Origin: an uncultured Thermoplasmatales archaeon
GTDB taxonomy: Archaea; Thermoplasmatota; E2; UBA202; DSCA01
NCBI GenBank assembly: GCA_964606745.1
Contig: CAZSHJ010000002.1
Span: 2,629-66,628 of the forward strand
DNA: 64,000 bases
Reading direction: 5' to 3'
This document shows positions 1 to 64,000 of this stretch, piece after piece (positions within the stretch are counted from its first letter, which is position 1; each line of letters begins with the position of its first letter). The position numbers and the translations under genes were made by a program. Under the pieces are notes generated by a model, which was not told the origin of the DNA, searched no databases, and saw nothing but the letters and a program-made list of their open reading frames with translations.

Positions 1-1091
1 CCCTTTGTTGCCAGGGCATACATGGCAGCAAAATTTTGGGCCAAGCCGACAGATGCTATCACCTCTGCCAGTTCTCTCGAGGATTTTACGCCCAGTATTT
101 TCAGTGATATTCTTGCCACCGGATGTATTTTTGTTACCCCCCCTATCGTGCCTGCCGCCATCGGTATTATTATTTTTCCCGCAAGGTCGCAATCCTCGTT
201 TTTCTCCCATGTTGTCAGAGGTTTATAGCCGTTCATTGCAACGTAGGTATGTGCACCTGCCTCTATAGCCCTCCAGTCGTTTCCGGTTGCCATCGCCACC
301 GCGTCTATACCGTTCATGATTCCCTTGTTGTGGGTTGCCGCCCTATACGGGTCAAGAGATGCGAACTCGTATGCATGAATAACATTATCCACCACCTTCT
401 CTCCCCCGATTGCATTCTTATCAAAGACGGCGGTTGCCTCTACTGTACGATGGTCGGCGAGATTGGATATTATGCGAAGCAGCGTTCTTCCTCCAGATAT
501 ATTCTCTATCAAAGGGGCGCATGCCTCTGCCATTGTATTGACGGCATTGGCACCCATCGCATCTCTGACATCAACCAGCAAATGAACGCAGAGCATGTCA
601 TCGCTCAGCTTTCTCACTTCCATGTCCTTCACCCCTCCGCCCAAGCTTACCAGAATTTTATCCTGGGCATTTGCCAGTTCCAGTATTTCATCCCGGTGTT
701 CTTCTATATTTTCCATTGCATTCTCGTTTGCATCCAGCACCTGTATCTGTCCTATCATTACGGGTTCGCTTGCATGTGAGGTAAATCCCCCTTTAATTCT
801 TGCCATTTTTGCAGCGTTGGATGCAGCAGCGACTACTGATGTTTCTTCTATCGCCATCGGTATCAGATAGTCCTTTCCGTTAATCAAAAAATTTGTGGCC
901 ACTCCGAGGGGCATCTGCAGAGAGCCGATAACGTTCTCTATCATCCGGTCGGCTGTTTCCACGTCCAGACCATCCATGGAGGTGAGTATCTTCTCTTCCT
1001 TATCACTCAGCTCTGCGAAATCCTTCACCTTTTTTATTCTTTCTTTAACTGGCAGTTTATAGAATCCAGAAATACGTGATGTTTTTTCCAT
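1..1091 (-). CDS. hmgA: HMG-CoA reductase, class I (partial; C-terminus runs off window start)
   Basis: Minus-strand frame open from ATG (complement of 1089-1091) to position 1. Translation MEKTSRISGFYKLPVKERIKK...ENVIGSLQMPLGVATNFLINGKDYLIPMAIEETSVVAAASNAAK...DAMGANAVN carries the canonical HMGR ENxIG, EExSVVAA and DAMGAN motifs. Not in the supplied ORF track because the ORF is open-ended. Confidence 0.85.
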   Translation of the reverse strand, partial: MEKTSRISGFYKLPVKERIKKVKDFAELSDKEEKILTSMDGLDVETADRMIENVIGSLQMPLGVATNFLINGKDYLIPMAIEETSVVAAASNAAKMARIKGGFTSHASEPVMIGQIQVLDANENAMENIEEHRDEILELANAQDKILVSLGGGVKDMEVRKLSDDMLCVHLLVDVRDAMGANAVNTMAEACAPLIENISGGRTLLRIISNLADHRTVEATAVFDKNAIGGEKVVDNVIHAYEFASLDPYRAATHNKGIMNGIDAVAMATGNDWRAIEAGAHTYVAMNGYKPLTTWEKNEDCDLAGKIIIPMAAGTIGGVTKIHPVARISLKILGVKSSRELAEVIASVGLAQNFAAMYALATK

Positions 1092-1574
1092 GAATGGAAA
1101 GATGAATTTTTTATAAATATATATCGTAGGGAACCCCTTTATTAAAAAGAAGGTGTCTTCACACCCAAAGAATATTTCTCTCCCATCGAAATATTATTTT
1201 TCGCTCATTTTTAAAACAGAGAATCAGATAAAATGTTAAAACTAATAAAGAAAATAGAAAACCAAAATGTTACCAATAACGCAACAAAAGGTTTGCACCC
1301 CAAATTTTCTTTTCTTTGAAGGTAAGTTTTCTTTTTGGAATGGAGTAATTTTTCTTTTCAGAAAAGAAAAAGGGCTCAAATAAGGTCTGCGCATGAAATT
1401 TACAACTCGTTTTTCCCAACCGTACTGTAATAGAGAATCCAGAACAAGAACCATGCAGTCACAAATGCAATTAATCCCCCTATTATCTGAATTACTTCTC
1501 CCATCCTAATAAATTATTGCTCTTATGCATTATAAGCATTTCTAAATTTTTTGGGAAATATCCTGCCTTAAAAT

Positions 1575-3146
1575 TTATGAATTGATTTTTACAACTTCAT
1601 CCAACCTTTTCATCATGAATGCTTTTCCTAAAGAATGAATGAAATAGCCAGCTCTCGGTCCCTTCTTTTGTCCCAGAATTATCTCATAAAGCCACTGAAA
1701 TGCGACTTTTGCCAACATGCCTTCGTTCTCGGCAGATTCATAAATTGCCCTGTGGATTTCTTCCGCATTCCATTCTATGCTATCAAATTTGTTATTCAAT
1801 GCGGCAAAGAATTTTTTCTGTTCATCAGTTGTTTTTACCGGCAATTTTTCCTTGACTTCAAATTTTACAATGTCCGGGGCAGAGTTTACAAGCCAGTATT
1901 TCACTTTCTCAAGCCGGTCACCTAACTTTCTTTCCTCGTGCTCATCAAGCGTGTCTATCTCTCCGTTTCTCTTCAGTATTTTTCGAACACCCTTCCAGTC
2001 CCCTGCTATTTGTGCCAGCGTGACAATATGGCGGTATGATATTTGTCTGGGCATTTTATCGAATGTCTTGGGAAAAGGCTGTGAAAGCTCGTATATCCGT
2101 GCTGCATCCTTTATACCTGTCTTTACATCCTCCTCCCCGAAAACGATTCTCTCATACTTATCATACTCGTCCACCAGATCGAGCAAACCCAGTCCTGCAT
2201 CAAATTCAATATGACGTGATGGCTCCTGTTTCATGAGCAAAAAGCGTAGCACCTCTGGAGGAGTCATTTTAAGCATTTCCTCAGCCGCAACAGCCGTACC
2301 CGTGGAGCCGTGCATTGCCCCTCTGCCTTTCAAATTGATAAATTCATAGACCAGTGGCATCGGGGGCGGATAGCCATAAACTTTTTCAGATATGACCTTG
2401 CCCGTATCCCAGGAGCCGCCGGCGGCAGCATGGTCCTTGCCGAATGCTTCGAAGGTGACGCCAAATATTTTCCAGCGGGCTGGCCAGTCAATACGCCACG
2501 GCAACTTCCCCACCCCTCCATTTCTTATATCTGCCCTCTCCTCGTTGCCGCACTGGCATCTGTAGCTGACGGAAGGGTATTCGTAGGAAGAGATGTCCGA
2601 AGTGAATCTCCCGCATTTCTTGCATCTCACGCTGAGAGGCATCCATGTGTCGGGCAGATTTCTATTCGAGATGTTGTTGAGTATTTCTCTTATTTTGCCT
2701 GCGTTGTCCATGGCGACTTTTATCCCTTCGTTGTATTTTCCCGCTTGGTACATTTCGTGTGCCAAATAAACTGTGGGCTCTATTCCCAGTTCTTTCAGTG
2801 ATTTCAGAAATGGAGAGAGAAAGTGATGTGCATAGCTCTCGTGCTTTCCGCACGGGCATGGAATATCGGACAATGGCATGCCGACGTATTTTTCATATGA
2901 TTTGGACAGAAAAGGGTATACCTTTCGCAGAGTATCGAAGGTATCGCCGATGTATATCAACTCCGCATCACCGCCTTTATCAACCAAGGCCCTGTAAACC
3001 GCCTCTGTTGTGAGCACCTCCCTCATGTTGCCTATGTGGATTGGCCCTGATGGGGTGATGGCGGTCGCAAGAACATGCCTTTTATCCTTTTCAAGCAATT
3101 TTTCGGCTACAACGTCTGCCCAGTGCACAGCCCTTAATTGCCCCAA
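1575..3146 (-). CDS. lysK: Lysyl-tRNA synthetase, class I (archaeal type)
   Basis: 523 aa. N-terminal PSGPIHIGNMREV (HIGH-type motif), zinc-binding Cys cluster, overall class I LysRS architecture. Confidence 0.9.
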   Translation of the reverse strand: MGQLRAVHWADVVAEKLLEKDKRHVLATAITPSGPIHIGNMREVLTTEAVYRALVDKGGDAELIYIGDTFDTLRKVYPFLSKSYEKYVGMPLSDIPCPCGKHESYAHHFLSPFLKSLKELGIEPTVYLAHEMYQAGKYNEGIKVAMDNAGKIREILNNISNRNLPDTWMPLSVRCKKCGRFTSDISSYEYPSVSYRCQCGNEERADIRNGGVGKLPWRIDWPARWKIFGVTFEAFGKDHAAAGGSWDTGKVISEKVYGYPPPMPLVYEFINLKGRGAMHGSTGTAVAAEEMLKMTPPEVLRFLLMKQEPSRHIEFDAGLGLLDLVDEYDKYERIVFGEEDVKTGIKDAARIYELSQPFPKTFDKMPRQISYRHIVTLAQIAGDWKGVRKILKRNGEIDTLDEHEERKLGDRLEKVKYWLVNSAPDIVKFEVKEKLPVKTTDEQKKFFAALNNKFDSIEWNAEEIHRAIYESAENEGMLAKVAFQWLYEIILGQKKGPRAGYFIHSLGKAFMMKRLDEVVKINS

Positions 3147-3226
3147 GCATTTTATTTTTTTGGGTTTTCACTCCGGATATTCTAGTTATCCCAATTTTTA
3201 AATATCTTCATCGATTAATCCATAAA

Positions 3227-5278
3227 ATGAAGAAATGGGCAATATTGGTTGTTGCTATGCTCGTTGTTATCAACTTTTCTATCAGCGGCGGCACAGCAGT
3301 AAAAGAAAAAGAAATTGTTGTGGTATCTGATAGTGATGCTTTCTTTTCTTTGATTTCAACGTCTCTTGCTTTTCATGAAGGGAAGGCGCCGATGCTGCTC
3401 TTTAAAAATAATCTGACTGCACAGCAGAAATTCATTGATGATTACGGTGCTGAAAAACTGATTACCGTGGGAAAGCATGTTGATGTCTCTATTCCTACTC
3501 GGGAATTTCTGGGAGATGCAGTGGCAGTATCATTGGAAATTGCTGAATTCTTTGGGAAGAGTGATGCTGTAGTGGTTATGCCGTACAGCATGGATGAGTA
3601 CAATCTTTCCATGATAGCCACACCCATATCATGTTATCTTGATGCTCCCATACTGCTCTACAACGGGAATGATGATACAGTCCTTTCTGCCATTGGTGAA
3701 TTGCATGCAAAGAATATAATCTCCATTGGAAGCGTTCCCGTCGGAAACATCCATCTCAGAAATGAGGAGGATATCTATGGATATCTATTGGATATTAAGG
3801 ATGTAAAATATATGGCGGTAGCAAATCCAAATGACGAGGTAGAGCCCTCTGTGATGAAAAAACAGGAAACGAATTTTGGCGGACATATTAGGAACCTGCA
3901 ACTCACGCTCTTTTCACAGAAAATAAATCTTGTGGGTACGGACGAGACAACCTTTGGTATATCCGTACCAGATGGCATAAACAGAATCAAGATTTTGATA
4001 GATGTATCGAAAAAAGATTGGGCACCTTATATCATCTCCTCGGTGCTGTATGATGAAAATGGCAAAATGGTCACATATTCATTCAGCCAGGCATATGAAT
4101 TCCAGAAATGCTACATGGATGCATTGTCAATAAATGATACAGGCGATTACACACTGTCAGTAAAGTTATATCATGGGTTCAAGGGCGGTTACTTTTTACA
4201 GCGTGGCTTTTCATATGTAGATGCATCCTTCAATGTCACGGTTGAAGTGCAAAAACTGGCCTCGCCCCATTTGCCTCTTGTCCCAATTTCAAAACTTGCG
4301 CCCTATATAGCGACATACCACGACGGCATGGTTCTCTCAGCCCAGAATGAAATAACAACTGAGGCATACGGGGACATTGCATCTGGTACAGCTGGTGGTG
4401 CCTGGAACAATGTTGCCCTGCAGAAATATGTTAATAGCCAAGTCAACAAAACCGTGAATAAGATTGAAAAGTATATGGAAGATAGCATAAAATGGGTGGC
4501 TGTTGTCGGAGACACCAACATGATGCCCATGTACTACTATAATGGAAGCATGGAGGATGATTACGTAGGTTTCGGCATACCCTCTGACAACCCTTATTTC
4601 ATGAATTTCAGTGTTGCGGCTGGTAGGGTTCTGGCGATGGATGATGTTGACACTTCATTGCTCATAAGCAGGAGCCTTTTTTACGATGAGATTTGCCACG
4701 GGGAGTGGATGAAAAATTTTACGTTCATATTCGGCGAGGGTTTTGGCGAGACAGCGGGCATTTTCCATCAGATTCCTTACTCAAAAGTGGTATCCCAGTA
4801 CGGTTTTTCCACAAGAATTTTTGGGGATTTGAGAAACAGCCGCCATGCACTGGAAAGACTCAATGCGTTTGATGCAAATTATATAGAGTACGAGGGGCAT
4901 GGCGACTGGTACTGGATGTTTTCCAACATATACGGCATAAACTCCTACACCAAGGAGGTTGACTCCAGCCATGCAAAGCATTTTACCATGCAGCCAAGCG
5001 TTGTTTTGAGCGCCGCCTGTTTGATGGGACGGATAGATGGCATACCTCTCGACGAAAATATCGGGATGGCATTTATCCATGCTGGTGCGGGAGCGTTCAT
5101 AGGGGCAACCAGGGAGACGGGGCAGGAGGCGGAGCTTGAGATAATAGAGAACAGCCTTATAAAAAACAACACGAGCATAGGGGAAGCGCTTCTACAGGCA
5201 AAACTTTTCGATAAGCCCCCGACAAAATACGCCCGTGTGCTTTACGGAGACCCTGCATTCAATCCATATGAGCCATAA
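3227..5278 (+). CDS. Secreted clan CD cysteine peptidase, C25 (gingipain)-like, with N-terminal CWB2-type cell-wall-binding repeats
   Basis: Signal peptide MKKWAILVVAMLVVINF. Two to three repeats resembling clostridial cell wall binding repeat 2 (EIVVVSDSDAFFSLISTSLAFHEGKAPMLLF; AVVVMPYSMDEYNLSMIATPISCYLDAPILLYNG). C-terminal His-Gly / Ala-Cys dyad (YEGHGDWYW ... VVLSAACLMGRIDG ... GAGAFIGATRETG) as in gingipain catalytic domains. Confidence 0.7.
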   Translation: MKKWAILVVAMLVVINFSISGGTAVKEKEIVVVSDSDAFFSLISTSLAFHEGKAPMLLFKNNLTAQQKFIDDYGAEKLITVGKHVDVSIPTREFLGDAVAVSLEIAEFFGKSDAVVVMPYSMDEYNLSMIATPISCYLDAPILLYNGNDDTVLSAIGELHAKNIISIGSVPVGNIHLRNEEDIYGYLLDIKDVKYMAVANPNDEVEPSVMKKQETNFGGHIRNLQLTLFSQKINLVGTDETTFGISVPDGINRIKILIDVSKKDWAPYIISSVLYDENGKMVTYSFSQAYEFQKCYMDALSINDTGDYTLSVKLYHGFKGGYFLQRGFSYVDASFNVTVEVQKLASPHLPLVPISKLAPYIATYHDGMVLSAQNEITTEAYGDIASGTAGGAWNNVALQKYVNSQVNKTVNKIEKYMEDSIKWVAVVGDTNMMPMYYYNGSMEDDYVGFGIPSDNPYFMNFSVAAGRVLAMDDVDTSLLISRSLFYDEICHGEWMKNFTFIFGEGFGETAGIFHQIPYSKVVSQYGFSTRIFGDLRNSRHALERLNAFDANYIEYEGHGDWYWMFSNIYGINSYTKEVDSSHAKHFTMQPSVVLSAACLMGRIDGIPLDENIGMAFIHAGAGAFIGATRETGQEAELEIIENSLIKNNTSIGEALLQAKLFDKPPTKYARVLYGDPAFNPYEP

Positions 5279-5337
5279 AAATTGCAAAACGAAAGTTTTA
5301 AGGTAACAATTGCATTATAATCTTTGGAGGCAAAAAT

Positions 5338-8300
5338 ATGCGAGGAAAGAAAGTAGGCATACTTCTTTTGATTGTGGCAAGTTTGGTGATCGCATCTTTT
5401 GTTATTGCAGAGATGAAAAATGGTTTGGATATAAAAGAGGTGAGAGCAGAGCCAAATGGAGGGAACATATTGTATGTTGGTGGAACGGGGCTAGACAACT
5501 ATACAACCATTCAAGCAGCAATAGATGATGCAAATCCAGGAGATACTGTTTTTGTTTATAATGGAACGTATTACGAAAATGTGGTTGTAGATAAATCCAT
5601 TAATCTCATTGGTGAGAACAAAAATACTACTATTATCGATGGAAATGGAACGGGAAATGTTGTGAATATTAGTGCTGACTGGGTAAATATAAGTGGTTTT
5701 TCAATAAGAAATAGTGGCAGCAACTTAAGGATTTTCGGGATATTCGCCAGTGGTTATAACAATATTATCATTTTCTCTTGCATCATCTCAAATAATGACA
5801 TTGGTGTTGTCCTCAGTGGTTACAATAACACTGTTTTCTCTTGCATCATCTCAAATAATGACATTGGTGTTGTTGTCCTCAGTGGTTACAATAACACTGT
5901 TTTCTCTTGCGTTATCTCAAATAATGGTTTTGGTGTTTTCCTCAGTGGTTACAATAACACTGTTTTCTCTTGCATCATCTCAAATAATGGTTTTGTTGGA
6001 ATCAGGCTTGATTCTTCCAGTAATATCACCATTTCTAATAATACTTTTACAAATGATGGTATCACAATCGCTGGTTCTTTATCTCATTTCATTCATAGGA
6101 TTGAGAACAATACAGTAAATGGTAAATCCTTACTCTATTACAAAAATGAAAATAATGTTGTTTTGGATGGGGCTGGGACAGGACAACTAATACTGGTAAA
6201 TTGCAGCAATTTTGAAATAAAAAATATAAACATAAGCGATACACATATTGGAATAGAAGTTGCCTATTCCAGCAATATCACCGTTTCCAACTGCAACCTT
6301 TCAAACAATTATGAGGGCATCAGGCTTGAGTATTCCAGCAACACTACTATCTCCTCCTGCAACATCTCAAACAATTACGATGGCATACAGGTATATTGTT
6401 CAACCAACAATACCATTGCTGACTGTACCATTTCGAGCAACTTTAACGGTATCGGTATCGAGCTTAAGTATTCCAGCAACAACACCATTTCCTCTTGCAC
6501 CATCTCTTCAAACATTTATATCACTTATATCGGCATCCTGCTTTTTGAATCAAGCAACAACAACTTGATTTACCATAACAACTTCATTAACAACGTCAAT
6601 CAAGCATATGATGATGGTGATAACACCTGGGACAACGGTTATCCCTCAGGTGGCAATTACTGGTCTGATTTTGATGAGCCAAGCGAGGGAGCATGGGATA
6701 ATAACAGCGACGGGATTGCAGATTCACCATATTATATACCTAGTGGGAGCAATCAAGATAGATATCCACTTATAAATCCATGGAACATGACAATAAATCA
6801 GCGTCCAACCGTGAACATCGCATTTCCCTTTAATGGTTCAACAGTAAACGGAACTATCATAGTTAATGGAACAGCAAATGATACCGACAACACCATCCAG
6901 AAAGTAGAGATAAAAATAGATAACGGCTCATGGATGATAGCCAATGGAACAACATCATGGAACTATTCATGGGATACGACTACGGTCAGCAATGGAAATC
7001 ATACAATCTATGCTCGCAGCTATGATGGAGAAGACTATTCAACCATCGTGCAAGTAAATGTAACGGTGAATAATATTATACTGCCTCCGCCAAGCATTGT
7101 TTATGTCGATGATGATTTTAATGAATCTACTCCAGGGTGGCAATATGACCACTTTGATAAAATTCAGGATGGGATTGATGCAGTAGCTGATAGCACGGTA
7201 TATGTTTTCAATGGAATATATTATGAAAATGTAGTTGTGAACAAATCAATTAATCTGATTGGAGAGAACAGAAATACTACTATTATTGACGGCAGTGGCA
7301 TGGGGGATGTTGTTTATGTTTCTGCTGATTGGGTGAATATTAGTAATTTTACTATACAAGGTAGTGGAAATAGCTATCCTTTTGATATTGGGGCTGGAAT
7401 GAATATTTGTTCAAACAATAACACCATCTTTTGTAACATCTTCTCTAACAACGGTAATGGCTTAGTACTCAGTTACTCAAACAACAACTCTATAACTTCA
7501 AACCATATCTATAATAATTCTCGGGGTGTCTTACTCAGTTACTCAAACAATAATTCTATTACGGACAACTCTTTTTTAAATGACGGACTTTCTACTACGG
7601 ATTCATATCAAAATACCGTTATCAACAACACGGTTAACGGCAAACCCCTCGTGTATTTGGAAGATGAATCAGATATGGTTGTAGATAATGCAGGGCAGGT
7701 GATACTTGTCAACTGTGACAACATTACTGTCCAAAATTTAGAATTATCTAACACTACTGTTGGTATTGAATTGCAGGACTCCAACAACTGTTTTATATTT
7801 GGTAATCTCATTTCTAATAACAGGTTGGGTATGGTGTTTGATTCTTCTAGCAATAATGTAATTTCTGACTGCAATATTTTAAATAATTCTTTTTCTGAAG
7901 GCCTTGGAGTGGGCATCTCTCTCGATACTTCAGATTATAACACAATTTCAAATTGCAACATCTCACACAATGGGATAGGTATCGCATTGCTACATTCATA
8001 CCTCAATACAATTTATAACTCTGCTATTTCAAACAACTATGCTGGTTTTATCCTATTCGGAACGGGTGACAATACCGTATTCTTCAATAATTTCATTGGC
8101 AATAGATATATTACTTTTCTAAATCCTTCTACTGGGATTATATGGGGTTCTTATCGTTCATATACATACAATGGAACAAATTATACTAATCATCTTGGTA
8201 ATTATTATGATGACTATAGTGGCAATGACACAGATGGAGATGGAATAGGAGATATATCATATAAGATAGATGAACATAGCTATGATCATCATCCTTTAGC

Positions 8301-11300
8301 GATGCCTAAACAAAATTACATCATCTTGCCACCTCCGCAACCTCCAACTGTAAATATAACATATCCTTATAACGGAATGACACTAAACGGTACTGTTATT
8401 ATTACTGGAATAGCTGATGATATCGATGGAATTGTTCAGAAGGTTGAGATAAGTACTGATTTTTTTCAGTGGATAACAGCCGTAGGGACTATTTTATGGA
8501 ATTATACTTGGAATACAACCACAGTAAGCAATGGTTTCCATGTAATATCTGCTCGTAGCTATGACGGAATAGAATACTCAGATATAGCAGCAGTGATGGT
8601 AACGGTGAATAACACCTATGCTTCACTCTCTGTTGTATATGTCGATGATGATTTTAACGAATCTACTCCCAGTTGGGATTACGACCATTTCGACAACATT
8701 CAGGATGGAATTGATGTTGTTGCCGAAAATGGAACTGTATATGTTTACAATGGAACATATTATGAAAATGTTGTTGTGAATAAAACCATAAATCTCATTG
8801 GGGAAGATAGGAATAGCACAATTATAGATGGAAATGGAACAGAAAATGTTGTGAATATTAGTGCTGACTGGGTAAATATAAGTGGTTTTTCAATCAGGAA
8901 TGGTAATTGGTGTGGTATCTATACCCGTTATTCTAACAACACCACTTTAATCGGGAACATTATTAAAGATAATATAGGCAGTGGTACTCTTTCGCTTTTC
9001 TCTAACAACATTACGATATCTCATAACAGCATTTTATTAAATGGTGGAAGTGGCATAGAATTATGGAATCCAAATTTTGCCAATATATCAAACAATATTA
9101 TATCAAAAAATATACTAGATGGCATTAATGTGTCTTCATCAAGTAGCAGCACTTTTACTAGCAATTTAATTAGCAACAATACCATGTTTGGTATACGAAT
9201 GTACGACTCTTCTACAGACAATAATACTATATCTAATAACATTATCTGCAATAATGGTTACGGCATCGAACTCGCATATTCAAACAACAACACAATTTCA
9301 AACTGTAACGTTTCTAATTCCACTATAGGCATCTGGCTTAAGCAAGCGAATAATAATACGATTACTAATATTACATCATATAACAACTGGGGAGATGGAA
9401 TTCGGCTTGTGGAATCATCTTTCAATCATATAGACAGTTGTTTCGTTTTTGGAAGTCAATGGAACGGGCTGGGATTTAACTATTCCTGTAATCATAATGT
9501 GATAAAGAATTGTACTATCGCCAATAACTGGGATGGCATTCGCATTTGCACGTCGTCCCATAACAGTATCTCCATGTGCACTTTAATAAACGAAAACAAC
9601 AATATCATATTGGATATGTCAGATTATACCGATATAGAAAAATGTGAAATAAAGGAAGGACAATCTGGCATCAAACTTGTTTATTCATCAAGCTACAACA
9701 CAATTTCTAACTGCAACATTTCAAACAATGATGAGGGCATCGATCTTGATTCCTCACCCAACAACGAAATCCACTATAACAATATTTATGGAAACAGTGA
9801 ATATGGTATTAGAAATTGGAACAGCGAGTTGCAATACGTGGTAAATGCCGCCTACAATTATTGGGATTTCCTGTCTGGTCCTTATCATCCAACGTTGAAT
9901 CCTACCGGAACGGGCGATAATGTAAGCGACAACGTTGATTTTATTCCTTGGCTTACTGCACCAGTAATAGGCGGAATGGAAGGAACTTTAACTGAGGGAG
10001 AAAATGAAGTCGATGCAATTGATGAGGCAGATACAATTATAGAAATAAATGCTACGGCAAACAACAGTATGAGAATTATTTCTTACGAAGAAGCACCTGT
10101 TGAAGAGCCAGAAGTTGTTAAATCAATAGGAAAATATATTGAGATAGAAGTAGAAAATGAAACTGCTGTTGAATGGCCAATATTCATTCAAATTTATTAC
10201 ACGCAGGAAGATTTAGATAATACCGGAATAACAGAAAATCAAATTATTGGAATTTATTTTTACAATGAAAGCAGTGGCGAATGGGAACTTTACAACGATG
10301 CGGGAGTCAACACAACCGATATCATGGTTAGTAGAAAACAATATGCTGGCTATGTATGGGCAAATGCATGGCATCTCACCAATATGACCATAGGTGCTGA
10401 TAATAACCCTCCAGAAATAAGCAATGTTGATGCAAATCCAGAAAGCCAAGAAATAAATGGATATGTGAATATATCTTGTGTTGTTACAGATAATATTGAA
10501 ACATCAGAAGTTTTTGTTAACATAACATATCCTGATTCAACTTACCACAATCTTTCAATGGTAAATATCGCAGGAAGTGATATCCATTATTACAATGCGT
10601 CTTATTCATCAGAAGGAAATTATGAATACTTCATTTGGGCAAGTGATACAAGTGCAAATGCAAATGTCTCATCAAAGAAATCGTTTTCTGTATTTATTCC
10701 GCAATACACATTAAATATTTTAGTTTCTCCAGAAAGTGCAGGAACTGTTACCCTTAGTCCATCCGGTGGAACATACGATGAAGGAACTGTAGTTACCGTA
10801 ACTGCTCATGCTAATACAGACTATGAATTTAATCATTGGTCTGGAGATGTTTCCAGTAGCAATCCAACAGTGCAAATCACGATGGACAGCGATAAAAGTA
10901 TAACTGTTAATTTCACTGAGAACCCTCCTCATCAGTACACATTAACAGCATCTGTTGACCCATCCGGAAGTGGAAGCATTACATTGAATCCTCTTGGTGG
11001 AACGTATGATGAGGGAACCACCGTTACTGCAACAGCCAATCCAAATACTGGCTATGAATTTGATCATTGGTCAGGAGATGCAAGTGGAATAACAAGCAGC
11101 ATACAAATTACAATGGATAGTGATAAAAGCATAACTGCCCATTTCTCAGTCATACAATACACTCTTACAACATCTATCACTCCATCTGGAAGCGGGTATG
11201 TTACTTTGAATCCAACTGGTGGAACATATGATGAAGGAACTGTTGTGACTGTTACTGCTCATGCAAACTCTGGGTATGAGTTCGACCATTGGTCAGGAGA

Positions 11301-12072
11301 TGCAAGTGGAACAAATCCAAGCATACAAATCACAATGAACTCTGGCAAAACAATAACTGCACATTTTGTAGAGACAACTCCCCCAAATCAACTTCCAACT
11401 GTTGCAATAACTTCTCCAGCCAATGGTGCAACCGTGAGCGGAACTGTGAATATTCAGGGCACGGCTGGTGATGCTGATGGGGCTGTCCAAGACGTGCAAG
11501 TAAAGGTTGATTCAGACTCATGGATTTCAGTGTTTATAGTTGATTCTGGTTCAGGGGGTTATGATTCATGGGGTTATTGGTGGAATACTACCGCTGTTGC
11601 AAATGGAAGCCATACAATTTATGCTCGTAGCTATGACGGAACGGATTATTCAAGCATTGATTCTGTGACGGTGAATGTGAACAACATTCCGCCGAATCAT
11701 AAGCCCACAGTGGATATAATCTTTCCATTGGATGGAACAGAAGTGAAGAAAACATTTACTATCCACGGAACTGCAAACGATGAAGATGGAGATGAAATTC
11801 AGGTGGAGATAAAAATTGGTGATGGAAACTGGACTATTGTTAATGGAACAACAATGTGGAATTATTCATGGGATACAACTGGCTTTGATAATGGAGATTA
11901 TGTTATACAGACAAAGGCATATGATGGGCATGAATATTCAAACATTGACTCAATAATGGTTAAAGTGAATAATAAAAAAGGTGGCGGTGGCATTCCGGGC
12001 TTCGAACTAATTTTGCTTGTGGGGGCAATTGTTGCCGTGCTTTTGATGGGAAGGAGAAAACCCAATCTTTAG
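5338..12072 (+). CDS. Giant (2244 aa) cell-surface protein: right-handed beta-helix (NosD/CASH-like) modules, Ig-like domains, three InlB-B-type repeats, C-terminal PGF-CTERM archaeosortase signal
   Basis: Signal peptide. Many xSNNxxGI beta-helix rungs. A ~520-aa supermodule (VYVDDDFNESTP...YYENVVVNKSINLIGENRNTTIIDG...ADWVNIS cap + helix + QRPTVNI...ARSYDG...VNN Ig-like domain) occurs three times. Three B-repeat-like units (YTLNILVSPESAGTVTLSPSGGTYDEGTVVTVTAHANTDYEFNHWSGD). C-terminus GIPGFELILLVGAIVAVLLMGRRKPNL is a PGF-CTERM. Strong RBS ggaggcaaaaatATG. Confidence 0.85.
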   Translation: MRGKKVGILLLIVASLVIASFVIAEMKNGLDIKEVRAEPNGGNILYVGGTGLDNYTTIQAAIDDANPGDTVFVYNGTYYENVVVDKSINLIGENKNTTIIDGNGTGNVVNISADWVNISGFSIRNSGSNLRIFGIFASGYNNIIIFSCIISNNDIGVVLSGYNNTVFSCIISNNDIGVVVLSGYNNTVFSCVISNNGFGVFLSGYNNTVFSCIISNNGFVGIRLDSSSNITISNNTFTNDGITIAGSLSHFIHRIENNTVNGKSLLYYKNENNVVLDGAGTGQLILVNCSNFEIKNINISDTHIGIEVAYSSNITVSNCNLSNNYEGIRLEYSSNTTISSCNISNNYDGIQVYCSTNNTIADCTISSNFNGIGIELKYSSNNTISSCTISSNIYITYIGILLFESSNNNLIYHNNFINNVNQAYDDGDNTWDNGYPSGGNYWSDFDEPSEGAWDNNSDGIADSPYYIPSGSNQDRYPLINPWNMTINQRPTVNIAFPFNGSTVNGTIIVNGTANDTDNTIQKVEIKIDNGSWMIANGTTSWNYSWDTTTVSNGNHTIYARSYDGEDYSTIVQVNVTVNNIILPPPSIVYVDDDFNESTPGWQYDHFDKIQDGIDAVADSTVYVFNGIYYENVVVNKSINLIGENRNTTIIDGSGMGDVVYVSADWVNISNFTIQGSGNSYPFDIGAGMNICSNNNTIFCNIFSNNGNGLVLSYSNNNSITSNHIYNNSRGVLLSYSNNNSITDNSFLNDGLSTTDSYQNTVINNTVNGKPLVYLEDESDMVVDNAGQVILVNCDNITVQNLELSNTTVGIELQDSNNCFIFGNLISNNRLGMVFDSSSNNVISDCNILNNSFSEGLGVGISLDTSDYNTISNCNISHNGIGIALLHSYLNTIYNSAISNNYAGFILFGTGDNTVFFNNFIGNRYITFLNPSTGIIWGSYRSYTYNGTNYTNHLGNYYDDYSGNDTDGDGIGDISYKIDEHSYDHHPLAMPKQNYIILPPPQPPTVNITYPYNGMTLNGTVIITGIADDIDGIVQKVEISTDFFQWITAVGTILWNYTWNTTTVSNGFHVISARSYDGIEYSDIAAVMVTVNNTYASLSVVYVDDDFNESTPSWDYDHFDNIQDGIDVVAENGTVYVYNGTYYENVVVNKTINLIGEDRNSTIIDGNGTENVVNISADWVNISGFSIRNGNWCGIYTRYSNNTTLIGNIIKDNIGSGTLSLFSNNITISHNSILLNGGSGIELWNPNFANISNNIISKNILDGINVSSSSSSTFTSNLISNNTMFGIRMYDSSTDNNTISNNIICNNGYGIELAYSNNNTISNCNVSNSTIGIWLKQANNNTITNITSYNNWGDGIRLVESSFNHIDSCFVFGSQWNGLGFNYSCNHNVIKNCTIANNWDGIRICTSSHNSISMCTLINENNNIILDMSDYTDIEKCEIKEGQSGIKLVYSSSYNTISNCNISNNDEGIDLDSSPNNEIHYNNIYGNSEYGIRNWNSELQYVVNAAYNYWDFLSGPYHPTLNPTGTGDNVSDNVDFIPWLTAPVIGGMEGTLTEGENEVDAIDEADTIIEINATANNSMRIISYEEAPVEEPEVVKSIGKYIEIEVENETAVEWPIFIQIYYTQEDLDNTGITENQIIGIYFYNESSGEWELYNDAGVNTTDIMVSRKQYAGYVWANAWHLTNMTIGADNNPPEISNVDANPESQEINGYVNISCVVTDNIETSEVFVNITYPDSTYHNLSMVNIAGSDIHYYNASYSSEGNYEYFIWASDTSANANVSSKKSFSVFIPQYTLNILVSPESAGTVTLSPSGGTYDEGTVVTVTAHANTDYEFNHWSGDVSSSNPTVQITMDSDKSITVNFTENPPHQYTLTASVDPSGSGSITLNPLGGTYDEGTTVTATANPNTGYEFDHWSGDASGITSSIQITMDSDKSITAHFSVIQYTLTTSITPSGSGYVTLNPTGGTYDEGTVVTVTAHANSGYEFDHWSGDASGTNPSIQITMNSGKTITAHFVETTPPNQLPTVAITSPANGATVSGTVNIQGTAGDADGAVQDVQVKVDSDSWISVFIVDSGSGGYDSWGYWWNTTAVANGSHTIYARSYDGTDYSSIDSVTVNVNNIPPNHKPTVDIIFPLDGTEVKKTFTIHGTANDEDGDEIQVEIKIGDGNWTIVNGTTMWNYSWDTTGFDNGDYVIQTKAYDGHEYSNIDSIMVKVNNKKGGGGIPGFELILLVGAIVAVLLMGRRKPNL
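5748..6010 (+). repeat. Four near-identical tandem 63-69 nt repeats (one beta-helix rung, ~22 aa each) inside the giant surface-protein gene
   Basis: Direct reading: cagtggttacaataacactgttttctcttgcatcatctcaaataatgacattggtgttg... reiterated. Units encode SGYNNTVFSCIISNNDIGVVL variants with 3-nt indels. Confidence 0.8.
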
Positions 12073-12095
12073 CCATAAAACTCTTAAAACATCTT

Positions 12096-13538
12096 TTGTA
12101 TTACCTCCTCATGCTTTCCGGGGCTGTGTTGGAAGACATAAAGGGCATTGTGGGGGAAGGAGATATTATCACCTCTGTGGCTAAACTTTATTCTTATGGT
12201 TTTGACGCATCCATCCATCATCATATGCCCGACATTGTTATAAGAATCCATAACACTCAGGAAATCAGTAAAATTATGCGGCTGGCGAATGAGCACGGCA
12301 TTCCGGTCATTGCCCGTGGTTCAGGAACCGCCCTCTCGGGTCAGGCAATTCCGATAAAAGGGGGCATTGTGCTGGACATGATGCCAATGAACAAGATAAA
12401 GGAAATAAGAGTTGAGGATTTGTACTGCGTTGTCGAGCCCGGCGTGATATATGGCAAACTCAACCTGGAACTTGCCAAAAAGAAATTCTTCTTTCCGCCA
12501 TCGCCGGGAAGCGGCGACGTCTGCACTGTGGGAGGTATGGTTGCCACAAATGCGTCCGGGATGAGGGCGATAAGGTACGGGGCAACCAGGGATTATGTGC
12601 TAGGGATGGAGGTGGTGCTGTCTGACGGAAGCGTAGCTCACTTCGGAACAAGGACAATCAAGAATTCATCTGGTTACCAGCTTGAGAAGTTGATGGTCGG
12701 GAGCGAGGGCACGCTGGGTATAATCACGGAAATTACATTTCGCATCATCCCGCTGCCGGAAAAACGGGCTATTGCCGTTGCACCCTTCGATTCGCTTGAA
12801 AAGGCGGGACAGGGGGTTTCCAATATTATTGCATCGGGTTTGCTGCCGTCAGCCCTTGAGATAATGGACATTGTATGCATAAAGGCGGTCAACAAATCGA
12901 TGGATATCGGGTTGCCGGAAAACGAGGCGATTATACTGGCTGAAGTAGATGGCGAGAAGGAGGTCATAAAAAGGAAGATACAGCATATGGCGGAGATATG
13001 CAGGAAGAGCGGGGCAGACAACGTTGATTTCACAGATGACGAGGAGGAGATGTTAAATCTTTGGAGGGGCAGGAAAGGAGTACTCCCGTCGCTCTCACGC
13101 TACGGGGAGGATATGATATCCGTTTCACTTGCAGACGATATGTCGGTACCGATATCAAAAATTCCGGTTGCAGTAAAGAAATTCCAAGAAATCGCAAAGA
13201 AATATGGAATAATCATAGGCACTTATGGGCATGCTGGCGACGGTAATCTCCACACGAAAGTTTTAATCAACCCGCTGATGGATGGAAGCTGGGAAAGCGC
13301 CGAGAAGGCCGTTGATGAAATTTACCGCACCGTTATAGCCCTTCAGGGTACTGTCAGCGGCGAGCACGGAATAGGCATATCAAAAGCCCCGTGGATGCAG
13401 ATTGAAAGGAAGGATTCATTGGGGGTCATGGATGAAATAAAAAGGGCGATTGACCCGAAAAACATAATGAATCCCGGAAAGATAATGCAGTGGAAGGGAA
13501 GCATAATTTCATATCTGAGGTACCCGAAACATGAGTGA
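12096..13538 (+). CDS. glcD: FAD-linked oxidase (GlcD / D-lactate dehydrogenase-like, FAD-binding PCMH type)
   Basis: 480 aa with FAD-binding domain (RGSGTALSGQAIP, GGMVATNASG) and C-terminal FAD-oxidase domain (GEHGIGISKAPWM). Overlaps the next gene by 8 nt. Confidence 0.85.
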   Translation: MYYLLMLSGAVLEDIKGIVGEGDIITSVAKLYSYGFDASIHHHMPDIVIRIHNTQEISKIMRLANEHGIPVIARGSGTALSGQAIPIKGGIVLDMMPMNKIKEIRVEDLYCVVEPGVIYGKLNLELAKKKFFFPPSPGSGDVCTVGGMVATNASGMRAIRYGATRDYVLGMEVVLSDGSVAHFGTRTIKNSSGYQLEKLMVGSEGTLGIITEITFRIIPLPEKRAIAVAPFDSLEKAGQGVSNIIASGLLPSALEIMDIVCIKAVNKSMDIGLPENEAIILAEVDGEKEVIKRKIQHMAEICRKSGADNVDFTDDEEEMLNLWRGRKGVLPSLSRYGEDMISVSLADDMSVPISKIPVAVKKFQEIAKKYGIIIGTYGHAGDGNLHTKVLINPLMDGSWESAEKAVDEIYRTVIALQGTVSGEHGIGISKAPWMQIERKDSLGVMDEIKRAIDPKNIMNPGKIMQWKGSIISYLRYPKHE

Positions 13539-14580
13539 AATGAAGCACCTTAAGCAAATCCAGCATGAACTGATGTGCTGCACCGGATGCGGCTACTGCA
13601 AAAAATCCTGTCCCACGTTCGATATATTGAGCACGGAGGCGGACAGCGGCAGGGGGAAGGTATTCATTTCATATGGCATGCTGTCGGGCGAGATAAAGGA
13701 GGACAGCTCGGTTATAGAAGCCCTGCAGAATTGTCCCCTGTGCGGACGGTGCGAAAAGGATTGCCCCTCGCTTGTTAGGATAAGTGATATCATACACGCT
13801 GCACGAAGGGATACGGACGACATTCTTCCAGCCCACCAGACCATTCTGGATAATATGACCAGTCATGGAAATCCTTTCGGTGTGGGTAAGAAAAAGGCGT
13901 ATGCCGGCGGCGGGGCGGCTGCGGGGGCAACGGAGACGGTAAATGTTGCATACTTTTCCGGGTGTATGGAAAATTATCTGGAGCATGGACTGAAAAAGGC
14001 GGTCATTTCCATATTTGGGAAAATTGGGATGAAAGTGGCAGTGGTGGACAAAGAGTGCTGTGGCAATCCAGTTGATATAATCGGCAGGGAAAATCATCAG
14101 ATGAAAAAACTGGGAAAGGAATTGGATGATAATGGCATCAAAAAAATCATTTTTTCCTGTCCGAGCTGCATGCAGTCCTTCCTTCCGTTCAAGGAAAAGT
14201 TCAAGCTTGTCCACATCTCGGAGTTTCTGGAAGGTATGGATTTGAACATGAAAAATTCGGGAATGAAACTCATATATCACGATTCCTCTGTTCTTGGAAG
14301 AAAACTCGGCATATACGACGCACCGAGAAAACTGCTGGAAAAGGCGGGGGGCTTCGTGGAATTTGACGAGAATAAGGAGTTGTCACAGTGCTGCGGCAGT
14401 GATATTGCGTTCAGGGAGGCTTTTTCAGGAACGGCAGGAAAAATGGCTGAAAGAATTGCGGAAGAGGCAAAAGAAAAGAATACAACAATTGTTACAGCAT
14501 CGCCCCACTGCTACCACCATCTTAAAAAATATGGAGATGTGATTGATTTGGTTGAGCTTGTGGATAGGTGTCTGCAGTAA
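13531..14580 (+). CDS. glcF: Fe-S subunit of lactate/glycolate oxidoreductase (GlcF/LldE-like): 2x[4Fe-4S] + 2 CCG domains
   Basis: CTGCGYCKKSCP and CPLCGRCEKDCP ferredoxin motifs. CCGNP and CCGSD cysteine-rich (CCG) motifs. Translationally coupled to the glcD-like gene. Confidence 0.85.
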   Translation: MSEMKHLKQIQHELMCCTGCGYCKKSCPTFDILSTEADSGRGKVFISYGMLSGEIKEDSSVIEALQNCPLCGRCEKDCPSLVRISDIIHAARRDTDDILPAHQTILDNMTSHGNPFGVGKKKAYAGGGAAAGATETVNVAYFSGCMENYLEHGLKKAVISIFGKIGMKVAVVDKECCGNPVDIIGRENHQMKKLGKELDDNGIKKIIFSCPSCMQSFLPFKEKFKLVHISEFLEGMDLNMKNSGMKLIYHDSSVLGRKLGIYDAPRKLLEKAGGFVEFDENKELSQCCGSDIAFREAFSGTAGKMAERIAEEAKEKNTTIVTASPHCYHHLKKYGDVIDLVELVDRCLQ

Positions 14581-14617
14581 ATTCCAATAAGTTTTATTAC
14601 CTGAGAAATATTCTGCT

Positions 14618-15169
14618 TTGATGATACCCAAGAAGTTGTTTCTCACCAAAGGCGTGGGAAGGCATAAGGATAAGTTGCAATCATTCGAGCTTGCCCTAAG
14701 GGATGCAGGTATAGCATCGTGCAATCTTGTGGAGGTTTCAAGTATCGTCCCTCCGAATTGCAGGATAATATCTGCCAAAGAGGGAAAGAAGCACATTAGG
14801 CCCGGACAGATAACATTCTGTGTGATGGCAAAAAATTCAACAAATGAGCCGAACCGATTTGTCGTCTCCTCGATTGGCCTTGCTCTTCCGAAGAACAGAA
14901 ATCTGTACGGTTACCTGTCCGAGTATCACAGCTATGGCGAGACGGCCAAAAAAGCGGGGGATTATGCCGAAGACCTGGCTGCGACCATGCTTGCCACCAC
15001 TCTAGGTCTCGAATTCGACCTGGAGAAGGCATGGGATGAAAGAAAACAGGAATACAGGATGAGCGGACGCATAGTTCGGTCCAGAAATATAACCCAGTCG
15101 GCAAGAGGCGACATAAGCAGGCGGTGGACGACGGTGATTGCTGTTGCAATATTCGTAATGGATGAGTGA
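14618..15169 (+). CDS. pdaD: Pyruvoyl-dependent arginine decarboxylase
   Basis: 183 aa. [40 protein letters not shown] matches the PdaD family, including the SS self-cleavage site. Confidence 0.9.
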
Positions 15170-15193
15170 GATAAAATGAACAGGTCTGATATT

Positions 15194-15613
15194 CTACTTC
15201 AATCTCATTTCCATCAGTCCATCTGGGTTTTTTTCCCTCAGTATTTTTATATCTTCAAGTTTCCGCAGAGCAATCTCATTGACGACATTAACTTCTCCTT
15301 CAAGTAGATGCCCCCCTATTAGGCGGTGGTCCGAAATGGCAAGCGCCACATGAATATGGCATATCACATCGCCCTTTCCATCTCTTCCAATATTTCCTTG
15401 CATCGATACAAGCTCCGCCGCTCCTTCCACTTTTTCTTTGATATATTCTTTTCCGTTGAAATAGCCCACGACTGCATTTTTCAGCATGCCTATGCCCGAC
15501 ATAATCACTGCTGAATGGATGTTCTGCCCTATAATCATCTTCTCCAGATTTTGTATTGTCTGCCCCTCGACAAATTTTGCAACAATGGTATTGCCCTCTT
15601 CTTTTGACTGCAT
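15194..15613 (-). CDS. PPC/DUF296-domain protein (predicted DNA-binding, PD1-like)
   Basis: 139 aa. ELVSMQGNIGRDGKGDVICHIHVALAISDHRLIGGHLLEGEVNVVNEIAL matches the PPC-domain core (HxH ... GGHL). Confidence 0.6.
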   Translation of the reverse strand: MQSKEEGNTIVAKFVEGQTIQNLEKMIIGQNIHSAVIMSGIGMLKNAVVGYFNGKEYIKEKVEGAAELVSMQGNIGRDGKGDVICHIHVALAISDHRLIGGHLLEGEVNVVNEIALRKLEDIKILREKNPDGLMEMRLK

Positions 15614-15642
15614 GATTGTTAAACAAAACCGATTTATAACTA

Positions 15643-18315
15643 TTAATCCCAGAATTGCCTCGTTCTCGAATAATTTATTTCTGCTCTCAGCACCTCTTTA
15701 AGCAGCTCATCTCCCTCTTTCTGCGTTCCAAGAATCCTTGCAGCGGTATCTGGTCCGATTCCGTAGCCTGCCATGACTGTAATAGCCTTTTTTCCGTAAG
15801 AGGCGACGAGAGAGGCGCTTTTGACGGATGCCCTGGCAAATTTTGCTGTTTTTCCCATCTTGAATACCGCTATCATCTTTCCCTTGCATTTCGGGCATAC
15901 CGGCGTTGCTCTCCCCGCCGTGGTGCTCCATTCGTACGAACAGTTCATGCATTTGAGGTTTATGCGAGTGTTCATCAGCCTCTTCTTGAGAGATGCAATT
16001 ACAGCAGAATTGAATTCGGATGGACGAAACGCTTCTCCCTTAACCTTTTCGCCCTGTAAAGAGAATGGGGAAAGCCCCTGAATTTTTATTGATATGTTTC
16101 CTTCCTGCATTTCCTTTAGTACGTACCTTGCATGCTCAATATCCATCTTTTCCCATATGATTCTGTCCACAACTTCTTTTATCAGTGGCAATCCTTCAAA
16201 AACATCCATTATCTTTTCCACGGAAAGTCTTTTGCTATCGACATCCTTGCTCAGCACACCGAATTTTCGTGCAACTTTTATCACTTCCCACTTGATGAAT
16301 GTGCTTTTTTTGAGAATTATCTTCATCAGTTCTTCCATGCCATCGGGATCCGTGTCAAGCATTACATCCTGCACCATTTCCAGGTTGATGGGACGGGCAA
16401 CTCTAAGATAAATCCTGTAAGCATCATTGTCCACGGCAATGGTATCTCCAAGTCGCTGGGCAAGCAGCGAAGCAATAAGTCTGCCCACCGCCTTATTTGT
16501 CATCGAGCCGAAATGCGTGTTTATGTAGATGATGCCTTTCCCTCCCTCTATTGTAACAAGTTTATCTGTGGGGGTAAGGAAATCTTTCTCTGACTGCAAC
16601 TCTATCCCGTCCTCGATAATTTTATCCCTCCTTTTTCCCTCGGCCACCATTCTTCTCATTTTTCCCACTGCCTGTGCCACCTCAAACGGTACGGGAATTT
16701 CCTCCCCTGCCCAGTCGGGGACCATATACGTTCTTTTTGCGGGAAAAACGGTCAGCCGGTCATCATTGCTGACCACTTCCCATGCCTTTCCTTTCATGAT
16801 GAATTTTGCCCCTGGGGTACAGTAATTCAATACGAAGCTTTCATCGAGTTTTCCTATATTTTTATTTGATGATACATCCTGTACATCCATGCTTTTTTCG
16901 TCGGGTATCATGGAGATGTTTTCAAAAAAATAGTCCCTCGTCTTCCTCTTTCTTCCGACAGTTTTTCCGTCATACCATATTATGCGTTGTTCCTCAAGCT
17001 CACCCAGCAAATCCATGAACTTTTTCCTGTCCAGATTTCTGAAGGGGTACGACCTCTTTATAATCCCGTAAATCCTCTCGATGTCTATTTTTCCGTATTC
17101 CACGGTGATGGACAGTATCTGGTTTGCAAGCACTGTCAAAGGACTTTCCCTTATCCTCGTTTTTTCAAGTTCGCCGTTTGTCGCTCTTCCTGCGATTGCA
17201 ATGCTTTCGGCAAAATCCTCGGTGTTTGTTGCAATTATTGTGCCCTTGGCAACTCCCCCGGCATGATGCCCGCTCCTGCCGACCCTCTGTACAAGCCGTG
17301 TCACTTGGCGTGGAGAATTATACTGGATTACGAAGTCGGTATTCCCCACGTCTATGCCAAGCTCCAGCGATGAGGTGCATATAAGTGATTTTATCTTTCC
17401 TTCCTTGAATTTCTCTTCGGCTTCGATTCTCGCATCTCTTGAAAGTGAACCGTGGTGTATGTCTATGGATGCCCCCACCCCGTGAAGATGGGCGGCTAGC
17501 AGTTCCGCCGTATCCCTCGTATTCACAAAGAAGAGGACGGATTTGTGCCGGTCTATCATATCCATAGCCGTTCTGACCACTGCTGCAGAAGTGATGTCGC
17601 ACTCCAGTTTTTCAGCTATTTTTTTATCGCTCTCATCCGTCTTTACAAATTCAACATCAATTTGCATCTCCTTTCCGGTATTTTCCTCTATTATTTCTAC
17701 TGCCCCACTGCCTCCGAAAAAGTCTGCGACCTCTCGGGGTGTCCCCACGGTGGCGGAAAGCCCTACTCTCTGGAAATCGCCCGTTAGTTCCCGTAGCCTC
17801 TCGAGGGCGACGCCGAGCTGCGCCCCCCTTTCCTCTCCTGCCAATTCGTGTACCTCATCGATTACTACCCATTTCACATCCCTGAGGCTGTTTCTCAGAT
17901 TTTTTCCCGTGAAGAGTATCTGCAAAGTTTCCGGCGTGGTGATGAGCATATCCGGCGGATGAAGGGACTGCCTTCTCCTCTCCTTCTTTGTCGTGTCCCC
18001 GTGGCGAACCGCTATATCCATGCCTAACTTCTTTCCCCATGATATTGTTCTTCTGAGCATGTCCCGGTTGAGGGCGCGGAGGGGTGTTATGTAAAGTATA
18101 CTTATTCCGTCTGTCCTGCCATCTCTAAGAAAGAGATTGAAAATGGGGAGCAATGCCGCTTCAGTTTTCCCCATCCCGGTCGGGGCTATAAGCAGGCAGT
18201 TTTTTCCGTTCAGGATTTCGGGTATCGCTTTCAGCTGTGGTGCCGTAAGCTCGTCCAGACCCTCTTCCCTGATAACCTTCTGCAGCAGCGGCTCAAGATT
18301 TGATATCCTCTTCAT
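15643..18315 (-). CDS. lhr: Lhr-type ATP-dependent DEXH helicase
   Basis: 890 aa. Walker A APTGMGKTEAALLP, DEVHEL box, helicase C domain, Lhr-core winged-helix region and C-terminal zinc ribbon (CMNCSYEW...CPKCKGK). Confidence 0.9.
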   Translation of the reverse strand: MKRISNLEPLLQKVIREEGLDELTAPQLKAIPEILNGKNCLLIAPTGMGKTEAALLPIFNLFLRDGRTDGISILYITPLRALNRDMLRRTISWGKKLGMDIAVRHGDTTKKERRRQSLHPPDMLITTPETLQILFTGKNLRNSLRDVKWVVIDEVHELAGEERGAQLGVALERLRELTGDFQRVGLSATVGTPREVADFFGGSGAVEIIEENTGKEMQIDVEFVKTDESDKKIAEKLECDITSAAVVRTAMDMIDRHKSVLFFVNTRDTAELLAAHLHGVGASIDIHHGSLSRDARIEAEEKFKEGKIKSLICTSSLELGIDVGNTDFVIQYNSPRQVTRLVQRVGRSGHHAGGVAKGTIIATNTEDFAESIAIAGRATNGELEKTRIRESPLTVLANQILSITVEYGKIDIERIYGIIKRSYPFRNLDRKKFMDLLGELEEQRIIWYDGKTVGRKRKTRDYFFENISMIPDEKSMDVQDVSSNKNIGKLDESFVLNYCTPGAKFIMKGKAWEVVSNDDRLTVFPAKRTYMVPDWAGEEIPVPFEVAQAVGKMRRMVAEGKRRDKIIEDGIELQSEKDFLTPTDKLVTIEGGKGIIYINTHFGSMTNKAVGRLIASLLAQRLGDTIAVDNDAYRIYLRVARPINLEMVQDVMLDTDPDGMEELMKIILKKSTFIKWEVIKVARKFGVLSKDVDSKRLSVEKIMDVFEGLPLIKEVVDRIIWEKMDIEHARYVLKEMQEGNISIKIQGLSPFSLQGEKVKGEAFRPSEFNSAVIASLKKRLMNTRINLKCMNCSYEWSTTAGRATPVCPKCKGKMIAVFKMGKTAKFARASVKSASLVASYGKKAITVMAGYGIGPDTAARILGTQKEGDELLKEVLRAEINYSRTRQFWD

Positions 18316-19085
18316 ACTATCGCAACAAGCATAACGGCCAGCACGCCAGTGAGAAATATACCGTCAAATGTGCCGGCCCCGCCTATCGATACCATCAACG
18401 CTCCCACCTTCTCTATCTTCCTTATATTCATCAAGTCCGCTCCCACAAGGACGCCCACCACGCCCGAAATGAAGGCTACGGAGGCAGCATTTTGTGGGGC
18501 GACTATGACGGCTACCAGCGATGCCAGAACAGGAGAAACAAATGCGGGCATTGCTATTCCCGTTTCTTTCACGGGTCTCGCCAGCCGATAGCATATGAGG
18601 GCTATGAATACCGTGGCGAACAAGAGGGGGGGATAGAATTCTGCATTCAGACGTGACATCAGGAAAACTGCCATGGCAAGAGGTATGACTGCTCCTCCGA
18701 CATTCACGCTCACTTTTGTAATCCCCTCGGAAATTGCTCTGACCTTTTTGGGCGGGAAAAAGGATGTGTCAAAGGTGTAATGCTCTTTCATGACCTTCAT
18801 GTTCCATACGGGAATATTTATGAAACTGCCGAGAAGCACTGCGAACAGCAAAAAAATTGCAAGGAGGGGCGGGAAACCCAGTTCCTGAAAAACCTGATTT
18901 ATCATTCCTACGAAAAGAAGCGTGAGTGTCATCACCAATAACGGCAGGATTATGAAAAGGAATAGTGTGCCGAATGGGGGCTGTATTTTCATTGATTGGC
19001 TAACAATTCCGCTATTTAATATTTTGCCAGCTATGCCCAAAATTGAAGAAAATAGTATTATATTATGTGTATTGTGTTCCTGCAA
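18312..19085 (-). CDS. Polytopic integral membrane protein (DUF1614-like, uncertain family)
   Basis: 257 aa, 6-7 hydrophobic spans. 4-nt overlap with the lhr start suggests co-transcription. Confidence 0.65.
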   Translation of the reverse strand: MQEHNTHNIILFSSILGIAGKILNSGIVSQSMKIQPPFGTLFLFIILPLLVMTLTLLFVGMINQVFQELGFPPLLAIFLLFAVLLGSFINIPVWNMKVMKEHYTFDTSFFPPKKVRAISEGITKVSVNVGGAVIPLAMAVFLMSRLNAEFYPPLLFATVFIALICYRLARPVKETGIAMPAFVSPVLASLVAVIVAPQNAASVAFISGVVGVLVGADLMNIRKIEKVGALMVSIGGAGTFDGIFLTGVLAVMLVAIV

Positions 19086-19121
19086 TCTCTATTTTGGCAA
19101 TATTATTTTTATATTATGAAA

Positions 19122-19337
19122 TCAATTGATTTCTTTCAATTTTTCTTTTGACTTGATACCAATAGTAATAATTTCAAGAACTACGATAAAAAGGACCACA
19201 ATGAAAGCTTCATTATAAAGCTCAGTATGTTTTTGGCAATTAAGTAAAAACCCTAGTCCGATGCCCTCGCCTAGCAATCTCATAAAGTATATCCAGTACT
19301 CGCGTAGGAATGCATACTTTAAATCTTCTCCAGGCAT
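19122..19337 (-). CDS. Small hydrophobic protein (hypothetical)
   Basis: 71-aa ORF with one TM segment in a <30% GC islet. Weak support. Confidence 0.3.
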   Translation of the reverse strand: MPGEDLKYAFLREYWIYFMRLLGEGIGLGFLLNCQKHTELYNEAFIVVLFIVVLEIITIGIKSKEKLKEIN

Positions 19338-19366
19338 TTTATCATATTATCAAATACGACTTTGGT

Positions 19367-19606
19367 TTAAATATTACTCAACTTGTGCTTTAGCATTAGA
19401 TATGCTATAAATGTAGTAAGGAGTGCAATAATAGGACCTGCCATTATTATAAACAATCCAGTATCTTTTTCAGTGTTCATTTCATATCCAATACCGATAG
19501 CAATTACCATAACAACTATCAATGTTGATAAGGTTTCAAAAACAACTAAACTCTTTAAATTAATACCACTCATGTCCTTCCTCCATACATATGAATATAT
19601 TAACAC
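19367..19606 (-). CDS. Small two-TM protein, paralogue of 19661..20032
   Basis: TM1-YEMNTEKDTGLFII-TM2 mirrors LEMTENKEIGLLLII in the neighbouring ORF. Likely start at internal Met (MSGINLK). Confidence 0.45.
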   Translation of the reverse strand: MLIYSYVWRKDMSGINLKSLVVFETLSTLIVVMVIAIGIGYEMNTEKDTGLFIIMAGPIIALLTTFIAYLMLKHKLSNI

Positions 19607-19660
19607 TATTTAAGTTTGTGCATCTGCTTTATGCTGCAATCATTTTTAGTAAACAAAGCA

Positions 19661-20032
19661 TTATTTAGGGGAATACTTATGAATCAACAATGTGCTAAGG
19701 ATATCCTCCATTAAAAGAATAAAAACTCCTGTTATAATAAGCAATAAGCCTATCTCTTTATTTTCAGTCATTTCTAAAAAAATACCTGCTGTTACAAGTG
19801 CAATCCCTATGGTGATACTTATAACATCTATAACATTTAATTTTCTTAGGTATTTCACGAGATTAGGCATATTATCCCCTCTCTTTCGTTCTATAATATC
19901 CCTTCTATTATTTAATATACCACGTTTTTTTTCATTGTGGCTTGCCGAGTGTGTATCAACTTTTCGAAGGTTGTTGATTGTCCTCATTTTTATCCCACTG
20001 CATAATGCTATCAAATTGATAGCATTATGCAC
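19661..20032 (-). CDS. Small two-TM protein (hypothetical), paralogue of 19367..19606
   Basis: C-terminal 70 aa form a two-TM hairpin homologous to the neighbour. N-terminal extension is basic. Start uncertain. Confidence 0.4.
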   Translation of the reverse strand: MHNAINLIALCSGIKMRTINNLRKVDTHSASHNEKKRGILNNRRDIIERKRGDNMPNLVKYLRKLNVIDVISITIGIALVTAGIFLEMTENKEIGLLLIITGVFILLMEDILSTLLIHKYSPK

Positions 20033-20173
20033 ATTATATAGTATATCGAAACTCTAGTATTTAAGTGTTTCCCCAAGATGTGTTATAGATAACCTTGCCA
20101 CTCTATATCAATAATAGCCTCAGGTATTAAATAGTTTTCTTTTATCCATACTCAACAAGTATTCACCATCCAT

Positions 20174-21799
20174 CTATGTCAGATGTTCCATGATGTATCT
20201 ATGCACGTCCTGGTTTATGGCTATCTCAGAAATGTGGTCTGCATCTCCGTTAGGCCATGCATTTCCTTCTATCATGTAAAAAGGTTTTCCTTTCAGATAG
20301 GGGCTTTCGGTGGGTACCAGCCCATCCGATGAATGTGTGGTACCATCTCCGTTAAAATCTACCGGCATTCCCGCTATGAATCCTATGTCGCTACCTACAC
20401 CGTAATAGTCAACCCGGTCGGTTCCGTTATATCCCATCGCCTCCAGAAATTTGGAGTGGTATATCATATCAGGAATCTGTCCCACCCACGACGGGAAGTA
20501 AAGATAGCCTATTATTTTCTGAATGCTTGAATTTATGCCGGGCGGGACTCCATGGCAGGGCGTACCCACGGAAATCAGGTCATCAATCTGTTCTCCATTT
20601 ATATGAACATCCGGGTCGCCGTCTCCGTGCCACGGATAGCCGTCATCGCCGGGCATCCACGAGTCATTCCAGTAATCGACATCCGCCCCTCCGTGTTCTG
20701 CCATGAATCTTGATACAAGGCCACCCATGCTGTGGGCAACAATATCTATAGTCTGGTTGGGAAGGTAGCCATTCCACACCAGGGCCCGCTCTATTTTTTC
20801 GCTCACTTTTGCGGCTATCCATGGTATGTGGTGATCCTGCCAGCCAGGTTCATATGTAAGAAATTGTATGCCCGATTTGCTCACATCGAAATCAAGCAGT
20901 TTAAATCCCTTTTGTTGCAGTTCCTGGCTGAGATTCCACCATGTATAATTTAAGAGCCAGTTCGTTGTTGAGCCAATCCACCCGTGAATTAGTACCACCG
21001 GAAAATCTCCCGGTTTTTCGGGGTCAACAGTCATATTTATTAACTGGCTGCATTCCATATAGTCAATGTCACCCGATAAATTTTGTTCGAGTTTTGCAGA
21101 GCAAATTATGTCCATGGTGTTGTTTATATCTGATAGGAAAAATGGAATTTTCAGTTTGCCGGCATAGTTTGTCATGCCTTTTTTTTCCTCCAATTTTTCG
21201 AGCGAATTGTTATTCTCCTTCCCGAAGAATGTCCATTTTACCGTTTTATTTGCAAGGGGCTGCCATTTTCGGTCAGTGTATTCCATCAATGTCGCCTCAA
21301 TTATGGATATTTCCCCTGCTATCATATTCCTTTTGCTGCAAGAAAGTGACAGCATGGTTTCGTATAGCACCGGCTGGGCAGTCCCGTTTATCTCAGTTGA
21401 ATATTCGTTTCCCTGCCAGGAAGCCCTTGCTGTTATCTTTACTGTATGATTCATCACATCAACATCGTCCGGGGCATGGTATATTGCAGAGAGCATGCCG
21501 GATGCATTTGTGGCAGATGAATTTGTGCCATGAGGATATGTTATTTTTCCCGTATCTCCGGCGGCAGTTATCTCCCATTCCACATCTGCGGCAATCGGAT
21601 AATTTTTCTCGGATTTTAACAGAATATTAAGGGATATGGATTCGCCTTCATGTATTGTAAACTTTTTCGGGTATCCCTCAAGCACAGCGGATGGATTTTC
21701 ATTTTCGTTTCTGTCCTCCGCCCAGTTGTACAAGAGAATTGATGAAATAAATATGATAATCAGCAATGCAGTTATGAGAATTTTGTTTTTTATCTCCAT
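20174..21799 (-). CDS. Membrane-anchored extracellular lipase/esterase (alpha/beta hydrolase, class 2 lipase-like)
   Basis: N-terminal signal-anchor. ~250-aa N-terminal beta domain. C-terminal hydrolase with VVLIHGWIGS oxyanion region, AHSMGG nucleophile elbow, SSDGLVP Asp and DHISE His. Confidence 0.8.
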   Translation of the reverse strand: MEIKNKILITALLIIIFISSILLYNWAEDRNENENPSAVLEGYPKKFTIHEGESISLNILLKSEKNYPIAADVEWEITAAGDTGKITYPHGTNSSATNASGMLSAIYHAPDDVDVMNHTVKITARASWQGNEYSTEINGTAQPVLYETMLSLSCSKRNMIAGEISIIEATLMEYTDRKWQPLANKTVKWTFFGKENNNSLEKLEEKKGMTNYAGKLKIPFFLSDINNTMDIICSAKLEQNLSGDIDYMECSQLINMTVDPEKPGDFPVVLIHGWIGSTTNWLLNYTWWNLSQELQQKGFKLLDFDVSKSGIQFLTYEPGWQDHHIPWIAAKVSEKIERALVWNGYLPNQTIDIVAHSMGGLVSRFMAEHGGADVDYWNDSWMPGDDGYPWHGDGDPDVHINGEQIDDLISVGTPCHGVPPGINSSIQKIIGYLYFPSWVGQIPDMIYHSKFLEAMGYNGTDRVDYYGVGSDIGFIAGMPVDFNGDGTTHSSDGLVPTESPYLKGKPFYMIEGNAWPNGDADHISEIAINQDVHRYIMEHLT

Positions 21800-21858
21800 C
21801 GCTTTGTAATCGTCTACATTTTATTATAATTTATGTGTTACACATCTATGTTTTATTG

Positions 21859-22983
21859 TCAGATAACAAAAACATCCACCATATCCTTCGATATTTTTCC
21901 TTTATCACTGTAAGCATACACCTCCGCTGTATGGAATCCTGGAGATGTATGCATGTCCCAGGAGAAAGGTGCTTCGTTATCCACATGCTGCTTTTCACCA
22001 TCAACATAAAACTCTGTTCTCTCTGTATTTGTTGCATTTACTCTTATGGTTGTATGTCCGAAAACCCTTGGTATGCCAACCTCAAATACCACCCTGCCGA
22101 ATATTGTTGGCATTTCCCTTCCCATAATGTAGGCATGATAGCGCCTCGGTTCCTCGATGTATACTTTTGGCACATCGGGCATGAAGTTTCCGTATGGGCC
22201 GTCCATATAGAGCACTCCTGTACCGCCGTAGCAGTGGGGTATGAGCATATCTGCATCGTATGCCATTCGGAACCAGCCGTTCTCGCCCCAGTTCGTGCCC
22301 CAGCTGTTTTTCACCAGCCAGCATTGCTGTTCATCATCATAACCGAATAGGGCGACAAGATGGCCGCCTGTCAGCCTGCCCCATCTGTGCTTGTATATGC
22401 CGCCGTGATAATGCATGAAATCCTCCCAGATAAATATACATATGACCAGTGGCCCATGTTCAATCAAAGCCCTTTTTATGCTGTCCATATCGTTTTCAAC
22501 GTATCCCCACTCCGTTATCTTGACGGTTCTGTTCTGCCAATCCGGCAGTGTCATGTTGCACGGTGCATCGGTCTTTCTCTGGGGGTCCGGGAAGCATCCC
22601 TCATCCGGAACGCCGTGTTCTACCAAATAGTCGGATGCATGACTGGTGTTCACGCCCCATGCACATGTGCCGCCCGAGCAGAAGAACAGATGTGCCTCTG
22701 ACAGATCACATCCGAAGTTATATCCGACCTTGTAATGAACCATGGTTTCCAGTGCTGAGCATAGAGCATACGCTTCGCAGCTCGGGCATGGCTCCTGATT
22801 TTTTACGGGCGTGGTAAAATCAGTGCCGTTTATATCCCGCCAGCTAAATTTTTCCGGTAGTGGAGAGGGGGCATCCGTGCTTTCTTGCTCTATTGTTTCC
22901 CTTCCGAAGAAATTATTTCCCAGCCCAGCCGAGGGTAGAAGTAGAGTCAGAACGATTGCAATAGACACAAAGGATTTTTTCAT
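21859..22983 (-). CDS. Secreted papain-family (C1A) cysteine protease with C-terminal extension
   Basis: Signal peptide. QEPCPSCEAYA (catalytic Cys region), GGHLVALFGYD (His) and VKNSWGTNWGENGWFRM (Asn) align with the papain QGxCGSCWAF / GHAV / NSWGxxWGExGY signatures. Confidence 0.85.
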   Translation of the reverse strand: MKKSFVSIAIVLTLLLPSAGLGNNFFGRETIEQESTDAPSPLPEKFSWRDINGTDFTTPVKNQEPCPSCEAYALCSALETMVHYKVGYNFGCDLSEAHLFFCSGGTCAWGVNTSHASDYLVEHGVPDEGCFPDPQRKTDAPCNMTLPDWQNRTVKITEWGYVENDMDSIKRALIEHGPLVICIFIWEDFMHYHGGIYKHRWGRLTGGHLVALFGYDDEQQCWLVKNSWGTNWGENGWFRMAYDADMLIPHCYGGTGVLYMDGPYGNFMPDVPKVYIEEPRRYHAYIMGREMPTIFGRVVFEVGIPRVFGHTTIRVNATNTERTEFYVDGEKQHVDNEAPFSWDMHTSPGFHTAEVYAYSDKGKISKDMVDVFVI

Positions 22984-23187
22984 ATATCGTGAATGTCTGC
23001 TGGATTTTAATATTTATCTCAGCATTTAAAAAAGCCGTAGCGTGTTGTATGATGATGTATGGGCTTATTGACGAAAATTGGCTTGTATCTACCGCTTTGC
23101 CTTTGTTTTGCGGGGGATGTATTGGGGCTTTTAGACGGCTTTTTATTCCTCTCTTTTCCTGTTCCCTTCAGCTTTTCTGCTCGATCT

Positions 23188-23703
23188 TCACTCAGATTCC
23201 GCAGGCGGCGGAGTGAAAGTTCTTGCCGCCAGCTCTTTATCAAGCATGAAAAGTCCGTTCCCTTCCTTTCCTGCAAGCTCTAGTTTTGCTATGATTTCGT
23301 TGTCATTTCCTTCTTCCTCTATCTGCTCTGTTACAAACCAGTGAAGGAATATCTGGGTTGCATGGTCATTTTCTTTTATCGCAAGATCCATCAGATCGTT
23401 TATTGATTTAGTAATAAACTGCTCGTGTTCCAGAGTTTTTTGAAACATATCCATGGTATCCTTGAATTCGGAGGGTGGTTTCTCAATGGCCTTTAGTTTC
23501 ACCTTTCCACCCTGGTCGTTGATGTAGCGGTAAATTCTCATGGCATGGTCCATCTCCTCATAATACTGCACCATGAACCAGTTGGCAAACCCGGGAAGAC
23601 CAATATTCGTGCTGTGTGCCGACATGGACATATATAGATATGCGGAATACATCTCCTTATTGATTTGCTCGTTCAGTGCATCTTCCATTTTTTTATTCAA
23701 CAT
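23188..23703 (-). CDS. ftn: Ferritin-like protein (non-haem ferritin)
   Basis: 171 aa. Four-helix-bundle di-iron ligand pattern (E...YEEMDHA...E..H). Confidence 0.85.
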   Translation of the reverse strand: MLNKKMEDALNEQINKEMYSAYLYMSMSAHSTNIGLPGFANWFMVQYYEEMDHAMRIYRYINDQGGKVKLKAIEKPPSEFKDTMDMFQKTLEHEQFITKSINDLMDLAIKENDHATQIFLHWFVTEQIEEEGNDNEIIAKLELAGKEGNGLFMLDKELAARTFTPPPAESE

Positions 23704-23712
23704 CTATTCGCC

Positions 23713-24363
23713 TCATAACTTTTTGTGGCACAGCCACCAGTCGTAGCACTCTATTTCGCCCTTTTCCTTTGCTTCTTCCCTTTCTTTTATCTGCTCGGTT
23801 GTCCCTGCTGGCGGAATTATAACCCTGTCTGCTATGAGCTCGTTGTTGGGCCACTTGTGGGGCAGTGCAACTTTATTCTCGTCGCTTATCTGCAGTGCTT
23901 TGAGCGCTCTAAGTATCTCGTCCCAGTCCCTTCCTACTTCAGCCGGATAGTAAACTATTGCCCTGATTGTGCCTTTGCTGTCTACTATGAACACTGCCCT
24001 GGCTGTGTTGCTCGCTCCGGAGGGTATCATGCCCAGTGCATCTGCCAGATTACCTCTGTCATCTGCAATTATCGGAAACTCGATTTCCACGCCAAGATTG
24101 TCCTTTATCCACTCCGCCCATTTCAGATGTGCAAATACTTGGTCAATGCTCAGTCCTATGACTTCGGCACCCAGCTCCCTGAACTTCTCGAGCCTGATTT
24201 GCATACCGTAGAACTCCGTTGTGCATACTGGCGTGAAATCGCCGGGATGGCTGAACAGAACGAACCACTTGCCTTTGAAGGCATCTGGCAATTTCATGTG
24301 TCCGTGCGTTGTGTTTACTTCCACTTCCGGGAATTTTTCTCCTATTACTACCATTTTTTTCAC
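23713..24363 (-). CDS. Peroxiredoxin (AhpC/TSA family, Prx6-like)
   Basis: 216 aa with the FTPVCTTE peroxidatic Cys motif. Confidence 0.9.
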
Positions 24364-24367
24364 CTCT

Positions 24368-24772
24368 TTATATTTTTATATCTTTGGAATTAATCCAGAG
24401 ACCATGAACATTGCAATACTCTCTTGCCTCTATTTTATCTGCTTTTATCTCAAACTCTGCTTCTGGCTTGTCGCCGGGTTTCAGGACTTTTCTGTATGCC
24501 TTGCCATCGGCAATCACCTGAATCCATTCTATGTAATGCTTTTCTTCCATCGGGTGGTTCTGATTCTGCCCTACTTTCACAACTACTCCATTCTCTGTTT
24601 TCTCAATATAGGGCACATGTTTTTCAGTTGAAGCATCTTCACTTTTTCCTTCCATTAGTTTCATTGGCTGTCCGCAGCATACAAGTTCCCCCATTCCGCT
24701 GTGCAGCACTTCCACAATATTTCCACATATTTCACATTTATATATCTCCCTTATTTTTGTCATATTTCTCAC
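24368..24772 (-). CDS. dfx: Desulfoferrodoxin (2Fe superoxide reductase)
   Basis: N-terminal desulforedoxin Cys motifs (CEICGN ... CCGQP) plus SOR domain ([23 protein letters not shown]). Confidence 0.9.
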
Positions 24773-24794
24773 CTCTTATTTTATATTTCACCTC

Positions 24795-25370
24795 TCAATA
24801 ATTTTCAACCCAGAGTTCGTAATAACTCTGAGGGTGCCTGCAGGCAGGGCATGCCTCCGGTGCTTCCTCGCCCTCATGAACATATCCACAGTTGCAGCAC
24901 TTCCATTTTACCACCTTATCTTTTTTGAACACGCTTTTATTTCTCACATTATCCAGGAGTTTGCGGTATCTACGTTCATGGTATGCTTCAACTTTGGCAA
25001 TCTCTATGAAACTCCGGGCAATCTCTGGGAAACCTTCTTTCTCTGCCACGTCGGCAAATTCTGGGTAAAGCTTGCCCCATTCCATTTTTTCGCCTTCTGC
25101 CGCAGCCAGCAGATTTCCTTCGGTACTTCCTATAACTCCTGCAGGATACGACGCCTTTATTTCCACATCTCCTCCCTCCAAATATTTGAAGAATATCTCG
25201 GCGTGCTCCTTCTCGTTGTCAGCCGTCTCCGAGAATATTGCCGATATCTGTTCATAGCCTTCTTTCTTTGCCTTGGATGCAAAGTACGTGTATCGCATCC
25301 TTGCCTGCGACTCCCCCGCAAAAGACGCGAGGAGATTTTTTTCCGTTTCAGTTCCTTTTAAATTTTTCAT
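24795..25370 (-). CDS. rbr: Rubrerythrin
   Basis: Di-iron ferritin-like domain followed by rubredoxin-like CCNCGY...CPACRHP. Confidence 0.9.
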   Translation of the reverse strand: MKNLKGTETEKNLLASFAGESQARMRYTYFASKAKKEGYEQISAIFSETADNEKEHAEIFFKYLEGGDVEIKASYPAGVIGSTEGNLLAAAEGEKMEWGKLYPEFADVAEKEGFPEIARSFIEIAKVEAYHERRYRKLLDNVRNKSVFKKDKVVKWKCCNCGYVHEGEEAPEACPACRHPQSYYELWVENY

Positions 25371-25382
25371 TTTTTCATCTCC

Positions 25383-26555
25383 TTAAATATTTTTATGCTT
25401 TTCATATATTTTATCTGCCAGTTTATCCAGCGTTTTAAAATCATCCTGCTTTGGATGGCCCTTTATTACAACAGGCTCAATAATCTCCACCTTCAGATTT
25501 TTTACCATTTCCTTGAGCTGTTCAACCATTTTTCCTCCCCAGCTATATGAGCCGATTATCGAGACAAATTTGGTTTTTGGTCTCAAAGCGTTTGCCAGAT
25601 ATGCTGCGTATATGGCAGAGGGATGCGCCCCGGACAGCACCGTGGGCGAGGCGATAACAATGGTGGCTGCATCAACAAGTGCCATAGCCAGCTCGCCTAT
25701 GTCTACAACTGTTAAATTAAATGGTTTTACTTCTATGCCTTTTTTCATGAGTGCATCTATGAAATAATTAACCATGGCGGCAGTACTCCCGTGCATGGAA
25801 ACATATGGCAGAACAACCTCGTTTTTCGCTTCATCGGAAATCCATTCCCTGTATGCATTTATTATGAATTCGGGATTGTCATAGACAGGACCGTGGCTCG
25901 GGGCAATTAATTCAATGTCCAGCTCTTCTATTCTGCCCAGATTTTTTCTTATTGCTGTACGGAACGGCATCATTATCTCTGCATAATATCTCTTTGCTGC
26001 CTCGTAGACTTTTCTTTCATCTTCAACAAAAAGTTTGCTTGTGGCAAGATGTGAACCTAGGAAATCGCATGTGAACAGAATTTTATCCTCTTTCAGATAT
26101 GTGAGCATTGTTTCCGGCCAGTGAACCCACGGGGCATGGATGAATTCAAGGGTTTTATTTCCCAGAGACAAGATATCACCGTCATTTACTTCCATAAACC
26201 TTTCTTCAGGCACATGGAGCAGATCAACGAGCATTATCTTGCATTTCGGCGTGCAGACAACCTTTGCATCGGGATATTGTTTAAGTACCTCCGGGATTGA
26301 ACCGGAATGATCCTGCTCCGCATGATGGGCAATGATGTAATCCACTTCTTCCCCCGCTTCTTCTAGGTTGTCCATCAACTCATTTGCTTTGCTCGTGTCC
26401 ACGGTGTCCATCAGTGCTGTCTTCTCACTCCCTTTTATAAGATAGGAGTTGTAACTGGTGCCGTCGGGAAGCGGAATGAGTTCGTCAAAAAGTTTCCTAT
26501 CCCAGTCTATTACTCCTGCCGAATATATGTCCGGTTTGATTTTCCTTACATTCAT
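25383..26555 (-). CDS. fprA: Flavodiiron protein (FprA-type O2/NO reductase)
   Basis: Metallo-beta-lactamase-like di-iron domain (HHAEQDHSG) fused to a flavodoxin-like domain. Confidence 0.9.
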   Translation of the reverse strand: MNVRKIKPDIYSAGVIDWDRKLFDELIPLPDGTSYNSYLIKGSEKTALMDTVDTSKANELMDNLEEAGEEVDYIIAHHAEQDHSGSIPEVLKQYPDAKVVCTPKCKIMLVDLLHVPEERFMEVNDGDILSLGNKTLEFIHAPWVHWPETMLTYLKEDKILFTCDFLGSHLATSKLFVEDERKVYEAAKRYYAEIMMPFRTAIRKNLGRIEELDIELIAPSHGPVYDNPEFIINAYREWISDEAKNEVVLPYVSMHGSTAAMVNYFIDALMKKGIEVKPFNLTVVDIGELAMALVDAATIVIASPTVLSGAHPSAIYAAYLANALRPKTKFVSIIGSYSWGGKMVEQLKEMVKNLKVEIIEPVVIKGHPKQDDFKTLDKLADKIYEKHKNI

Positions 26556-26556
26556 T

Positions 26557-27024
26557 CTATACCAACACTATATCATCAGCTTCAGATTTTAAAGAATTTT
26601 CATTCATGGATTCTTTCTCGAGGCAATCTTTACATAATCCCTTGAAGTATCCGTGCATCTCATCAATTCTATGCCCCATGTCCATAATCTTCCCGGGATA
26701 GAGGCGGTCAACGTCCATATCAATTATCACACCGCATTTCTTGCACATAAAATGGTGGTGCGCCGTTGTCTTGAAATCGTATCTTAGTTCATGTCCCGAT
26801 ATGGTCAGTACTTGTATAACATTATGTCTGTTCAGTGTTTTCAGGGTATTGTAGATAGTTGTTTTTGAAAGTGACGGATTATTCTTTTTCAAATCGGAGT
26901 ATATTTTCTCGGCACTCGGGTGTATTCTGTTTTCATCAAGATACTTCAATACATACATTCTCTGTGGCGTTACCTTCATGTTATTGCTCTTCAGGATGTC
27001 TCTATATTTCTCGTAGTTTTCCAA
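26557..27024 (-). CDS. perR: Fur-family metalloregulator (PerR-like)
   Basis: 155 aa. Winged helix plus HHHFMCKKCG ... CKDC metal-site pattern. Heads an operon of peroxide/O2 detox genes. Confidence 0.85.
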   Translation of the reverse strand: MENYEKYRDILKSNNMKVTPQRMYVLKYLDENRIHPSAEKIYSDLKKNNPSLSKTTIYNTLKTLNRHNVIQVLTISGHELRYDFKTTAHHHFMCKKCGVIIDMDVDRLYPGKIMDMGHRIDEMHGYFKGLCKDCLEKESMNENSLKSEADDIVLV

Positions 27025-27057
27025 ATTCTCACCTTATTGATTGTAGTTGATTTTATT

Positions 27058-27072
27058 TTGTAATTATTACAA
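27058..27072 (-). promoter_or_regulatory. Perfect 7-1-7 palindrome TTGTAATtATTACAA (candidate PerR/Fur box) upstream of perR
   Basis: Read directly. 34-48 nt upstream of the perR start codon. 13/15 match to the Bacillus PerR-box consensus TTATAATnATTATAA. Confidence 0.55.
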
Positions 27073-27160
27073 TTTGAGATAGAATACAAATGAGATATTT
27101 AAGCTTTTGCCCATCATAGGAAAAAATTTTAATTGTTTGGCCGTTAAGAAGTGATTCTTG

Positions 27161-27946
27161 ATGGAAAAGAAGAATTTGGGTTATGTACTGGCATTGGACG
27201 AGGGGACATCCAGTGCCAAAGCTTTTGTAATTGACCATTCGGGCTTGATTGCAGGAAAGGGACAGTGTCCATTCAATCAATATTTTCCAAAACCGGGATG
27301 GGTTGAACATAGCCCCGAAGAGATATGAGATGCACAGATAAAAGCCATCAAGCAATCCCTGCATGATGCCGCCGTCAATACAAAGCAAATTGCATCCGTT
27401 GGGATTGCCAACCAGAGGGAAACTGCAATATTATGGGACATGAAATCGAATCAATCTGTCCACAATGCAATCGTATGGCAGGACAGAAGAACATCTGAAA
27501 TAATTGATGCTTTATCAGAAGATGAACGGGCATTGATAAAGGGGAAGACCGGTCTTGTTGCCGATTCCTATTTTTCCGCATCAAAGATAAAATGGATGCT
27601 CGACATCATTCCGGGATTGAGGAGAAGGGCGGAGCAGGGGGAACAGGCTGCTTTGGGCGCCTATATTTATATAGAGAACAACGGGGCATTGCCTTTTGAA
27701 TGGAAGCCGGTGAAAAAGGGCAGAAATATTCGGCTGTTGATTCCACATTACATAAGCGGAGAGAATGACGTGAAGGTTTATGCCAGGGTGAGAAAACCGC
27801 TGCGAAACGTGACTATAAAATTTCCTGAGATTGCAAGGAAAGACAGCAGGAAGGCGGTGATGCCCGGAGAGATGATAATGACCCGATTGAGAAAACAGGA
27901 ACTCAACCGGGTTAAAGGGAAGGTTACTATGGAGGCCATAGTATGA
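27161..27946 (+). pseudogene. Decayed glycerol-locus remnant: N-terminal ~165 codons of glycerol kinase fused in-frame to the C-terminal ~80 codons of the G3P-dehydrogenase-associated FAD oxidoreductase; internal TGA
   Basis: [28 protein letters not shown]...[16 protein letters not shown] is GlpK-like. It hits TGA (27326-27328) exactly where the conserved Trp (EIW) is expected. Glycerol-kinase similarity ends at KIKWMLDIIPGLRRRAEQGEQAALG. The tail GRNIRLLIPHYI...VYARVRKPLRNVTIKF...AVMPGEMIMTRL parallels the C-terminus of the 62847..63929 protein (GKNVRYVVPQFL...FYFRVKEESEDVNIVI...VVKPPEMVKVVM). Confidence 0.7.
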
Positions 27947-27980
27947 AAATGAACAAGAAAAAAAAGAAATAACCTGTATC

Positions 27981-28322
27981 ATGTGCCCGCTCGGATGCAA
28001 AATCACGGTAACTACAAGAGGTAATGTTATTCTTGATATCAGTGGAAATGCATGTCGCACCGGTGAGGGATATGCGCGGCAGGAGATATTATCGCCTTCC
28101 AGAATCATCATGAGTGTCGTGAGGTGCAGGAGGTGCGATATGCCGACCGTTTCGGTAAAAACGGAAAAGCCAGTCCCGAAAGACCGTATGGAAGATATCA
28201 TGAGAAGTTTGAGGGATATCGAGGTTGAAGCCCCCGTGAATGCAGGCGACGTTATTGTCGAGAATGTGCTGGGCCTTGGGATTAATATTATTGCAACCAG
28301 AAGTGTAAGAAAGAAGAAGTGA
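27981..28322 (+). CDS. DUF1667-type small Cys-rich protein (paralogue of 62498..62872)
   Basis: CPLGC...NACRTGEGYARQE and C-terminal GDVIVENVLGLGINIIATRSVRKK parallel CPLGC...NRCARGKKYVIQE...GDVIAANTGGTGVAIIASRDMVKK in the intact glp cluster. Confidence 0.7.
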   Translation: MCPLGCKITVTTRGNVILDISGNACRTGEGYARQEILSPSRIIMSVVRCRRCDMPTVSVKTEKPVPKDRMEDIMRSLRDIEVEAPVNAGDVIVENVLGLGINIIATRSVRKKK

Positions 28323-28324
28323 TA

Positions 28325-29090
28325 TTATGCGTGTGCCTTTATCCAGTCGACTATCGTTTTGTGAATTTCATCGGCCCATTCTGGGTCTTCGAATATTTCG
28401 TGATATGCCCCCCTAAATTCCCTCAGCGTTTTATCTTCGATCTTTAACTCCTGCATGAATTCACGTGCTCCCTTTATCGGTGCCAGTACATCTGCCGTTC
28501 CATTCAAAATCAGCACGGGTACGGTGATATTTTCAGCTTCTAAATGGGTCTTCTTCATGTGGACAAAAAGGCTTCTTGCAAGTGCGATAGAAATGCGGTC
28601 ATGCACCAGCGGATCATTGATGTAATTTTCAACGGTTTCTTTATTTCTTGAAAGTGTTTCCGGTTTTATTGTGTTGTTAATCGTCGCAGATGGCATGATT
28701 GCACCTAAAAATTTGGCAAGTCCGACGAAATCTTGAGGTATTATCGCCGTGGGCGAGAGCAGGTGCTGAGGCTATCATTCCCTTAATTCTACTGGGGTAA
28801 AGTTCGGCATATCTGATGGCTGTGACCCCCCCGAGGCTGTGCCCAAGAATAAATGGTTTTTTGTTAATCTCATCTATTATTTCGTTTATTATGCCAAGGG
28901 CATCCTCAACTCTTGCATGCCCCCTCTTTCCATCGCTTTTTCCGTGTCCCGGCCAATCGAAGGTATAGACGGCAAAACCTTCGTCGTTGAGCATTTTGAT
29001 GAGCCCCTCATATCTTCCGCAGTGCTCTCCAAGCCCGTGCACGGTTATGACCCAATCCTTGCCCTTCCCGAATTTTGTTTTGTATATCAT
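28325..29090 (-). pseudogene. Alpha/beta hydrolase (lysophospholipase/monoglyceride-lipase-like) split by a frameshift
   Basis: ORFs 28677..29090 (HGLGEHCGRY...GHSLGG...SAPAL) and 28325..28696 (C-terminal Asp/His region) are two halves of one ~255-aa hydrolase in different frames. Could also be a sequencing error. Confidence 0.6.
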
Positions 29091-29209
29091 AAAATCAGGA
29101 AATATATCTGGAGATAAAACTTAAACTTTGTTCATGTTTTTTCATTTCCCGTTGTGTCGCACGGTGAAATTTCCGTACCTGTACAATAAGCTATTTAAGG
29201 CATTCCACC

Positions 29210-29905
29210 ATGTTAATCATGCTCGTTTTCATTCACGGGATGTTATCCAATGCTAGCGTATGGGACCCCGTCATCACTTATTTTAATGAGAGGGGCTTTT
29301 CATGCAATGCGGTAAATTTAAAAGAAGGATTGGATTTGAGGAAAACACGTTTTCAGGATTACGTGGATAAAGTAAAGGCAGTGGTAACAGAAGATGATAT
29401 AGTAATCGGGCATTCAATGGGCGGCTTGGTCGTCCAGAAGGTGGCGGAGGAAGCCGATATAAAGGGCGGCGTTGGCATATGCCCTGCAGCACCAAAGGGA
29501 GTCAAGTTTCGTGGTGATATTGTGCTATCCTCTGCCAAGTATGCACTAAAAGTTATCATGGGAAAACCGTTTAAAGAAGATTATCCGTATGTTAAAAAAT
29601 ATATGTTAGTCGGGGTAGGAGAAGAAGAGGCGAGAGCCATCTACAAAAAATTGGAAAAACAATCGGCAATTGTTACGCATGAACTGGGGATGAACAAGAT
29701 AGCGGTAGATGAAAATAAAGTGAATTGTCCCCTCCTCTTCATTGCAACAAAGAATGATAAGGTATGTGCCCCCGAACTGGTTAAGAGAATTGCAGAAAAA
29801 TACAATGCAGAATACAGGTTATATAACGGTTGCCATCATTTTTTTTGTAATGACAATTGGCAAGACATAGCAGAGGAAATCCACAAATTTATAACAAAAT
29901 TATAG
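29210..29905 (+). CDS. Alpha/beta-fold hydrolase
   Basis: 231 aa. VFIHGM oxyanion region and GHSMGG nucleophile elbow. Confidence 0.75.
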   Translation: MLIMLVFIHGMLSNASVWDPVITYFNERGFSCNAVNLKEGLDLRKTRFQDYVDKVKAVVTEDDIVIGHSMGGLVVQKVAEEADIKGGVGICPAAPKGVKFRGDIVLSSAKYALKVIMGKPFKEDYPYVKKYMLVGVGEEEARAIYKKLEKQSAIVTHELGMNKIAVDENKVNCPLLFIATKNDKVCAPELVKRIAEKYNAEYRLYNGCHHFFCNDNWQDIAEEIHKFITKL

Positions 29906-30139
29906 GGAATGCCCTTCCATTCTGTTGCAATAATCCGGGCATATTACCCCGCATATCATGTAAAATAATAACCGGCAATTAGCTAAACGAAATCACCTGC
30001 AAAGCACCATTTTAAGGCAAAAATGCATTGCTACTTATTAATACAATTAATCTAATAAAAAATAAAAAATAAAAATGTAAAAGGTAAATGAGACGGTGCA
30101 AAGTTGATTTGTTCTGAAATTATTCTTTCTTTATACCTT

Positions 30140-30331
30140 TTATTCTATTACTTCAACATTTACTGCTTTTGGTCCCCTGTCTTCTTCCTTGACATCAAAT
30201 TTTACTTTTTGTCCAACCATCAATGGTTTATCTCCCTTAACTTCAGACTGGTGGACAAAAATATCTTTTGCCGTTCCTTCTGCTCCAATAAAGCCGTAAG
30301 ATGTCATCCATCTTTTAACTGTTCCTTCCAT
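30140..30331 (-). CDS. csp: Cold-shock domain protein (CspA family)
   Basis: 63 aa. MEGTVKRWMTSYGFIGAEGTAKDIFVHQSEV...GQKVKFDV..GPKAVNV aligns with CspA RNP1/RNP2 motifs. Confidence 0.85.
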   Translation of the reverse strand: MEGTVKRWMTSYGFIGAEGTAKDIFVHQSEVKGDKPLMVGQKVKFDVKEEDRGPKAVNVEVIE

Positions 30332-30513
30332 TTTTATTACCGTATCCTACATGGCAGACCCTTATATTTAGTTTATGGTGGTATGGTCGTGCCCATTTGC
30401 CCGTTTTGGGGGTTTTATCTATCTGTGAAAAACCATAATTAGGTAAATTTGGGATATTGTGGACTTTGTAAGACCATAACTATTAATAATACATTCTGGA
30501 TTTAAGATTCAAA

Positions 30514-30792
30514 GTGATATATATGGCAAGGGAAGTAACGGAATTTCTGAATCTGCCTGCGTATACCCGCGACGGGATTTATGTGGGTGATGTAAGAAAT
30601 GTGGCTTTGAATACGGAAGAGAGAAGAGTAGACAGTTTGATAATCACGAATACTAACTCTGAGTTGGTGGAAAATTCTGCGGACATTGGTGTGCCATACA
30701 GGTGGGTGTCGGCAGCCGGGGACATAATAATATTGAGTTATTTCCCCGAGAAAGTATCCGTTGAAGGGGAGGAAGAGGCGGAGGAGGAATAG
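30514..30792 (+). CDS. PRC-barrel domain protein with acidic tail
   Basis: EVTEFLNLPAYTRDGIYVGDVRNVALNTEERRVDSLII fits the archaeal PRC-barrel pattern. Probable start at 30523. Confidence 0.6.
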   Translation: MIYMAREVTEFLNLPAYTRDGIYVGDVRNVALNTEERRVDSLIITNTNSELVENSADIGVPYRWVSAAGDIIILSYFPEKVSVEGEEEAEEE

Positions 30793-30854
30793 TCACGGAA
30801 AAACATATATATCGAATATCCAATAACAAAATACTTTAGAAATAGAGGTGAAAT

Positions 30855-31811
30855 ATGCCGAGAAAAAGTCTTGCTTTAGGAGTGATATTTGGGGTTGTCG
30901 TACTTTTATCAAGTTCTGTACTTTCCCCAGTTGCAGATGCATTGGATTGGGGGGCTATGAGTGCTTCTCCTAATGTTACCCCTTATTATATCGACAGATA
31001 CGGGAGTGGCTCTCTGACGCTTACCGTGAGTTATAGTGCCTTCTTTTTCCAGTACTTTCCGGTGTGGGTGGAGATAAATATTATTAACTGTCCGAGTTGG
31101 CTTACTGTTACCCCAGCGCAGAAAAACTTCGTGTTGCAGAAGGCAGAGAGCAAAGCTGTCAAGATAGGTCTGACTCTCAATCAGCAGGATGTTGAGGCAG
31201 GCAACATGCAGGTTGTAGAATTTGAGGTTACCGGTAGGATAATTCTGGGTGGAGAACTGAGGCAGGTGGCGACGGGTAAGGCGGATATACAGGTGGGTGT
31301 AAATCCATATACCCAGATAACTCTCGAGATTGCAAAGCCAATAGAAAGGACAGCCCCTGACAGGGAATTAACATTTCCTATCACTGTGAAAAACTGGGGG
31401 AATGCACAGACAACCGTTACATTAAGCCTGACAGATGACCCCGGAAAATGGAGGTACATAATAAACCCACAGCAGATTATTTTATCTCCTAAAAAATCCG
31501 GCGATTCGAATCCGACGGAACAGGTGGCATCACTGACACTTACATCGCCTCACGGAGCCGTCATTTCATACCACAACGACTGGCAGGGAATTGCAATACA
31601 GGCAGTGGCAAGAACGGATGGCAAGTATTACATTCTACAGGGTGATCATTTCGAAGTTTCCCAGCAGGATAAGGAGAAAGTTACGATTTTCAATGGTTAT
31701 GCAACCATGCTTGCAAAGAACAAGGGATTTTATGTTCCGGGTTTCGATTCAATATTGCTCATAGGGGCGCTGGTTTCAATAGTGTTGATGATGAGGCGGA
31801 AGAGGCAGTGA
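30855..31811 (+). CDS. Secreted surface protein with PGF-CTERM sorting signal (hypothetical)
   Basis: Signal peptide. C-terminus VPGFDSILLIGALVSIVLMMRRKRQ (PGF + TM + basic tail). Confidence 0.75.
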   Translation: MPRKSLALGVIFGVVVLLSSSVLSPVADALDWGAMSASPNVTPYYIDRYGSGSLTLTVSYSAFFFQYFPVWVEINIINCPSWLTVTPAQKNFVLQKAESKAVKIGLTLNQQDVEAGNMQVVEFEVTGRIILGGELRQVATGKADIQVGVNPYTQITLEIAKPIERTAPDRELTFPITVKNWGNAQTTVTLSLTDDPGKWRYIINPQQIILSPKKSGDSNPTEQVASLTLTSPHGAVISYHNDWQGIAIQAVARTDGKYYILQGDHFEVSQQDKEKVTIFNGYATMLAKNKGFYVPGFDSILLIGALVSIVLMMRRKRQ

Positions 31812-31851
31812 ACCAACTAACTATATAAACGAAGAACAGATACATTTTTGC

Positions 31852-33606
31852 ATGAGGAAGATGCGTAAAGTTGTATTCCTGTTGTTGGCTATTATATTCT
31901 TAATGTTTTCCATGCCTTTACAGGAACCGGCAAGGGCAGGAATTATCCCATGGGATGAATGGTCAAATTTCTGGTGGAACGTGCAGGTAGAGCCGGTGGG
32001 TGATTCCACTGCAACTGTAGAGCCTCTGGGACAGTACAAATTTCATTTCAAATTCTGGAACGGGGGAGTTGTAAATAGTCCTTCAAAGATTCCTTTGCGT
32101 TATTATCTTAGAATTACCAACATAAGCGGTGAGGGATGGAATGCATATGTAAATCCCACGTTTATTTATCTTGGCCAGGATGAGTCATACAATGCCACTG
32201 TATCTGTAACAGCAAGTGTGAAACCATCATATATTGCGAATATAACATGCGAGATTGCAATGCACGTGAAATTAACGGATTTCATAAAATATGGGAGTAT
32301 AACTTTTCAGGTTCGTTCGCAGCCGTACCGCTGGCTGGGTGTTGATATACCGAACCCTGTTGTGGAAGGGAAGCAGGAGCATGTTTATACGATTCCAATC
32401 AATATAGAAAATAACGGAAATTATGATGATGAATATCTTATTTCCGTGCCATATGCCCCGTCTAACTGGTTGTATGCTCTCTCGGAGCAGAAGGTATATC
32501 TCTTCCCTGGCGAGAGTGCCCGGGTAAATCTGACATTTTATATTCCTCACGAGAGGCTTTACATCCAGTATGAGAATTATCTAATGCAGGTGAGGGTGCA
32601 ATCGGTAAATGACCCGGGATACTACATAACAAGGCCTGTTGTCGTGAGTTTGAGCGGCTTACACATGACTGTGGGGCAGCTTGCCGTTTTTGCTTCTATT
32701 ATGCCGTCTATCACTTTGCTGGTCGCTCTGGGCATTTCATTGACACATTTGAACAATCCCTGTCGTTGCATCCCGAAGCCGTGGAAGGAAAAGCAGGAGA
32801 GAGCCCGTCTCTCAAAGCTTGTACAGGGAGATGCATTAAAAGAGAAGAAGATGATGAAAGAGGAATGGAAATCAGCGTTTTACTATTGCAAGGGTGAAGC
32901 GGAGAGAAAACGGAAGTTGAAGCACCTCTTGGACAAAAAAGCAAGGAGTCAGAGGGCTCTGGAGAGGGAGATAATCGGGGAGTGGAAAAAAGCCTGGACG
33001 ATGCCCTACCAGGAATGGAAGAGGCAAACCGAAGAGCTCAGGGATGAATACGAGGTACGGAAGAGGAAACTTCTTTCCGGATGGAGGGAAGTAAATACCA
33101 GGATAAAAAGGACTGACAGAGAGATGGGTTGTCAGATTCCACTTATACCGAAGCTCGAGATGCCCCCGTTAAAGATGATTCCCGAGCCCGGCAAATTGCC
33201 GAAACCCCGCATACCGAAGTACGAAGTGAACAGCAGGCGACTTAAACTTGTAGGACCTGACAAGATTTTGCTGGAGAGAATCATGATGCCTCTAAAGAGG
33301 GGCAAAAATATTGCGAGGATGGAGAGCGATAAGATAAGGAGTATGGGGACTGGACGGAAAGAAAAGTTAAGGCTGGCATTTGCCGCACTGGGTAAAAAAT
33401 TGGATGTCGAGGTGGCAAGGGCAAATAGTAAAATCAGAATCGAGAGAGAAAGGGCAACGGGAAGCAGAAAAATTATGGAGCAGAGGAGGACGGAGGAGGG
33501 AAAAAGGAGGGAGAGGCGTAGGATTGAAGAGGATAAAAGAAAAAGGGAAAAACTGGTGAGAAAGAAGGCAGAATTAAAGAAAAGATTTGGGAAAAAGAAG
33601 AATTGA
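31852..33606 (+). CDS. Type I membrane protein: signal peptide, ~270-aa extracellular beta domain, one TM, ~300-aa extremely K/R/E-rich cytoplasmic tail
   Basis: TM LAVFASIMPSITLLVALGISL at aa ~283. Tail full of EWK/KRK/RRE runs (KKMMKEEWKSAF...GEWKKAWTMPYQEWKRQTEELRDEYEVRKRK...RRTEEGKRRERRRIEEDKRKREKLVRKKAELKKRFGKKKN). Confidence 0.7.
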   Translation: MRKMRKVVFLLLAIIFLMFSMPLQEPARAGIIPWDEWSNFWWNVQVEPVGDSTATVEPLGQYKFHFKFWNGGVVNSPSKIPLRYYLRITNISGEGWNAYVNPTFIYLGQDESYNATVSVTASVKPSYIANITCEIAMHVKLTDFIKYGSITFQVRSQPYRWLGVDIPNPVVEGKQEHVYTIPINIENNGNYDDEYLISVPYAPSNWLYALSEQKVYLFPGESARVNLTFYIPHERLYIQYENYLMQVRVQSVNDPGYYITRPVVVSLSGLHMTVGQLAVFASIMPSITLLVALGISLTHLNNPCRCIPKPWKEKQERARLSKLVQGDALKEKKMMKEEWKSAFYYCKGEAERKRKLKHLLDKKARSQRALEREIIGEWKKAWTMPYQEWKRQTEELRDEYEVRKRKLLSGWREVNTRIKRTDREMGCQIPLIPKLEMPPLKMIPEPGKLPKPRIPKYEVNSRRLKLVGPDKILLERIMMPLKRGKNIARMESDKIRSMGTGRKEKLRLAFAALGKKLDVEVARANSKIRIERERATGSRKIMEQRRTEEGKRRERRRIEEDKRKREKLVRKKAELKKRFGKKKN

Positions 33607-33670
33607 AAATGGGAAATTTCAGATATAAGGAGTTAGGCGAAATTACTGTTAGTTTAAGGAGAAGATAAAC

Positions 33671-34243
33671 ATGACTACAAAACCAGTTGTAATTAAGTTC
33701 TTTGCTCCTGTCATTGATGTCACAATTAATGCTCTAATGGCTGCTATTGATCAGAAAATGAAGCAAGGGATAACAGATTTTATAATCCTAATTTCATCAC
33801 CTGGTGGCTCAGTTTTTCACGGTTTAAGCGCATACAATTATTTGAAAGGATTACCTGCCACAATAACTACGCATAATTTCGGTAGTGTGGACTCAATAGG
33901 TGTTGTTCTATATTGTGGTGGTTCAAAAAGGCTATCAGTACCTCAGGCAAGATTCTTACTTCATGGTGTTAGTACCAACTTTGAACAGAAGACAAGCTTA
34001 GAAGAAAAGCAATTAGAAGAGAGATTGAAAGGATTAAGAATCGACATTGAGAATATCGCAAAAGTAATTGCAGCAAATACGGGTAAAAGCGTGGAAGCCG
34101 TGACGGATGCGATGCTTGAACGGACAACATTGAATCCTGAAGAAGCACAATCTTGGGGTCTTGTGAACGAAATTAAATCAGATCTCTTTGAAGCGGGTAG
34201 CGAAGTGATTTCGATTCAATTTCAACAACCACAAAAACCGTAA
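33671..34243 (+). CDS. ClpP-family (S14-like) serine protease, stand-alone
   Basis: FIILISSPGGSVFHGLSAYNYL...FGSVDSIGVVLYCGGSKRLSVPQARFLLHGV...EEAQSWGLVNEI aligns with ClpP [22 protein letters not shown]...GQAASMGAFLL...RVMIHQP...EAVEYGLVD. Strong RBS aggaga. Confidence 0.75.
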   Translation: MTTKPVVIKFFAPVIDVTINALMAAIDQKMKQGITDFIILISSPGGSVFHGLSAYNYLKGLPATITTHNFGSVDSIGVVLYCGGSKRLSVPQARFLLHGVSTNFEQKTSLEEKQLEERLKGLRIDIENIAKVIAANTGKSVEAVTDAMLERTTLNPEEAQSWGLVNEIKSDLFEAGSEVISIQFQQPQKP

Positions 34244-34441
34244 CGTTGCCTATCAGTGCATATTCGGCTTTGTTCCTTCGGAAACTTCTCATATCCGTTA
34301 CACGTTATCCGAAATTGCAACTTTATTGAATAAGGAATAGATTGGTAGGTGGAAGTCCTCCAGCCTCTCAATATTCAATACCTGATGATGTGATGATGAA
34401 ATAGATGTGTAACTATGCCATGAGACCGTTAATAACTTATA

Positions 34442-35968
34442 TTGCCGTTACATTACATTTCTGATATTATGATAGAGAAGAAGATGCTATCCATACTCGT
34501 TCTTTTTGTATTGGTAGTGCCTGTTGGAATTACGACCAATTTTTTCAATGCCGGTGAGGGAAAAGAATCCAGTACTGTCTATGGCGAATTTCATCAAGCG
34601 GGTAGTGCATTCGTTCCACCTGACAACATCACCGTGGTGGTGGACGTTATGCGTCTTCGTGCCATGACGCTTTGTGACGACAACCCCGGATTTTATTTCA
34701 AGATATTCATAAACGGCGAGAATTCCATGTGGATGGACCAAGTTGTCAATGGCAAGGACATATGGTTTGAGTGGCCCACTGCTGCCGCGACAATCCCGTA
34801 CGATGTCAATAAAACCGTTATCATACAGATAGAGGTATTGGAAGAACGCAGGGGGCAGGATGCTCAGTGCGATATAAGCAAGGAGAAGGGTCCGTATGAG
34901 GGCGGGAAAACCGTTACCCTTTTCTATGATATGAAAAGAGGAGAGTGGACAGGTGACGATTATCTCAAGGATGGAAACGGATACGGCCATTGCTCCGGTT
35001 TTGAGGACGGGAGCGAGGACGAGAATGACTGCGAGATATGGTTCGATGTTTATCAATGGGGTGAAGATGGGTGGTGGGGCGATGAAGACCGTTTGACTTA
35101 CTGGGAAAAAGTCCATGTTTACAAACTAAACGGCTCGGAGAATTATGGTAGAGAGGATTTCAACGGCGACGGCATACCAATGTATTGGGAGGACAAATAC
35201 GGATTTGACCCGTTTGCCGAAAGCAATGTCTCGCAGCAGGATCCTGACAAGGACGGGTTGACAAATTTCGAAGAGTGTAAAACATCTCAGTGGCTTTCAG
35301 ACCCGTTTGCCCAAGATGTATTCGTGGAAGTGGATGGCATGCAGGCCAAACATTCATGGCAGGATCCATATATGTTGCCCAAGGAGTCTCAAAATCTGAT
35401 ATGCAATCCGTTTGCCAGGCATAACATCACGCTTCACATAGACGACGGCATCATGTGCGGCGGCGGGGATTTGATTCCGTATGACGACGGTATGAGCAGC
35501 AAGGATTTGATGGCTGCCCGGTACAAGTATTTCCTCAATGAAGATGAGAATAACTGGAAAAGGGGAGTTTTCCATTGTGCCATCGTATGTAACCAGATGG
35601 AGTGGTACGGCCGACCGGCGGGCGGGAGAATGTTCTACACAGACAGCCATTGTGTTGGCGGGCAGTATGTTCGGAACTGGGCATGGGCATTCTATCTGCA
35701 GGGAAGCAGCTATTACAAGGCATTTGCAAGCGTGTTCATGCATGAACTTGGTCACACTCTTGGCTTGCTCGGTTTTGAAGGTATAGACAATGAAAATAGC
35801 AGATTTCTATGGTATAAAGAGTACTGGGATTGGGGCACGTACAGAAGCTGTATGAACTACCGCTATGTGTACAAACTGGTAGATTATTCAAGCGGTGATG
35901 ATGATGACTATGATCAGGATGACTGGGCCGCGCTTGACTTGACCCGCTTCACTGGAGAGGGTTGGTGA
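34442..35968 (+). CDS. Secreted zinc metalloprotease (HExxH, metzincin-like) with Ca-binding aspartate-rich repeats
   Basis: Signal peptide (MLSILVLFVLVVPVG; true start probably 34484). DPDKDGLTNFEE TSP3-like motif. C-terminal FMHELGHTLGL zinc-binding motif. Confidence 0.75.
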   Translation: MPLHYISDIMIEKKMLSILVLFVLVVPVGITTNFFNAGEGKESSTVYGEFHQAGSAFVPPDNITVVVDVMRLRAMTLCDDNPGFYFKIFINGENSMWMDQVVNGKDIWFEWPTAAATIPYDVNKTVIIQIEVLEERRGQDAQCDISKEKGPYEGGKTVTLFYDMKRGEWTGDDYLKDGNGYGHCSGFEDGSEDENDCEIWFDVYQWGEDGWWGDEDRLTYWEKVHVYKLNGSENYGREDFNGDGIPMYWEDKYGFDPFAESNVSQQDPDKDGLTNFEECKTSQWLSDPFAQDVFVEVDGMQAKHSWQDPYMLPKESQNLICNPFARHNITLHIDDGIMCGGGDLIPYDDGMSSKDLMAARYKYFLNEDENNWKRGVFHCAIVCNQMEWYGRPAGGRMFYTDSHCVGGQYVRNWAWAFYLQGSSYYKAFASVFMHELGHTLGLLGFEGIDNENSRFLWYKEYWDWGTYRSCMNYRYVYKLVDYSSGDDDDYDQDDWAALDLTRFTGEGW

Positions 35969-36918
35969 GCAGTTTCATGAAGGTGCAAATATTTTCTTTT
36001 GTTCTCCTTCTTTTTTTTCTCAGCTCATTCTCTGGCTGCCTGAGTGATAGTGATAGAGATAATGACGGGCTGTACGACAGTGTAGAGGAGAAGGGATGGG
36101 ATATTGGTGTAACCTATGTAGGTGAAGATTTAAGCAAGGCAGTTCATGTCACGTCCAGTACCCATAAAAAAGATACAGATGGCGATGGGTTGACCGATTA
36201 TCAGGAGTGGTCATCCTCTGTCGGCGGATGCGTAACAAATCCCAGAGAAAAAGACTCAGATGGCGATGGGTTGACCGATTACGAGGAGATAATAGTATAT
36301 GGAACAGACCCTCTGCACTGGGCGGATGATATAGACAAGGACAATGTATGGTGGAACGGCGATTATGAGGAGATAGAGTATTACCGGGGCAGGGGAATCG
36401 ATGATGCCACTATAAGGCAATTTTTAAACAATTCGGATGTTGACGGAGACGGTATCAAAGACGGGAATGACATCGATCCTCTTAGCGACCTTGAAGTCAG
36501 GATAACAATAGAAGGTGTAAAAGTAACCTCTGATATGGATGATAATGATGATCTGCTAGAAACAGTCTTTGACATTGTAACGGACGGGGAATCGAACTCC
36601 TCGACAATGATATATGTCCCTGTGGGGGTTAACTATTCTGTAAATATGAGTTTTAATGTCGATTTGAATGATATGGGCATTCCCGGGGAGTACAACAACA
36701 GCATATCCCTTGATGTCATAGATGAAGATAAGGGTCTGGAACGCAAGCCGCTGGACGTAGATGGTTTTCCCGGCATGGACGTGGTAAAAATTGTCCCTTC
36801 AGGCGGGTATGCAAGAAATGATTTCAACATCAACTCGGACTGCAGGCATTATCATTTGAGTGGTACGGACGGTGAGATTTGGTTCAGCATAGAAGATGTC
36901 AGCACCCCGTGGTCTTAA
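35962..36918 (+). CDS. Lipoprotein-like secreted protein with thrombospondin type-3-like Ca-binding repeats
   Basis: Lipobox-like FSGC. DTDGDGLTDYQE and DSDGDGLTDYEE repeats. Probable start at 35977 (MKVQIF). Confidence 0.7.
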   Translation: MVSSFMKVQIFSFVLLLFFLSSFSGCLSDSDRDNDGLYDSVEEKGWDIGVTYVGEDLSKAVHVTSSTHKKDTDGDGLTDYQEWSSSVGGCVTNPREKDSDGDGLTDYEEIIVYGTDPLHWADDIDKDNVWWNGDYEEIEYYRGRGIDDATIRQFLNNSDVDGDGIKDGNDIDPLSDLEVRITIEGVKVTSDMDDNDDLLETVFDIVTDGESNSSTMIYVPVGVNYSVNMSFNVDLNDMGIPGEYNNSISLDVIDEDKGLERKPLDVDGFPGMDVVKIVPSGGYARNDFNINSDCRHYHLSGTDGEIWFSIEDVSTPWS

Positions 36919-36992
36919 ATTGTCTTAAACTATTTAATCTTCGGTGACCTGCTTTAGAACAAAATTCATCTTATAAAATCCAAGCGAGAAAA

Positions 36993-37092
36993 CCCAGACC
37001 TTTAGGTCTGGGATGAATCGCCTGGAAAATTATAAAACGCCGATAGGCGTTTTCTTCCCCTTGAGGGGAAAGCCACGCAATTTATTGCGTGG
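36993..37092. other. Four consecutive perfect tetraloop stem-loops between convergent genes (candidate bidirectional terminator array or small structured RNA)
   Basis: cccagacc-ttta-ggtctggg (36993-37012); aaaacgcc-gata-ggcgtttt (37034-37053); ttcccc-ttga-ggggaa (37055-37070); ccacgcaa-ttta-ttgcgtgg (37073-37092). All read directly. Confidence 0.6.
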
Positions 37093-37173
37093 AAGGGGTG
37101 ACCCGGTCAAGAATTTTTTATCCGGTTTCCATGAGGTTCTAAGTGGCATTATTCATTTTCTATCTTTTTTTTA

Positions 37174-38364
37174 TTAACTCATCAACTCCTTCAGTTTTCC
37201 TTCCTCGATTGCCGTCTTTATCTCCATGGATATCCTCCTTCCGGTGGAAACTCGCCTTCTCCATAACGTATTGCCGTATGGGTGCCCCACGGACATGTGG
37301 ACATTCGTTCCGCCGCCTATGCGTGGCGCCACGTCATAAATGTAAAAGTGCAGGTCTTTATCGAGACACGTCTGGAGGCAGAATGGTCCAATTACACCGT
37401 AGTCATAGTGTTTCTGCGTTGCCTTCACGTATCTCTCCCCGAGTTCAAATACCTTTTCAAGCTGTGATTCCCTGAGCGTTGCGGAGTTGTGGCCGCACAC
37501 CGTGTATTCAGGAATCTGTTGTTTCTCGGGCAGGCTCAACTGTTGCTGGGCAGGAAGGCGGACATGCCCGTCCAAGCTGCTCTCGAATCTCCAGTCAATT
37601 CCAAGTAGTTCGAGTTCTTTGCTTATGGGGGAGTAGAAGAAATCGAAATTGAATACTGGCCCTATGATATATCTCTCTATCCTGCCTCTTTCCAGATCTT
37701 CCTCGGTTATCACCCCCTGCTGGAGCAGTTGTCCAGATTTTTCCATGTATTCGCTGTATGACGAGCAGGTGAAGAAGCCCCGCTCCAGTTTTTTTACCGC
37801 ATGATGGAGCTTGACTATGCACAACTCATCTATATTTCTTGGGTCATCTATCTTTTCCGGGAAGGGCATTCCCTCTCTCTCCAAGAGCCAGTAGTAATCT
37901 CTCTCCTCCGTCCTCTCCTCGGTGCGCAGTAAATTCCTGGAGCCGAACATGGGCACACGAAAATTTTCCTCTATCTCATCAAGTTTGCAATACGATGTGA
38001 ATGACCGGTTTGGAATAAAAATCACATTTTCCTCAATCAGCCTTTCCTGATTTTTCTCAAGCAAAATCTCGTTGAATTTTTCAAACACCCATGTTTCATC
38101 GACGCATCCCCTCCATACCGTCCCGTCCTTCCTGTGGGCTTTGAAATATTGCGAATATGTTTTCTCCCTGCCTTTCTGGCATACAGCAAGTGTTTTAAAT
38201 CCCTCGTCAACAGCCCCGTCAAAGGTGTCGAGAGCGGAGTGGGACGCCACAGCCCCTATTTTTATGTTGTCAGTGTCATATTCATCAAGCGTCTCCAATA
38301 TCTTGCTTCTATCAATCATTTTATCGCCAATAGTGAATGCCAGACGGGTTTTTAAATTATGCAA
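37174..38364 (-). CDS. purP: 5-formaminoimidazole-4-carboxamide ribonucleotide synthetase
   Basis: 396 aa ATP-grasp protein; matches the archaeal PurP family (also overlaps the next gene by 8 nt). Confidence 0.88.
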   Translation of the reverse strand: MHNLKTRLAFTIGDKMIDRSKILETLDEYDTDNIKIGAVASHSALDTFDGAVDEGFKTLAVCQKGREKTYSQYFKAHRKDGTVWRGCVDETWVFEKFNEILLEKNQERLIEENVIFIPNRSFTSYCKLDEIEENFRVPMFGSRNLLRTEERTEERDYYWLLEREGMPFPEKIDDPRNIDELCIVKLHHAVKKLERGFFTCSSYSEYMEKSGQLLQQGVITEEDLERGRIERYIIGPVFNFDFFYSPISKELELLGIDWRFESSLDGHVRLPAQQQLSLPEKQQIPEYTVCGHNSATLRESQLEKVFELGERYVKATQKHYDYGVIGPFCLQTCLDKDLHFYIYDVAPRIGGGTNVHMSVGHPYGNTLWRRRVSTGRRISMEIKTAIEEGKLKELMS

Positions 38365-39616
38365 CCTGCCTCACACTTGCAACCGGATAGAGTGCTGCCA
38401 TCATCACACCGAGAACAACAAGTGCAATACCGACCCCGTATAAATCGGCTGTATATCCTATCAATGGGGCAAGTATGGCAGCAACAAGAGTTTTCATCAG
38501 CGATTCAATACTCAGTCCCGAAGCCATAGTCTCGCTGGATATCCGGTTGCTTATGTAGCTCACATTCATCGGTCTGCGGACATTTTTGAGCAAATACAAT
38601 GCAATAAAAAGGGATATCAATACCATGATAATGAAGTTAATTCCCGTTCGTTCCATGGCTAAAAGAAAAATTCCCGTCATAGATGTGATTAGTATCCCTC
38701 CGGCGAGCGTTGCATTTATGGCAAGGGATAGATTGCCTGTTCTCTTAATCAGCTTGTAGGAATTCTTCGATGCAAGGCTGGTGAGCAGATATATGAAGAA
38801 ATATGTTATGCCCACCACGACTGCAGTTCTTTCTTTCCCGGTCAGAAAGAGCATCACCGGCAGGGAAATTGCAAATGACTTGAGTATCGGCTGGAGATAA
38901 TTTTTGGATACCTCGAAGGACCCATCGAAAAGTGACGAATTTGCCATGCCCCTCAGGGCATTCCTGTTTCTTAACATCCCGGCAAATGCCTTCAGCGTTC
39001 CACGCATCTGTTTGCCCATGCCAGTCCTGTTCCTGTTATGCATCCCGTCCAGTTCTGCTGGGTAAGTCCCGACATTCAATATGTCTATGCCATAAGGAAT
39101 TATCGCTATGAGAAAAATTATTGCATAGTTTCCGGTGTGGAACACTATGGCTGCGGCTATGAGAGAGTTGACGGCGGAACCGAATTGGGATGCTGCCCTT
39201 GTATGTCCATAGTATTCCACTTTTTTACCCTGCATGCTGTTTATCTGGAGATATTCCATTATCATTGCTTTGTGCGTTCCCGTCCTGAAAGCGTCTCCGA
39301 GTGCATAAAGAATCATTGCCATGGCAAAGATGTAGAAGTCCCTGAAGATGAAGAATAGGGCAAATGACATGATGTATGACAAAAAAGACATAACCATGGA
39401 CCTTTTCCTTCCGAATGAGTCGGCATATATTCCGGTAGGTAGTTCAAGAACGGTCGTGGACATCATGCGTATTGATATAAGAACGCCTATCATGGCATAG
39501 GAAAGGCCGATTGATAGGAAGTAAAGAATGATGAAGGGTTCGTAAAATTTGAGGTTTTTTAGGAAACCGTACAAAGCAAATCTGTAGAACATGCGGTCAC
39601 GGTATATTTCGTTCAC
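38357..39616 (-). CDS. MFS transporter
   Basis: 419 aa, ~12 TM segments. MFS loop motif region GRKRSM after TM2. Confidence 0.8.
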   Translation of the reverse strand: MNEIYRDRMFYRFALYGFLKNLKFYEPFIILYFLSIGLSYAMIGVLISIRMMSTTVLELPTGIYADSFGRKRSMVMSFLSYIMSFALFFIFRDFYIFAMAMILYALGDAFRTGTHKAMIMEYLQINSMQGKKVEYYGHTRAASQFGSAVNSLIAAAIVFHTGNYAIIFLIAIIPYGIDILNVGTYPAELDGMHNRNRTGMGKQMRGTLKAFAGMLRNRNALRGMANSSLFDGSFEVSKNYLQPILKSFAISLPVMLFLTGKERTAVVVGITYFFIYLLTSLASKNSYKLIKRTGNLSLAINATLAGGILITSMTGIFLLAMERTGINFIIMVLISLFIALYLLKNVRRPMNVSYISNRISSETMASGLSIESLMKTLVAAILAPLIGYTADLYGVGIALVVLGVMMAALYPVASVRQVA

Positions 39617-39841
39617 AACAATGAATGACTTTTAGGATATATAGAAATGTCCGATGTACAAAAAGTTGGGAGGCGGGTTCTCCATATTGGGATAAAAAAT
39701 TAATCAAAATGGAGAACCCAATTAGTAAAGCAATTCCGATATATATTGTTTACGCTATGATGCGGTTATCATGTTTTTTTGAGAATACTAAATAATATTC
39801 CGCAAGTTTTAAATTTAGCAGATTGTTAGCAAAGTGGTAAA

Positions 39842-40264
39842 ATGAGCAAACCTATAGGTGTCAGAATCGATGAAAGACAGGAGGAGGTATGGCAAACTTT
39901 CAAAAATTTCGTCGAAAAAAAATATGGGAAGAAACATACCGTCCTTGGAAATGAACTGATAAAGGCATTGCAGATATATCTTGAACTGAACGTAAAATCG
40001 GAGAGAAAAAAACTCGGTAGGGTGGAAACGCAGTTCATCACCCAGAGGGCAGGGGATATCGAGATAAAATCAATAAGGGAGACTTCATACGATTTGCTTA
40101 ATTCCATGATGGCAGCGAGGGGATATATCGGCAACCTCGAATCTACCTATCTGGAGAGGGGCAAGCCAATTCCCGTTGAAGAGTGGGGAAAAATAAACAA
40201 AGTAAAGCAGCAGCTGTCGCATGCACAGGCAATTCTCCAAGAGAGAATAGAAAACATAGGTTAA
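39842..40264 (+). CDS. Hypothetical protein, possible ribbon-helix-helix N-terminus
   Basis: KPIGVRIDERQEEVWQTFKNFVEKKYG...LGNELIKALQIYLE has a beta-strand/helix/helix pattern. Abuts the next gene by 2 nt. Confidence 0.5.
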   Translation: MSKPIGVRIDERQEEVWQTFKNFVEKKYGKKHTVLGNELIKALQIYLELNVKSERKKLGRVETQFITQRAGDIEIKSIRETSYDLLNSMMAARGYIGNLESTYLERGKPIPVEEWGKINKVKQQLSHAQAILQERIENIG

Positions 40265-40265
40265 A

Positions 40266-41333
40266 TTGAAAAAACTCGGTTTTATTGTAAACCCGATTGC
40301 AGGTATGGGCGGATGTGTTGGTTTGAAGGGCACCGATGGCGTGGTGGAGGAGGCAGTAAGGAGAGGGGCAAAGCCCGTGGCTCCTGAAAGGGCAAATTTT
40401 TTTTTATCGTGTCTCAGAAAAGATTTCGAGATTTATACATGTTCGTTTCCCATGGGCAAGGATGTTTTGAAAGAATGTAATATGAACGCATCGGTTGTCT
40501 GTACGCCTTCTTCACCCACAACGGCGGATGATACAAAAAATGCGGTTGCAAATATGAAGCACGTTGATCTAATTCTATTTGTCGGGGGTGACGGTACTGC
40601 AAGGGATGTTATGGAAACGGTTGGCACAGACATGCCTGTACTCGGCATACCATCCGGCGTGAAAATGTACTCTGCTGTCTTTGCCCAGACCCCCCGCCAC
40701 GCCGCCGAGATAGTGAATGAGTTTGCGGATGGTTTGCCGCTGGAGGAAAGGGAGGTTGTGGATATAGACGAGGAGTTATTCAGGAAGGGTAAACTTGGTG
40801 TGTCCGTGAAGGGATATTGCCTCACGCCCGTGCATGAAAGGGTGCAATCGTCAAAGGGATTTTTTTCGGGAGGGACAGCGGCAAAGAAAATTATTGCTAT
40901 GCACGTTGCTGAAAAAATGGATGAAGAAACGATATGCATCATCGGCGGCGGTAGCACAACATGGGAGTTGAAGAAAGCCATCGGGATAGACGGTTCGATT
41001 CTAGGCGTGGATGTGGTAAGGGGAAATAAATTGCTGTGCAGGGATGCGGCGGAGGCGGATATTAAGAAATTGCTGTGCGGGAGAAATAGAATTATTGTTA
41101 GCCCCCTCGGCGGATATGGATTTATATTCGGCAGGGGGAACGAGCAGATAAGCCCCGAAATATTGAGTGCCGTAGGAAAAGAAAATATAGTTGTTATCTC
41201 TACACCGGAAAAACTGGCGACTCTTCGTTCCCTCAAAGTCGATACGGGAGATGATGCCCTGGATAGAAATTTAAAGGGATATATCAGGGTTATTACGGGA
41301 TACGGAGAAAGCAAGTTGATGCGGGTAGAATAA
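40266..41333 (+). CDS. ATP-NAD kinase family protein (COG3199/AcoX-like)
   Basis: LGFIVNPIAGMGG N-terminal motif and LILFVGGDGTARDV (GGDGT) motif. Confidence 0.75.
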   Translation: MKKLGFIVNPIAGMGGCVGLKGTDGVVEEAVRRGAKPVAPERANFFLSCLRKDFEIYTCSFPMGKDVLKECNMNASVVCTPSSPTTADDTKNAVANMKHVDLILFVGGDGTARDVMETVGTDMPVLGIPSGVKMYSAVFAQTPRHAAEIVNEFADGLPLEEREVVDIDEELFRKGKLGVSVKGYCLTPVHERVQSSKGFFSGGTAAKKIIAMHVAEKMDEETICIIGGGSTTWELKKAIGIDGSILGVDVVRGNKLLCRDAAEADIKKLLCGRNRIIVSPLGGYGFIFGRGNEQISPEILSAVGKENIVVISTPEKLATLRSLKVDTGDDALDRNLKGYIRVITGYGESKLMRVE

Positions 41334-41787
41334 ATTTATCTGCCCTAAACTGCATTTTAATTTGTTTATGACACAATTAAAGTAATTTGAACAATAACAT
41401 ATGACGTATGACGCATTAACTGCCATATTTGTCGGGCTTGGCAAAAAGCAATACCCAGAATGGGTCTCTATCTCTGAGGGGCGGAATGCCCCTATTATTT
41501 TTCATTTGTTGAGTTTTGAAGGTGCCGTAAGCTAGGTATTATTGATGATTTGAGTGAATCGGAATAAAATGATACTGAGCATAAAGTGCACACAAATCTC
41601 TTACATCCATTCCATGACCCTCATATCAAAAGAAATACTTGCTACATGTTAGCGTGGTAATGTAAACCAAACTATTAAATATTATTTTTTTATTTTCTTT
41701 ATTGGTTGGGAGAAGTGAAGCCGTGGTTTAGTTAGTAGTAGTCTGGCTTTTTCTGGCAAAATATACAAAAAAGAGGAGGAGAAAAAA

Positions 41788-44700
41788 ATGAAAAAGATAG
41801 GCAAGATTATGATGTGTCTGCTGGTAGCAGCAGTTTTTGTGGTGCCTCTTATACCACTGGAAAATATGGTGGAAGCTAATAATAGTACAGATTATAAATT
41901 GTTAATAATCGGTCCAGACGAATTCGCAGATGAAATGATTATGTTAAGGGATCATAAGGATTCCATTGGTATACCAGCCCTAGTGGTTGGCTTGAAACAA
42001 ATAGATACTATGTGGGGTAATGCTGGTGTTGATGAACCTGAGCAAATTAAAAAATGTATTGAACATTATGAGAAAGAATTTGACATTGAATATGTTTTGC
42101 TAGTCGGTGATTGTGATAAATTCCCTGTGAGATATACTGCCAGCTGCGTTGACTATGCTGATGAACCCGTTGAAATTTTATTTGCAAATACTGATTTGTA
42201 TTACGCTGATTTATATTATGATTCATGGCTCAAACTTTTTGATGATTGGAATTCCAGGAAACAAGGTATTCACATGCAATATTTTGGTGAAGTTTATAAA
42301 AAAGATCCAATAAATTATGATAACTTTGATGGGTTTCCCGATATTGCCGTGGGCAGAATTCCTGCATCAACAGCCAATGAAGTAGAAACATACGTAAAGA
42401 AAGTTATCAACTATGAGCTTAATTATCCCACCAGCAAAAACGTGTTTATAGCCGAAAAGGATGGAGTTGAATCAACTCAGGAAAGCCTTGACCATGCAAA
42501 GGATTTGGCAGAACATTTTAAAAAGAATGGTTTCCTCCCAGAAGTTTACTACTTCGGCGAATTAGAAAAATACAATACTGCTGATAAAATTGTGGCATCA
42601 AATCAAAGGGCTCCTTTGATTAATGGTTATCTATCTATGTCCCTGTTTGCGAGTTTTTGGGGACACGCTTCACCAACAGGATGGAGTTGGTATGATCATC
42701 CAGATCTAAACACGCTGAGCAATAAAGATAATTTACCCATCATATTTTCTAATGGATGTGACATAGCTCGATTTGCCCCAAAAGAAGGGGAGCCATATAT
42801 AGGTATTAATGGAGACGAATGGTGGAGAACTGGTCAGCTTGTGATGTATTATGATTATGATGATCATTCGAATTTGATTACCATACATAGTGATGAAAAA
42901 TATGATAGCACAAAAACTACAGAAATACGATTAGCACAAGGGGATATAGTTGACTCGAATGACAACCAGCAAGAAGCAGTATATGTTGTTGAGACATACG
43001 AGGAAGATATACATAAAGTGGCATTAATGGTTTACCATCATGGATCAAAATTCGAACGCCAAGGTTTTTATCTTAAAAGATTTGAAAATGCATATAATCC
43101 AGATGTTGCCACTGGTAATTTTGATACTGATCCAGAAGATGAGGTTGCTGTTACTTATGAATATGGTAACGGAAACGTCATCATTTCGTTTTATGATTTA
43201 GTTGATGCATATGCTAAAACAACTGGGAAAAAGTATCAAACATTTAGTTGTGTTGGATCCATATTGTTAAATGATTGTTCACATCCACGTGTTACCACAG
43301 GGGATTTTACCTCAGATTCTTCTCAGGATGAACTTGTTGTTTCGGTGATAGATGGTAATGGAAAGCTTGCTATCTTTACATATGAAATTAATAAGGTTCA
43401 TGGGATTGAGTATGCATATCGTCGGATAAGTGATATCAGACTTGATATTACATGGAGAGAATATCTTCCTGAAGATACTTTTGTTCCAATGGTTGCAGCA
43501 GGAAATCTAGATTCTGGAGACCCTAAAGATGAAATAGTTACAACCTTTATTGATGAACAGGAGAGATTAGCTGTTCTCGCATTCGATTTCCTGGGGCCCA
43601 ATAATATAGTTAGAATTGGCGATATTCGACTTGAAGATGCACAGAATGCCGATGTTACAATGGGAGATTTTAATAATGATCAAGTTGATGACATTGTGGT
43701 AACCTTCGAAGATGGACTTGGGAGGGTAGGTATTCACGTATATAATTATAATAATGCACAACCCTCAATTGATAAAAGGTTACAAGAAAGTGGTGATGTT
43801 CGACTCAATGATGCCTCCAATCCAACGGTTTCCGTGGGTAATTTCGATTCAGATTCCTCTAAAGAAATAGCTGTTTTTATGATAGATGGCTCGACTCAGG
43901 GTGCTGTTTTTGTGTACGACTATGTTGGAATAAATAATCTTAAACGGTTAAGTTCTTTTAGGGAAAAGCAGACAATAAACCCTTTTATACCCTTGGATAT
44001 TGTGTGCGGTAATTTTGATCATGAAATAAATATCGATGAAATTGTTACCTATTTTTATCGTTCTGCACATATTCTACCAAATCCTCCTGTTTCTGTTCAG
44101 CCTTCAAAATTTGATGTTGAATCAATGGCGGAAGATTTTCTTGTCAAAAGCAATAATGGGGCAATAGTATTTATAGGCTCTAACACGGGCGCTCAAGAAT
44201 ACGCTACAGACCTTGGCGATCTTTTTTTTGAGGCCTACCTTGACAAAGCCATCGATGTTGTTGGCGATATGTGGAATTATGCGGTTGCTGAGTACTATAA
44301 GGTCCACGATCCTGCAACTATTAAACAGGTAGAAAATTGTTTGGAAGATCCTAATAAAGTATGTTATTATAAATGTACTGAGTTATATCAACCAGCGAAA
44401 TTACATTTTTTTGGTGATCCATCGATAGTGGTGGGGGGATTAACGCAAAATTCTGGATCAACGCAAAATACCGAATTATTTATAACTCATGATACAACAA
44501 TGGCTCCTATTGAATACAACAACGTTACCATAAAAATAATGAATTCTGATATTGTTTTAGATTGCAATGGTGCAACAATTCAGGGAAGAGGCACAGGCTC
44601 TGCAATTGAAATATCAAAGGGAATTAATGATGTTACAATCAAGAATGGCATCATAAAGAATTATAATTACGGAATTCATTGTTCTTCCAATAACAACAAA

Positions 44701-45279
44701 ATACTGAATAATCTTATTACCTCAAACAAATATGGTCTCAACCTCAATAGCTGTGAAGCAAATAAAATTGAGAATAACTCTGTGACTTATAATGAGTATG
44801 GTATGGGTCTATATGATTCTTCAGGTAATTCAATGGTAAACAACATATTGGCTGATAATACCGAAGAAGACATATATTTATCTAATTCTCCAGATAACAC
44901 CATATTTAATAATGCTCAATATAAATCGCCGATAGCGAGCTTTGAGTATTCGCCGAAATCGCCAGTTGAAGTCAACACAACGGTGTTCTTTACTGATACA
45001 TCTGTTGATACTGATGGGATTATCGAAGATTGCACATGGTATTTTGAGGATGGGACGGTCGTCTATGAAACGGCAACTAGTTATACTTTTACCGAGGCTG
45101 GGGAACATTCTGTAACTGTTACGGTTACTGATGATGACGGAGCAACAGCTAGGTATACTGCAACAATCGAGGTGACGAAGGAAGATGTAGATGATAATAC
45201 GCCCGGGTTTACACTCTTGCTGTGTATTGCAGCAATTTTCATCATTATACAGCAAAAGAAGAAGGGAGGTAAAAAATGA
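41788..45279 (+). CDS. Large surface protein: C25 (gingipain-like) peptidase domain with ~450-aa FG-GAP-repeat insertion, beta-helix repeats, PKD domain and PGF-CTERM
   Basis: Signal peptide. C25-like N-terminus (KLLIIGPDEF ... YVLLVGDCDKFPV). His-Gly/Cys motifs FWGHASPTGWSW and IFSNGCDIARF, then GAIVFIGSNTGAQ ~460 aa later. Six FG-GAP-like repeats (TGDFTSDSSQDELVV, MGDFNNDQVDDIVV, VGNFDSDSSKEIAVF ...). NosD-like rungs (NGIIKNYNYGIHCSSNNNKILNN). PKD-like domain. C-terminus TPGFTLLLCIAAIFIIIQQKKKGGKK. Strong RBS aagaggaggag. Confidence 0.8.
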   Translation: MKKIGKIMMCLLVAAVFVVPLIPLENMVEANNSTDYKLLIIGPDEFADEMIMLRDHKDSIGIPALVVGLKQIDTMWGNAGVDEPEQIKKCIEHYEKEFDIEYVLLVGDCDKFPVRYTASCVDYADEPVEILFANTDLYYADLYYDSWLKLFDDWNSRKQGIHMQYFGEVYKKDPINYDNFDGFPDIAVGRIPASTANEVETYVKKVINYELNYPTSKNVFIAEKDGVESTQESLDHAKDLAEHFKKNGFLPEVYYFGELEKYNTADKIVASNQRAPLINGYLSMSLFASFWGHASPTGWSWYDHPDLNTLSNKDNLPIIFSNGCDIARFAPKEGEPYIGINGDEWWRTGQLVMYYDYDDHSNLITIHSDEKYDSTKTTEIRLAQGDIVDSNDNQQEAVYVVETYEEDIHKVALMVYHHGSKFERQGFYLKRFENAYNPDVATGNFDTDPEDEVAVTYEYGNGNVIISFYDLVDAYAKTTGKKYQTFSCVGSILLNDCSHPRVTTGDFTSDSSQDELVVSVIDGNGKLAIFTYEINKVHGIEYAYRRISDIRLDITWREYLPEDTFVPMVAAGNLDSGDPKDEIVTTFIDEQERLAVLAFDFLGPNNIVRIGDIRLEDAQNADVTMGDFNNDQVDDIVVTFEDGLGRVGIHVYNYNNAQPSIDKRLQESGDVRLNDASNPTVSVGNFDSDSSKEIAVFMIDGSTQGAVFVYDYVGINNLKRLSSFREKQTINPFIPLDIVCGNFDHEINIDEIVTYFYRSAHILPNPPVSVQPSKFDVESMAEDFLVKSNNGAIVFIGSNTGAQEYATDLGDLFFEAYLDKAIDVVGDMWNYAVAEYYKVHDPATIKQVENCLEDPNKVCYYKCTELYQPAKLHFFGDPSIVVGGLTQNSGSTQNTELFITHDTTMAPIEYNNVTIKIMNSDIVLDCNGATIQGRGTGSAIEISKGINDVTIKNGIIKNYNYGIHCSSNNNKILNNLITSNKYGLNLNSCEANKIENNSVTYNEYGMGLYDSSGNSMVNNILADNTEEDIYLSNSPDNTIFNNAQYKSPIASFEYSPKSPVEVNTTVFFTDTSVDTDGIIEDCTWYFEDGTVVYETATSYTFTEAGEHSVTVTVTDDDGATARYTATIEVTKEDVDDNTPGFTLLLCIAAIFIIIQQKKKGGKK

Positions 45280-46691
45280 AAATTAAAAGAATCAAAGACA
45301 AATCCGTGCTAATAAAGAAAAAACTGCCGAATGTTATTATCTTTTTTTTGTTGCTTTGCTCCGTATGTACTATTTCGGGGTGCCTTGAAACTACAACGGA
45401 GATTGTGAACATCATGGAGCTTAAAGGCCCTGATTGGCAAGACTATATCGATAAAGAAGTTACTGTTGAAGGTATTTTCGTTAAAGACCCTCTTCCTATG
45501 TTGGTAACTACTCTGGATATAATGAAGACCAATCTCGAATTGCCTGACGAACACTTCATACGTTTATCGGGTGTACCAATTCAAGAAATAACACCAGAAA
45601 AGTATGGGGGCAGAGAACTGCGAGTTAAAGGTGTGATTAAGGTAATTGGTAACGATAATGATACCCACGTTAATTTAACAAAGTCATTAATGGGATTAGA
45701 CGTTGTTTCGTTTGAGTCCATCAGACTAGTGGACGAATATAATCCGGAGATACAGTCAATTGAAATACATCCTGATTCTCATTTTTCTCAGGCAGATAGA
45801 TATGCCATACTATTTAGCGGTGGTGGAAAGCACACTTCAAATCATGTACGGTACTGGAATGATTTAAAATTTATGTATAGTACGTTGGTAAATGAATATA
45901 AGTACTCAGAAGATTTGATAGTGGTTCTCTATGCTGATGGGACTGGCCGCGATAGTCAAATTCCGGTACATTATGCAGCAACACAAACAAATCTAGAAAC
46001 TGTTTTTGGGTTACTACGGGAAAGTTCAACGACTGAAGATCAAATATTTTTTTATACAACGGACCATGGGGGCGGGTTCTGTAAGAATGGAATAATTAGC
46101 ATGGGCAAAGTATACTATATATGTGGCGGTCGCCATGATTCAGATGGGGATGAAGGAATAACGGACACTATTTCCGAATCAGCATATAATCTAGATCTCA
46201 ATGATGACGGATTAATTTCGGGTAGTGTTTCCTGGGATGAAGAACTACGCAGTTGGGGGGGCCACATTATCGATGATTCTTTTGACGGTATGCTTGCCAA
46301 TTTAAACTATAATAAAATGATTATTGTTATGGAGCAGTGTTTCAGCGGAGGTCTTATTGCTGATATGGCACGGAGTGGTAATAACAGAATCATCATGTCG
46401 GCTGCTGGTGAATACGAGCCATCGGAGGCAATGCCACCAGATTATAACTACAACGAGTTCGTCTACTATTTTACTTGTGCCGTTAATAGAGAAACACCTG
46501 CTGGATTATCGGTAAACGCTGATTATGACGGCGATGGTGACATTTCAATGGTTGAGGCTTTCAACTATGCGAGAAACCATAACACGCGTTCAGAGACACC
46601 ATGGTACGAGGATAGCGGTGATGGTGTTCCCCATTCTGGAGAAATGCCATCTCAGGGTGAAGGACTCTTAGGAAGCGATACAACATTGTAA
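45276..46691 (+). CDS. Lipoprotein, clan CD cysteine peptidase, C13 legumain-like
   Basis: Start overlaps the preceding stop (ATGA). Lipobox-like ISGC. QIFFYTTDHGGG and IIVMEQCFSGGL match the legumain FxxDHG / EACESG His/Cys dyad context. Confidence 0.75.
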   Translation: MKIKRIKDKSVLIKKKLPNVIIFFLLLCSVCTISGCLETTTEIVNIMELKGPDWQDYIDKEVTVEGIFVKDPLPMLVTTLDIMKTNLELPDEHFIRLSGVPIQEITPEKYGGRELRVKGVIKVIGNDNDTHVNLTKSLMGLDVVSFESIRLVDEYNPEIQSIEIHPDSHFSQADRYAILFSGGGKHTSNHVRYWNDLKFMYSTLVNEYKYSEDLIVVLYADGTGRDSQIPVHYAATQTNLETVFGLLRESSTTEDQIFFYTTDHGGGFCKNGIISMGKVYYICGGRHDSDGDEGITDTISESAYNLDLNDDGLISGSVSWDEELRSWGGHIIDDSFDGMLANLNYNKMIIVMEQCFSGGLIADMARSGNNRIIMSAAGEYEPSEAMPPDYNYNEFVYYFTCAVNRETPAGLSVNADYDGDGDISMVEAFNYARNHNTRSETPWYEDSGDGVPHSGEMPSQGEGLLGSDTTL

Positions 46692-46860
46692 TGACAACTA
46701 TCTATTTGCTTGGTTACATTTAACTAACCTGTTATAACCTGTGTTGATTCCAACTATGTTCATGTGTGTAGTATAGCTTAGCTATTTGGAAAGGTAGCAA
46801 TCAACTATATTTTTATAGTAATATCTGATATATCTTGAGCGCTGTCAGGAGGTGTAAAAT

Positions 46861-47808
46861 ATGGATAAAGAAAAAAATAATGTAGGTTTTGTGAAAATGT
46901 TGGCAATAGCAGCAGTTATAATAAGCCTAATTGCTCTTGCTGTTGGGGGGTACGCTACGACCGGCGAAGGTTTGCAAGGCCCAGCTGGACCACAGGGACC
47001 GCAGGGCGAAATGGGACCTGCACCCGAGCATGAATGGTCGGGCAGCCAACTTCGCTTCAAAAACCCTGACGGAACTTGGGGGACATTTACAGAACTTATT
47101 GGGCCACAAGGACCGCAAGGTGAGCAAGGTCCACAGGGTCCAGCGGGGGAAGGGGATGGTCATTCACTTGATGCAGTTGATGGCTCTCATTTGGATGTGG
47201 TTTATGTCAATAATCAGGGCAATGTCGGGATTGGAACAATGAGCCCAAGTGCAGAGCTTGACATAACTGGAGATGCCCAGGTAAGCGGCGACTACAAATA
47301 TACAACGGCGAAAACCTACTATCTGAATATCCCACCAATTGCCTTTCATGCTACTGATAGAAATATTAATGTTGATGATGAAAGTTTCGATCTACAGTGG
47401 GAATATAATGGATACATTCGTGGCGATGGTTCCAGCTCTAGTCCTTTTGATGTGGAACTTTGGAGCCCCGTTTACTTACCGGATGGTGCCACTATAACAA
47501 ATGTAACAATCTATTATCAAGATTACGATGCTAGTTACAGTTTGGAAATACGTATGACATTATATGCAAGGATTCATTCTGATATGGGTCATAGGGCAAT
47601 TGTGGATATTGGACCTATTATCACGGGGCTTGCGCCTGGCTTGGAAAAATCCCATAATAATACACCAAGCCAGGAATATAATAAAATAAACAACCAACTC
47701 TATCACTATTACATCCGGCTGTATTTCGAGGCGGGTGATATTAACAACGACGGCTTAGCATTCAACGGCTGTCTCATCGAATATACCATGGACACCATCG
47801 CACCCTAA
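46861..47808 (+). CDS. Membrane-anchored collagen-like protein with globular C-terminal domain
   Basis: N-terminal signal-anchor ([18 protein letters not shown]). Two G-X-Y tracts ([18 protein letters not shown]; [20 protein letters not shown]). ~200-aa C-terminal domain. RBS ggaggtg. Confidence 0.75.
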
Positions 47809-48088
47809 CAATGCATATCTCTCTTTTCCCTGTTTTCACAGGTTGTAGCATAGGGTAGGATTTTATGTTATCCATGGTGTTATTTAGTCCTAATACCCTA
47901 CAGCTTTTTTCTGGCATGATATATGCATTAACCTACTACTCCGGCATTTCCAAAACCATGAAGGAAAAATCACCTGTATCAGTCGTGAGCTTGTTTCCAA
48001 CTGAATCATAGAGAGCTATCCCCAGAAGATCGCCGTGACTTCCGTAACAACCATAGCCGTCATCCATAGTAGTTATCAACTTGATTTT

Positions 48089-48529
48089 TCATATCATATG
48101 CAAAACTTTTTGCATTTTCAAAATATCTCTCTGGTTGGGTCTGCTCTCCTCCGCCTTGCAGAATGGTCTTACCTTTATCACCGCGTTATAATATGCCTTC
48201 AGTCCCCTGCAGTTAAAGCTTCCAAGTATGGAGAAACCTTTTTCTGTCAATCGTTTGGTCAATGCTTTGTCGAAGTTATTAATCAGTGGAAGTTTTTTGC
48301 TTCTGCTTGTGGAAAAAATAAATGTCTTCATTTCTTTAGCATCCAGACCGTCAACGAATTTCAGCAGACTTTTATGGTGCTTACCGTAATATATTCCCGA
48401 GCCGAAACCTATCAAATCATAATCCTTAATATCACCCGGGCTTTTCTCACTTGTTTTGTGAATCTCTGCATAAAGTGTTTCTGACATCGCCCTTGCAATT
48501 TTCTAGGTATTTCCATGATGCACGGGCAT
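48089..48529 (-). pseudogene. Flavodoxin-like protein remnant (N-terminus truncated, TAG at conserved Glu)
   Basis: ORF 48089..48487 holds only the C-terminal half (DLIGFGSGIYYG). Upstream in frame reads MPVHHGNT-TAG-KIARAMSE, matching YHSxxGNTEKMAEA with GAG>TAG. The stretch is capped by the stop of the adjacent gene. Confidence 0.45.
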
Positions 48530-48538
48530 ATAAAACAA

Positions 48539-49501
48539 TCATGGTCTGAGTACAATATGTTTTCTGTTTTTCCCTTTATTCACTTCTTCGATTATTTCAT
48601 CTATCTTGCCCTGTATAATGCCAACGGCATCTATTATTGAATCTGTTCTGACAATAACACATGCAAATTTATTCAGCATTCTTGTGATGTTTGGCCCAAA
48701 TCTTCTGCCTGCAAGAACATCAACCTCGTACAGAGAATTGGCAGTGGCTCTGGCTTTTTTTGGATCGCCCCCTTTTATTGACTCGTTCTCCTCAATTTTT
48801 ACGTTTTCCCTTTCTTCTATCATTTCCGCCTTTCCATTGTGGAATCTGTAGATATGGAAAAACTTTGCAGAGCCAAAGTGGTCATCTTTAAGATCATTTC
48901 CATTGTCGGTACCAAATGCAATAATCAACGTTTTATCTTTCCGAAAGTTTAGCACAACTCCATCTTCATAATTTCCATCGTGCATAAGTCTTTTAAGGTA
49001 TTTCCTCTCAAAATGGAAATTAGAATTTTTTATCTCCTCCACGATATCCTCAACACCCATATCCGATAGATTCCATAAGGGCTGGTCTGATCTATTATGT
49101 TTTGGATAAACCGAGAGGATACCACCAATTTTTAAAATCCTGCAGATTTCCTTGTACAGTTCTTTTCTTTGTTTTCTGTCCATGTAATGCAAAATGTCGT
49201 AAAGCAGGACAGCGTCAATAGATTTGTTTTCCAGATTTATTTTTAAATCTTCCGATATTTCTAATGAAACTATATTCTCCAACCCTTTTGATTCTGCTGT
49301 CTTTAACAATTCGTTTATTGAGTTTCTGTCTCTGTCTGCAGCGTAAACCTTGCCTTCTTTTCCGGTCACTCTGGCAGCAGGGATTGTATATGTACCATTT
49401 CCACACCCAAAATCCAGTACACTCTGTCTTTCTTTAATTCCTATTTCCCTCAAAAATTTCTTTCCATCCTCTCTCAACCATTTTTTACTGTTTTCTTTCA
49501 T
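48539..49501 (-). CDS. Fusion protein: class I SAM-dependent methyltransferase + NifX/NifB-type (dinitrogenase FeMo-cofactor-binding family) domain
   Basis: N-terminal VLDFGCGNGTYT motif. C-terminal LIIAFGTDNG...HFGSAKFFHIY...VDVLAGRRFGPNITRML...VIVRT matches the PF02579-type fold. Confidence 0.75.
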   Translation of the reverse strand: MKENSKKWLREDGKKFLREIGIKERQSVLDFGCGNGTYTIPAARVTGKEGKVYAADRDRNSINELLKTAESKGLENIVSLEISEDLKINLENKSIDAVLLYDILHYMDRKQRKELYKEICRILKIGGILSVYPKHNRSDQPLWNLSDMGVEDIVEEIKNSNFHFERKYLKRLMHDGNYEDGVVLNFRKDKTLIIAFGTDNGNDLKDDHFGSAKFFHIYRFHNGKAEMIEERENVKIEENESIKGGDPKKARATANSLYEVDVLAGRRFGPNITRMLNKFACVIVRTDSIIDAVGIIQGKIDEIIEEVNKGKNRKHIVLRP

Positions 49502-49528
49502 GGTCTTTTAATTTACTTTGTCTCGGGA

Positions 49529-50797
49529 TTAGACTTTCTTCTCTATGACCCTGCCGAGTCTTTTTATTCCCTCGGTTATATTTTCGTCTGATGGGTTTGA
49601 GAAATTCAGGCGCATTGAGTTCGAGCCGCCGCCGTCGACATAAAAAGCTCTCCCGTGCACGTATGCCACCTTCTCTTTCAGGGCGTCCTGGAACATTTCC
49701 TTGGTGTCGATATGCTCCGGCAGTGTTGCCCACAAAAACATTCCGCCGTGCGGATGCGTCCACTTGCATCCTTCCGGGAAGTACTGTTCAAGGGCATCAA
49801 GCATGAGATCGCGTTTCCTCTTGTACATCTCTATTATGCGCGGGATATGTCGATCCATGAACCCATCTCTTATGAAACGGTAGGCAATTGACTGGGTGAA
49901 CGTCGGGGTGCACAAATCCACCGACTGCTTTGCAATAATCATCTTCTCCGTCACTGCTTTCGGGGCAACGACATATGCAAGACGGAAGCCTGGGGCAAGA
50001 ATCTTGGAGAATGTACCGAGGTATACGACGTTTTCATCATATGTCTTTATTGCTTTAATCGGTTTTCCATCGAAACGGAGCTTGCCATATGGATCGTCTT
50101 CAATGAGGATAATCTCATATTTCCCTGCGATTTCCGCAATTCTTTTTCTCCTCTCCTCGGGCATAACCACCCCTGCAGGGTTTTGAAATGTCGGTATGGT
50201 ATAGATAATCTTTAATCTTTCTCCGTTTCTCTTGCTTTCCTTTATTTTTTCTTCCAGTTTATCCACGTCCATGCCGTTGTCATCCAATGGAATTCCAACC
50301 ATTTTTGCCATGTATGAATGGAAGGCGTTTATTCCGCCGAGATAGGTGGGCAGCCCGAGAAATACCGTATCCCCTTCATTCAGGAAAATGCGACCTATCA
50401 AATCCAGTGCCTGCTGCGAGCCGACGGTAATGAGGACATTATCAGTATCTGCTTTGATACCGTCCTTTTTGACCATGGAAACTATTTCGTCTATCAGCTT
50501 TCTCCGGCCCGGGGTTGTTCCATACTGAAGGGCAATTTCTCCCTCCTCTCTGAGCATATCCTTCACAATTTTTTCAATGTCTTGTATCGGAAATGCACCA
50601 GGATTGGGCAGGCCGCCGCCGAAGGATATCACTCCAGGTATCTGTGAAACTTCCAGCAATTTTCTTATCTCGGAAGACCTCATCTTTCTTACAATATCAG
50701 AGTATAATCCTGTAATATTCATCGCATGGTAAATGCATGTTTTCCTTAAAGTTATTGCCTGACTATTGACAGCATTTATCATTCGTATATATGGCAT
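49529..50797 (-). CDS. PLP-dependent class I aminotransferase (ARO8/LysN-like)
   Basis: SFGGGLPNPGAFP N-terminal motif. TFSKILAPGFRLAY PLP-lysine motif. Confidence 0.85.
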   Translation of the reverse strand: MPYIRMINAVNSQAITLRKTCIYHAMNITGLYSDIVRKMRSSEIRKLLEVSQIPGVISFGGGLPNPGAFPIQDIEKIVKDMLREEGEIALQYGTTPGRRKLIDEIVSMVKKDGIKADTDNVLITVGSQQALDLIGRIFLNEGDTVFLGLPTYLGGINAFHSYMAKMVGIPLDDNGMDVDKLEEKIKESKRNGERLKIIYTIPTFQNPAGVVMPEERRKRIAEIAGKYEIILIEDDPYGKLRFDGKPIKAIKTYDENVVYLGTFSKILAPGFRLAYVVAPKAVTEKMIIAKQSVDLCTPTFTQSIAYRFIRDGFMDRHIPRIIEMYKRKRDLMLDALEQYFPEGCKWTHPHGGMFLWATLPEHIDTKEMFQDALKEKVAYVHGRAFYVDGGGSNSMRLNFSNPSDENITEGIKRLGRVIEKKV

Positions 50798-51245
50798 CCA
50801 TTATCTGATTTGATTCCTCAATCGTCAAATGTCGTTTTCTGAAGGGGCAAAATTAATTTAGCCGGTATTTCGGGATTAGGAAATATAATCACTCCCACCT
50901 TATCGTCTTCCTTGGTCTTTTCTACATATGCAACAGCATTTATTTTATGATTGAACAGAATATAGGTATTTTGAGGTGGGGCTGGTATGATTACACCTTT
51001 TTAATTTTAAACTCGCCATATCCCATGGGTGTAAATTCTAGATAATATCCTTCCTTTATATCGTGGAGTGAATGCTTTGAAAAACCCTCATTTCGCTAAA
51101 TTCAGCGAAAAATCTTCTCTGTTGGATTGAGGAATTTTTTATTCATTTGCCACTTTTTCAAAGCGTTCAAAGCCCAAGCTGGCGTAATGTTTATATACCG
51201 CCTCTTGTATATACATTTCCCACAAAAATCCCACGAGATGAAGAA

Positions 51246-51665
51246 ATGATTTCACTAGTAAGGTTGGACACTAGAGGACGGCTGGTAATACCTACTGAAT
51301 TCCGAGAAATCCTCGGTCTTAAAGAAGGGGATGAAGTATTAATCAGCCTAGACACAAAAACAGATACAATAACAATTAGTCCGATTTATGAGGGACCAGA
51401 TCGTCTGATAAAAATGGAAATTGAATTTGGTGATACGCCAGGGTGTTTGGCAAAAATCTCAAAGAAAATTGCTGACATGAAAATCGATTTAGTAATGACT
51501 GAATCAAAGAGTTCTCAGCGTAGGAGGAAAGCTCGATGGGATATTATCGCTGATATTTCAAAATGTTCATACTCAGTCAATCAAATTAAACAATTGCTGT
51601 TACAATCCGGTTTTGTGGAATCCATGAGCATTGTTAAGATGACTCATGGTTGTCTTCATTGCTGA
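51246..51665 (+). CDS. AbrB/SpoVT-type DNA-binding domain fused to an ACT domain (candidate amino-acid-responsive regulator)
   Basis: MISLVRLDTRGRLVIPTEFREILGLKEGDEV (swapped-hairpin AbrB motif). Then IKMEIEFGDTPGCLAKISKKIADMKIDLV (ACT-like). The listed ORF starts at 51147 but the homology begins at 51246. Confidence 0.7.
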   Translation: MISLVRLDTRGRLVIPTEFREILGLKEGDEVLISLDTKTDTITISPIYEGPDRLIKMEIEFGDTPGCLAKISKKIADMKIDLVMTESKSSQRRRKARWDIIADISKCSYSVNQIKQLLLQSGFVESMSIVKMTHGCLHC

Positions 51666-51713
51666 TTGTATTCAGGACTCTTTGAGATATACATTTTGTA
51701 AGGGGGTTGTTTT

Positions 51714-52556
51714 ATGATAAAACTTGCCGTTCCAAATAAGGGAAGAATGTTTAAACCAACTGTAGAATTGCTTAGAAACTCGGGTTTCGAACCAAAAGAT
51801 TTTGATGAAAGACGACTGTACGTTGAAACAAATTTTGGCGACATAAGCATACTTTTTGTTAGAACCGACGATATAGGACACTATGTTCAGTCAAATGTAG
51901 CAGATTTAGGTATAACTGGCTATGATATTGTTGTCGAAAAAAAATTTGCAGTAGAGAAACTACTTGATTTGAATTATGGTTTTTGTAAATTGGTGCTTGC
52001 TGGTCCAGAAAAAAAGAGCTTCAAAGATGGAATTAAAGTAGCTACAAAATATAAAAATATTACAAGAGAATACCTCAAGAAAAAAAGAATTCAAGCTGAA
52101 CTCATTAGTTCATCAGGTGCAACAGAGGTCAAGCCGAAACTTGGTCTTGCTGATTTTATTGTTGATACCACTTCTACAGGCTCTACCCTTAAAATGAACG
52201 ATCTCATTATATATGATATACTTTTGAAATCATCAAATGCTATTCTTATAGCAAATAAAAAAAGCGTAGTTGAAAAAAAGAAAGAAATCGCTGGCATAAA
52301 ACTGGCAATTGAGAGTGTTGTTCTTGCAGAAAATAGAAACTACGTGATGTTTAACGTTTCCAAGGAAATCTTATCAAAGATAGTAGGTCAAATACCTTGT
52401 ATGAAGGCGCCAACTATTGTAAAAACGAGCGATGAAAATACTGTTTCTATACAAACTGTTGTTCCCACAAATGATATCTCGAAGATGATAACCTGGTTGA
52501 AAAACTATGGTGCGACAGATATTATTGTCATGGACATTAAACGAGTTGTAATATAG
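51714..52556 (+). CDS. hisG: ATP phosphoribosyltransferase (long form)
   Basis: 280 aa; N-terminal MIKLAVPNKGRM and overall length match the long-form HisG family. Confidence 0.92.
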   Translation: MIKLAVPNKGRMFKPTVELLRNSGFEPKDFDERRLYVETNFGDISILFVRTDDIGHYVQSNVADLGITGYDIVVEKKFAVEKLLDLNYGFCKLVLAGPEKKSFKDGIKVATKYKNITREYLKKKRIQAELISSSGATEVKPKLGLADFIVDTTSTGSTLKMNDLIIYDILLKSSNAILIANKKSVVEKKKEIAGIKLAIESVVLAENRNYVMFNVSKEILSKIVGQIPCMKAPTIVKTSDENTVSIQTVVPTNDISKMITWLKNYGATDIIVMDIKRVVI

Positions 52557-53852
52557 GTGATTTTGATGATTAAAATCTATGAATTAAAGAAAATGGCCAA
52601 TGATGAACGTTATTTTATCATGAGAAGATCAGGGTTAGACATTGAAGGTGTAAAAAACAAGGTGAATGCAATATTAGAAGATGTCAAACTCAATGGGGAC
52701 AAGGCAATTCGAAAATATACAGAACGTTTTGACAGAGTAAAACAGGATGATTTCCGTGTATCAAAAGAGGAAGTCGACAGGGCTTGGAAAAAAATTGACA
52801 AGGTTCTTCTTGCGAGAATAAAGCAACAGATAAAATATTCGAAAAAATTCCATAAAACACAGGTTAAAAATGAAAGAAAATGTGAAATCGATGAAGGTAT
52901 AATTTTAGGTGAAAAATATACTCCGATTGAATCAGTTGGATTATATGTTCCTGGTGGTAGAGCCGTATATCCCAGTGTGTTACAGATTCTTGCTGTTCCT
53001 GCCAAGATTGCTGGCGTTCCCCGGGTTGTTGTCTGCACTCCACCTGACACTGATGGAAAAATCTCGGAATCTTTTTTAGTCGTCGCTAGTCTTCTCGGTC
53101 TTGATGAGATTTATAAGATGGGTGGAGCACAAGCTATTGCAGCGTTAGCCTATGGAACTGAGTCTATAAAACCGGTCAAGAAGATCGTGGGGCCAGGGAA
53201 TATTTATGTGAGCTGCGCAAAAATGCTTGTTTTTGGAATAGTAAATATTGATATGCCAGCAGGTCCGAGTGAGGCGTTAATTCTAGCTGACTCATCTGCT
53301 AATCCATGTTTTGTTGCAGCAGATATTCTTGCAAGATGTGAACATGATCCGGATGCTTCTGCAGTGTTACTCACAGACTCAAAAATGCTGGCAAATCAGA
53401 TAAAAAAAGAAATTAAAAGGCAGTTTTCATATCTTAAAAGACAAAGTATAATAAAAAAAGCTCTTTCAAAATATTCTGCGATTATTATCTGTGACAGCTG
53501 GGATGAAATTATTAATTTCACAAATGAGTATGCACCTGAACACCTTGAAATTATGGTTACACAGCCTTGGGATTTGTTGCCACGAATTGTCAATGCAGGT
53601 TCCATTTTTTTAGGTGAATATGCACCAGTGGCCATTGGAGATTATGCATCTGGAACAAATCATGTTCTCCCAACTGGGCAATATGCTAAGATGTTCTCAC
53701 CAGTAGGTGTTGAAACATTTCAGAAGAAATCAGAATTTCAATATGTAACAAAAGAAGGGCTGAGGCTTTTATATCCGATAGTTCGAGAACTTACTGCTGT
53801 TGAGGGATTGGATGCACATTATAACTCAGTTAAAGTGAGGTTGGAAAAATGA
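52557..53852 (+). CDS. hisD: Histidinol dehydrogenase
   Basis: 431 aa; length and sequence pattern match HisD, including the C-terminal GDYASGTNHVLPT region. Confidence 0.92.
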   Translation: MILMIKIYELKKMANDERYFIMRRSGLDIEGVKNKVNAILEDVKLNGDKAIRKYTERFDRVKQDDFRVSKEEVDRAWKKIDKVLLARIKQQIKYSKKFHKTQVKNERKCEIDEGIILGEKYTPIESVGLYVPGGRAVYPSVLQILAVPAKIAGVPRVVVCTPPDTDGKISESFLVVASLLGLDEIYKMGGAQAIAALAYGTESIKPVKKIVGPGNIYVSCAKMLVFGIVNIDMPAGPSEALILADSSANPCFVAADILARCEHDPDASAVLLTDSKMLANQIKKEIKRQFSYLKRQSIIKKALSKYSAIIICDSWDEIINFTNEYAPEHLEIMVTQPWDLLPRIVNAGSIFLGEYAPVAIGDYASGTNHVLPTGQYAKMFSPVGVETFQKKSEFQYVTKEGLRLLYPIVRELTAVEGLDAHYNSVKVRLEK

Positions 53853-54466
53853 AACTAGGGTTTGATATAAAGAAGAATGCAGATGAAGTAAAAATAGAAA
53901 GGACAACAAAAGAAACAAGGGTAACTGTTAGTATAAATCAGATAAAAAACAAGAAACTTAATGTGGAGACTACAAACCCTTTTCTTGATCACATGATTGA
54001 AACTCTTGCTTGGAGAGCAAACCTCAATATAGCCGTTCATATTAGTACTGAAATAAAACTAAGCCATCCCATAGCTGAAGATATTGGAATAACACTGGGA
54101 AGAGCAATTCTAGAACTCTACAAAATAAAGATATCTGAGGGGGTCGAGGGATTTGGATTTGCCCGTGGATTAATAGATGAAGCATTTGCAGATGCAACAA
54201 TAAGCATTGAGGGGCGAGTGAATTATTTCATAGATGGACATAGGTTTGAAAATGTAGATGGCACAAGCGAGTACGATCTTATCTCATTTTTAGAAGGTTT
54301 CAGTCAGGGCTGTAAATGCACTTTAAGAATAAGTTATTCTGGAAAAGATCCTCATCACTCATGGGAATCAGTTTTCAGAGCATTAGGACTTGCAATAAGG
54401 AAAACACTTGAAGCAAATAGTTGGAGAAAAGGAACGATATCCGGAATGAAAGGAACTTTGGAATAA
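53849..54466 (+). CDS. hisB: Imidazoleglycerol-phosphate dehydratase
   Basis: 205 aa; TRVTVSIN and DHMIETLA segments match the IGPD family (start overlaps the hisD stop). Confidence 0.9.
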   Translation: MKLGFDIKKNADEVKIERTTKETRVTVSINQIKNKKLNVETTNPFLDHMIETLAWRANLNIAVHISTEIKLSHPIAEDIGITLGRAILELYKIKISEGVEGFGFARGLIDEAFADATISIEGRVNYFIDGHRFENVDGTSEYDLISFLEGFSQGCKCTLRISYSGKDPHHSWESVFRALGLAIRKTLEANSWRKGTISGMKGTLE

Positions 54467-54475
54467 AATGAAAGG

Positions 54476-55078
54476 GTGAATAGTGTGATAGGAATATTTG
54501 ACTATGGCATGGGAAATATACAGAGTGTATACAATGCTTTTATATGTCTAGGTGCAAAGGTAGAATGCAGAGCGCCCAATGACCTACGAGATGTTGATGC
54601 AGTTGTTTTACCAGGTGTTGGTGCTTTCAAAGATACTGCATTTCAGCTTGAACCATATAAGAAGAATATTATGGAGTTTTTGAGCAGTGGGAAACCTTTT
54701 TTGGGCATATGTATAGGTTTTCAATATCTCTTTGAAGAAAGCTTTGAAAATGGTCGGTGGAAGGGGCTGGGTTTTTTTCCAGGAAAAATTAATAGACTCT
54801 CTGCGAAAAAGCTTCCGCAGATAGGTTGGAATACACTAAAAATCAAAAAAGAAACACCTATTTTAAAGAAAGTTCCCTCTGGGGGTTTTGTTTACTATAT
54901 TAATTCGTATGCAGCAAGTGGAAAAAATGCTCTTGCAACAAGTTTCTATAGAGAGGAATTTGCTGCAGTAGTTGGAAAAGGAAATGTATTTGCTACACAA
55001 TTTCATCCTGAAAAAAGCGGTATGGTCGGTCTTAGGATTCTTGATAACTTTATAAGGGTGGTCCATCAATGTTTGTGA
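54476..55078 (+). CDS. hisH: Imidazole glycerol phosphate synthase, glutamine amidotransferase subunit
   Basis: GTG start. IGIFDYGMGN and the class I GATase Cys region (GICIGFQ). Confidence 0.9.
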   Translation: MNSVIGIFDYGMGNIQSVYNAFICLGAKVECRAPNDLRDVDAVVLPGVGAFKDTAFQLEPYKKNIMEFLSSGKPFLGICIGFQYLFEESFENGRWKGLGFFPGKINRLSAKKLPQIGWNTLKIKKETPILKKVPSGGFVYYINSYAASGKNALATSFYREEFAAVVGKGNVFATQFHPEKSGMVGLRILDNFIRVVHQCL

Positions 55079-55758
55079 TTCCTAGCGTTGATATTTTAAA
55101 TGAAAAATGTGTGCAATTAGTCGGTGGTAGAGTTGAAACAGCAAAGGTTTATGGCTCTCCATTAGAATGCTTTAAAAAATGGGCGGGTAAAGGTGCCGAC
55201 ATAGTCCACATAGTGGATTTGAATGCTGCTTTTAACTGTGGTTCAAATAAAGAAATTATATTTGAATTGATGAAAAGCGGTTATGCTGATATTCAAGTTG
55301 GCGGTGGAATACGAAATGAGGAATATGCATACGAGCTAGTTAATAGAGGTGCACGACGTATCATTATTGGAAGTAAAGGTTTAGATACCAATTTTCTGGA
55401 AAAGCTCAGTAAAAATATTTCTAACGGTCAGATAATGGTTGCCCTTGATGTTAGATCTGGAAGAATTGTAGCAGATGGTTGGCAGACAAACACCAAGATA
55501 AAATATGATTATGGTGTTAGAAAAATCAGATCATATGTTGGGTCTATTTTATCAACTGATGTCACTAGTGAAGGATTACTAAAAGGACCTGATTCTGAGT
55601 TGTTGAAGACGTTGATGTGGGAGAATATTCCAACATATGCCTCAGGTGGGTTTACCACGAGAAAGGATATTGAGCTTGCAGAAAAGCTTGGCTTTTCTGG
55701 AGTTGTTATCGGTAGGGCATTGTATGAGGGTAAAATGAATTTGGAGGACTTGTGGTGA
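55069..55758 (+). CDS. hisA: ProFAR isomerase
   Basis: 229 aa; N-terminal IPSVDIL and overall sequence pattern match HisA. Confidence 0.9.
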   Translation: MFVIPSVDILNEKCVQLVGGRVETAKVYGSPLECFKKWAGKGADIVHIVDLNAAFNCGSNKEIIFELMKSGYADIQVGGGIRNEEYAYELVNRGARRIIIGSKGLDTNFLEKLSKNISNGQIMVALDVRSGRIVADGWQTNTKIKYDYGVRKIRSYVGSILSTDVTSEGLLKGPDSELLKTLMWENIPTYASGGFTTRKDIELAEKLGFSGVVIGRALYEGKMNLEDLW

Positions 55759-56513
55759 ACATGCTTGCAAAAAGGATTATACCTTGTCTTGATGTGGATA
55801 AAGGAAAGGTTTTGAAAGGGGTTAAATTCCAAGGATTAACTGTCGTTGGTGATCCAGCAGAACTCGCTGACATTTATTATAGACAAAGTGCTGATGAACT
55901 GGTTTTTTTAGATATAGGGGCATCTCCGCAACATAGGGGGACTTTATTTGATGTTGTTAAAAAAGTTTCACAGAATGTTTTCATTCCTTTAACCGTTGGC
56001 GGTGGAATTAGAACTATCGAGGATGTCCAGAGGGCGCTTTCAAATGGAGCAGATAAAGTTTCAATAAATACTGCTGGTGTATTCAATCCTGGATTTATTA
56101 AAGAATCTGCAGAGAGATTTGGATCTCAATGTATTGTCTGTGCAATTGATGCGCAGAGGGAAGACAGTTCTTGGATCGTTCTTACTAATGGTGGGAGAGA
56201 AAAAACTGGTTTAGATGCAGTTTTTTGGGCAAAAAAAGCAGCAAAATATGGAGCTGGAGAGATACTCCTTACAAGTTGGGATGCAGATGGAACGAAACAA
56301 GGATATGATATCGAACTTACAAGAAGAATTGTTGATAGCATAAACATTCCTGTTATTGCATCTGGTGGTGCTGGATCGCTACAAGACATTTTAGACGTTT
56401 TAGGGAGGGGAAAAGCTGATGCTGCTTTAGTAGCCAGTCTTTTCCATTTTGGAACCTATACCGTGAGTGACGTAAAGAACTATTTAAAAAACAAAGGGGT
56501 GAAAGTAAGATGA
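55752..56513 (+). CDS. hisF: Imidazole glycerol phosphate synthase, cyclase subunit
   Basis: 253 aa; N-terminal RIIPCLDV and overall sequence pattern match HisF. Confidence 0.92.
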   Translation: MVNMLAKRIIPCLDVDKGKVLKGVKFQGLTVVGDPAELADIYYRQSADELVFLDIGASPQHRGTLFDVVKKVSQNVFIPLTVGGGIRTIEDVQRALSNGADKVSINTAGVFNPGFIKESAERFGSQCIVCAIDAQREDSSWIVLTNGGREKTGLDAVFWAKKAAKYGAGEILLTSWDADGTKQGYDIELTRRIVDSINIPVIASGGAGSLQDILDVLGRGKADAALVASLFHFGTYTVSDVKNYLKNKGVKVR

Positions 56514-57106
56514 ATAATAATATTGGTAAATTAAAATATAAAAACGGTTTAATCCCGGTGATAACACAGGATATAGAAGGAAAACTATTAATGCAGGCAT
56601 ATGCTAACGAGGAAGCAGTAAAGAAATCACTTGAAACAAAAAAAGCTTGGTACTGGTCCAGAGAAAGAAAAAAACTATGGATGAAAGGTGAGGAATCCGG
56701 CAACACTCAGGAGATAATTGGAGTATTTACTGATTGTGACAGGGATTCTTTATTATATATAGTCAAGCAAAAAGGTGTTGCATGTCATAAAGGAGATTAC
56801 TCTTGTTTTAATGAGCAAATACTTGGTAAAAAAGGGATACCTGTCCTAGAAGAAGTTTATCAAGTAATAAGAGAGCGAAAAAAACTCAAAACAAATAATA
56901 GTTATGTGACAAGTATAATAGAAGATGATAAACGTTTAATCGGTAAAATACGAGAAGAAAGCGAGGAGCTAATTGAAGCTTTTACGGAAAATGATAATCT
57001 TGTCTGGGAAGCTGCAGATGTGATATTTCACACATTTCTACTTCTGGCAAATAGGAATGTAGAATGGAATGAACTAGTCAAGGAATTTCGAAAAAGAAGA
57101 AAGTAA
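56510..57106 (+). CDS. hisIE: Bifunctional phosphoribosyl-AMP cyclohydrolase / phosphoribosyl-ATP pyrophosphatase
   Basis: HisI domain (GLIPVITQD...WYWSRERKKLWMKGEESGNTQ...CDRDSLL...CH) plus C-terminal HisE-like helical domain. Confidence 0.9.
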   Translation: MNNNIGKLKYKNGLIPVITQDIEGKLLMQAYANEEAVKKSLETKKAWYWSRERKKLWMKGEESGNTQEIIGVFTDCDRDSLLYIVKQKGVACHKGDYSCFNEQILGKKGIPVLEEVYQVIRERKKLKTNNSYVTSIIEDDKRLIGKIREESEELIEAFTENDNLVWEAADVIFHTFLLLANRNVEWNELVKEFRKRRK

Positions 57107-57289
57107 AAATCGACTGGATTAGAGCTCCGGTGCACTCTAGTCTTCGACACAAATAATTTCTTATCCATTTAGGCCGGGAATACTGCATGATATGTATCGA
57201 AGCGTAAGACCTGCAGATGAGAGACCGTTTCTTTTAACTTGTTAACCATTGTATATCAGTTGTGCGCGGTAGACCATAGGGTCTGCCCC

Positions 57290-57700
57290 TCAATGGCACG
57301 ACAGGAGAAAAGAACAATATGAATGTTATAAATGGCGGTAGCTATAAAAAGAATTTAGGTGACACTCGACATAGCCAGGTAAACACGATGTTTGTGACTT
57401 AATGTCGATTCAACTGTTTCTGGAGTAAGGATGCTTTTAGGGAGCTGAAACATTTTGGTTTTGCTGGAAATCATGTTCACTCCCATGTGAGCATTCCAAA
57501 AAGATATTCAGTTCAAGATGCAGAGATCGTGTTGAAATCCCGTAGTGCTAAAAGAATATTCAAGAAGCCTCCTGGCTTTGGGAAACGGTATCCACGTGGG
57601 GGCTTTTGGAGCGGATAAGAGCATCATAAGTCAACAGGAAAAATAAACTTGGGGCCAGCATGTATCTGCAATAGCAACGGTTATCTTGATTTACCGCCGA
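57290..57700 (+). mobile_element. IS200/IS605-family TnpA (Y1 HUH transposase) remnant, degraded
   Basis: Frame 57403-57618 reads ...FAGNHVHSHVSIPKRYSVQDAEIVLKSRSAKRIFKKPPGFGKRYPRGGFWSG-stop (HUH motif HVH; family pattern HVHLLVSIPPKYSVS..LKGKSS..L...P.LKK.YWG..FWS.GYF). N-terminal third is not recoverable and the C-terminus is frameshifted. Stem-loop agacc-atag-ggtct at ~57271-57284 sits where an IS left-end hairpin would be. Confidence 0.5.
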
Positions 57701-57877
57701 GTGAGATGCGGTATGGCCGAGCCCATTGTGGGCGAGGGCTTGCCTTATAAGGGAGCAGCCCCTATTTCGCAGTAAGCCATGGTTTATAATGTATTAATAG
57801 ACTCCCCATACTTTCTTTGTTCTTTGGCATGTGCATTAGAAAAGCATTTTAATCGATACCGATTGCATGAGGGATAA

Positions 57878-58795
57878 ATGGCAGACGCTTTACTTTACAT
57901 GCTGGAACTTGCAATAGGCCTTGCATTTTTAGTCAAGGGAAGCGACATCTTCATTGACGGGGCGGCGGCGGTGGCAAAAAAAGCGGGCATCTCGGAGCAT
58001 ATGATAGGCTTGACTCTCGTGGCGTTTGCGACCTCCCTGCCCGAGCTGGCGGTTTCATCCGTTGCGTCCTTCAAGAGAGCAGAGGGGATAGCGATAGGTA
58101 ATGTTGTAGGCTCCAATGTTGCCAATATATGTCTTGTGCTGGGCGTTGCCGCCCTGATAATGCAGATGAAAACAACCAGGGAGACGAGGAGGGATGCGAT
58201 TTTCATGGTGGCTGTAACAATCGTCCTTTTCGCATTTATTGCAATTGATAAGAGTATAGACTGGTACGACGGTCTGATTTTTTTGTTGCTCTATGCTTTC
58301 TTCATTTTTTATCTTTACAGGACACATAGGGGGAGTGATAAAATCGAAGCGAAACAAGGGAGCTATGCAAAAGAAATTGTTTTTGTTGTTCTCGGTGCGG
58401 CAGGCGTTGTGCTTGGTGCCCATTTTCTGGTGGAATCCGGAACCGGCATTGCGACACTTCTCGGTATTTCTCCTCTTGTCATAGGCCTGACAATGTTGGC
58501 TCTTGGCACGTCTCTCCCGGAACTGGCAAGTTCAGTAGCAGCCGCTTTGAAGGGAAAGCACGGCATTGCAATAGGAAATGTGGTCGGGAGCAACATCATC
58601 AATATTTTACTCGTGCTGGGTGTGGCAGGTATAATAAACCCGATTGGGGCGGAGGAAACATTGTATGTGACCATGCCATTTCTGTTGTTCGTATCGGTGG
58701 TGGCTGCAATTTTTGCCAGCAAGAAAATTGGAAAGATGGAAGGCATCTTTTTGCTGGCATTATATGCATCTTTCATAATCCTTTTATTTTTATGA
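57878..58795 (+). CDS. Ca2+/cation antiporter (CaCA family, YrbG-like)
   Basis: Two alpha-repeats (GLTLVAFATSLPELAVS...GNVVGSNV and LALGTSLPELASS...GNVVGSNI). ~10 TM segments. Confidence 0.85.
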   Translation: MADALLYMLELAIGLAFLVKGSDIFIDGAAAVAKKAGISEHMIGLTLVAFATSLPELAVSSVASFKRAEGIAIGNVVGSNVANICLVLGVAALIMQMKTTRETRRDAIFMVAVTIVLFAFIAIDKSIDWYDGLIFLLLYAFFIFYLYRTHRGSDKIEAKQGSYAKEIVFVVLGAAGVVLGAHFLVESGTGIATLLGISPLVIGLTMLALGTSLPELASSVAAALKGKHGIAIGNVVGSNIINILLVLGVAGIINPIGAEETLYVTMPFLLFVSVVAAIFASKKIGKMEGIFLLALYASFIILLFL

Positions 58796-58870
58796 GGGCC
58801 TGCAAAATATTTATTTGGAAATAAATGCCACATATTTTGACCCTTTTCCTCAAAAAAATTTAAGTATTGT

Positions 58871-60826
58871 ATGCCAATTACCCACCAGATAATCATGAGT
58901 GAAATAGTAAAAGGGCAGCAGATTTTTGCGTCTCCTGAAGCATTTAGAAAAAGCGCATGGGTGAAGGACGAGGGCGTATATGCGGAAGGAGATGATTATG
59001 AATCCTTCTGGGGAAAAAGAGCGGAAGAATTGGTTGACTGGTATGAAAAATGGGATAAAGTACTGGTTAAAGATCCTCCTTACTATAAATGGTTTGTGAA
59101 TGGAAAGCTTAACCTTTCTTACAATTGTCTGGACAGGTGGATAGAGAAAGGAAAGGGTGACAAGCTTGCCTATATCTGGGAGGGGGAGGATGGGGAGGTG
59201 AGAAAATACACCTACAAGGAATTGCATAAGGAAGTAAACAAATTTGCAAATGTTTTGAAGAACTTGGGAGTTAAGAAGGGGGACGTGATCTCCATATTTC
59301 TTCCAATGATACCTGAACTGCCGATATCCCTGCTTGCATGTGCCCGCATCGGTGCCCCGCACTCGGTTGTTTTTGCCGGTTTCAGTGCAGATTCATTGAG
59401 GGACAGGATGATTGATGCCGAGTCAAAGTATGTGATTACATGCGACGGTTATTCCAGAAGAGGAAAGCTGATAGACCACAAGAAGAAGGCAGATAGTGGT
59501 GTTGAAGGTCTGGATGTGAAGAACATAGTGGTAAAACGTGGAGGAAACGAAGTCAGCATGAAGGAGGGCAGGGATTACTGGTGGCATGAATTAATGGAGA
59601 GTGCATCCGAGACATGCAAGCCCGAAGTTATGGATGCCGAGGATTTGCTCTTTTTAATGTACACTTCTGGAACGACGGGCAAGCCAAAGGGAGTAATGCA
59701 TACGACGGGCGGTTATCTTGTCGGTGCCATGACAACCATGAAATGGGTATTTGATGTCAAGGACGATGACGTGTACTGGTGTACTGCCGATGTGGGCTGG
59801 ATAACGGGGCACAGCTATATCGTTTACGGTCCGCTTGCGATGGGTGTCACAAGCATAATGTATGAAGGCACACCAGATTATCCTAAGCCGGATAGGTGGT
59901 GGGAAATTATCGAAAAATACAAGGTTACGATTCTTTATACTGCGCCGACTGCAATAAGAATGTGCATGAAACAGGGCGAAAAATGGCCGGACATGCATGA
60001 TTTGAGCAGTCTCCGTCTGCTGGGAAGCGTAGGCGAACCTATAAACCCTGAGGCATGGCTCTGGTACCATAAAACAATTGGAAAGGAGAAATGCCCGATT
60101 GTTGACACCTGGTGGATGACGGAAACAGGCATGCACATAATAACTCCTCTGCCGGGCGTGACAAAAACCAAGCCGGGCTCTGCCACTTTTCCGTTTCCCG
60201 GGATAAAGGCAGAGATAAGAGATGAGAACGGCATCGTTCCACTCGGACATAAAGGAGAACTGGTGATAACTACGCCATGGCCTTCCATGTTGCGCGGGCT
60301 GTATAACGCTCACGAGAAATATATCGAGGAATATTGGTCAAAATATGGCATGGGCAATTTTTATACGGGTGACGGTGCGATTATCGATAAGGACGGTTAT
60401 TTCTGGCTTCTCGGGAGGGTTGGGGACGTGCTTAATGTCGCCGGCCATCGACTCGGGACAGCGGAGGTGGAAAGCGCTCTGGTAGATCATCGGTCCGTTG
60501 CAGAATCTGCAGTTGTGGGCATTCCTCATGATATTAAAGGGCAGGTTCCGTTTGCATATGTAGTATTGAGGCAGGGATTCTCTCCGTCCGATGAACTGAA
60601 GAAAGAGCTTATCGGGCATGTAACAAAGTTGATAGGGCCCACGGCACGCCCGAGCGGCATTCTTTTTGTCGAGGATTTGCCAAAGACCAGAAGCGGAAAG
60701 ATAATGAGGAGAATACTCAAAAATCTTGCATCTGGAGAGGAAAAAATAGGTGATACTACCACACTGCAAAACCCCGAGATTGTAGACGAGATACACAAAG
60801 AGCTGAAAAACAACCATTTCGGTTAA
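58871..60826 (+). CDS. acs: Acetyl-CoA synthetase (AMP-forming)
   Basis: 651 aa. YTSGTTGKPKGV AMP-binding motif and conserved C-terminal Lys region (SGKIMRR). Confidence 0.9.
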   Translation: MPITHQIIMSEIVKGQQIFASPEAFRKSAWVKDEGVYAEGDDYESFWGKRAEELVDWYEKWDKVLVKDPPYYKWFVNGKLNLSYNCLDRWIEKGKGDKLAYIWEGEDGEVRKYTYKELHKEVNKFANVLKNLGVKKGDVISIFLPMIPELPISLLACARIGAPHSVVFAGFSADSLRDRMIDAESKYVITCDGYSRRGKLIDHKKKADSGVEGLDVKNIVVKRGGNEVSMKEGRDYWWHELMESASETCKPEVMDAEDLLFLMYTSGTTGKPKGVMHTTGGYLVGAMTTMKWVFDVKDDDVYWCTADVGWITGHSYIVYGPLAMGVTSIMYEGTPDYPKPDRWWEIIEKYKVTILYTAPTAIRMCMKQGEKWPDMHDLSSLRLLGSVGEPINPEAWLWYHKTIGKEKCPIVDTWWMTETGMHIITPLPGVTKTKPGSATFPFPGIKAEIRDENGIVPLGHKGELVITTPWPSMLRGLYNAHEKYIEEYWSKYGMGNFYTGDGAIIDKDGYFWLLGRVGDVLNVAGHRLGTAEVESALVDHRSVAESAVVGIPHDIKGQVPFAYVVLRQGFSPSDELKKELIGHVTKLIGPTARPSGILFVEDLPKTRSGKIMRRILKNLASGEEKIGDTTTLQNPEIVDEIHKELKNNHFG

Positions 60827-60941
60827 CCCGATCCTGCCTCTTTCATGCATGCTGGAAACTAAACCTGTGATGGGCAGCAATCTCCTCTGGTAGTTTCTCC
60901 ATAAAAACTATTTTTGTCGGGGACTTTAACGCCTCTGCTCC

Positions 60942-62501
60942 TCAGGTGCGCCACTTGAACGAACGCTCTATTGCCCTCTTCCATCCCTCGTAGAGCATGT
61001 TCCTTTTCCCCCTATCCATATACGGCTCGAATATTCTGTCAACTTTTCTCTTTTCAATGACTTCATTTTTTGATTGCCAGTAGCCGGATGCAAGCCCTGC
61101 AAGATATGCCGCTCCAAGGGCAGTGCCGTCGAGAATATCCGGTCTTTCGACCTTCACATCGAGCATATCCGCCATGAACTGTAGCAGAAAATCGTTTCGG
61201 GATGCGCCGCCGTCTGCCTTGATTGACGAAATTTTTAAGCCGGTATCGATTTCCATTGACAACAGAATGTCCCTGCACCTGTAAACGATGCCCTCGAGGA
61301 CGGCCCGCACTATGTGCTCCTTCTCCGTTTTTCTGCTCAAACCCACGGCAATGCCGCATGCATGGGGGTCCCAGTAAGGAGACGATAATCCCGTAAAAGC
61401 CGGCACAAAGTATACACCCGCCGTGTCCTCGACATCATTGGCCATGGCACCGGAGTCCTCCACGTTCCGTATAATGCCCACGTCCTTAAGCCACTGAACG
61501 GCAGAACCCGTCGTGTTCGTCATTCCCTCGAGCATGTAAGTTACCTTCCCGCCCATGCCCCATGCTATAAGGGGTACGAGCTTATGAAGGGATGCAGGTG
61601 GTTTGCCCCCCACATTCATGTCGATGAAGCTTCCGGTGCCGTTTGTACATTTTACCTCGCCGGGGTTGAAACATCCTTCGGCAAACAGAGATGCCTGCTG
61701 ATCCGCAACAGCACTTTTTATTGGTACCTTTGCCCCCAAAATTTCCCTATCAACGCTTCCGAAATCCCCTGCCGTATCCCGTACTTCTGGAAGGATATCA
61801 ACCGGAATTTCGAATATCTCGAGGAAAAGCCTGCTCCATTTAAGGGCAAAGGAATCGAACATACCCGTCGAACTTGCATTGGAATAGTCGGTTGCATGAA
61901 CCCTGCCCTTTGTCAAATTCCATATCAGCCACGTATCCATCGTACCGCATACAAGGTCTCCCCTCAGTGCTTTTTCCCTTGCTCCGTCCACATTATCCAG
62001 CAACCAGCGGGTGTGGGCGAGGGCAGAGGCAGGCGTGAAAGAGAGATTGGACGCCGTTACAAGAAGTGCCCCGGTGTTTGTCATGCGCAAGCCCTTCCAT
62101 ACCTTTGAAAAGCCCTTTGTAACATGCCCTATCGCCTTGACTGCCCTGATTTTTCCCTTTCTGTCCATCTCCTCGCATACGTCAGCCGTCCTTGTATCAT
62201 GCCACGTTATCGCATTGTATATCGGTCTGCCGCTCTTCCTGTCCCACAGAAGATTTGTCGAACGCTGCGTGGTGATGCCGATTGCCTCTATTTCCTTTGC
62301 CCCTACTTTGCCGCCCATCGTTTTTCTCATAACGGAAATACACTTTTTCCATACCTCCGATGCATCCTGTTCGCACCATCCGGGACAAGGAAAAACCTGG
62401 GAAATCTCCTCGTAAGCATGTGAAACAATGCGTCCATCGTGGTCAAAAATGATTGCACGTATGCCCGTCGTCCCCTCATCTATTGCCATAATATATCTCA
62501 T
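60942..62501 (-). CDS. glpK: Glycerol kinase
   Basis: 519 aa, FGGY kinase. N-terminal AIDEGTTGIRAIIFD; full length. Confidence 0.92.
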   Translation of the reverse strand: MRYIMAIDEGTTGIRAIIFDHDGRIVSHAYEEISQVFPCPGWCEQDASEVWKKCISVMRKTMGGKVGAKEIEAIGITTQRSTNLLWDRKSGRPIYNAITWHDTRTADVCEEMDRKGKIRAVKAIGHVTKGFSKVWKGLRMTNTGALLVTASNLSFTPASALAHTRWLLDNVDGAREKALRGDLVCGTMDTWLIWNLTKGRVHATDYSNASSTGMFDSFALKWSRLFLEIFEIPVDILPEVRDTAGDFGSVDREILGAKVPIKSAVADQQASLFAEGCFNPGEVKCTNGTGSFIDMNVGGKPPASLHKLVPLIAWGMGGKVTYMLEGMTNTTGSAVQWLKDVGIIRNVEDSGAMANDVEDTAGVYFVPAFTGLSSPYWDPHACGIAVGLSRKTEKEHIVRAVLEGIVYRCRDILLSMEIDTGLKISSIKADGGASRNDFLLQFMADMLDVKVERPDILDGTALGAAYLAGLASGYWQSKNEVIEKRKVDRIFEPYMDRGKRNMLYEGWKRAIERSFKWRT

Positions 62502-62872
62502 TTTTTCACCATATCGCGCGAAGCGATGATTGCCACGCCCGTACCGCCCGTATTTGCAGCAATTACATCACCACACTTCACGGGTGTCTTAGCTTTTATT
62601 TTGGAAAGTTCCCTAACACACCTACCCATTGCATCCCTCGGAATTTTTCCGTCGCTCCTGACAGGCAGCAGGGAATGAATTCCGTTTTCAACAAATACCG
62701 TTGTCGTGAGCGTCCTTCTGGGATCGGTCATCTCCTGAATGACGTATTTCTTTCCTCTGGCACACCTGTTTCCCGTAACTGTTATTTCATCTCCCTTTTT
62801 CTCAGCCGTTATCGCACAGCCGAGCGGACATTCTATACATGTGAATTCATTTCTCATATTTGCCCTCCACAT
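62498..62872 (-). CDS. DUF1667-type small Cys-rich protein of the archaeal glycerol-3-phosphate dehydrogenase cluster
   Basis: CIECPLGC...NRCARGKKY. 4-nt overlap with glpK. Paralogue of 27981..28322. Confidence 0.75.
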   Translation of the reverse strand: MWRANMRNEFTCIECPLGCAITAEKKGDEITVTGNRCARGKKYVIQEMTDPRRTLTTTVFVENGIHSLLPVRSDGKIPRDAMGRCVRELSKIKAKTPVKCGDVIAANTGGTGVAIIASRDMVKK

Positions 62873-64000
62873 CTATTCTCACTTCACCGCCCGTATTGGC
62901 AAGCAACGATGATGGCATTACCACTTTAACCATCTCGGGGGGTTTTACAACCATTTCCCTTTTCTCAAAAATAATTCTGTCGCCGTCAGAGATGACTATA
63001 TTCACATCCTCGCTCTCCTCCTTCACCCTGAAATAAAAAGTAATGCTGTCCATATCCAGACCTCTCAGAAACTGTGGCACAACATAGCGTACATTCTTTC
63101 CGGCCGTAATATTAACCCTGCCCGCCTCTTCAATTTTCCCCGCCGCATATTTTCCGGCATACGTTCCAGCGATTTCGGAAGCAAGAGTGACATCATCAAC
63201 CAGGTCATGCACATGGGCAACATTCCCGCATGCAAATATCCCCGGTACCGAAGTTTCCATGTGCTCGTCAACAAACGGCCCTCCCGTCCTCTTATCAATA
63301 GCGATGCCGACCTGTTTTGAAAGCTCATTCTCCGGAATTAATCCCACGGCCAGGATAAGGCAGTCGCACGGGATAAACCTCTCGGTTTCTTTTATGGGAC
63401 TCATCGATTCATCAACCCTTGCTATCGTAACCCCTTCCACACGTTCCTTTCCCTTTATGTCGGTAATAGTATGGGACAGATGAAGCGGAATGTCGTAATC
63501 ATCAAGGCATTGAACGATGTTCCTTGTAAGCCCTCCTGGTTTCGGCAGGAGTTCGTACACGCCCTCCACCTCCGCCCCCTCCAGGGCGAATCGTCTCGCC
63601 ATTATCAATCCCACGTCACCGGAGCCCAACATTACAATTTTTCTGCCGGGCATCACACCCTCGATATTGATGAGCCGCTGTGCCGTGCCTGCAGTGTAAA
63701 TGCCGGCAGGCCTCGTTCCGGGAATTAAAATCTGATTTCTTGTTCGTTCCCTGCATCCCATTGCAAGAACTATTGCCCTTGCCTCTATTTCCATGATTCC
63801 GGCAGGATTTGTCGCCACGATTTTTCTATCCATGCCAATCTCGAGAACTGCTGTTTCAAGCCTTACATCGATATCGGACTTTTTCACGCCGTCTATAAAA
63901 TGCTGTGCATATTCGGGTCCTGTCATCATCTCATTGAAAATGAAATTGCCGAATCCGTCATGTATGCACTGGGGAAGTATACCTCCCAGCTCGTCTTCCC
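62847..64000 (-). CDS. FAD/NAD(P)-binding oxidoreductase of the G3P-dehydrogenase cluster (5' end likely beyond window)
   Basis: NAD-binding IVMLGSGDVGLIMA. The frame stays open upstream of the listed Met to the window edge and the FAD-binding GxGxxG is missing, so the true start is probably outside the window. Confidence 0.75.
   Translation of the reverse strand, partial: EDELGGILPQCIHDGFGNFIFNEMMTGPEYAQHFIDGVKKSDIDVRLETAVLEIGMDRKIVATNPAGIMEIEARAIVLAMGCRERTRNQILIPGTRPAGIYTAGTAQRLINIEGVMPGRKIVMLGSGDVGLIMARRFALEGAEVEGVYELLPKPGGLTRNIVQCLDDYDIPLHLSHTITDIKGKERVEGVTIARVDESMSPIKETERFIPCDCLILAVGLIPENELSKQVGIAIDKRTGGPFVDEHMETSVPGIFACGNVAHVHDLVDDVTLASEIAGTYAGKYAAGKIEEAGRVNITAGKNVRYVVPQFLRGLDMDSITFYFRVKEESEDVNIVISDGDRIIFEKREMVVKPPEMVKVVMPSSLLANTGGEVRIDVEGKYEK

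Follow-up and report, generated by a model that had tools for sequence, protein, structure and literature searches.

The window analyzed here, a stretch of 64 kb in total, contains at 33671-34243 a real gene for a ClpP-fold serine peptidase, and the encoded protein is a non-canonical ClpP. We judge it probable, with some reservation, that the gene specifies a stand-alone, functional "short ClpP" peptidase and that it was acquired through horizontal transfer of a cassette-like unit. A broader proposal, which we advance only tentatively, is that an undescribed and extremely conserved clade of ClpPs lacking both gate and catalytic Asp acts as ATP-independent peptide shredders, and that integron-type cassettes have spread it through more than 20 bacterial and several archaeal phyla of anoxic sediments. 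Textbook ClpP has a gated chamber and requires an unfoldase powered by ATP, and to our knowledge archaea generally lack both a Clp system and canonical ClpP. If true, the proposal would place a chamber protease of the Clp type in archaea, thought to be without this system, and would supply a concrete case, with a function, of a cassette transferred between domains.

The host is a protein-degrading sediment archaeon of the Thermoplasmatota: the lysyl-tRNA synthetase (LysRS) in the window was closest to that lineage and PurP was also encoded, which bears out the archaeal placement made in an earlier, sequence-only reading of this DNA. The same reading described the protease as following a pair of surface proteins, and here too the position held, in that the two upstream genes are plausibly surface proteins, judging from sub-threshold "choice-of-anchor T" matches and from hydrophobic segments at the N-terminus and at the C-terminus or internally in both. 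The window as a whole was rich in secreted proteins and peptidases. The genes concerned are:

33671..34243, + strand: ClpP-like coding sequence, 190 aa (ORF call)
30855-31811 and 31852-33606: upstream surface-protein candidates, the second (584 aa) on the same strand as the ClpP-like gene

The ClpP-like gene and its product

A strong Shine-Dalgarno sequence (AAGGAG, 33656-33661) preceded the open reading frame, and the 190-aa product matched the Pfam CLP_protease family (PF00574) with E=4.5e-22 and 79 bits against a cut-off of 20, far past chance, in agreement with the initial assignment to the ClpP family from alignment around the Ser and His regions. The SPGG oxyanion-hole motif, the handle helix and the alpha/beta core were common to this protein and canonical ClpP. 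All NCBIfam ClpP models, by comparison, scored it far under their cut-offs, including the TIGR00493 equivalog (51.1 bits vs 308.6) and the best-scoring ClpP subfamily model (67.3 bits vs 228). These scores below every curated ClpP equivalog cut-off, together with the non-Asp third triad residue and the missing N-terminal gate, had escaped the sequence-only reading.

For structure prediction, an AlphaFold run with 38 near-identical sequences gave a pLDDT of 59 and was unusable, and a diverse alignment of 111 sequences was substituted, from which an AlphaFold2 monomer model with a pLDDT of 97.4 was obtained. In Foldseek searches, the top structural match was PpClpP1 (PDB 9UXT), aligned over its full length (185 aligned columns, TM 0.89/0.92), while many canonical ClpP structures matched at TM of about 0.78. 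The same entry was the best PDB match by sequence (E=1.6e-19). Based on these sequence and model comparisons, the window protein appears to belong to a "short ClpP" clade of which PpClpP1 is the sole characterized member.

The nucleophile Ser75 (in GSVDS, codon 33893-33895) and His98 (in RFLLH, codon 33962-33964) aligned with the catalytic Ser and His of ClpP, and each was kept in 110 of 111 diverse relatives, among which G45/G46 and R87 were likewise invariant or almost so. With regard to a possible loss of catalytic residues, which would have spoken against the original assignment, Ser and His were thus retained while the Asp was lost, its canonical position being occupied by Arg151 (codon 34121-34123). 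This Arg was invariant within the tight clade. At position 151, R, G, Q, K, S and T were the six most frequent residues, together covering 96 of the 111 sequences, and Asp was not among these six.

Moreover, the N-terminal ~21-25 residues that form the axial gate were absent. Residue 7 of the window protein aligned to residue 28 of one canonical ClpP chain and residue 16 to residue 38 of another, and the AlphaFold2 model had no N-terminal hairpin. As the protein begins directly at strand beta-1, it has neither the N-terminal axial loops nor helix A, the elements of pore gating and ClpX/ClpA docking. No signal peptide, transmembrane (TM) segment or hydrophobic segment was evident from the sequence. 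In the wider family, signal peptides were present in 27 of 111 cluster representatives (about a quarter), which argues for ATP-independent action, and one of the 111 had an N-terminal multi-TM domain.

Consistent with its description as a free-standing ClpP-fold protein that has no ClpX or ClpA partner nearby, no Clp AAA+ ATPase was encoded in the 64-kb window, in a survey in which every ORF judged real and 349 aa or longer, and most smaller ones, were assigned to a family or scanned without a match. Rfam and tRNA scans of the window returned nothing.

Distribution and the cassette-like unit

Copies with 70-92% identity to the window gene were present in more than 20 bacterial and archaeal phyla, and the nearest sequence neighbors of these copies mixed the two domains. 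The gene is under strong purifying selection (dN/dS about 0.05; values of 0.03-0.13, median 0.068). Across 81 loci, 53 of 190 residues showed conservation of 98% or more, whereas 4-fold sites had reached saturation. GC3 ranged from 0.18 to 0.83 across copies, tracking that of the host. No conserved partner gene was found by all-vs-all neighbor clustering or by Pfam searches of 139 immediate neighbors at 80 loci, and the neighbors differed in all 80 of the other loci. In many Dehalococcoidia the gene was in stable synteny with housekeeping genes, and in many of them as well as in one Thermoplasmatales MAG it was located amid TrmO, LigA and tRNA synthetases. The closest relatives adjoined type III restriction-modification (R-M) genes in loci L004 and L050 and toxin-antitoxin genes in L006 and L045. 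By eye only, large neighboring ORFs in L005 and L006 look like R-M enzymes. Among viruses, no relative was found in 2.9 million viral contigs (IMG/VR), and tblastn searches of plasmids and phages gave only matches of ≤34% identity, the best phage match (32.5% identical) being an accessory ORF that stands alone next to arc, within the immunity region of a P22-like phage.

Similarity to loci from other phyla extended beyond the coding sequence on both sides, and comparison with related archaea delimited a larger variable slot:

33617..34424, strand not assigned: variable slot between conserved host genes, from synteny with loci L205, L206 and L207
33632..33638, + strand: GTTAGGC core (GTTRRRY type), left boundary of the transferred unit, where similarity to other phyla begins
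33639..33670, + strand: conserved 5' leader ATTACT..TTA..TTTAAGGAG..AAAC, including the Shine-Dalgarno sequence, from flank comparison
34244..34310, + strand: decayed attC-like palindromic element directly 3' of the stop codon, from covariance model R1
34248-34254, + strand: R''-like box GCCTATC within the attC-like remnant
34304-34310, + strand: R'-like box GTTATCC within the attC-like remnant
34311..34424, + strand: segment of ~115 nt between the remnant and the host junction, part of the inserted or variable segment; the host-conserved flank ACCGTTAATAACTTATATT begins at 34425

The slot was flanked by the 584-aa gene ending at 33606 and a 508-aa gene starting at 34442. In the related Thermoplasmatota loci L205, L206 and L207 the synteny was PRC-318-588-[X]-498-312-PurP-MFS, in which X was a DUF8058 gene (134 aa) or an unrelated 159-aa ORF and no protease was present, so that identical host flanks enclosed three fillings (window, L205/L206 and L207). 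A comparable replacement polymorphism occurred between leuC and leuD, where the content varied in L026, L042, L045 and L048. The ~115 nt at 34311..34424 had no detectable homologue in any locus compared.

On the 5' side, GTTAGGC lies at -39 from the start of the window gene, and exact copies were present 35-85 nt upstream of the start in nine loci (at -39 in five copies) that otherwise differed in their upstream DNA; the background frequency of this heptamer was 0.07 per kb. The 5' leader also traveled with the gene across phyla. On the 3' side, relatives carried an attC-like element of 80-90 nt with near-invariant TAAC...GTTA ends. Intact homologues scored 79-108 bits in L004, L026, L042, L045 and L048; in L004 the element followed the ClpP-like stop codon (90 bits), and in L048 the ClpP-like gene was one unit of an array of four such elements. 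Base pairing of 90.1% vs 80.9% in shuffles, with double changes in 20 of 25 pairs, indicates strong covariation. Additionally, co-oriented copies, two to five per locus, were found in 19 metagenome loci, and the ORFs upstream of the elements fell into 76 unrelated families.

A strict attC regular expression (RYYYAAC...GTTRRRY with complementary cores) gave no match, as it was too strict for elements whose R'' commonly reads GGCTAAC or ATATAAC and whose R' is a hybrid. The relaxed R'' pattern was matched by 41 of 108 copies and the strict R' by 29 of 108, and strict GTTRRRY/RYYYAAC motifs occurred at a minority of ClpP loci only. A recombinase at the head of one array (L141) exceeded the cut-off of the Xer/integron integrase model NF040815 (238 bits vs 220) and fell under that of the IntI-specific TIGR02249 (211 vs 265). 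No integron integrase adjoined any ClpP-like locus, and regex and phmmer searches for tyrosine recombinases at 80 ClpP loci recovered only the phage-type integrase of the L050 island. An inverted repeat also bracketed the gene (19 nt, 89% in L004). Its possible role as a selected mRNA 5'/3' helix was not supported, with pairing in 61.6% of cells vs 61.7% in shuffles, and it is a decaying ancestral repeat.

In the window itself, the attC-like remnant was the top match of covariance model R1 in the 8 kb scanned (16.4 bits, E about 0.015, aligned to the full-length model). One internal hairpin was deleted, several pairs were broken, and the remnant folded no better than shuffles (z=-0.4), and this 3' site is decayed and probably no longer recombinogenic. 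From sequence similarity, the GTTAGGC core, leader, coding sequence and attC-like palindrome appear to make up a unit common to bacteria (mostly Dehalococcoidia) and other archaea, which in the bacterial relatives behaves like an integron-type gene cassette. Such a small mobile cassette was most likely acquired from bacteria, and its adjacency to the envelope-protein genes is accordingly most likely incidental.

Proposed mechanism and alternatives

Under the stand-alone peptidase reading, the ClpP-like gene would be present here via horizontal transfer and would probably be co-transcribed with the upstream surface-protein gene, from which it is separated by 64 nt on the same strand. Its product may assemble, by extrapolation from PpClpP1, into a barrel of two heptamers whose pore stays open permanently; there the Ser-His dyad would cleave peptides and unfolded chains entering by diffusion, with neither ATP nor an unfoldase. 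In a sediment archaeon that ferments protein, such a chamber could then serve a housekeeping role in peptide degradation. Several points count against this mechanism. Assembly, open pore and activity are all extrapolated from a relative that is about one-third identical (26% over the structural alignment), the mechanism offers no account of the Arg that the tight clade keeps at the Asp position, a generic peptidase role does not account for the extreme conservation of the clade, and PpClpP1 has low intrinsic activity and performs best with a canonical ClpP, which this archaeon is not expected to have.

Two alternatives, both unlikely, assign the protein another function. It could be an effector or accessory of inter-genomic conflict (defense, anti-defense or addiction) and not a housekeeping peptidase, which would explain travel on cassettes, islands and phage accessory regions. 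The type III R-M and toxin-antitoxin genes beside the closest relatives, the R-M-like neighbors seen by eye, the PpClpP1-like homologue beside arc in the phage immunity region, and the richness of integron cassettes in defense and addiction functions all point the same way. Set against these are the negative PADLOC result for the ClpP-like protein and its window neighbors, its invariable occurrence as a single gene that has no conserved partner, the housekeeping surroundings in many Dehalococcoidia and the Thermoplasmatales MAG, and host-ameliorated GC and very low dN/dS, unlike those of fast-evolving conflict genes. Slightly harder to sustain is the view that the protein forms the proteolytic core of an ATP-dependent machine by docking onto an archaeal AAA+ unfoldase other than Clp, be it PAN, Cdc48/VAT or a further one, whose gene would lie elsewhere in the genome. 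Unfoldases are the usual partners of ClpP-fold barrels, very high surface conservation could reflect a conserved partner, and our view of the host genome covers 64 kb only. However, the N-terminal loops that contact an unfoldase are missing, PpClpP1 does not bind ClpX (PMC12900304), near-identical proteins occur in both Bacteria and Archaea, which have different sets of unfoldases, roughly one in four members of the wider family is exported to where ATP is absent, and Pfam detected no AAA+ gene among the 139 immediate neighbors (0 of 80 loci).

The three functions suggested by the sequence-only reading fared less well. Dedicated maturation or processing of the two envelope proteins just upstream would fit the gene order, with the protease 64 nt downstream of the 584-aa gene, and a window full of secreted proteins and peptidases. 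We nevertheless consider it very improbable, since the putative substrates are extracytoplasmic while the protease has no signal peptide or TM segment, related archaea keep the surface-protein pair with unrelated genes in the slot, and the protease is kept in more than 80 genomes that lack those surface proteins, its neighbors differing in 80 of 80 other loci. That the gene is a prophage relic, the ClpP-related head-maturation (prohead) protease of a degraded virus, is more improbable again: PHROG head-maturation families did match (E=7.7e-23), whereas matches to NCBIfam prohead models were sub-threshold (NF045542, 48.1 vs 120 bits; NF045540, 55 vs 475 bits), no capsid, portal or terminase gene was present in the window, IMG/VR held no relative, the best phage protein (≤32.5% identical) lay outside a head module, no scaffold or capsid fusion was seen, and the strong purifying selection and host-adapted composition across phyla are at odds with a relic. 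The smallest probability, close to negligible, falls to membrane-protein quality control of the NfeD/STOPP or SppA (S49) type. These are also ATP-independent ClpP-fold proteases, some of them in archaea, and they use a Ser-Lys dyad, not the Ser-His found here; neither the protein, in which only PF00574 was detected and which lacks a membrane segment, nor its neighbors matched NfeD, S49 or stomatin.

Returning to the stand-alone peptidase, the gene suggests that ClpP barrels with neither gate, Asp nor partner form a widespread clade, which ranks among the most conserved proteins common to Bacteria and Archaea of sediments. Should the mechanism hold, it would represent a distinct, unfoldase-independent use of the ClpP fold, and the clade offers a tractable model for the open-pore state, which the ADEP antibiotics induce artificially. 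The transfer would also document a specific, selectively maintained gene crossing the domain boundary on a cassette-like vehicle.

Comparison with known systems

As a mobile unit, the gene resembles integron cassettes. The attC site is an imperfect palindrome of about 55-140 nt with RYYYAAC/GTTRRRY ends (PMC5027507, PMC7370490), and integron gene cassettes and CALINs have been reported in Archaea too (PMC9668308). Shared features are the single ORF with a short leader, the GTTRRRY-type core followed by a palindrome with ..YAAC and GTTR.. ends, the occurrence of the attC-like element in co-oriented arrays behind diverse ORFs, its structure apparently better conserved than its sequence, and the distribution of the ClpP-like gene itself across domains. 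Unlike integron cassettes, the ClpP-like loci have no bona fide IntI beside them, the R'' box often deviates from RYYYAAC, and the center of the element is a three-way junction. The window copy has decayed and stands as a lone unit flanked by large host genes, outside any array. The stable synteny with housekeeping genes in many Dehalococcoidia, the rarity of strict core motifs at ClpP loci and the sub-threshold IntI score of the L141 recombinase also count against the cassette reading.

As a protein, it shares the core, handle helix, SPGG motif and Ser/His positions with canonical ClpP (MEROPS S14; TIGR00493/PF00574), from which it differs in having no N-terminal gate, catalytic Asp or adjacent unfoldase gene. 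With phage head-maturation proteases (NF045542, phrog_94) it has in common a free-standing ClpP fold, probable independence of an unfoldase, and similar length and motifs, yet its scores fall under the cut-offs of these families, it lies in no head module, and it is not found in viral contig collections. P22-like phages (e.g., phiv205-1) carry a short ClpP-like ORF, closely homologous to PpClpP1 (E=4.6e-35) and sharing ~33% identity with the window protein; given its location in the immunity region, the "head maturation" label that it bears is unsupported. Annotations for genes of this kind should avoid both "head maturation protease" and "ATP-dependent Clp protease proteolytic subunit".

The closest known system is PpClpP1 of Pseudomonas plecoglossicida, a 183-aa protein that forms a tetradecamer with an open, 42.7 A pore, lacks the N-terminal loops and helix, does not bind ClpX, still shows about 60% activity after mutation of the third "triad" residue, and, its intrinsic activity being low, is most active as a ClpP1P2 heterocomplex with canonical ClpP2 (PMC12900304). 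Both proteins are truncated at the N-terminus, keep Ser and His with a non-acidic third residue (Pro in PpClpP1, Arg in the window protein), and share the motifs THN-x-G-x-V-(D/E)-S and (R/K)FL(L/F)H. They differ in that identity is about one third (26% over the structural alignment) and in that the bacterium of PpClpP1 has canonical ClpP2 and ClpX, whereas no Clp partner was detected for the archaeon in its 64-kb window. Moreover, the clade of the window protein is far more conserved and extends across domains, and the wider family includes exported variants.

The ClpP-like gene and its host chromosome

The gene considered here is preceded by an AAGGAG Shine-Dalgarno sequence, 9 nt 5′ of its ATG:

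33671-34243, + strand: ClpP-like ORF of 190 aa (ORF call and Pfam CLP_protease match, E=4.5e-22)

The ClpP-family match was far beyond chance, and alignment placed the ClpP Ser and His at Ser75 (GSVDS) and His98 (RFLLH). The ORF, the Pfam match, and the aligned residues therefore confirmed what the sequence-only reading had observed, an orphan ClpP-fold protease in an archaeon; we regard the fold and family assignment as nearly certain. Neither a Clp ATPase nor a capsid, portal, or terminase is encoded in the 64 kb. The protein is not a canonical ClpP. It fell far under the cut-off of every NCBIfam ClpP model (e.g., 51 versus 308.6 bits for TIGR00493), was fitted about as well by PHROG head-maturation families as by ClpP, and had no match in PADLOC.

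The window is ordinary archaeal chromosome, with a class-I LysRS, PurP (DUF1246/DUF1297), a his operon, an Lhr helicase, and an oxidative-stress cluster, and scans of the 64 kb for tRNAs and Rfam families returned no match. Its LysRS was nearest to sediment Thermoplasmatota MAGs (77% identity to the closest named one). Secreted peptidase genes are concentrated in three regions:

3227-12072, 21859-22983, and 41788-46691: C25 gingipain-like (twice), C1 papain-like, and C13 legumain-like peptidases

This concentration fits a detrital-protein-degrading lifestyle. The set matches the one described in protein-degrading Thermoprofundales/MBG-D (PMC6461988), and the regions also encode a 2244-aa surface protein of NosD/beta-helix/Big_7 type. 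Elsewhere in the window, an alpha/beta hydrolase (Hydrolase_4; 28325-29090, − strand) is broken into two ORFs that overlap (123 and 137 aa), while its counterpart in a related genome (L206) is a single 256-aa gene; the split is probably a real frameshift or pseudogene because the window and L001, which are independent assemblies, both show it. Short N-terminal pieces of an FGGY carbohydrate kinase (55 and 168 aa; 27161-27946, + strand), beside a DUF1667 gene, look like remnants of a decayed gene, and an intact FGGY kinase is present at 60942-62501 (− strand).

An attC-like element beside the gene

Noncoding flank similarity across phyla began at a GTTAGGC core 39 nt 5′ of the ATG, ran on through the leader ATTACT..TTTAAGGAGG..AAAC, and picked up again 3′ of the stop codon with CGTCGCCTAAC. 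At one compared locus (L004), the gene was bracketed by a 19-nt inverted repeat (89% complementary), which is ancestral and now decaying; a selected RNA helix was rejected as its explanation, with pairing of 61.6% versus 61.7% in shuffles, though the register was specific. The 63 nt 3′ of the L004 gene were 90% identical to DNA 5′ of the gene at a second locus, L048. These sequences form an element that is about 85 nt long and reads (G)GCTAAC-A-GCGGATRAA.G ... CTTTATCCGC-5 nt-GTTAGGC, with the ribosome-binding site of the next ORF directly after it, a layout matching R''-L''...L'-R' as defined for the attC sites of integrons (PMC5027507, PMC7370490). Copies and an associated recombinase were located as follows:

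L004:4095-4178; L026:1891-1976; L045:6755-6840; L042:9190-9275; L048:2194-4946; L085-L164: element copies at other loci
L141:1852-2904, on the cassette strand: Xer/IntI-like tyrosine recombinase heading an element array
34244-34310, directly 3′ of the stop codon: decayed copy in the window, the best covariance-model match in 8 kb (16.4 bits, E about 0.015)

As single-stranded DNA the L004 element folded strongly (z=-6.1), and a three-way junction lies between the nearly invariant TAAC...GTTA ends. L048 held an array of four elements, each after a different same-strand ORF and with the ClpP-like gene as one unit, and the end of the L006 copy fell exactly on the core 5′ of the ClpP-like gene. 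A covariance model built from five copies recovered 108 copies in 80 of the at least 120 metagenome contigs that carry the 18-nt core. Nineteen loci had two to five copies, co-oriented in every case, and a same-strand ORF ended just 5′ of 88 copies, these ORFs representing 76 unrelated families. In an alignment fitted to the model, 90.1% of stem cells were paired versus 80.9% in shuffles and both sides had changed in 20 of 25 stem pairs, values attained by 0 of 500 shuffles. From these sequences, the element may represent a family of attC sites, so far undescribed, that belongs to sediment Chloroflexota and archaea. The L141 recombinase exceeded the NCBIfam cut-off for tyrosine recombinase/integron integrase (NF040815), fell under the IntI-specific cut-off, and could be an inverted-orientation integron integrase.

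The gene had different mobile or variable contexts at other loci. It lay inside a tRNA-adjacent island with a phage-type integrase and type III R-M genes in L050, and near Mod and Res genes in L004; a type III R-M pair (Mod+Res) adjoins it in these two distant genomes (L050:2014-8567, L004:3522-9499). In L026, L042, L045, and L048 it occupied a variable insert flanked by leuC and leuD; the L045 insert also held HicAB-like toxin-antitoxin genes. Archaea are known to harbour integrons and CALINs, which have been put forward as platforms for transfer between domains (PMC9668308). Given the attC-like layout, the co-oriented arrays, the diverse cargo, the recombinase, and these archaeal integrons, an integron-type cassette is the most likely vehicle of the gene, a moderately probable reading that is not proven.

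The variable slot and rival explanations

Related Thermoplasmatota have in common the block PRC - 318 aa - ~588 aa - slot X - ~498 aa - 312 aa - PurP - MFS, and among those compared only the window's lineage has the ClpP-like gene in slot X. The slot holds a DUF8058 gene (134 aa) in L205 and L206 and an unrelated 159-aa gene in L207. Both host junctions are fixed, the left about 10 nt past the upstream stop codon and the right at ACCGTTAATmACTTATATT (34425 in the window). Three unrelated small genes thus occupy one replacement hot-spot, with a conserved surface-protein gene on either side, in three genomes of this lineage (window 33617-34424, L205:2513-2970, L207:3213-3937). The position after two envelope genes, from which a dedicated role in envelope-protein processing had been proposed, is therefore explained by an insertion hot-spot and not by a functional coupling; the same flanking genes hold unrelated genes in L205, L206, and L207, and the proposal was not supported. 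The window's element has lost one hairpin, has several broken pairs, and folded no better than shuffled sequence, and about 115 nt of the insert (34311-34424) showed no homology to any compared locus. The 508-aa product of the gene to the right (34442-35968, + strand), kept in the syntenic block, has an N-terminal hydrophobic segment and a HEXXH zinc-protease motif (FMHELGHTLG); it had no Pfam match and, in NCBIfam, only very weak similarity to surface proteins with thrombospondin repeats, and may represent an undescribed metallopeptidase family.

A prophage relic was the other reading suggested earlier. The top phage match is a protein labelled 'head maturation protease' in the P22-like Escherichia phage phiv205-1 (MN340231.1):

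L084:3989-4525: stand-alone short ClpP-like ORF of phiv205-1 (178 aa), next to arc, within the immunity region and well away from the head genes

This label is probably wrong. The ORF is 33% identical to the window protein and a close homologue (E=4.6e-35) of PpClpP1, a solved ClpP1. PpClpP1 thus belongs to a clade made up of short ClpP-like accessory genes that mobile elements carry, and the solved protein may derive from one such element; the window clade is sister to that clade. Relatives of the window protein were absent from 2.9 M viral contigs, its best phage and plasmid matches reached ≤34% identity, and the 64 kb held no head or terminase genes, leaving prophage origin unsupported. Nor did a conserved partner or an NfeD/STOPP-type setting emerge: Pfam found no AAA+, stomatin/NfeD, or capsid family among 139 immediate neighbours, the top families being TrmO (13), URO-D (8), and LigA (4), and clustering of all flanking ORFs gave no neighbour in common beyond within-class synteny. 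URO-D, the uroporphyrinogen decarboxylase/methyltransferase-like family, was the only candidate operon partner seen anywhere. Its gene lies directly 5′ of the ClpP-like gene in eight loci, often with overlapping stop and start codons; the URO-D-linked loci (L063-L074, L080) belong to a more divergent subclade (Omnitrophota, TA06, Ratteibacteria, Dependentiae).

Spread, fold, and catalytic residues

More than 100 clusters were 83-93% identical to the window protein. Among species-representative genomes, copies of 70-92% identity occurred in bacterial MAGs of Dehalococcoidia (most numerous), Nitrospirota, Aminicenantes, Omnitrophota, Thermosipho, Dependentiae, and many others, and in the archaeal Methanophagales, Bathyarchaeota, and Thermoplasmatales, some on contigs of 0.9-4.4 Mb. 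The nearest copies (Methanophagales 92%, Clostridia 91%, Caldisericum 91%) had dS of 0.5-1.0, and Bacteria and Archaea were intermixed among nearest neighbours. GC3 ranged from 0.18 to 0.83, mostly tracking the flanks. Four-fold sites were saturated in most pairs, yet median protein identity was 76%, 53 of 190 residues were ≥98% conserved, and dN/dS was 0.03-0.13 (median 0.068). These sequence data indicate that the gene was transferred horizontally more than once, often not very recently, and that very strong purifying selection acts on its protein; horizontal acquisition of the window gene is highly probable, and so, to the same degree, is a functional protease under selection. The leader (33639-33670 and equivalents in L004-L077), TTTAAGGAGG-N5-AAAC-ATG, is conserved across phyla and is similar to the strong ribosome-binding region of the phage T7 gene 10 type, a likeness suggesting that the unit is selected for high translation at each site it reaches.

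The top PDB match was 9UXT (E=1.6e-19), with canonical ClpPs at only about 1e-11. An AlphaFold2 model from a diverse alignment (pLDDT 97.4) matched 9UXT over its full length (TM 0.89/0.92) and canonical ClpPs more poorly (TM about 0.78 across about 166 columns). Strand beta-1 forms the very start of the window protein, with residues 7 and 16 aligning with residues 28 and 38 of two canonical chains, respectively; the axial loops and helix A, which form the pore gate and unfoldase contact of ClpP, are therefore absent. Within the wider family (97 clusters at E<1e-30, 933 at E<1e-10), alignment of 111 representatives showed Ser75 and His98 each in 110, G46 and R87 invariant, G45 in 110, and a mostly acidic residue before the catalytic Ser (D in 87, E in 7). 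Classical signal peptides occurred in 27 of the 111 and one was fused to a multi-TM domain; exported members cannot use ATP-dependent unfoldases.

9UXT is PpClpP1 of Pseudomonas plecoglossicida, an N-terminally truncated homotetradecamer with a dilated 42.7 Å pore, low intrinsic activity, no ClpX binding, and a Ser-His-Pro 'triad' that retains about 60% activity after Pro mutation (PMC12900304). By analogy with this relative, from which assembly and activity are drawn, the data support a Ser-His, ungated, ATP-independent chamber peptidase, and we somewhat favour an ATP-independent open-barrel mechanism. The best-supported account has two parts: the product would be a functional ClpP-type barrel with no gate, no catalytic Asp, and no partner, a member of the 'short ClpP' group to which PpClpP1 belongs, and its gene would have been acquired horizontally as a cassette-like unit, now fixed with its recombination site decayed. 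Canonical ClpP has Asp as third catalytic residue, whereas the window protein has Arg151 there, and the six commonest residues at this position (R, G, Q, K, S, T; 96 of 111 sequences) do not include Asp; the N-terminal truncation is common to the window protein and PpClpP1.

Follow-up and report, generated by a model that had tools for sequence, protein, structure and literature searches.

What are the four perfect hairpins that lie close together between two convergent genes of this DNA? The question arose from a sequence-only reading of the window, by which we mean the whole 64-kb stretch analysed here. That reading took the host to be an archaeon and offered three candidate identities for the hairpins, namely a bidirectional terminator array, a small structured non-coding RNA and a miniature repeat element. 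The hairpins and the two neighbouring genes are as follows.

35962-36918, + strand: gene for a TSP3-repeat protein (Pfam PF18884, 7e-13), upstream neighbour
36993-37012, + strand: hp1, CCCAGACC-TTTA-GGTCTGGG, 8 bp; left-end subterminal hairpin, putative TnpA site and putative counterpart of IPL (the left hairpin of IS608)
37034-37053, + strand: hp2, AAAACGCC-GATA-GGCGTTTT, 8 bp, equal to A4-CGCC-GATA-GGCG-T4; internal, role proposed only tentatively
37055-37070, + strand: hp3, TTCCCC-TTGA-GGGGAA, 6 bp; internal, probably from the 3' end of an ancestral tnpA
37073-37092, + strand: hp4, CCACGCAA-TTTA-TTGCGTGG, 8 bp; right-end subterminal hairpin, putative TnpA site and putative counterpart of IPR (the right hairpin of IS608)
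37174-38319, - strand: purP (DUF1246/DUF1297 family; Pfam PF06849 and PF06973), convergent neighbour

The sequence bears out the original description, with perfect stems of 8, 8, 6 and 8 bp, 4-nt loops throughout and a gap of 255 nt (36919-37173) from the stop codon of the TSP3-repeat gene to that of purP. The cluster is not a chance product, as follows from a hairpin census, simulations and folding. The entire 64 kb holds 22 perfect hairpins with a stem of at least 7 bp, and three of these sit in this cluster. Four or more hairpins (stem at least 6 bp, loop 4 nt) per 100 nt were seen in none of 300 first-order Markov simulations; the biggest simulated cluster had three hairpins and appeared twice in the 300 runs. 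RNA folding of the spacer compared with shuffled sequences gave z = -5.2 for the + strand and z = -5.7 for the - strand, and the 128-nt element delimited below reached z = -8.4 when folded as single-stranded DNA.

As for the host, the assumption of an archaeon proved right, since the nearest purP loci among 185,579 species genomes all come from uncultured Thermoplasmatota/Thermoplasmatales MAGs. The exact purP protein of the window is present on JGI and Logan contigs. Two independent samples (the window contig, JGI Ga0315543_1000224, and a second JGI sample) agree fully over the spacer with its element, and a third contig, from Logan, ends inside the spacer, its 100 nt matching.

A dispersed 128-nt unit and the history of the spacer

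It had been suggested that the same hairpins should be looked for elsewhere, and this search revealed a 128-nt unit dispersed over many unrelated loci. We scanned a metagenome collection with a pattern covering hp2 and hp3, RRRRCGCCNNNNGGCGYYYYNYYYCCCNNNNGGGRRR, and obtained 77 loci, about 57 of which turned out by blastn and by the covariance model R1 to be true copies of the unit; the element of the window itself scores 163 bits with R1. At 96-99 % identity the unit occupies 17 distinct intergenic sites, the window's included. The contigs that carry these copies come from the same sample as the window (prefix Ga0315543_), from the sister samples (prefixes Ga0315549_ and Ga0307438_) and from Ga0190359, and we assume that contigs with further copies share the genome or population of the window. 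Each of the 17 high-identity copies lies between genes, often directly behind the 3' end of one, in contexts that are otherwise mixed. Additional subfamilies at 76-93 % identity were recovered from other metagenomes. R1 found no second copy in the 64-kb window, the 80 purP loci contained nothing similar, and a scan of viral contigs with a mixed degenerate pattern gave no match. Partial copies that comprise only the 3' half (L157, L134, L105, L124, L145, L153 and L108) were considered as right ends of elements carrying tnpA or tnpB, but no transposase lies upstream of them, and they look like truncated or chimeric copies.

Alignment of the copies divides the gap between the two genes into the following parts.

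36919-36970, no strand: left portion of an older, lineage-specific spacer, outside the element; homologous in the relatives L161 and L164, which are without the element
36971-36974, + strand: TTAT, putative target and left cleavage tetranucleotide (C_L), in flanking DNA outside the element, 18 nt 5' of the foot of hp1
36975-37102, top strand = + strand: block of 128 nt common to more than 40 copies (blastn and alignments), very probably a non-autonomous mobile element (PATE) of the IS200/IS605 family
37093-37102, + strand: right tail AAGGGGTGAC, 10 nt, terminating in the putative right cleavage site C_R = TGAC
37103-37173, no strand: right portion of the older spacer, outside the element; CCGGTCAAGAATTTTTTATCCGGTTTC... 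matches ...TCAAGAATTTTTAATCCGGTTTC... of L164

The right border is sharp, and the similarity of the copies ends exactly after GAC (...GGGGTGAC^, also read as ...GCGTGGAAGGGGTGAC^, with the caret marking the border here and below). The left border lies directly after the conserved TTAT and is fixed only within a few bases, the T-rich stretch upstream of TTAT being partly conserved as well. From these borders hp1 begins 18 nt inwards on the left and hp4 finishes 10 nt inwards on the right. Terminal inverted repeats are absent from the element, as nothing is shared between RAAATCCAAGCGAG at its left end and GTCACCCCTTCC, which is its right end in reverse complement, and an inverted-repeat search found only the internal hairpins. 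There is no target duplication either. The flanks in the window read ...CTTAT^ and ^CCGGTC, and the 17 high-identity copies are without a repeated flank, given a border placed to within a few bases. The only ORF crossing the element (37013-37177) would encode 54 aa, and its frame is broken among the copies by indels of 1-6 nt between hp1 and hp2.

Related genomes record how the spacer arose. In nine related species, whose purP is 76-92 % identical, the two genes overlap at their TTAA stop codons (..GAGTTAAGACC..) and the spacer is absent, and the same arrangement of overlapping stop codons without a spacer is found in L162 and L163. Two closer relatives, L161 and L164, were reached via the faster-evolving TSP3 protein. 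Both possess the homologous outer spacer and both are without the 128-nt hairpin block. The spacer of L164 consists of the outer sequences together with a small ORF of 58 aa, and that of L161 follows the left outer sequence as far as ...GAATTCC and then continues with a different sequence. When the element is excised in silico, the window aligns with the empty site of L164 gaplessly and with no extra bases, 22 of the 33 positions around the site being identical by hand count.

Two kinds of MITE were considered for the locus. One was a TTAA-duplicating MITE spanning the whole 255-nt gap, which was dropped because the outer parts are also present in relatives that are without the core, and only the central 128 nt recurs elsewhere. 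The bracketing TTAA...TTAA (36915-18 and 37174-77) is part not of the repeat but of the older spacer, which L161 and L164 also have. The other was a classical MITE moved by a DDE transposase, with terminal inverted repeats and target site duplications; terminal inverted repeats are absent here from the spacer as well as from the element. A 17-nt direct repeat beginning GGTGACC.. is found at 36943-59 and 37097-113 (76 % identity) and might be the footprint of an older copy of the element.

Conserved structure, transposon-like ends and putative guide sequences

A covariation analysis, which had also been proposed at the outset, was positive, with compensatory changes across the copies of the family. 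The structure that we tested on 44 distinct copies has five helices, namely the four hairpins and a basal stem that belongs to the left-end (LE) module.

36979-37026, + strand: LE module, with a basal stem TCCA.GCGA / TCGC.TGGA (36979-36987 with 37018-37026) around hp1 and with conserved unpaired AGCGAGAAA and GGGATGAATCGC

Over these copies 96.4 % of the cells of the model are paired, as against 35-49 % with slid partners, and double-sided changes occur at 13 pairs, a level matched in none of 500 shuffles. Compensatory pairs are distributed over hp1 (5/8), hp4 (4/8) and the basal stem (3/8). Judged by these substitutions, the hairpin structure is under selection. The stem of hp2 is invariant in 44/44 copies, down to 76 % identity, with a variable loop; this is partly ascertainment, as the scan pattern fixed CGCC/GGCG, and the invariance of hp3 among the 44 copies is likewise inflated by the search pattern.

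Several readings of the conserved sequence as part of an RNA or a gene were tried and rejected. A 5' leader, in which GGAGG/GGGGTGA at the right end would be the Shine-Dalgarno sequence, does not agree with most copies, which are not followed by a start codon or an ORF on the same strand. An N-terminal coding peptide starting from the conserved ATGAATCGC is ruled out by frame-breaking indels. For a K-turn in the internal loop of the LE module, the required G.A pairs do not fit on inspection of the sequence. The search for tRNA and tmRNA genes found none.

The ends of the unit recur in larger elements. A second element adjoins copies of the repeat in L097, L111 and L117, the last of which is from the window's own sample, at distances of 13-880 nt. 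Its left end in these three loci reads ...TTAA^(C/T)..CATCTCAGCGAGAAAT-CCCCAACCTTTAGGTAGGGG-ATGAATCGC..., which is the hp1 module at 87 % identity. In L097 it runs into a gene for a Y1 (IS200-like) transposase and ends with CCCCGCCA-TTCA-TGGCGGGG-AGTATATCAC^; this 8-bp hairpin, with its loop of 4 nt and its tail of 10 nt, corresponds in form to hp4 followed by AAGGGGTGAC. Of the autonomous copies, L097 is the nearest in sequence, and its tnpA is disrupted N-terminally. In a protein search, hundreds of relatives were found that bear the annotation of transposases of the IS200/IS605 family. Called Pfam Y1_Tnp (PF01797) genes are present in L165 and L166, where they are full length with 146 aa, and in L167, with 120 aa. 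The elements of these three loci begin with TTAA^CACA..AGCGAGAAAT-CCCCAACCTTTAGGTAGGGG-ATGAATCGC and end with GAAG-CCCCGCCATTCATGGCGGGG-AGTATGTCAC^. The autonomous relatives are of the IS200 type, with tnpA only and no tnpB.

The LE module, in which AGCGAGAAAT and ATGAATCGC enclose the hairpin, is also the left end of the autonomous IS200-type elements in L097, L117, L111, L165 and L167. The autonomous counterpart of hp1 is CCCCAACC-TTTA-GGTAGGGG and that of hp4 is CCCCGCCA-TTCA-TGGCGGGG, followed by a right tail of 10 nt, AGTATRTCAC. The stems of hp1, hp4 and the autonomous hairpins differ from one another and have in common only the length of 8 bp, the CC start and the TTYA loop. Set in register with L165 and L167, our element has a left end that is 75-78 % identical over 60 nt and a right end (RE) that is 68 % identical over about 50 nt, and hp3 falls on CTCCCCTTCATGAG-AAG, the final codons and stop of tnpA in L165 and L167. 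Because of this in-register alignment, the 128-nt unit looks like the LE and RE of a tnpA-bearing insertion sequence from which the gene has been deleted.

Genes for Y1 transposases also adjoin the copies in L093 and L102. They belong to another IS200-type element with unrelated hairpins, of which a degraded copy is present in the window.

Each of the two outer hairpins is preceded by a tetranucleotide that could serve as a guide.

36989-36992, + strand: AAAA, putative left guide (G_L), the 4 nt 5' of the foot of hp1
37069-37072, + strand: AAAG, putative right guide (G_R), its first two bases being the last two of hp3

Copies with AAAA as G_L are flanked by TTAT in 25 of 26 cases and by TCAT in the remaining one, and copies with AAAT are flanked by TTAA in 17 of 18 cases and by CTAA once. 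The fourth base of the guide thus covaries with the fourth base of the flank, A with T and T with A, a covariation that may rest on few independent events, perhaps on two clades. At the right end, where G_R finishes in G the element finishes in C, and where G_R finishes in A the element finishes in T; there are two exceptions. The resulting pairing scheme, T-A, T-A, A.A, N-N', is the same as in TTAC/AAAG of IS608. The flanks are what would be expected of insertion 3' of a tetranucleotide that pairs with the guide of the left hairpin. The series TTAT/AAAA, TTAA/AAAT and, in IS608, TTAC/AAAG gives comparative support for the guide-directed choice of target that has been shown experimentally in IS608.

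On account of the dispersed repeat, the insertion polymorphism, the architecture of the ends and their homology to autonomous ends, the covariation of the guides and the selected structure, we regard the hairpin array as very probably a 128-nt PATE that arose by deletion from an IS200-type member of the IS200/IS605 family and is not autonomous. It would be mobilised by a Y1 (HUH) TnpA from an autonomous relative elsewhere in the genome, which would bind hp1 and hp4 on single-stranded DNA of the top strand. The guides AAAA on the left and AAAG on the right would pair with TTAT of the left flank and with TGAC at the right tip, respectively. The element would then leave as a circle of single-stranded DNA and be inserted 3' of another TTAT without target duplication ('peel and paste'). 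Of the inner hairpins, hp3 would be a relic of the 3' end of tnpA, and hp2, with its GC stem between A4 and T4, may block read-through transcription from purP or from the TSP3 gene. The left-end hairpin of Salmonella IS200 is a terminator that blocks read-through.

Alternative explanations and possible further roles

An obvious competing explanation is a locally evolved bidirectional terminator, or an RNA-stabilising hairpin array, serving the TSP3-repeat gene and purP. The location between convergent genes suits such an array, T4 runs follow hp1 and hp2 on the - strand, a bacterial-type terminator scan flags both of them on that strand, and hp2 is flanked by A4/T4 in both directions. Many further copies are also found directly after gene 3' ends. 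However, the same 128-nt sequence recurs at 96-99 % identity at at least 16 unrelated loci, divergent-promoter contexts among them, the relatives do with overlapping stop codons and no spacer or with a spacer that is free of hairpins, and the ends of the element are homologous to transposon ends. Archaeal transcription termination, moreover, requires only oligo-T. The sequence-only reading had argued that four hairpins exceed the needs of a terminator, and this argument is sound, hp1 and hp4 being best explained as transposase-binding hairpins. We therefore consider a terminator array of local origin very unlikely, and a terminator effect would be at most a secondary, exapted consequence of the insertion.

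The array could also be read as a multi-copy gene for a small structured RNA, for example a PATE-borne guide resembling an omega-RNA, with the scaffold ending at the right border and the flank guiding a TnpB or IscB encoded elsewhere. Compensatory changes together with conserved unpaired motifs fit an RNA gene, a sharp 3' border with unrelated sequence beyond it is the layout of a scaffold joined to its guide, a TATA-like TTATAAAA is placed at the left border, and PATEs often encode omega-RNAs that are acted on in trans (Meers et al., PMC10055086). Against this, an Rfam search of the whole window had no match at the gathering threshold, and the matches at the locus were no better than chance (E 0.3-10), so that no member of the omega-RNA/HEARO/IS605-orfB RNA class was recognised, and no tnpB-like ORF accompanies the copies inspected. 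Nor was a TnpB-like ORF found among the 10 tested ORFs of the window with 349-541 aa, and the autonomous relatives carry tnpA only, without tnpB. The unpaired motifs are explained by the guide and cleavage sites of TnpA, and with a TATA box at the left border, transcription would start inside hp1 and the covarying LE stem would be destroyed. The mismatch counts used as a test for the strand of folding (26 G-T vs 17 A-C) give no strand signal. An RNA gene as the nature of the repeat is, in our view, very improbable.

Extremely unlikely is a REP/REPIN-like element kept by a domesticated single-copy RAYT transposase, as opposed to a parasitic PATE. The hairpin-rich extragenic character of the repeat and the Y1-transposase genes beside the copies in L093 and L102 would speak for it, and L093 and L095 hint at two tail-to-tail copies about 80 nt apart. 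Yet the copies examined are single asymmetric 128-nt units with distinct ends and not short palindromes arranged in inverted doublets beside a single RAYT gene. The homologous transposase lies within a bounded multi-copy insertion sequence with its own LE and RE, and the Y1 gene of L093 and L102 belongs, as noted, to the different IS200-type element.

The element is a known kind of selfish DNA and not a new type of terminator, an RNA gene or an RNA family. Of the three candidate identities proposed at the outset, the miniature repeat element has held, on the evidence of the dispersed copies, the empty spacers of relatives and the IS200/IS605 ends, and the terminator array and the non-coding RNA have not, as far as the primary nature of the array is concerned. 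We also considered whether the PATE does something beyond its own propagation, either as a portable module that stops transcription in both directions or stabilises RNA, or as a guide-like RNA transcribed across the right border for a nuclease encoded elsewhere. The idea is suggested by the inner hairpins, which are dispensable for end recognition of the IS608 type, by the invariant hp2 and by the usual landing of copies behind gene 3' ends; we nevertheless rate such an additional role as unlikely.

Identification as a PATE removes the false lead of a new archaeal terminator type or RNA family. It also documents an active-looking family of IS200/IS605 PATEs in uncultured sediment Thermoplasmatota, whose mobile elements have hardly been described. 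Annotators of such MAGs should mask the repeat, as it breaks assemblies and can lengthen or shorten ORFs at gene ends.

Comparison with known systems

Bacterial REP/BIME sequences with their RAYT proteins resemble our element in being hairpin repeats outside genes, in their link to HUH Y1 enzymes and in their frequent location between convergent genes. REPs are, however, palindromes of 20-40 nt, often in inverted pairs and associated with a single domesticated RAYT, whereas the element is a bounded unit of 128 nt with asymmetric transposon ends.

The reference for the mechanism of the IS200/IS605 family is IS608 of Helicobacter pylori, whose subterminal top-strand hairpins are the binding sites of TnpA (PMC3201880). 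Left cleavage takes place 3' of TTAC, 19 nt 5' of the foot of the left hairpin (IPL) and outside the insertion sequence, and right cleavage at TCAA, 10 nt 3' of the foot of the right hairpin (IPR) (PMC3201880). Recognition of the cleavage sites falls to guides of 4 nt that stand 5' of the hairpin feet, G_L being AAAG, and an altered G_L retargets insertion (PMC3201880). The geometry of our element is alike, with distances of 18 and 10 nt compared with 19 and 10 nt in IS608 and with subterminal hairpins on one strand (PMC3201880). The two differ in that IS608 is bacterial and autonomous (tnpA and tnpB, about 1.8 kb) with nearly identical hairpins, whereas the element has 128 nt, no gene and unlike stems in hp1 and hp4.

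Gene-less relatives of such insertion sequences are known from Geobacillus stearothermophilus, where autonomous members of the IS200/IS605 family and the PATE-like ISGst elements have LE and RE in common and TnpA is predicted to mobilise the latter in trans (Meers et al. 2023, PMC10055086), as we propose here. The ISGst elements often carry omega-RNAs for TnpB or IscB, whereas no such nuclease or RNA is evident for our element.

PATEs are defined by the absence of terminal inverted repeats, near-terminal palindromes, no target duplication, a length too short for a transposase and a 5' distance larger than the 3' distance (PMC3119063). Our element is likewise too short to encode a transposase, has neither terminal inverted repeats nor a target duplication, carries its subterminal hairpins on the same strand and occurs in multiple copies with presence/absence polymorphism. 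A close parallel is found in the PATEs of Haloquadratum walsbyi, including the 'homogeneous' HqIRS46 and HqIRS56, which like the element are archaeal, gene-less and without terminal inverted repeats or target site duplications (Dyall-Smith et al. 2011, PMC3119063). In both, the near-terminal palindromes are related to IS605-type transposons and the 5' distance exceeds the 3' distance; many near-identical copies, a 5' targeting sequence of 4-5 nt and an origin by deletion of the transposon core are further points of agreement (PMC3119063). The likeness is one of architecture, and similarity in sequence is not to be expected. The H. walsbyi PATEs belong to Halobacteria and our element to uncultured Thermoplasmatota. 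The parents of the haloarchaeal PATEs are mostly of the IS1341/tnpB type, whereas the parent of the element is of the IS200 type with tnpA only, and in comparison with the H. walsbyi PATEs the element carries two extra internal perfect hairpins.

Autonomous relatives beside the 128-nt element

The 128-nt hairpin element has its autonomous IS200-type relative as a downstream neighbour at the following places:

L117 10470-10521: autonomous relative, 13 nt downstream of the 128-nt element
L097 1443-1560: autonomous relative, about 117 nt downstream of the 128-nt element
L111 11895-12772: autonomous relative, about 880 nt downstream of the 128-nt element

As this neighbourhood recurs in three different contexts, it suggests a shared target preference or local hopping. 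We also noticed an autonomous copy at L168 (~250-300) from which the left-end hairpin is precisely deleted (CCAGCGAG|ATGAATCGC), and which is otherwise identical to the copy at L167, right flank included.

Repeated arrays and a further hairpin

At L159 (6563-9171) the hairpin element is found three times with a spacing of exactly 1230 nt. The copies lie inside a tandem repeat, along with which a CDP-alcohol phosphatidyltransferase gene has been duplicated. Either the region has truly been amplified in tandem, or the triple array is an artefact of the assembly. Another array occupies the contig end at L102 (1-150), where a 27-nt unit, CGACAAGCATCATTCACGACCCGTATT, is repeated head to tail without spacers.

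At 19999-20031 two 15-bp arms pair perfectly around a 3-nt loop (TGCATAATGCTATCA-AAT-TGATAGCATTATGCA), which makes this inverted repeat the longest perfect hairpin of the whole window. The surrounding ~1.1 kb (19086-20173) holds only weak overlapping ORFs, and Rfam gave no hit.

A second IS200-type element and the insertion site

The window also carries a second, different element of the IS200 type:

window 57169-57770, plus strand: second IS200-type element, degraded copy

Its left end reads TTAGGCCGGGAATACTGC..., with a hairpin whose loop is GTATCGAAGCGTAA, and its right end reads ...GCCCCTATTTCGC. The Y1-transposase pseudogene inside this copy has in-frame stops and shares 61% identity with the TnpA of L093. 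Intact relatives directly adjoin copies of the hairpin element, 4-5 nt past the GTGAC end at L102 and 63 nt upstream at L093.

Where the window carries the hairpin element, the relative L161 has a different hairpin (~945-990; CCACCCGGTC...TAGCGAACGAAG...GACCGGTGG). The loop of this L161 hairpin is similar to the hairpin at the left end of the second IS200-type element, which makes the spacer site a possible hot spot for insertions. In the window, the hairpin block is bordered on both sides by GGTGACC.., a direct repeat of 17 nt (76%; 36943-36959 vs 37097-37113), which could be the footprint of an older copy.

The older spacer and its flanking genes

Immediately past the stop codon of the TSP3-repeat gene, the window contains a 10-nt tandem duplication, ATTGTCTTAA (36919-36928), which repeats GTCTTAA from the end of that gene and is absent from L161. 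In the relative L164, where purP is apparently split into two ORFs, the homologous spacer between the TSP3 gene and purP holds a small ORF:

L164 1926-2102, minus strand: hydrophobic small ORF of 58 aa, homologous to window ~37140-37160

This ORF of the L164 type is deleted in the window, where its flanks alone remain.
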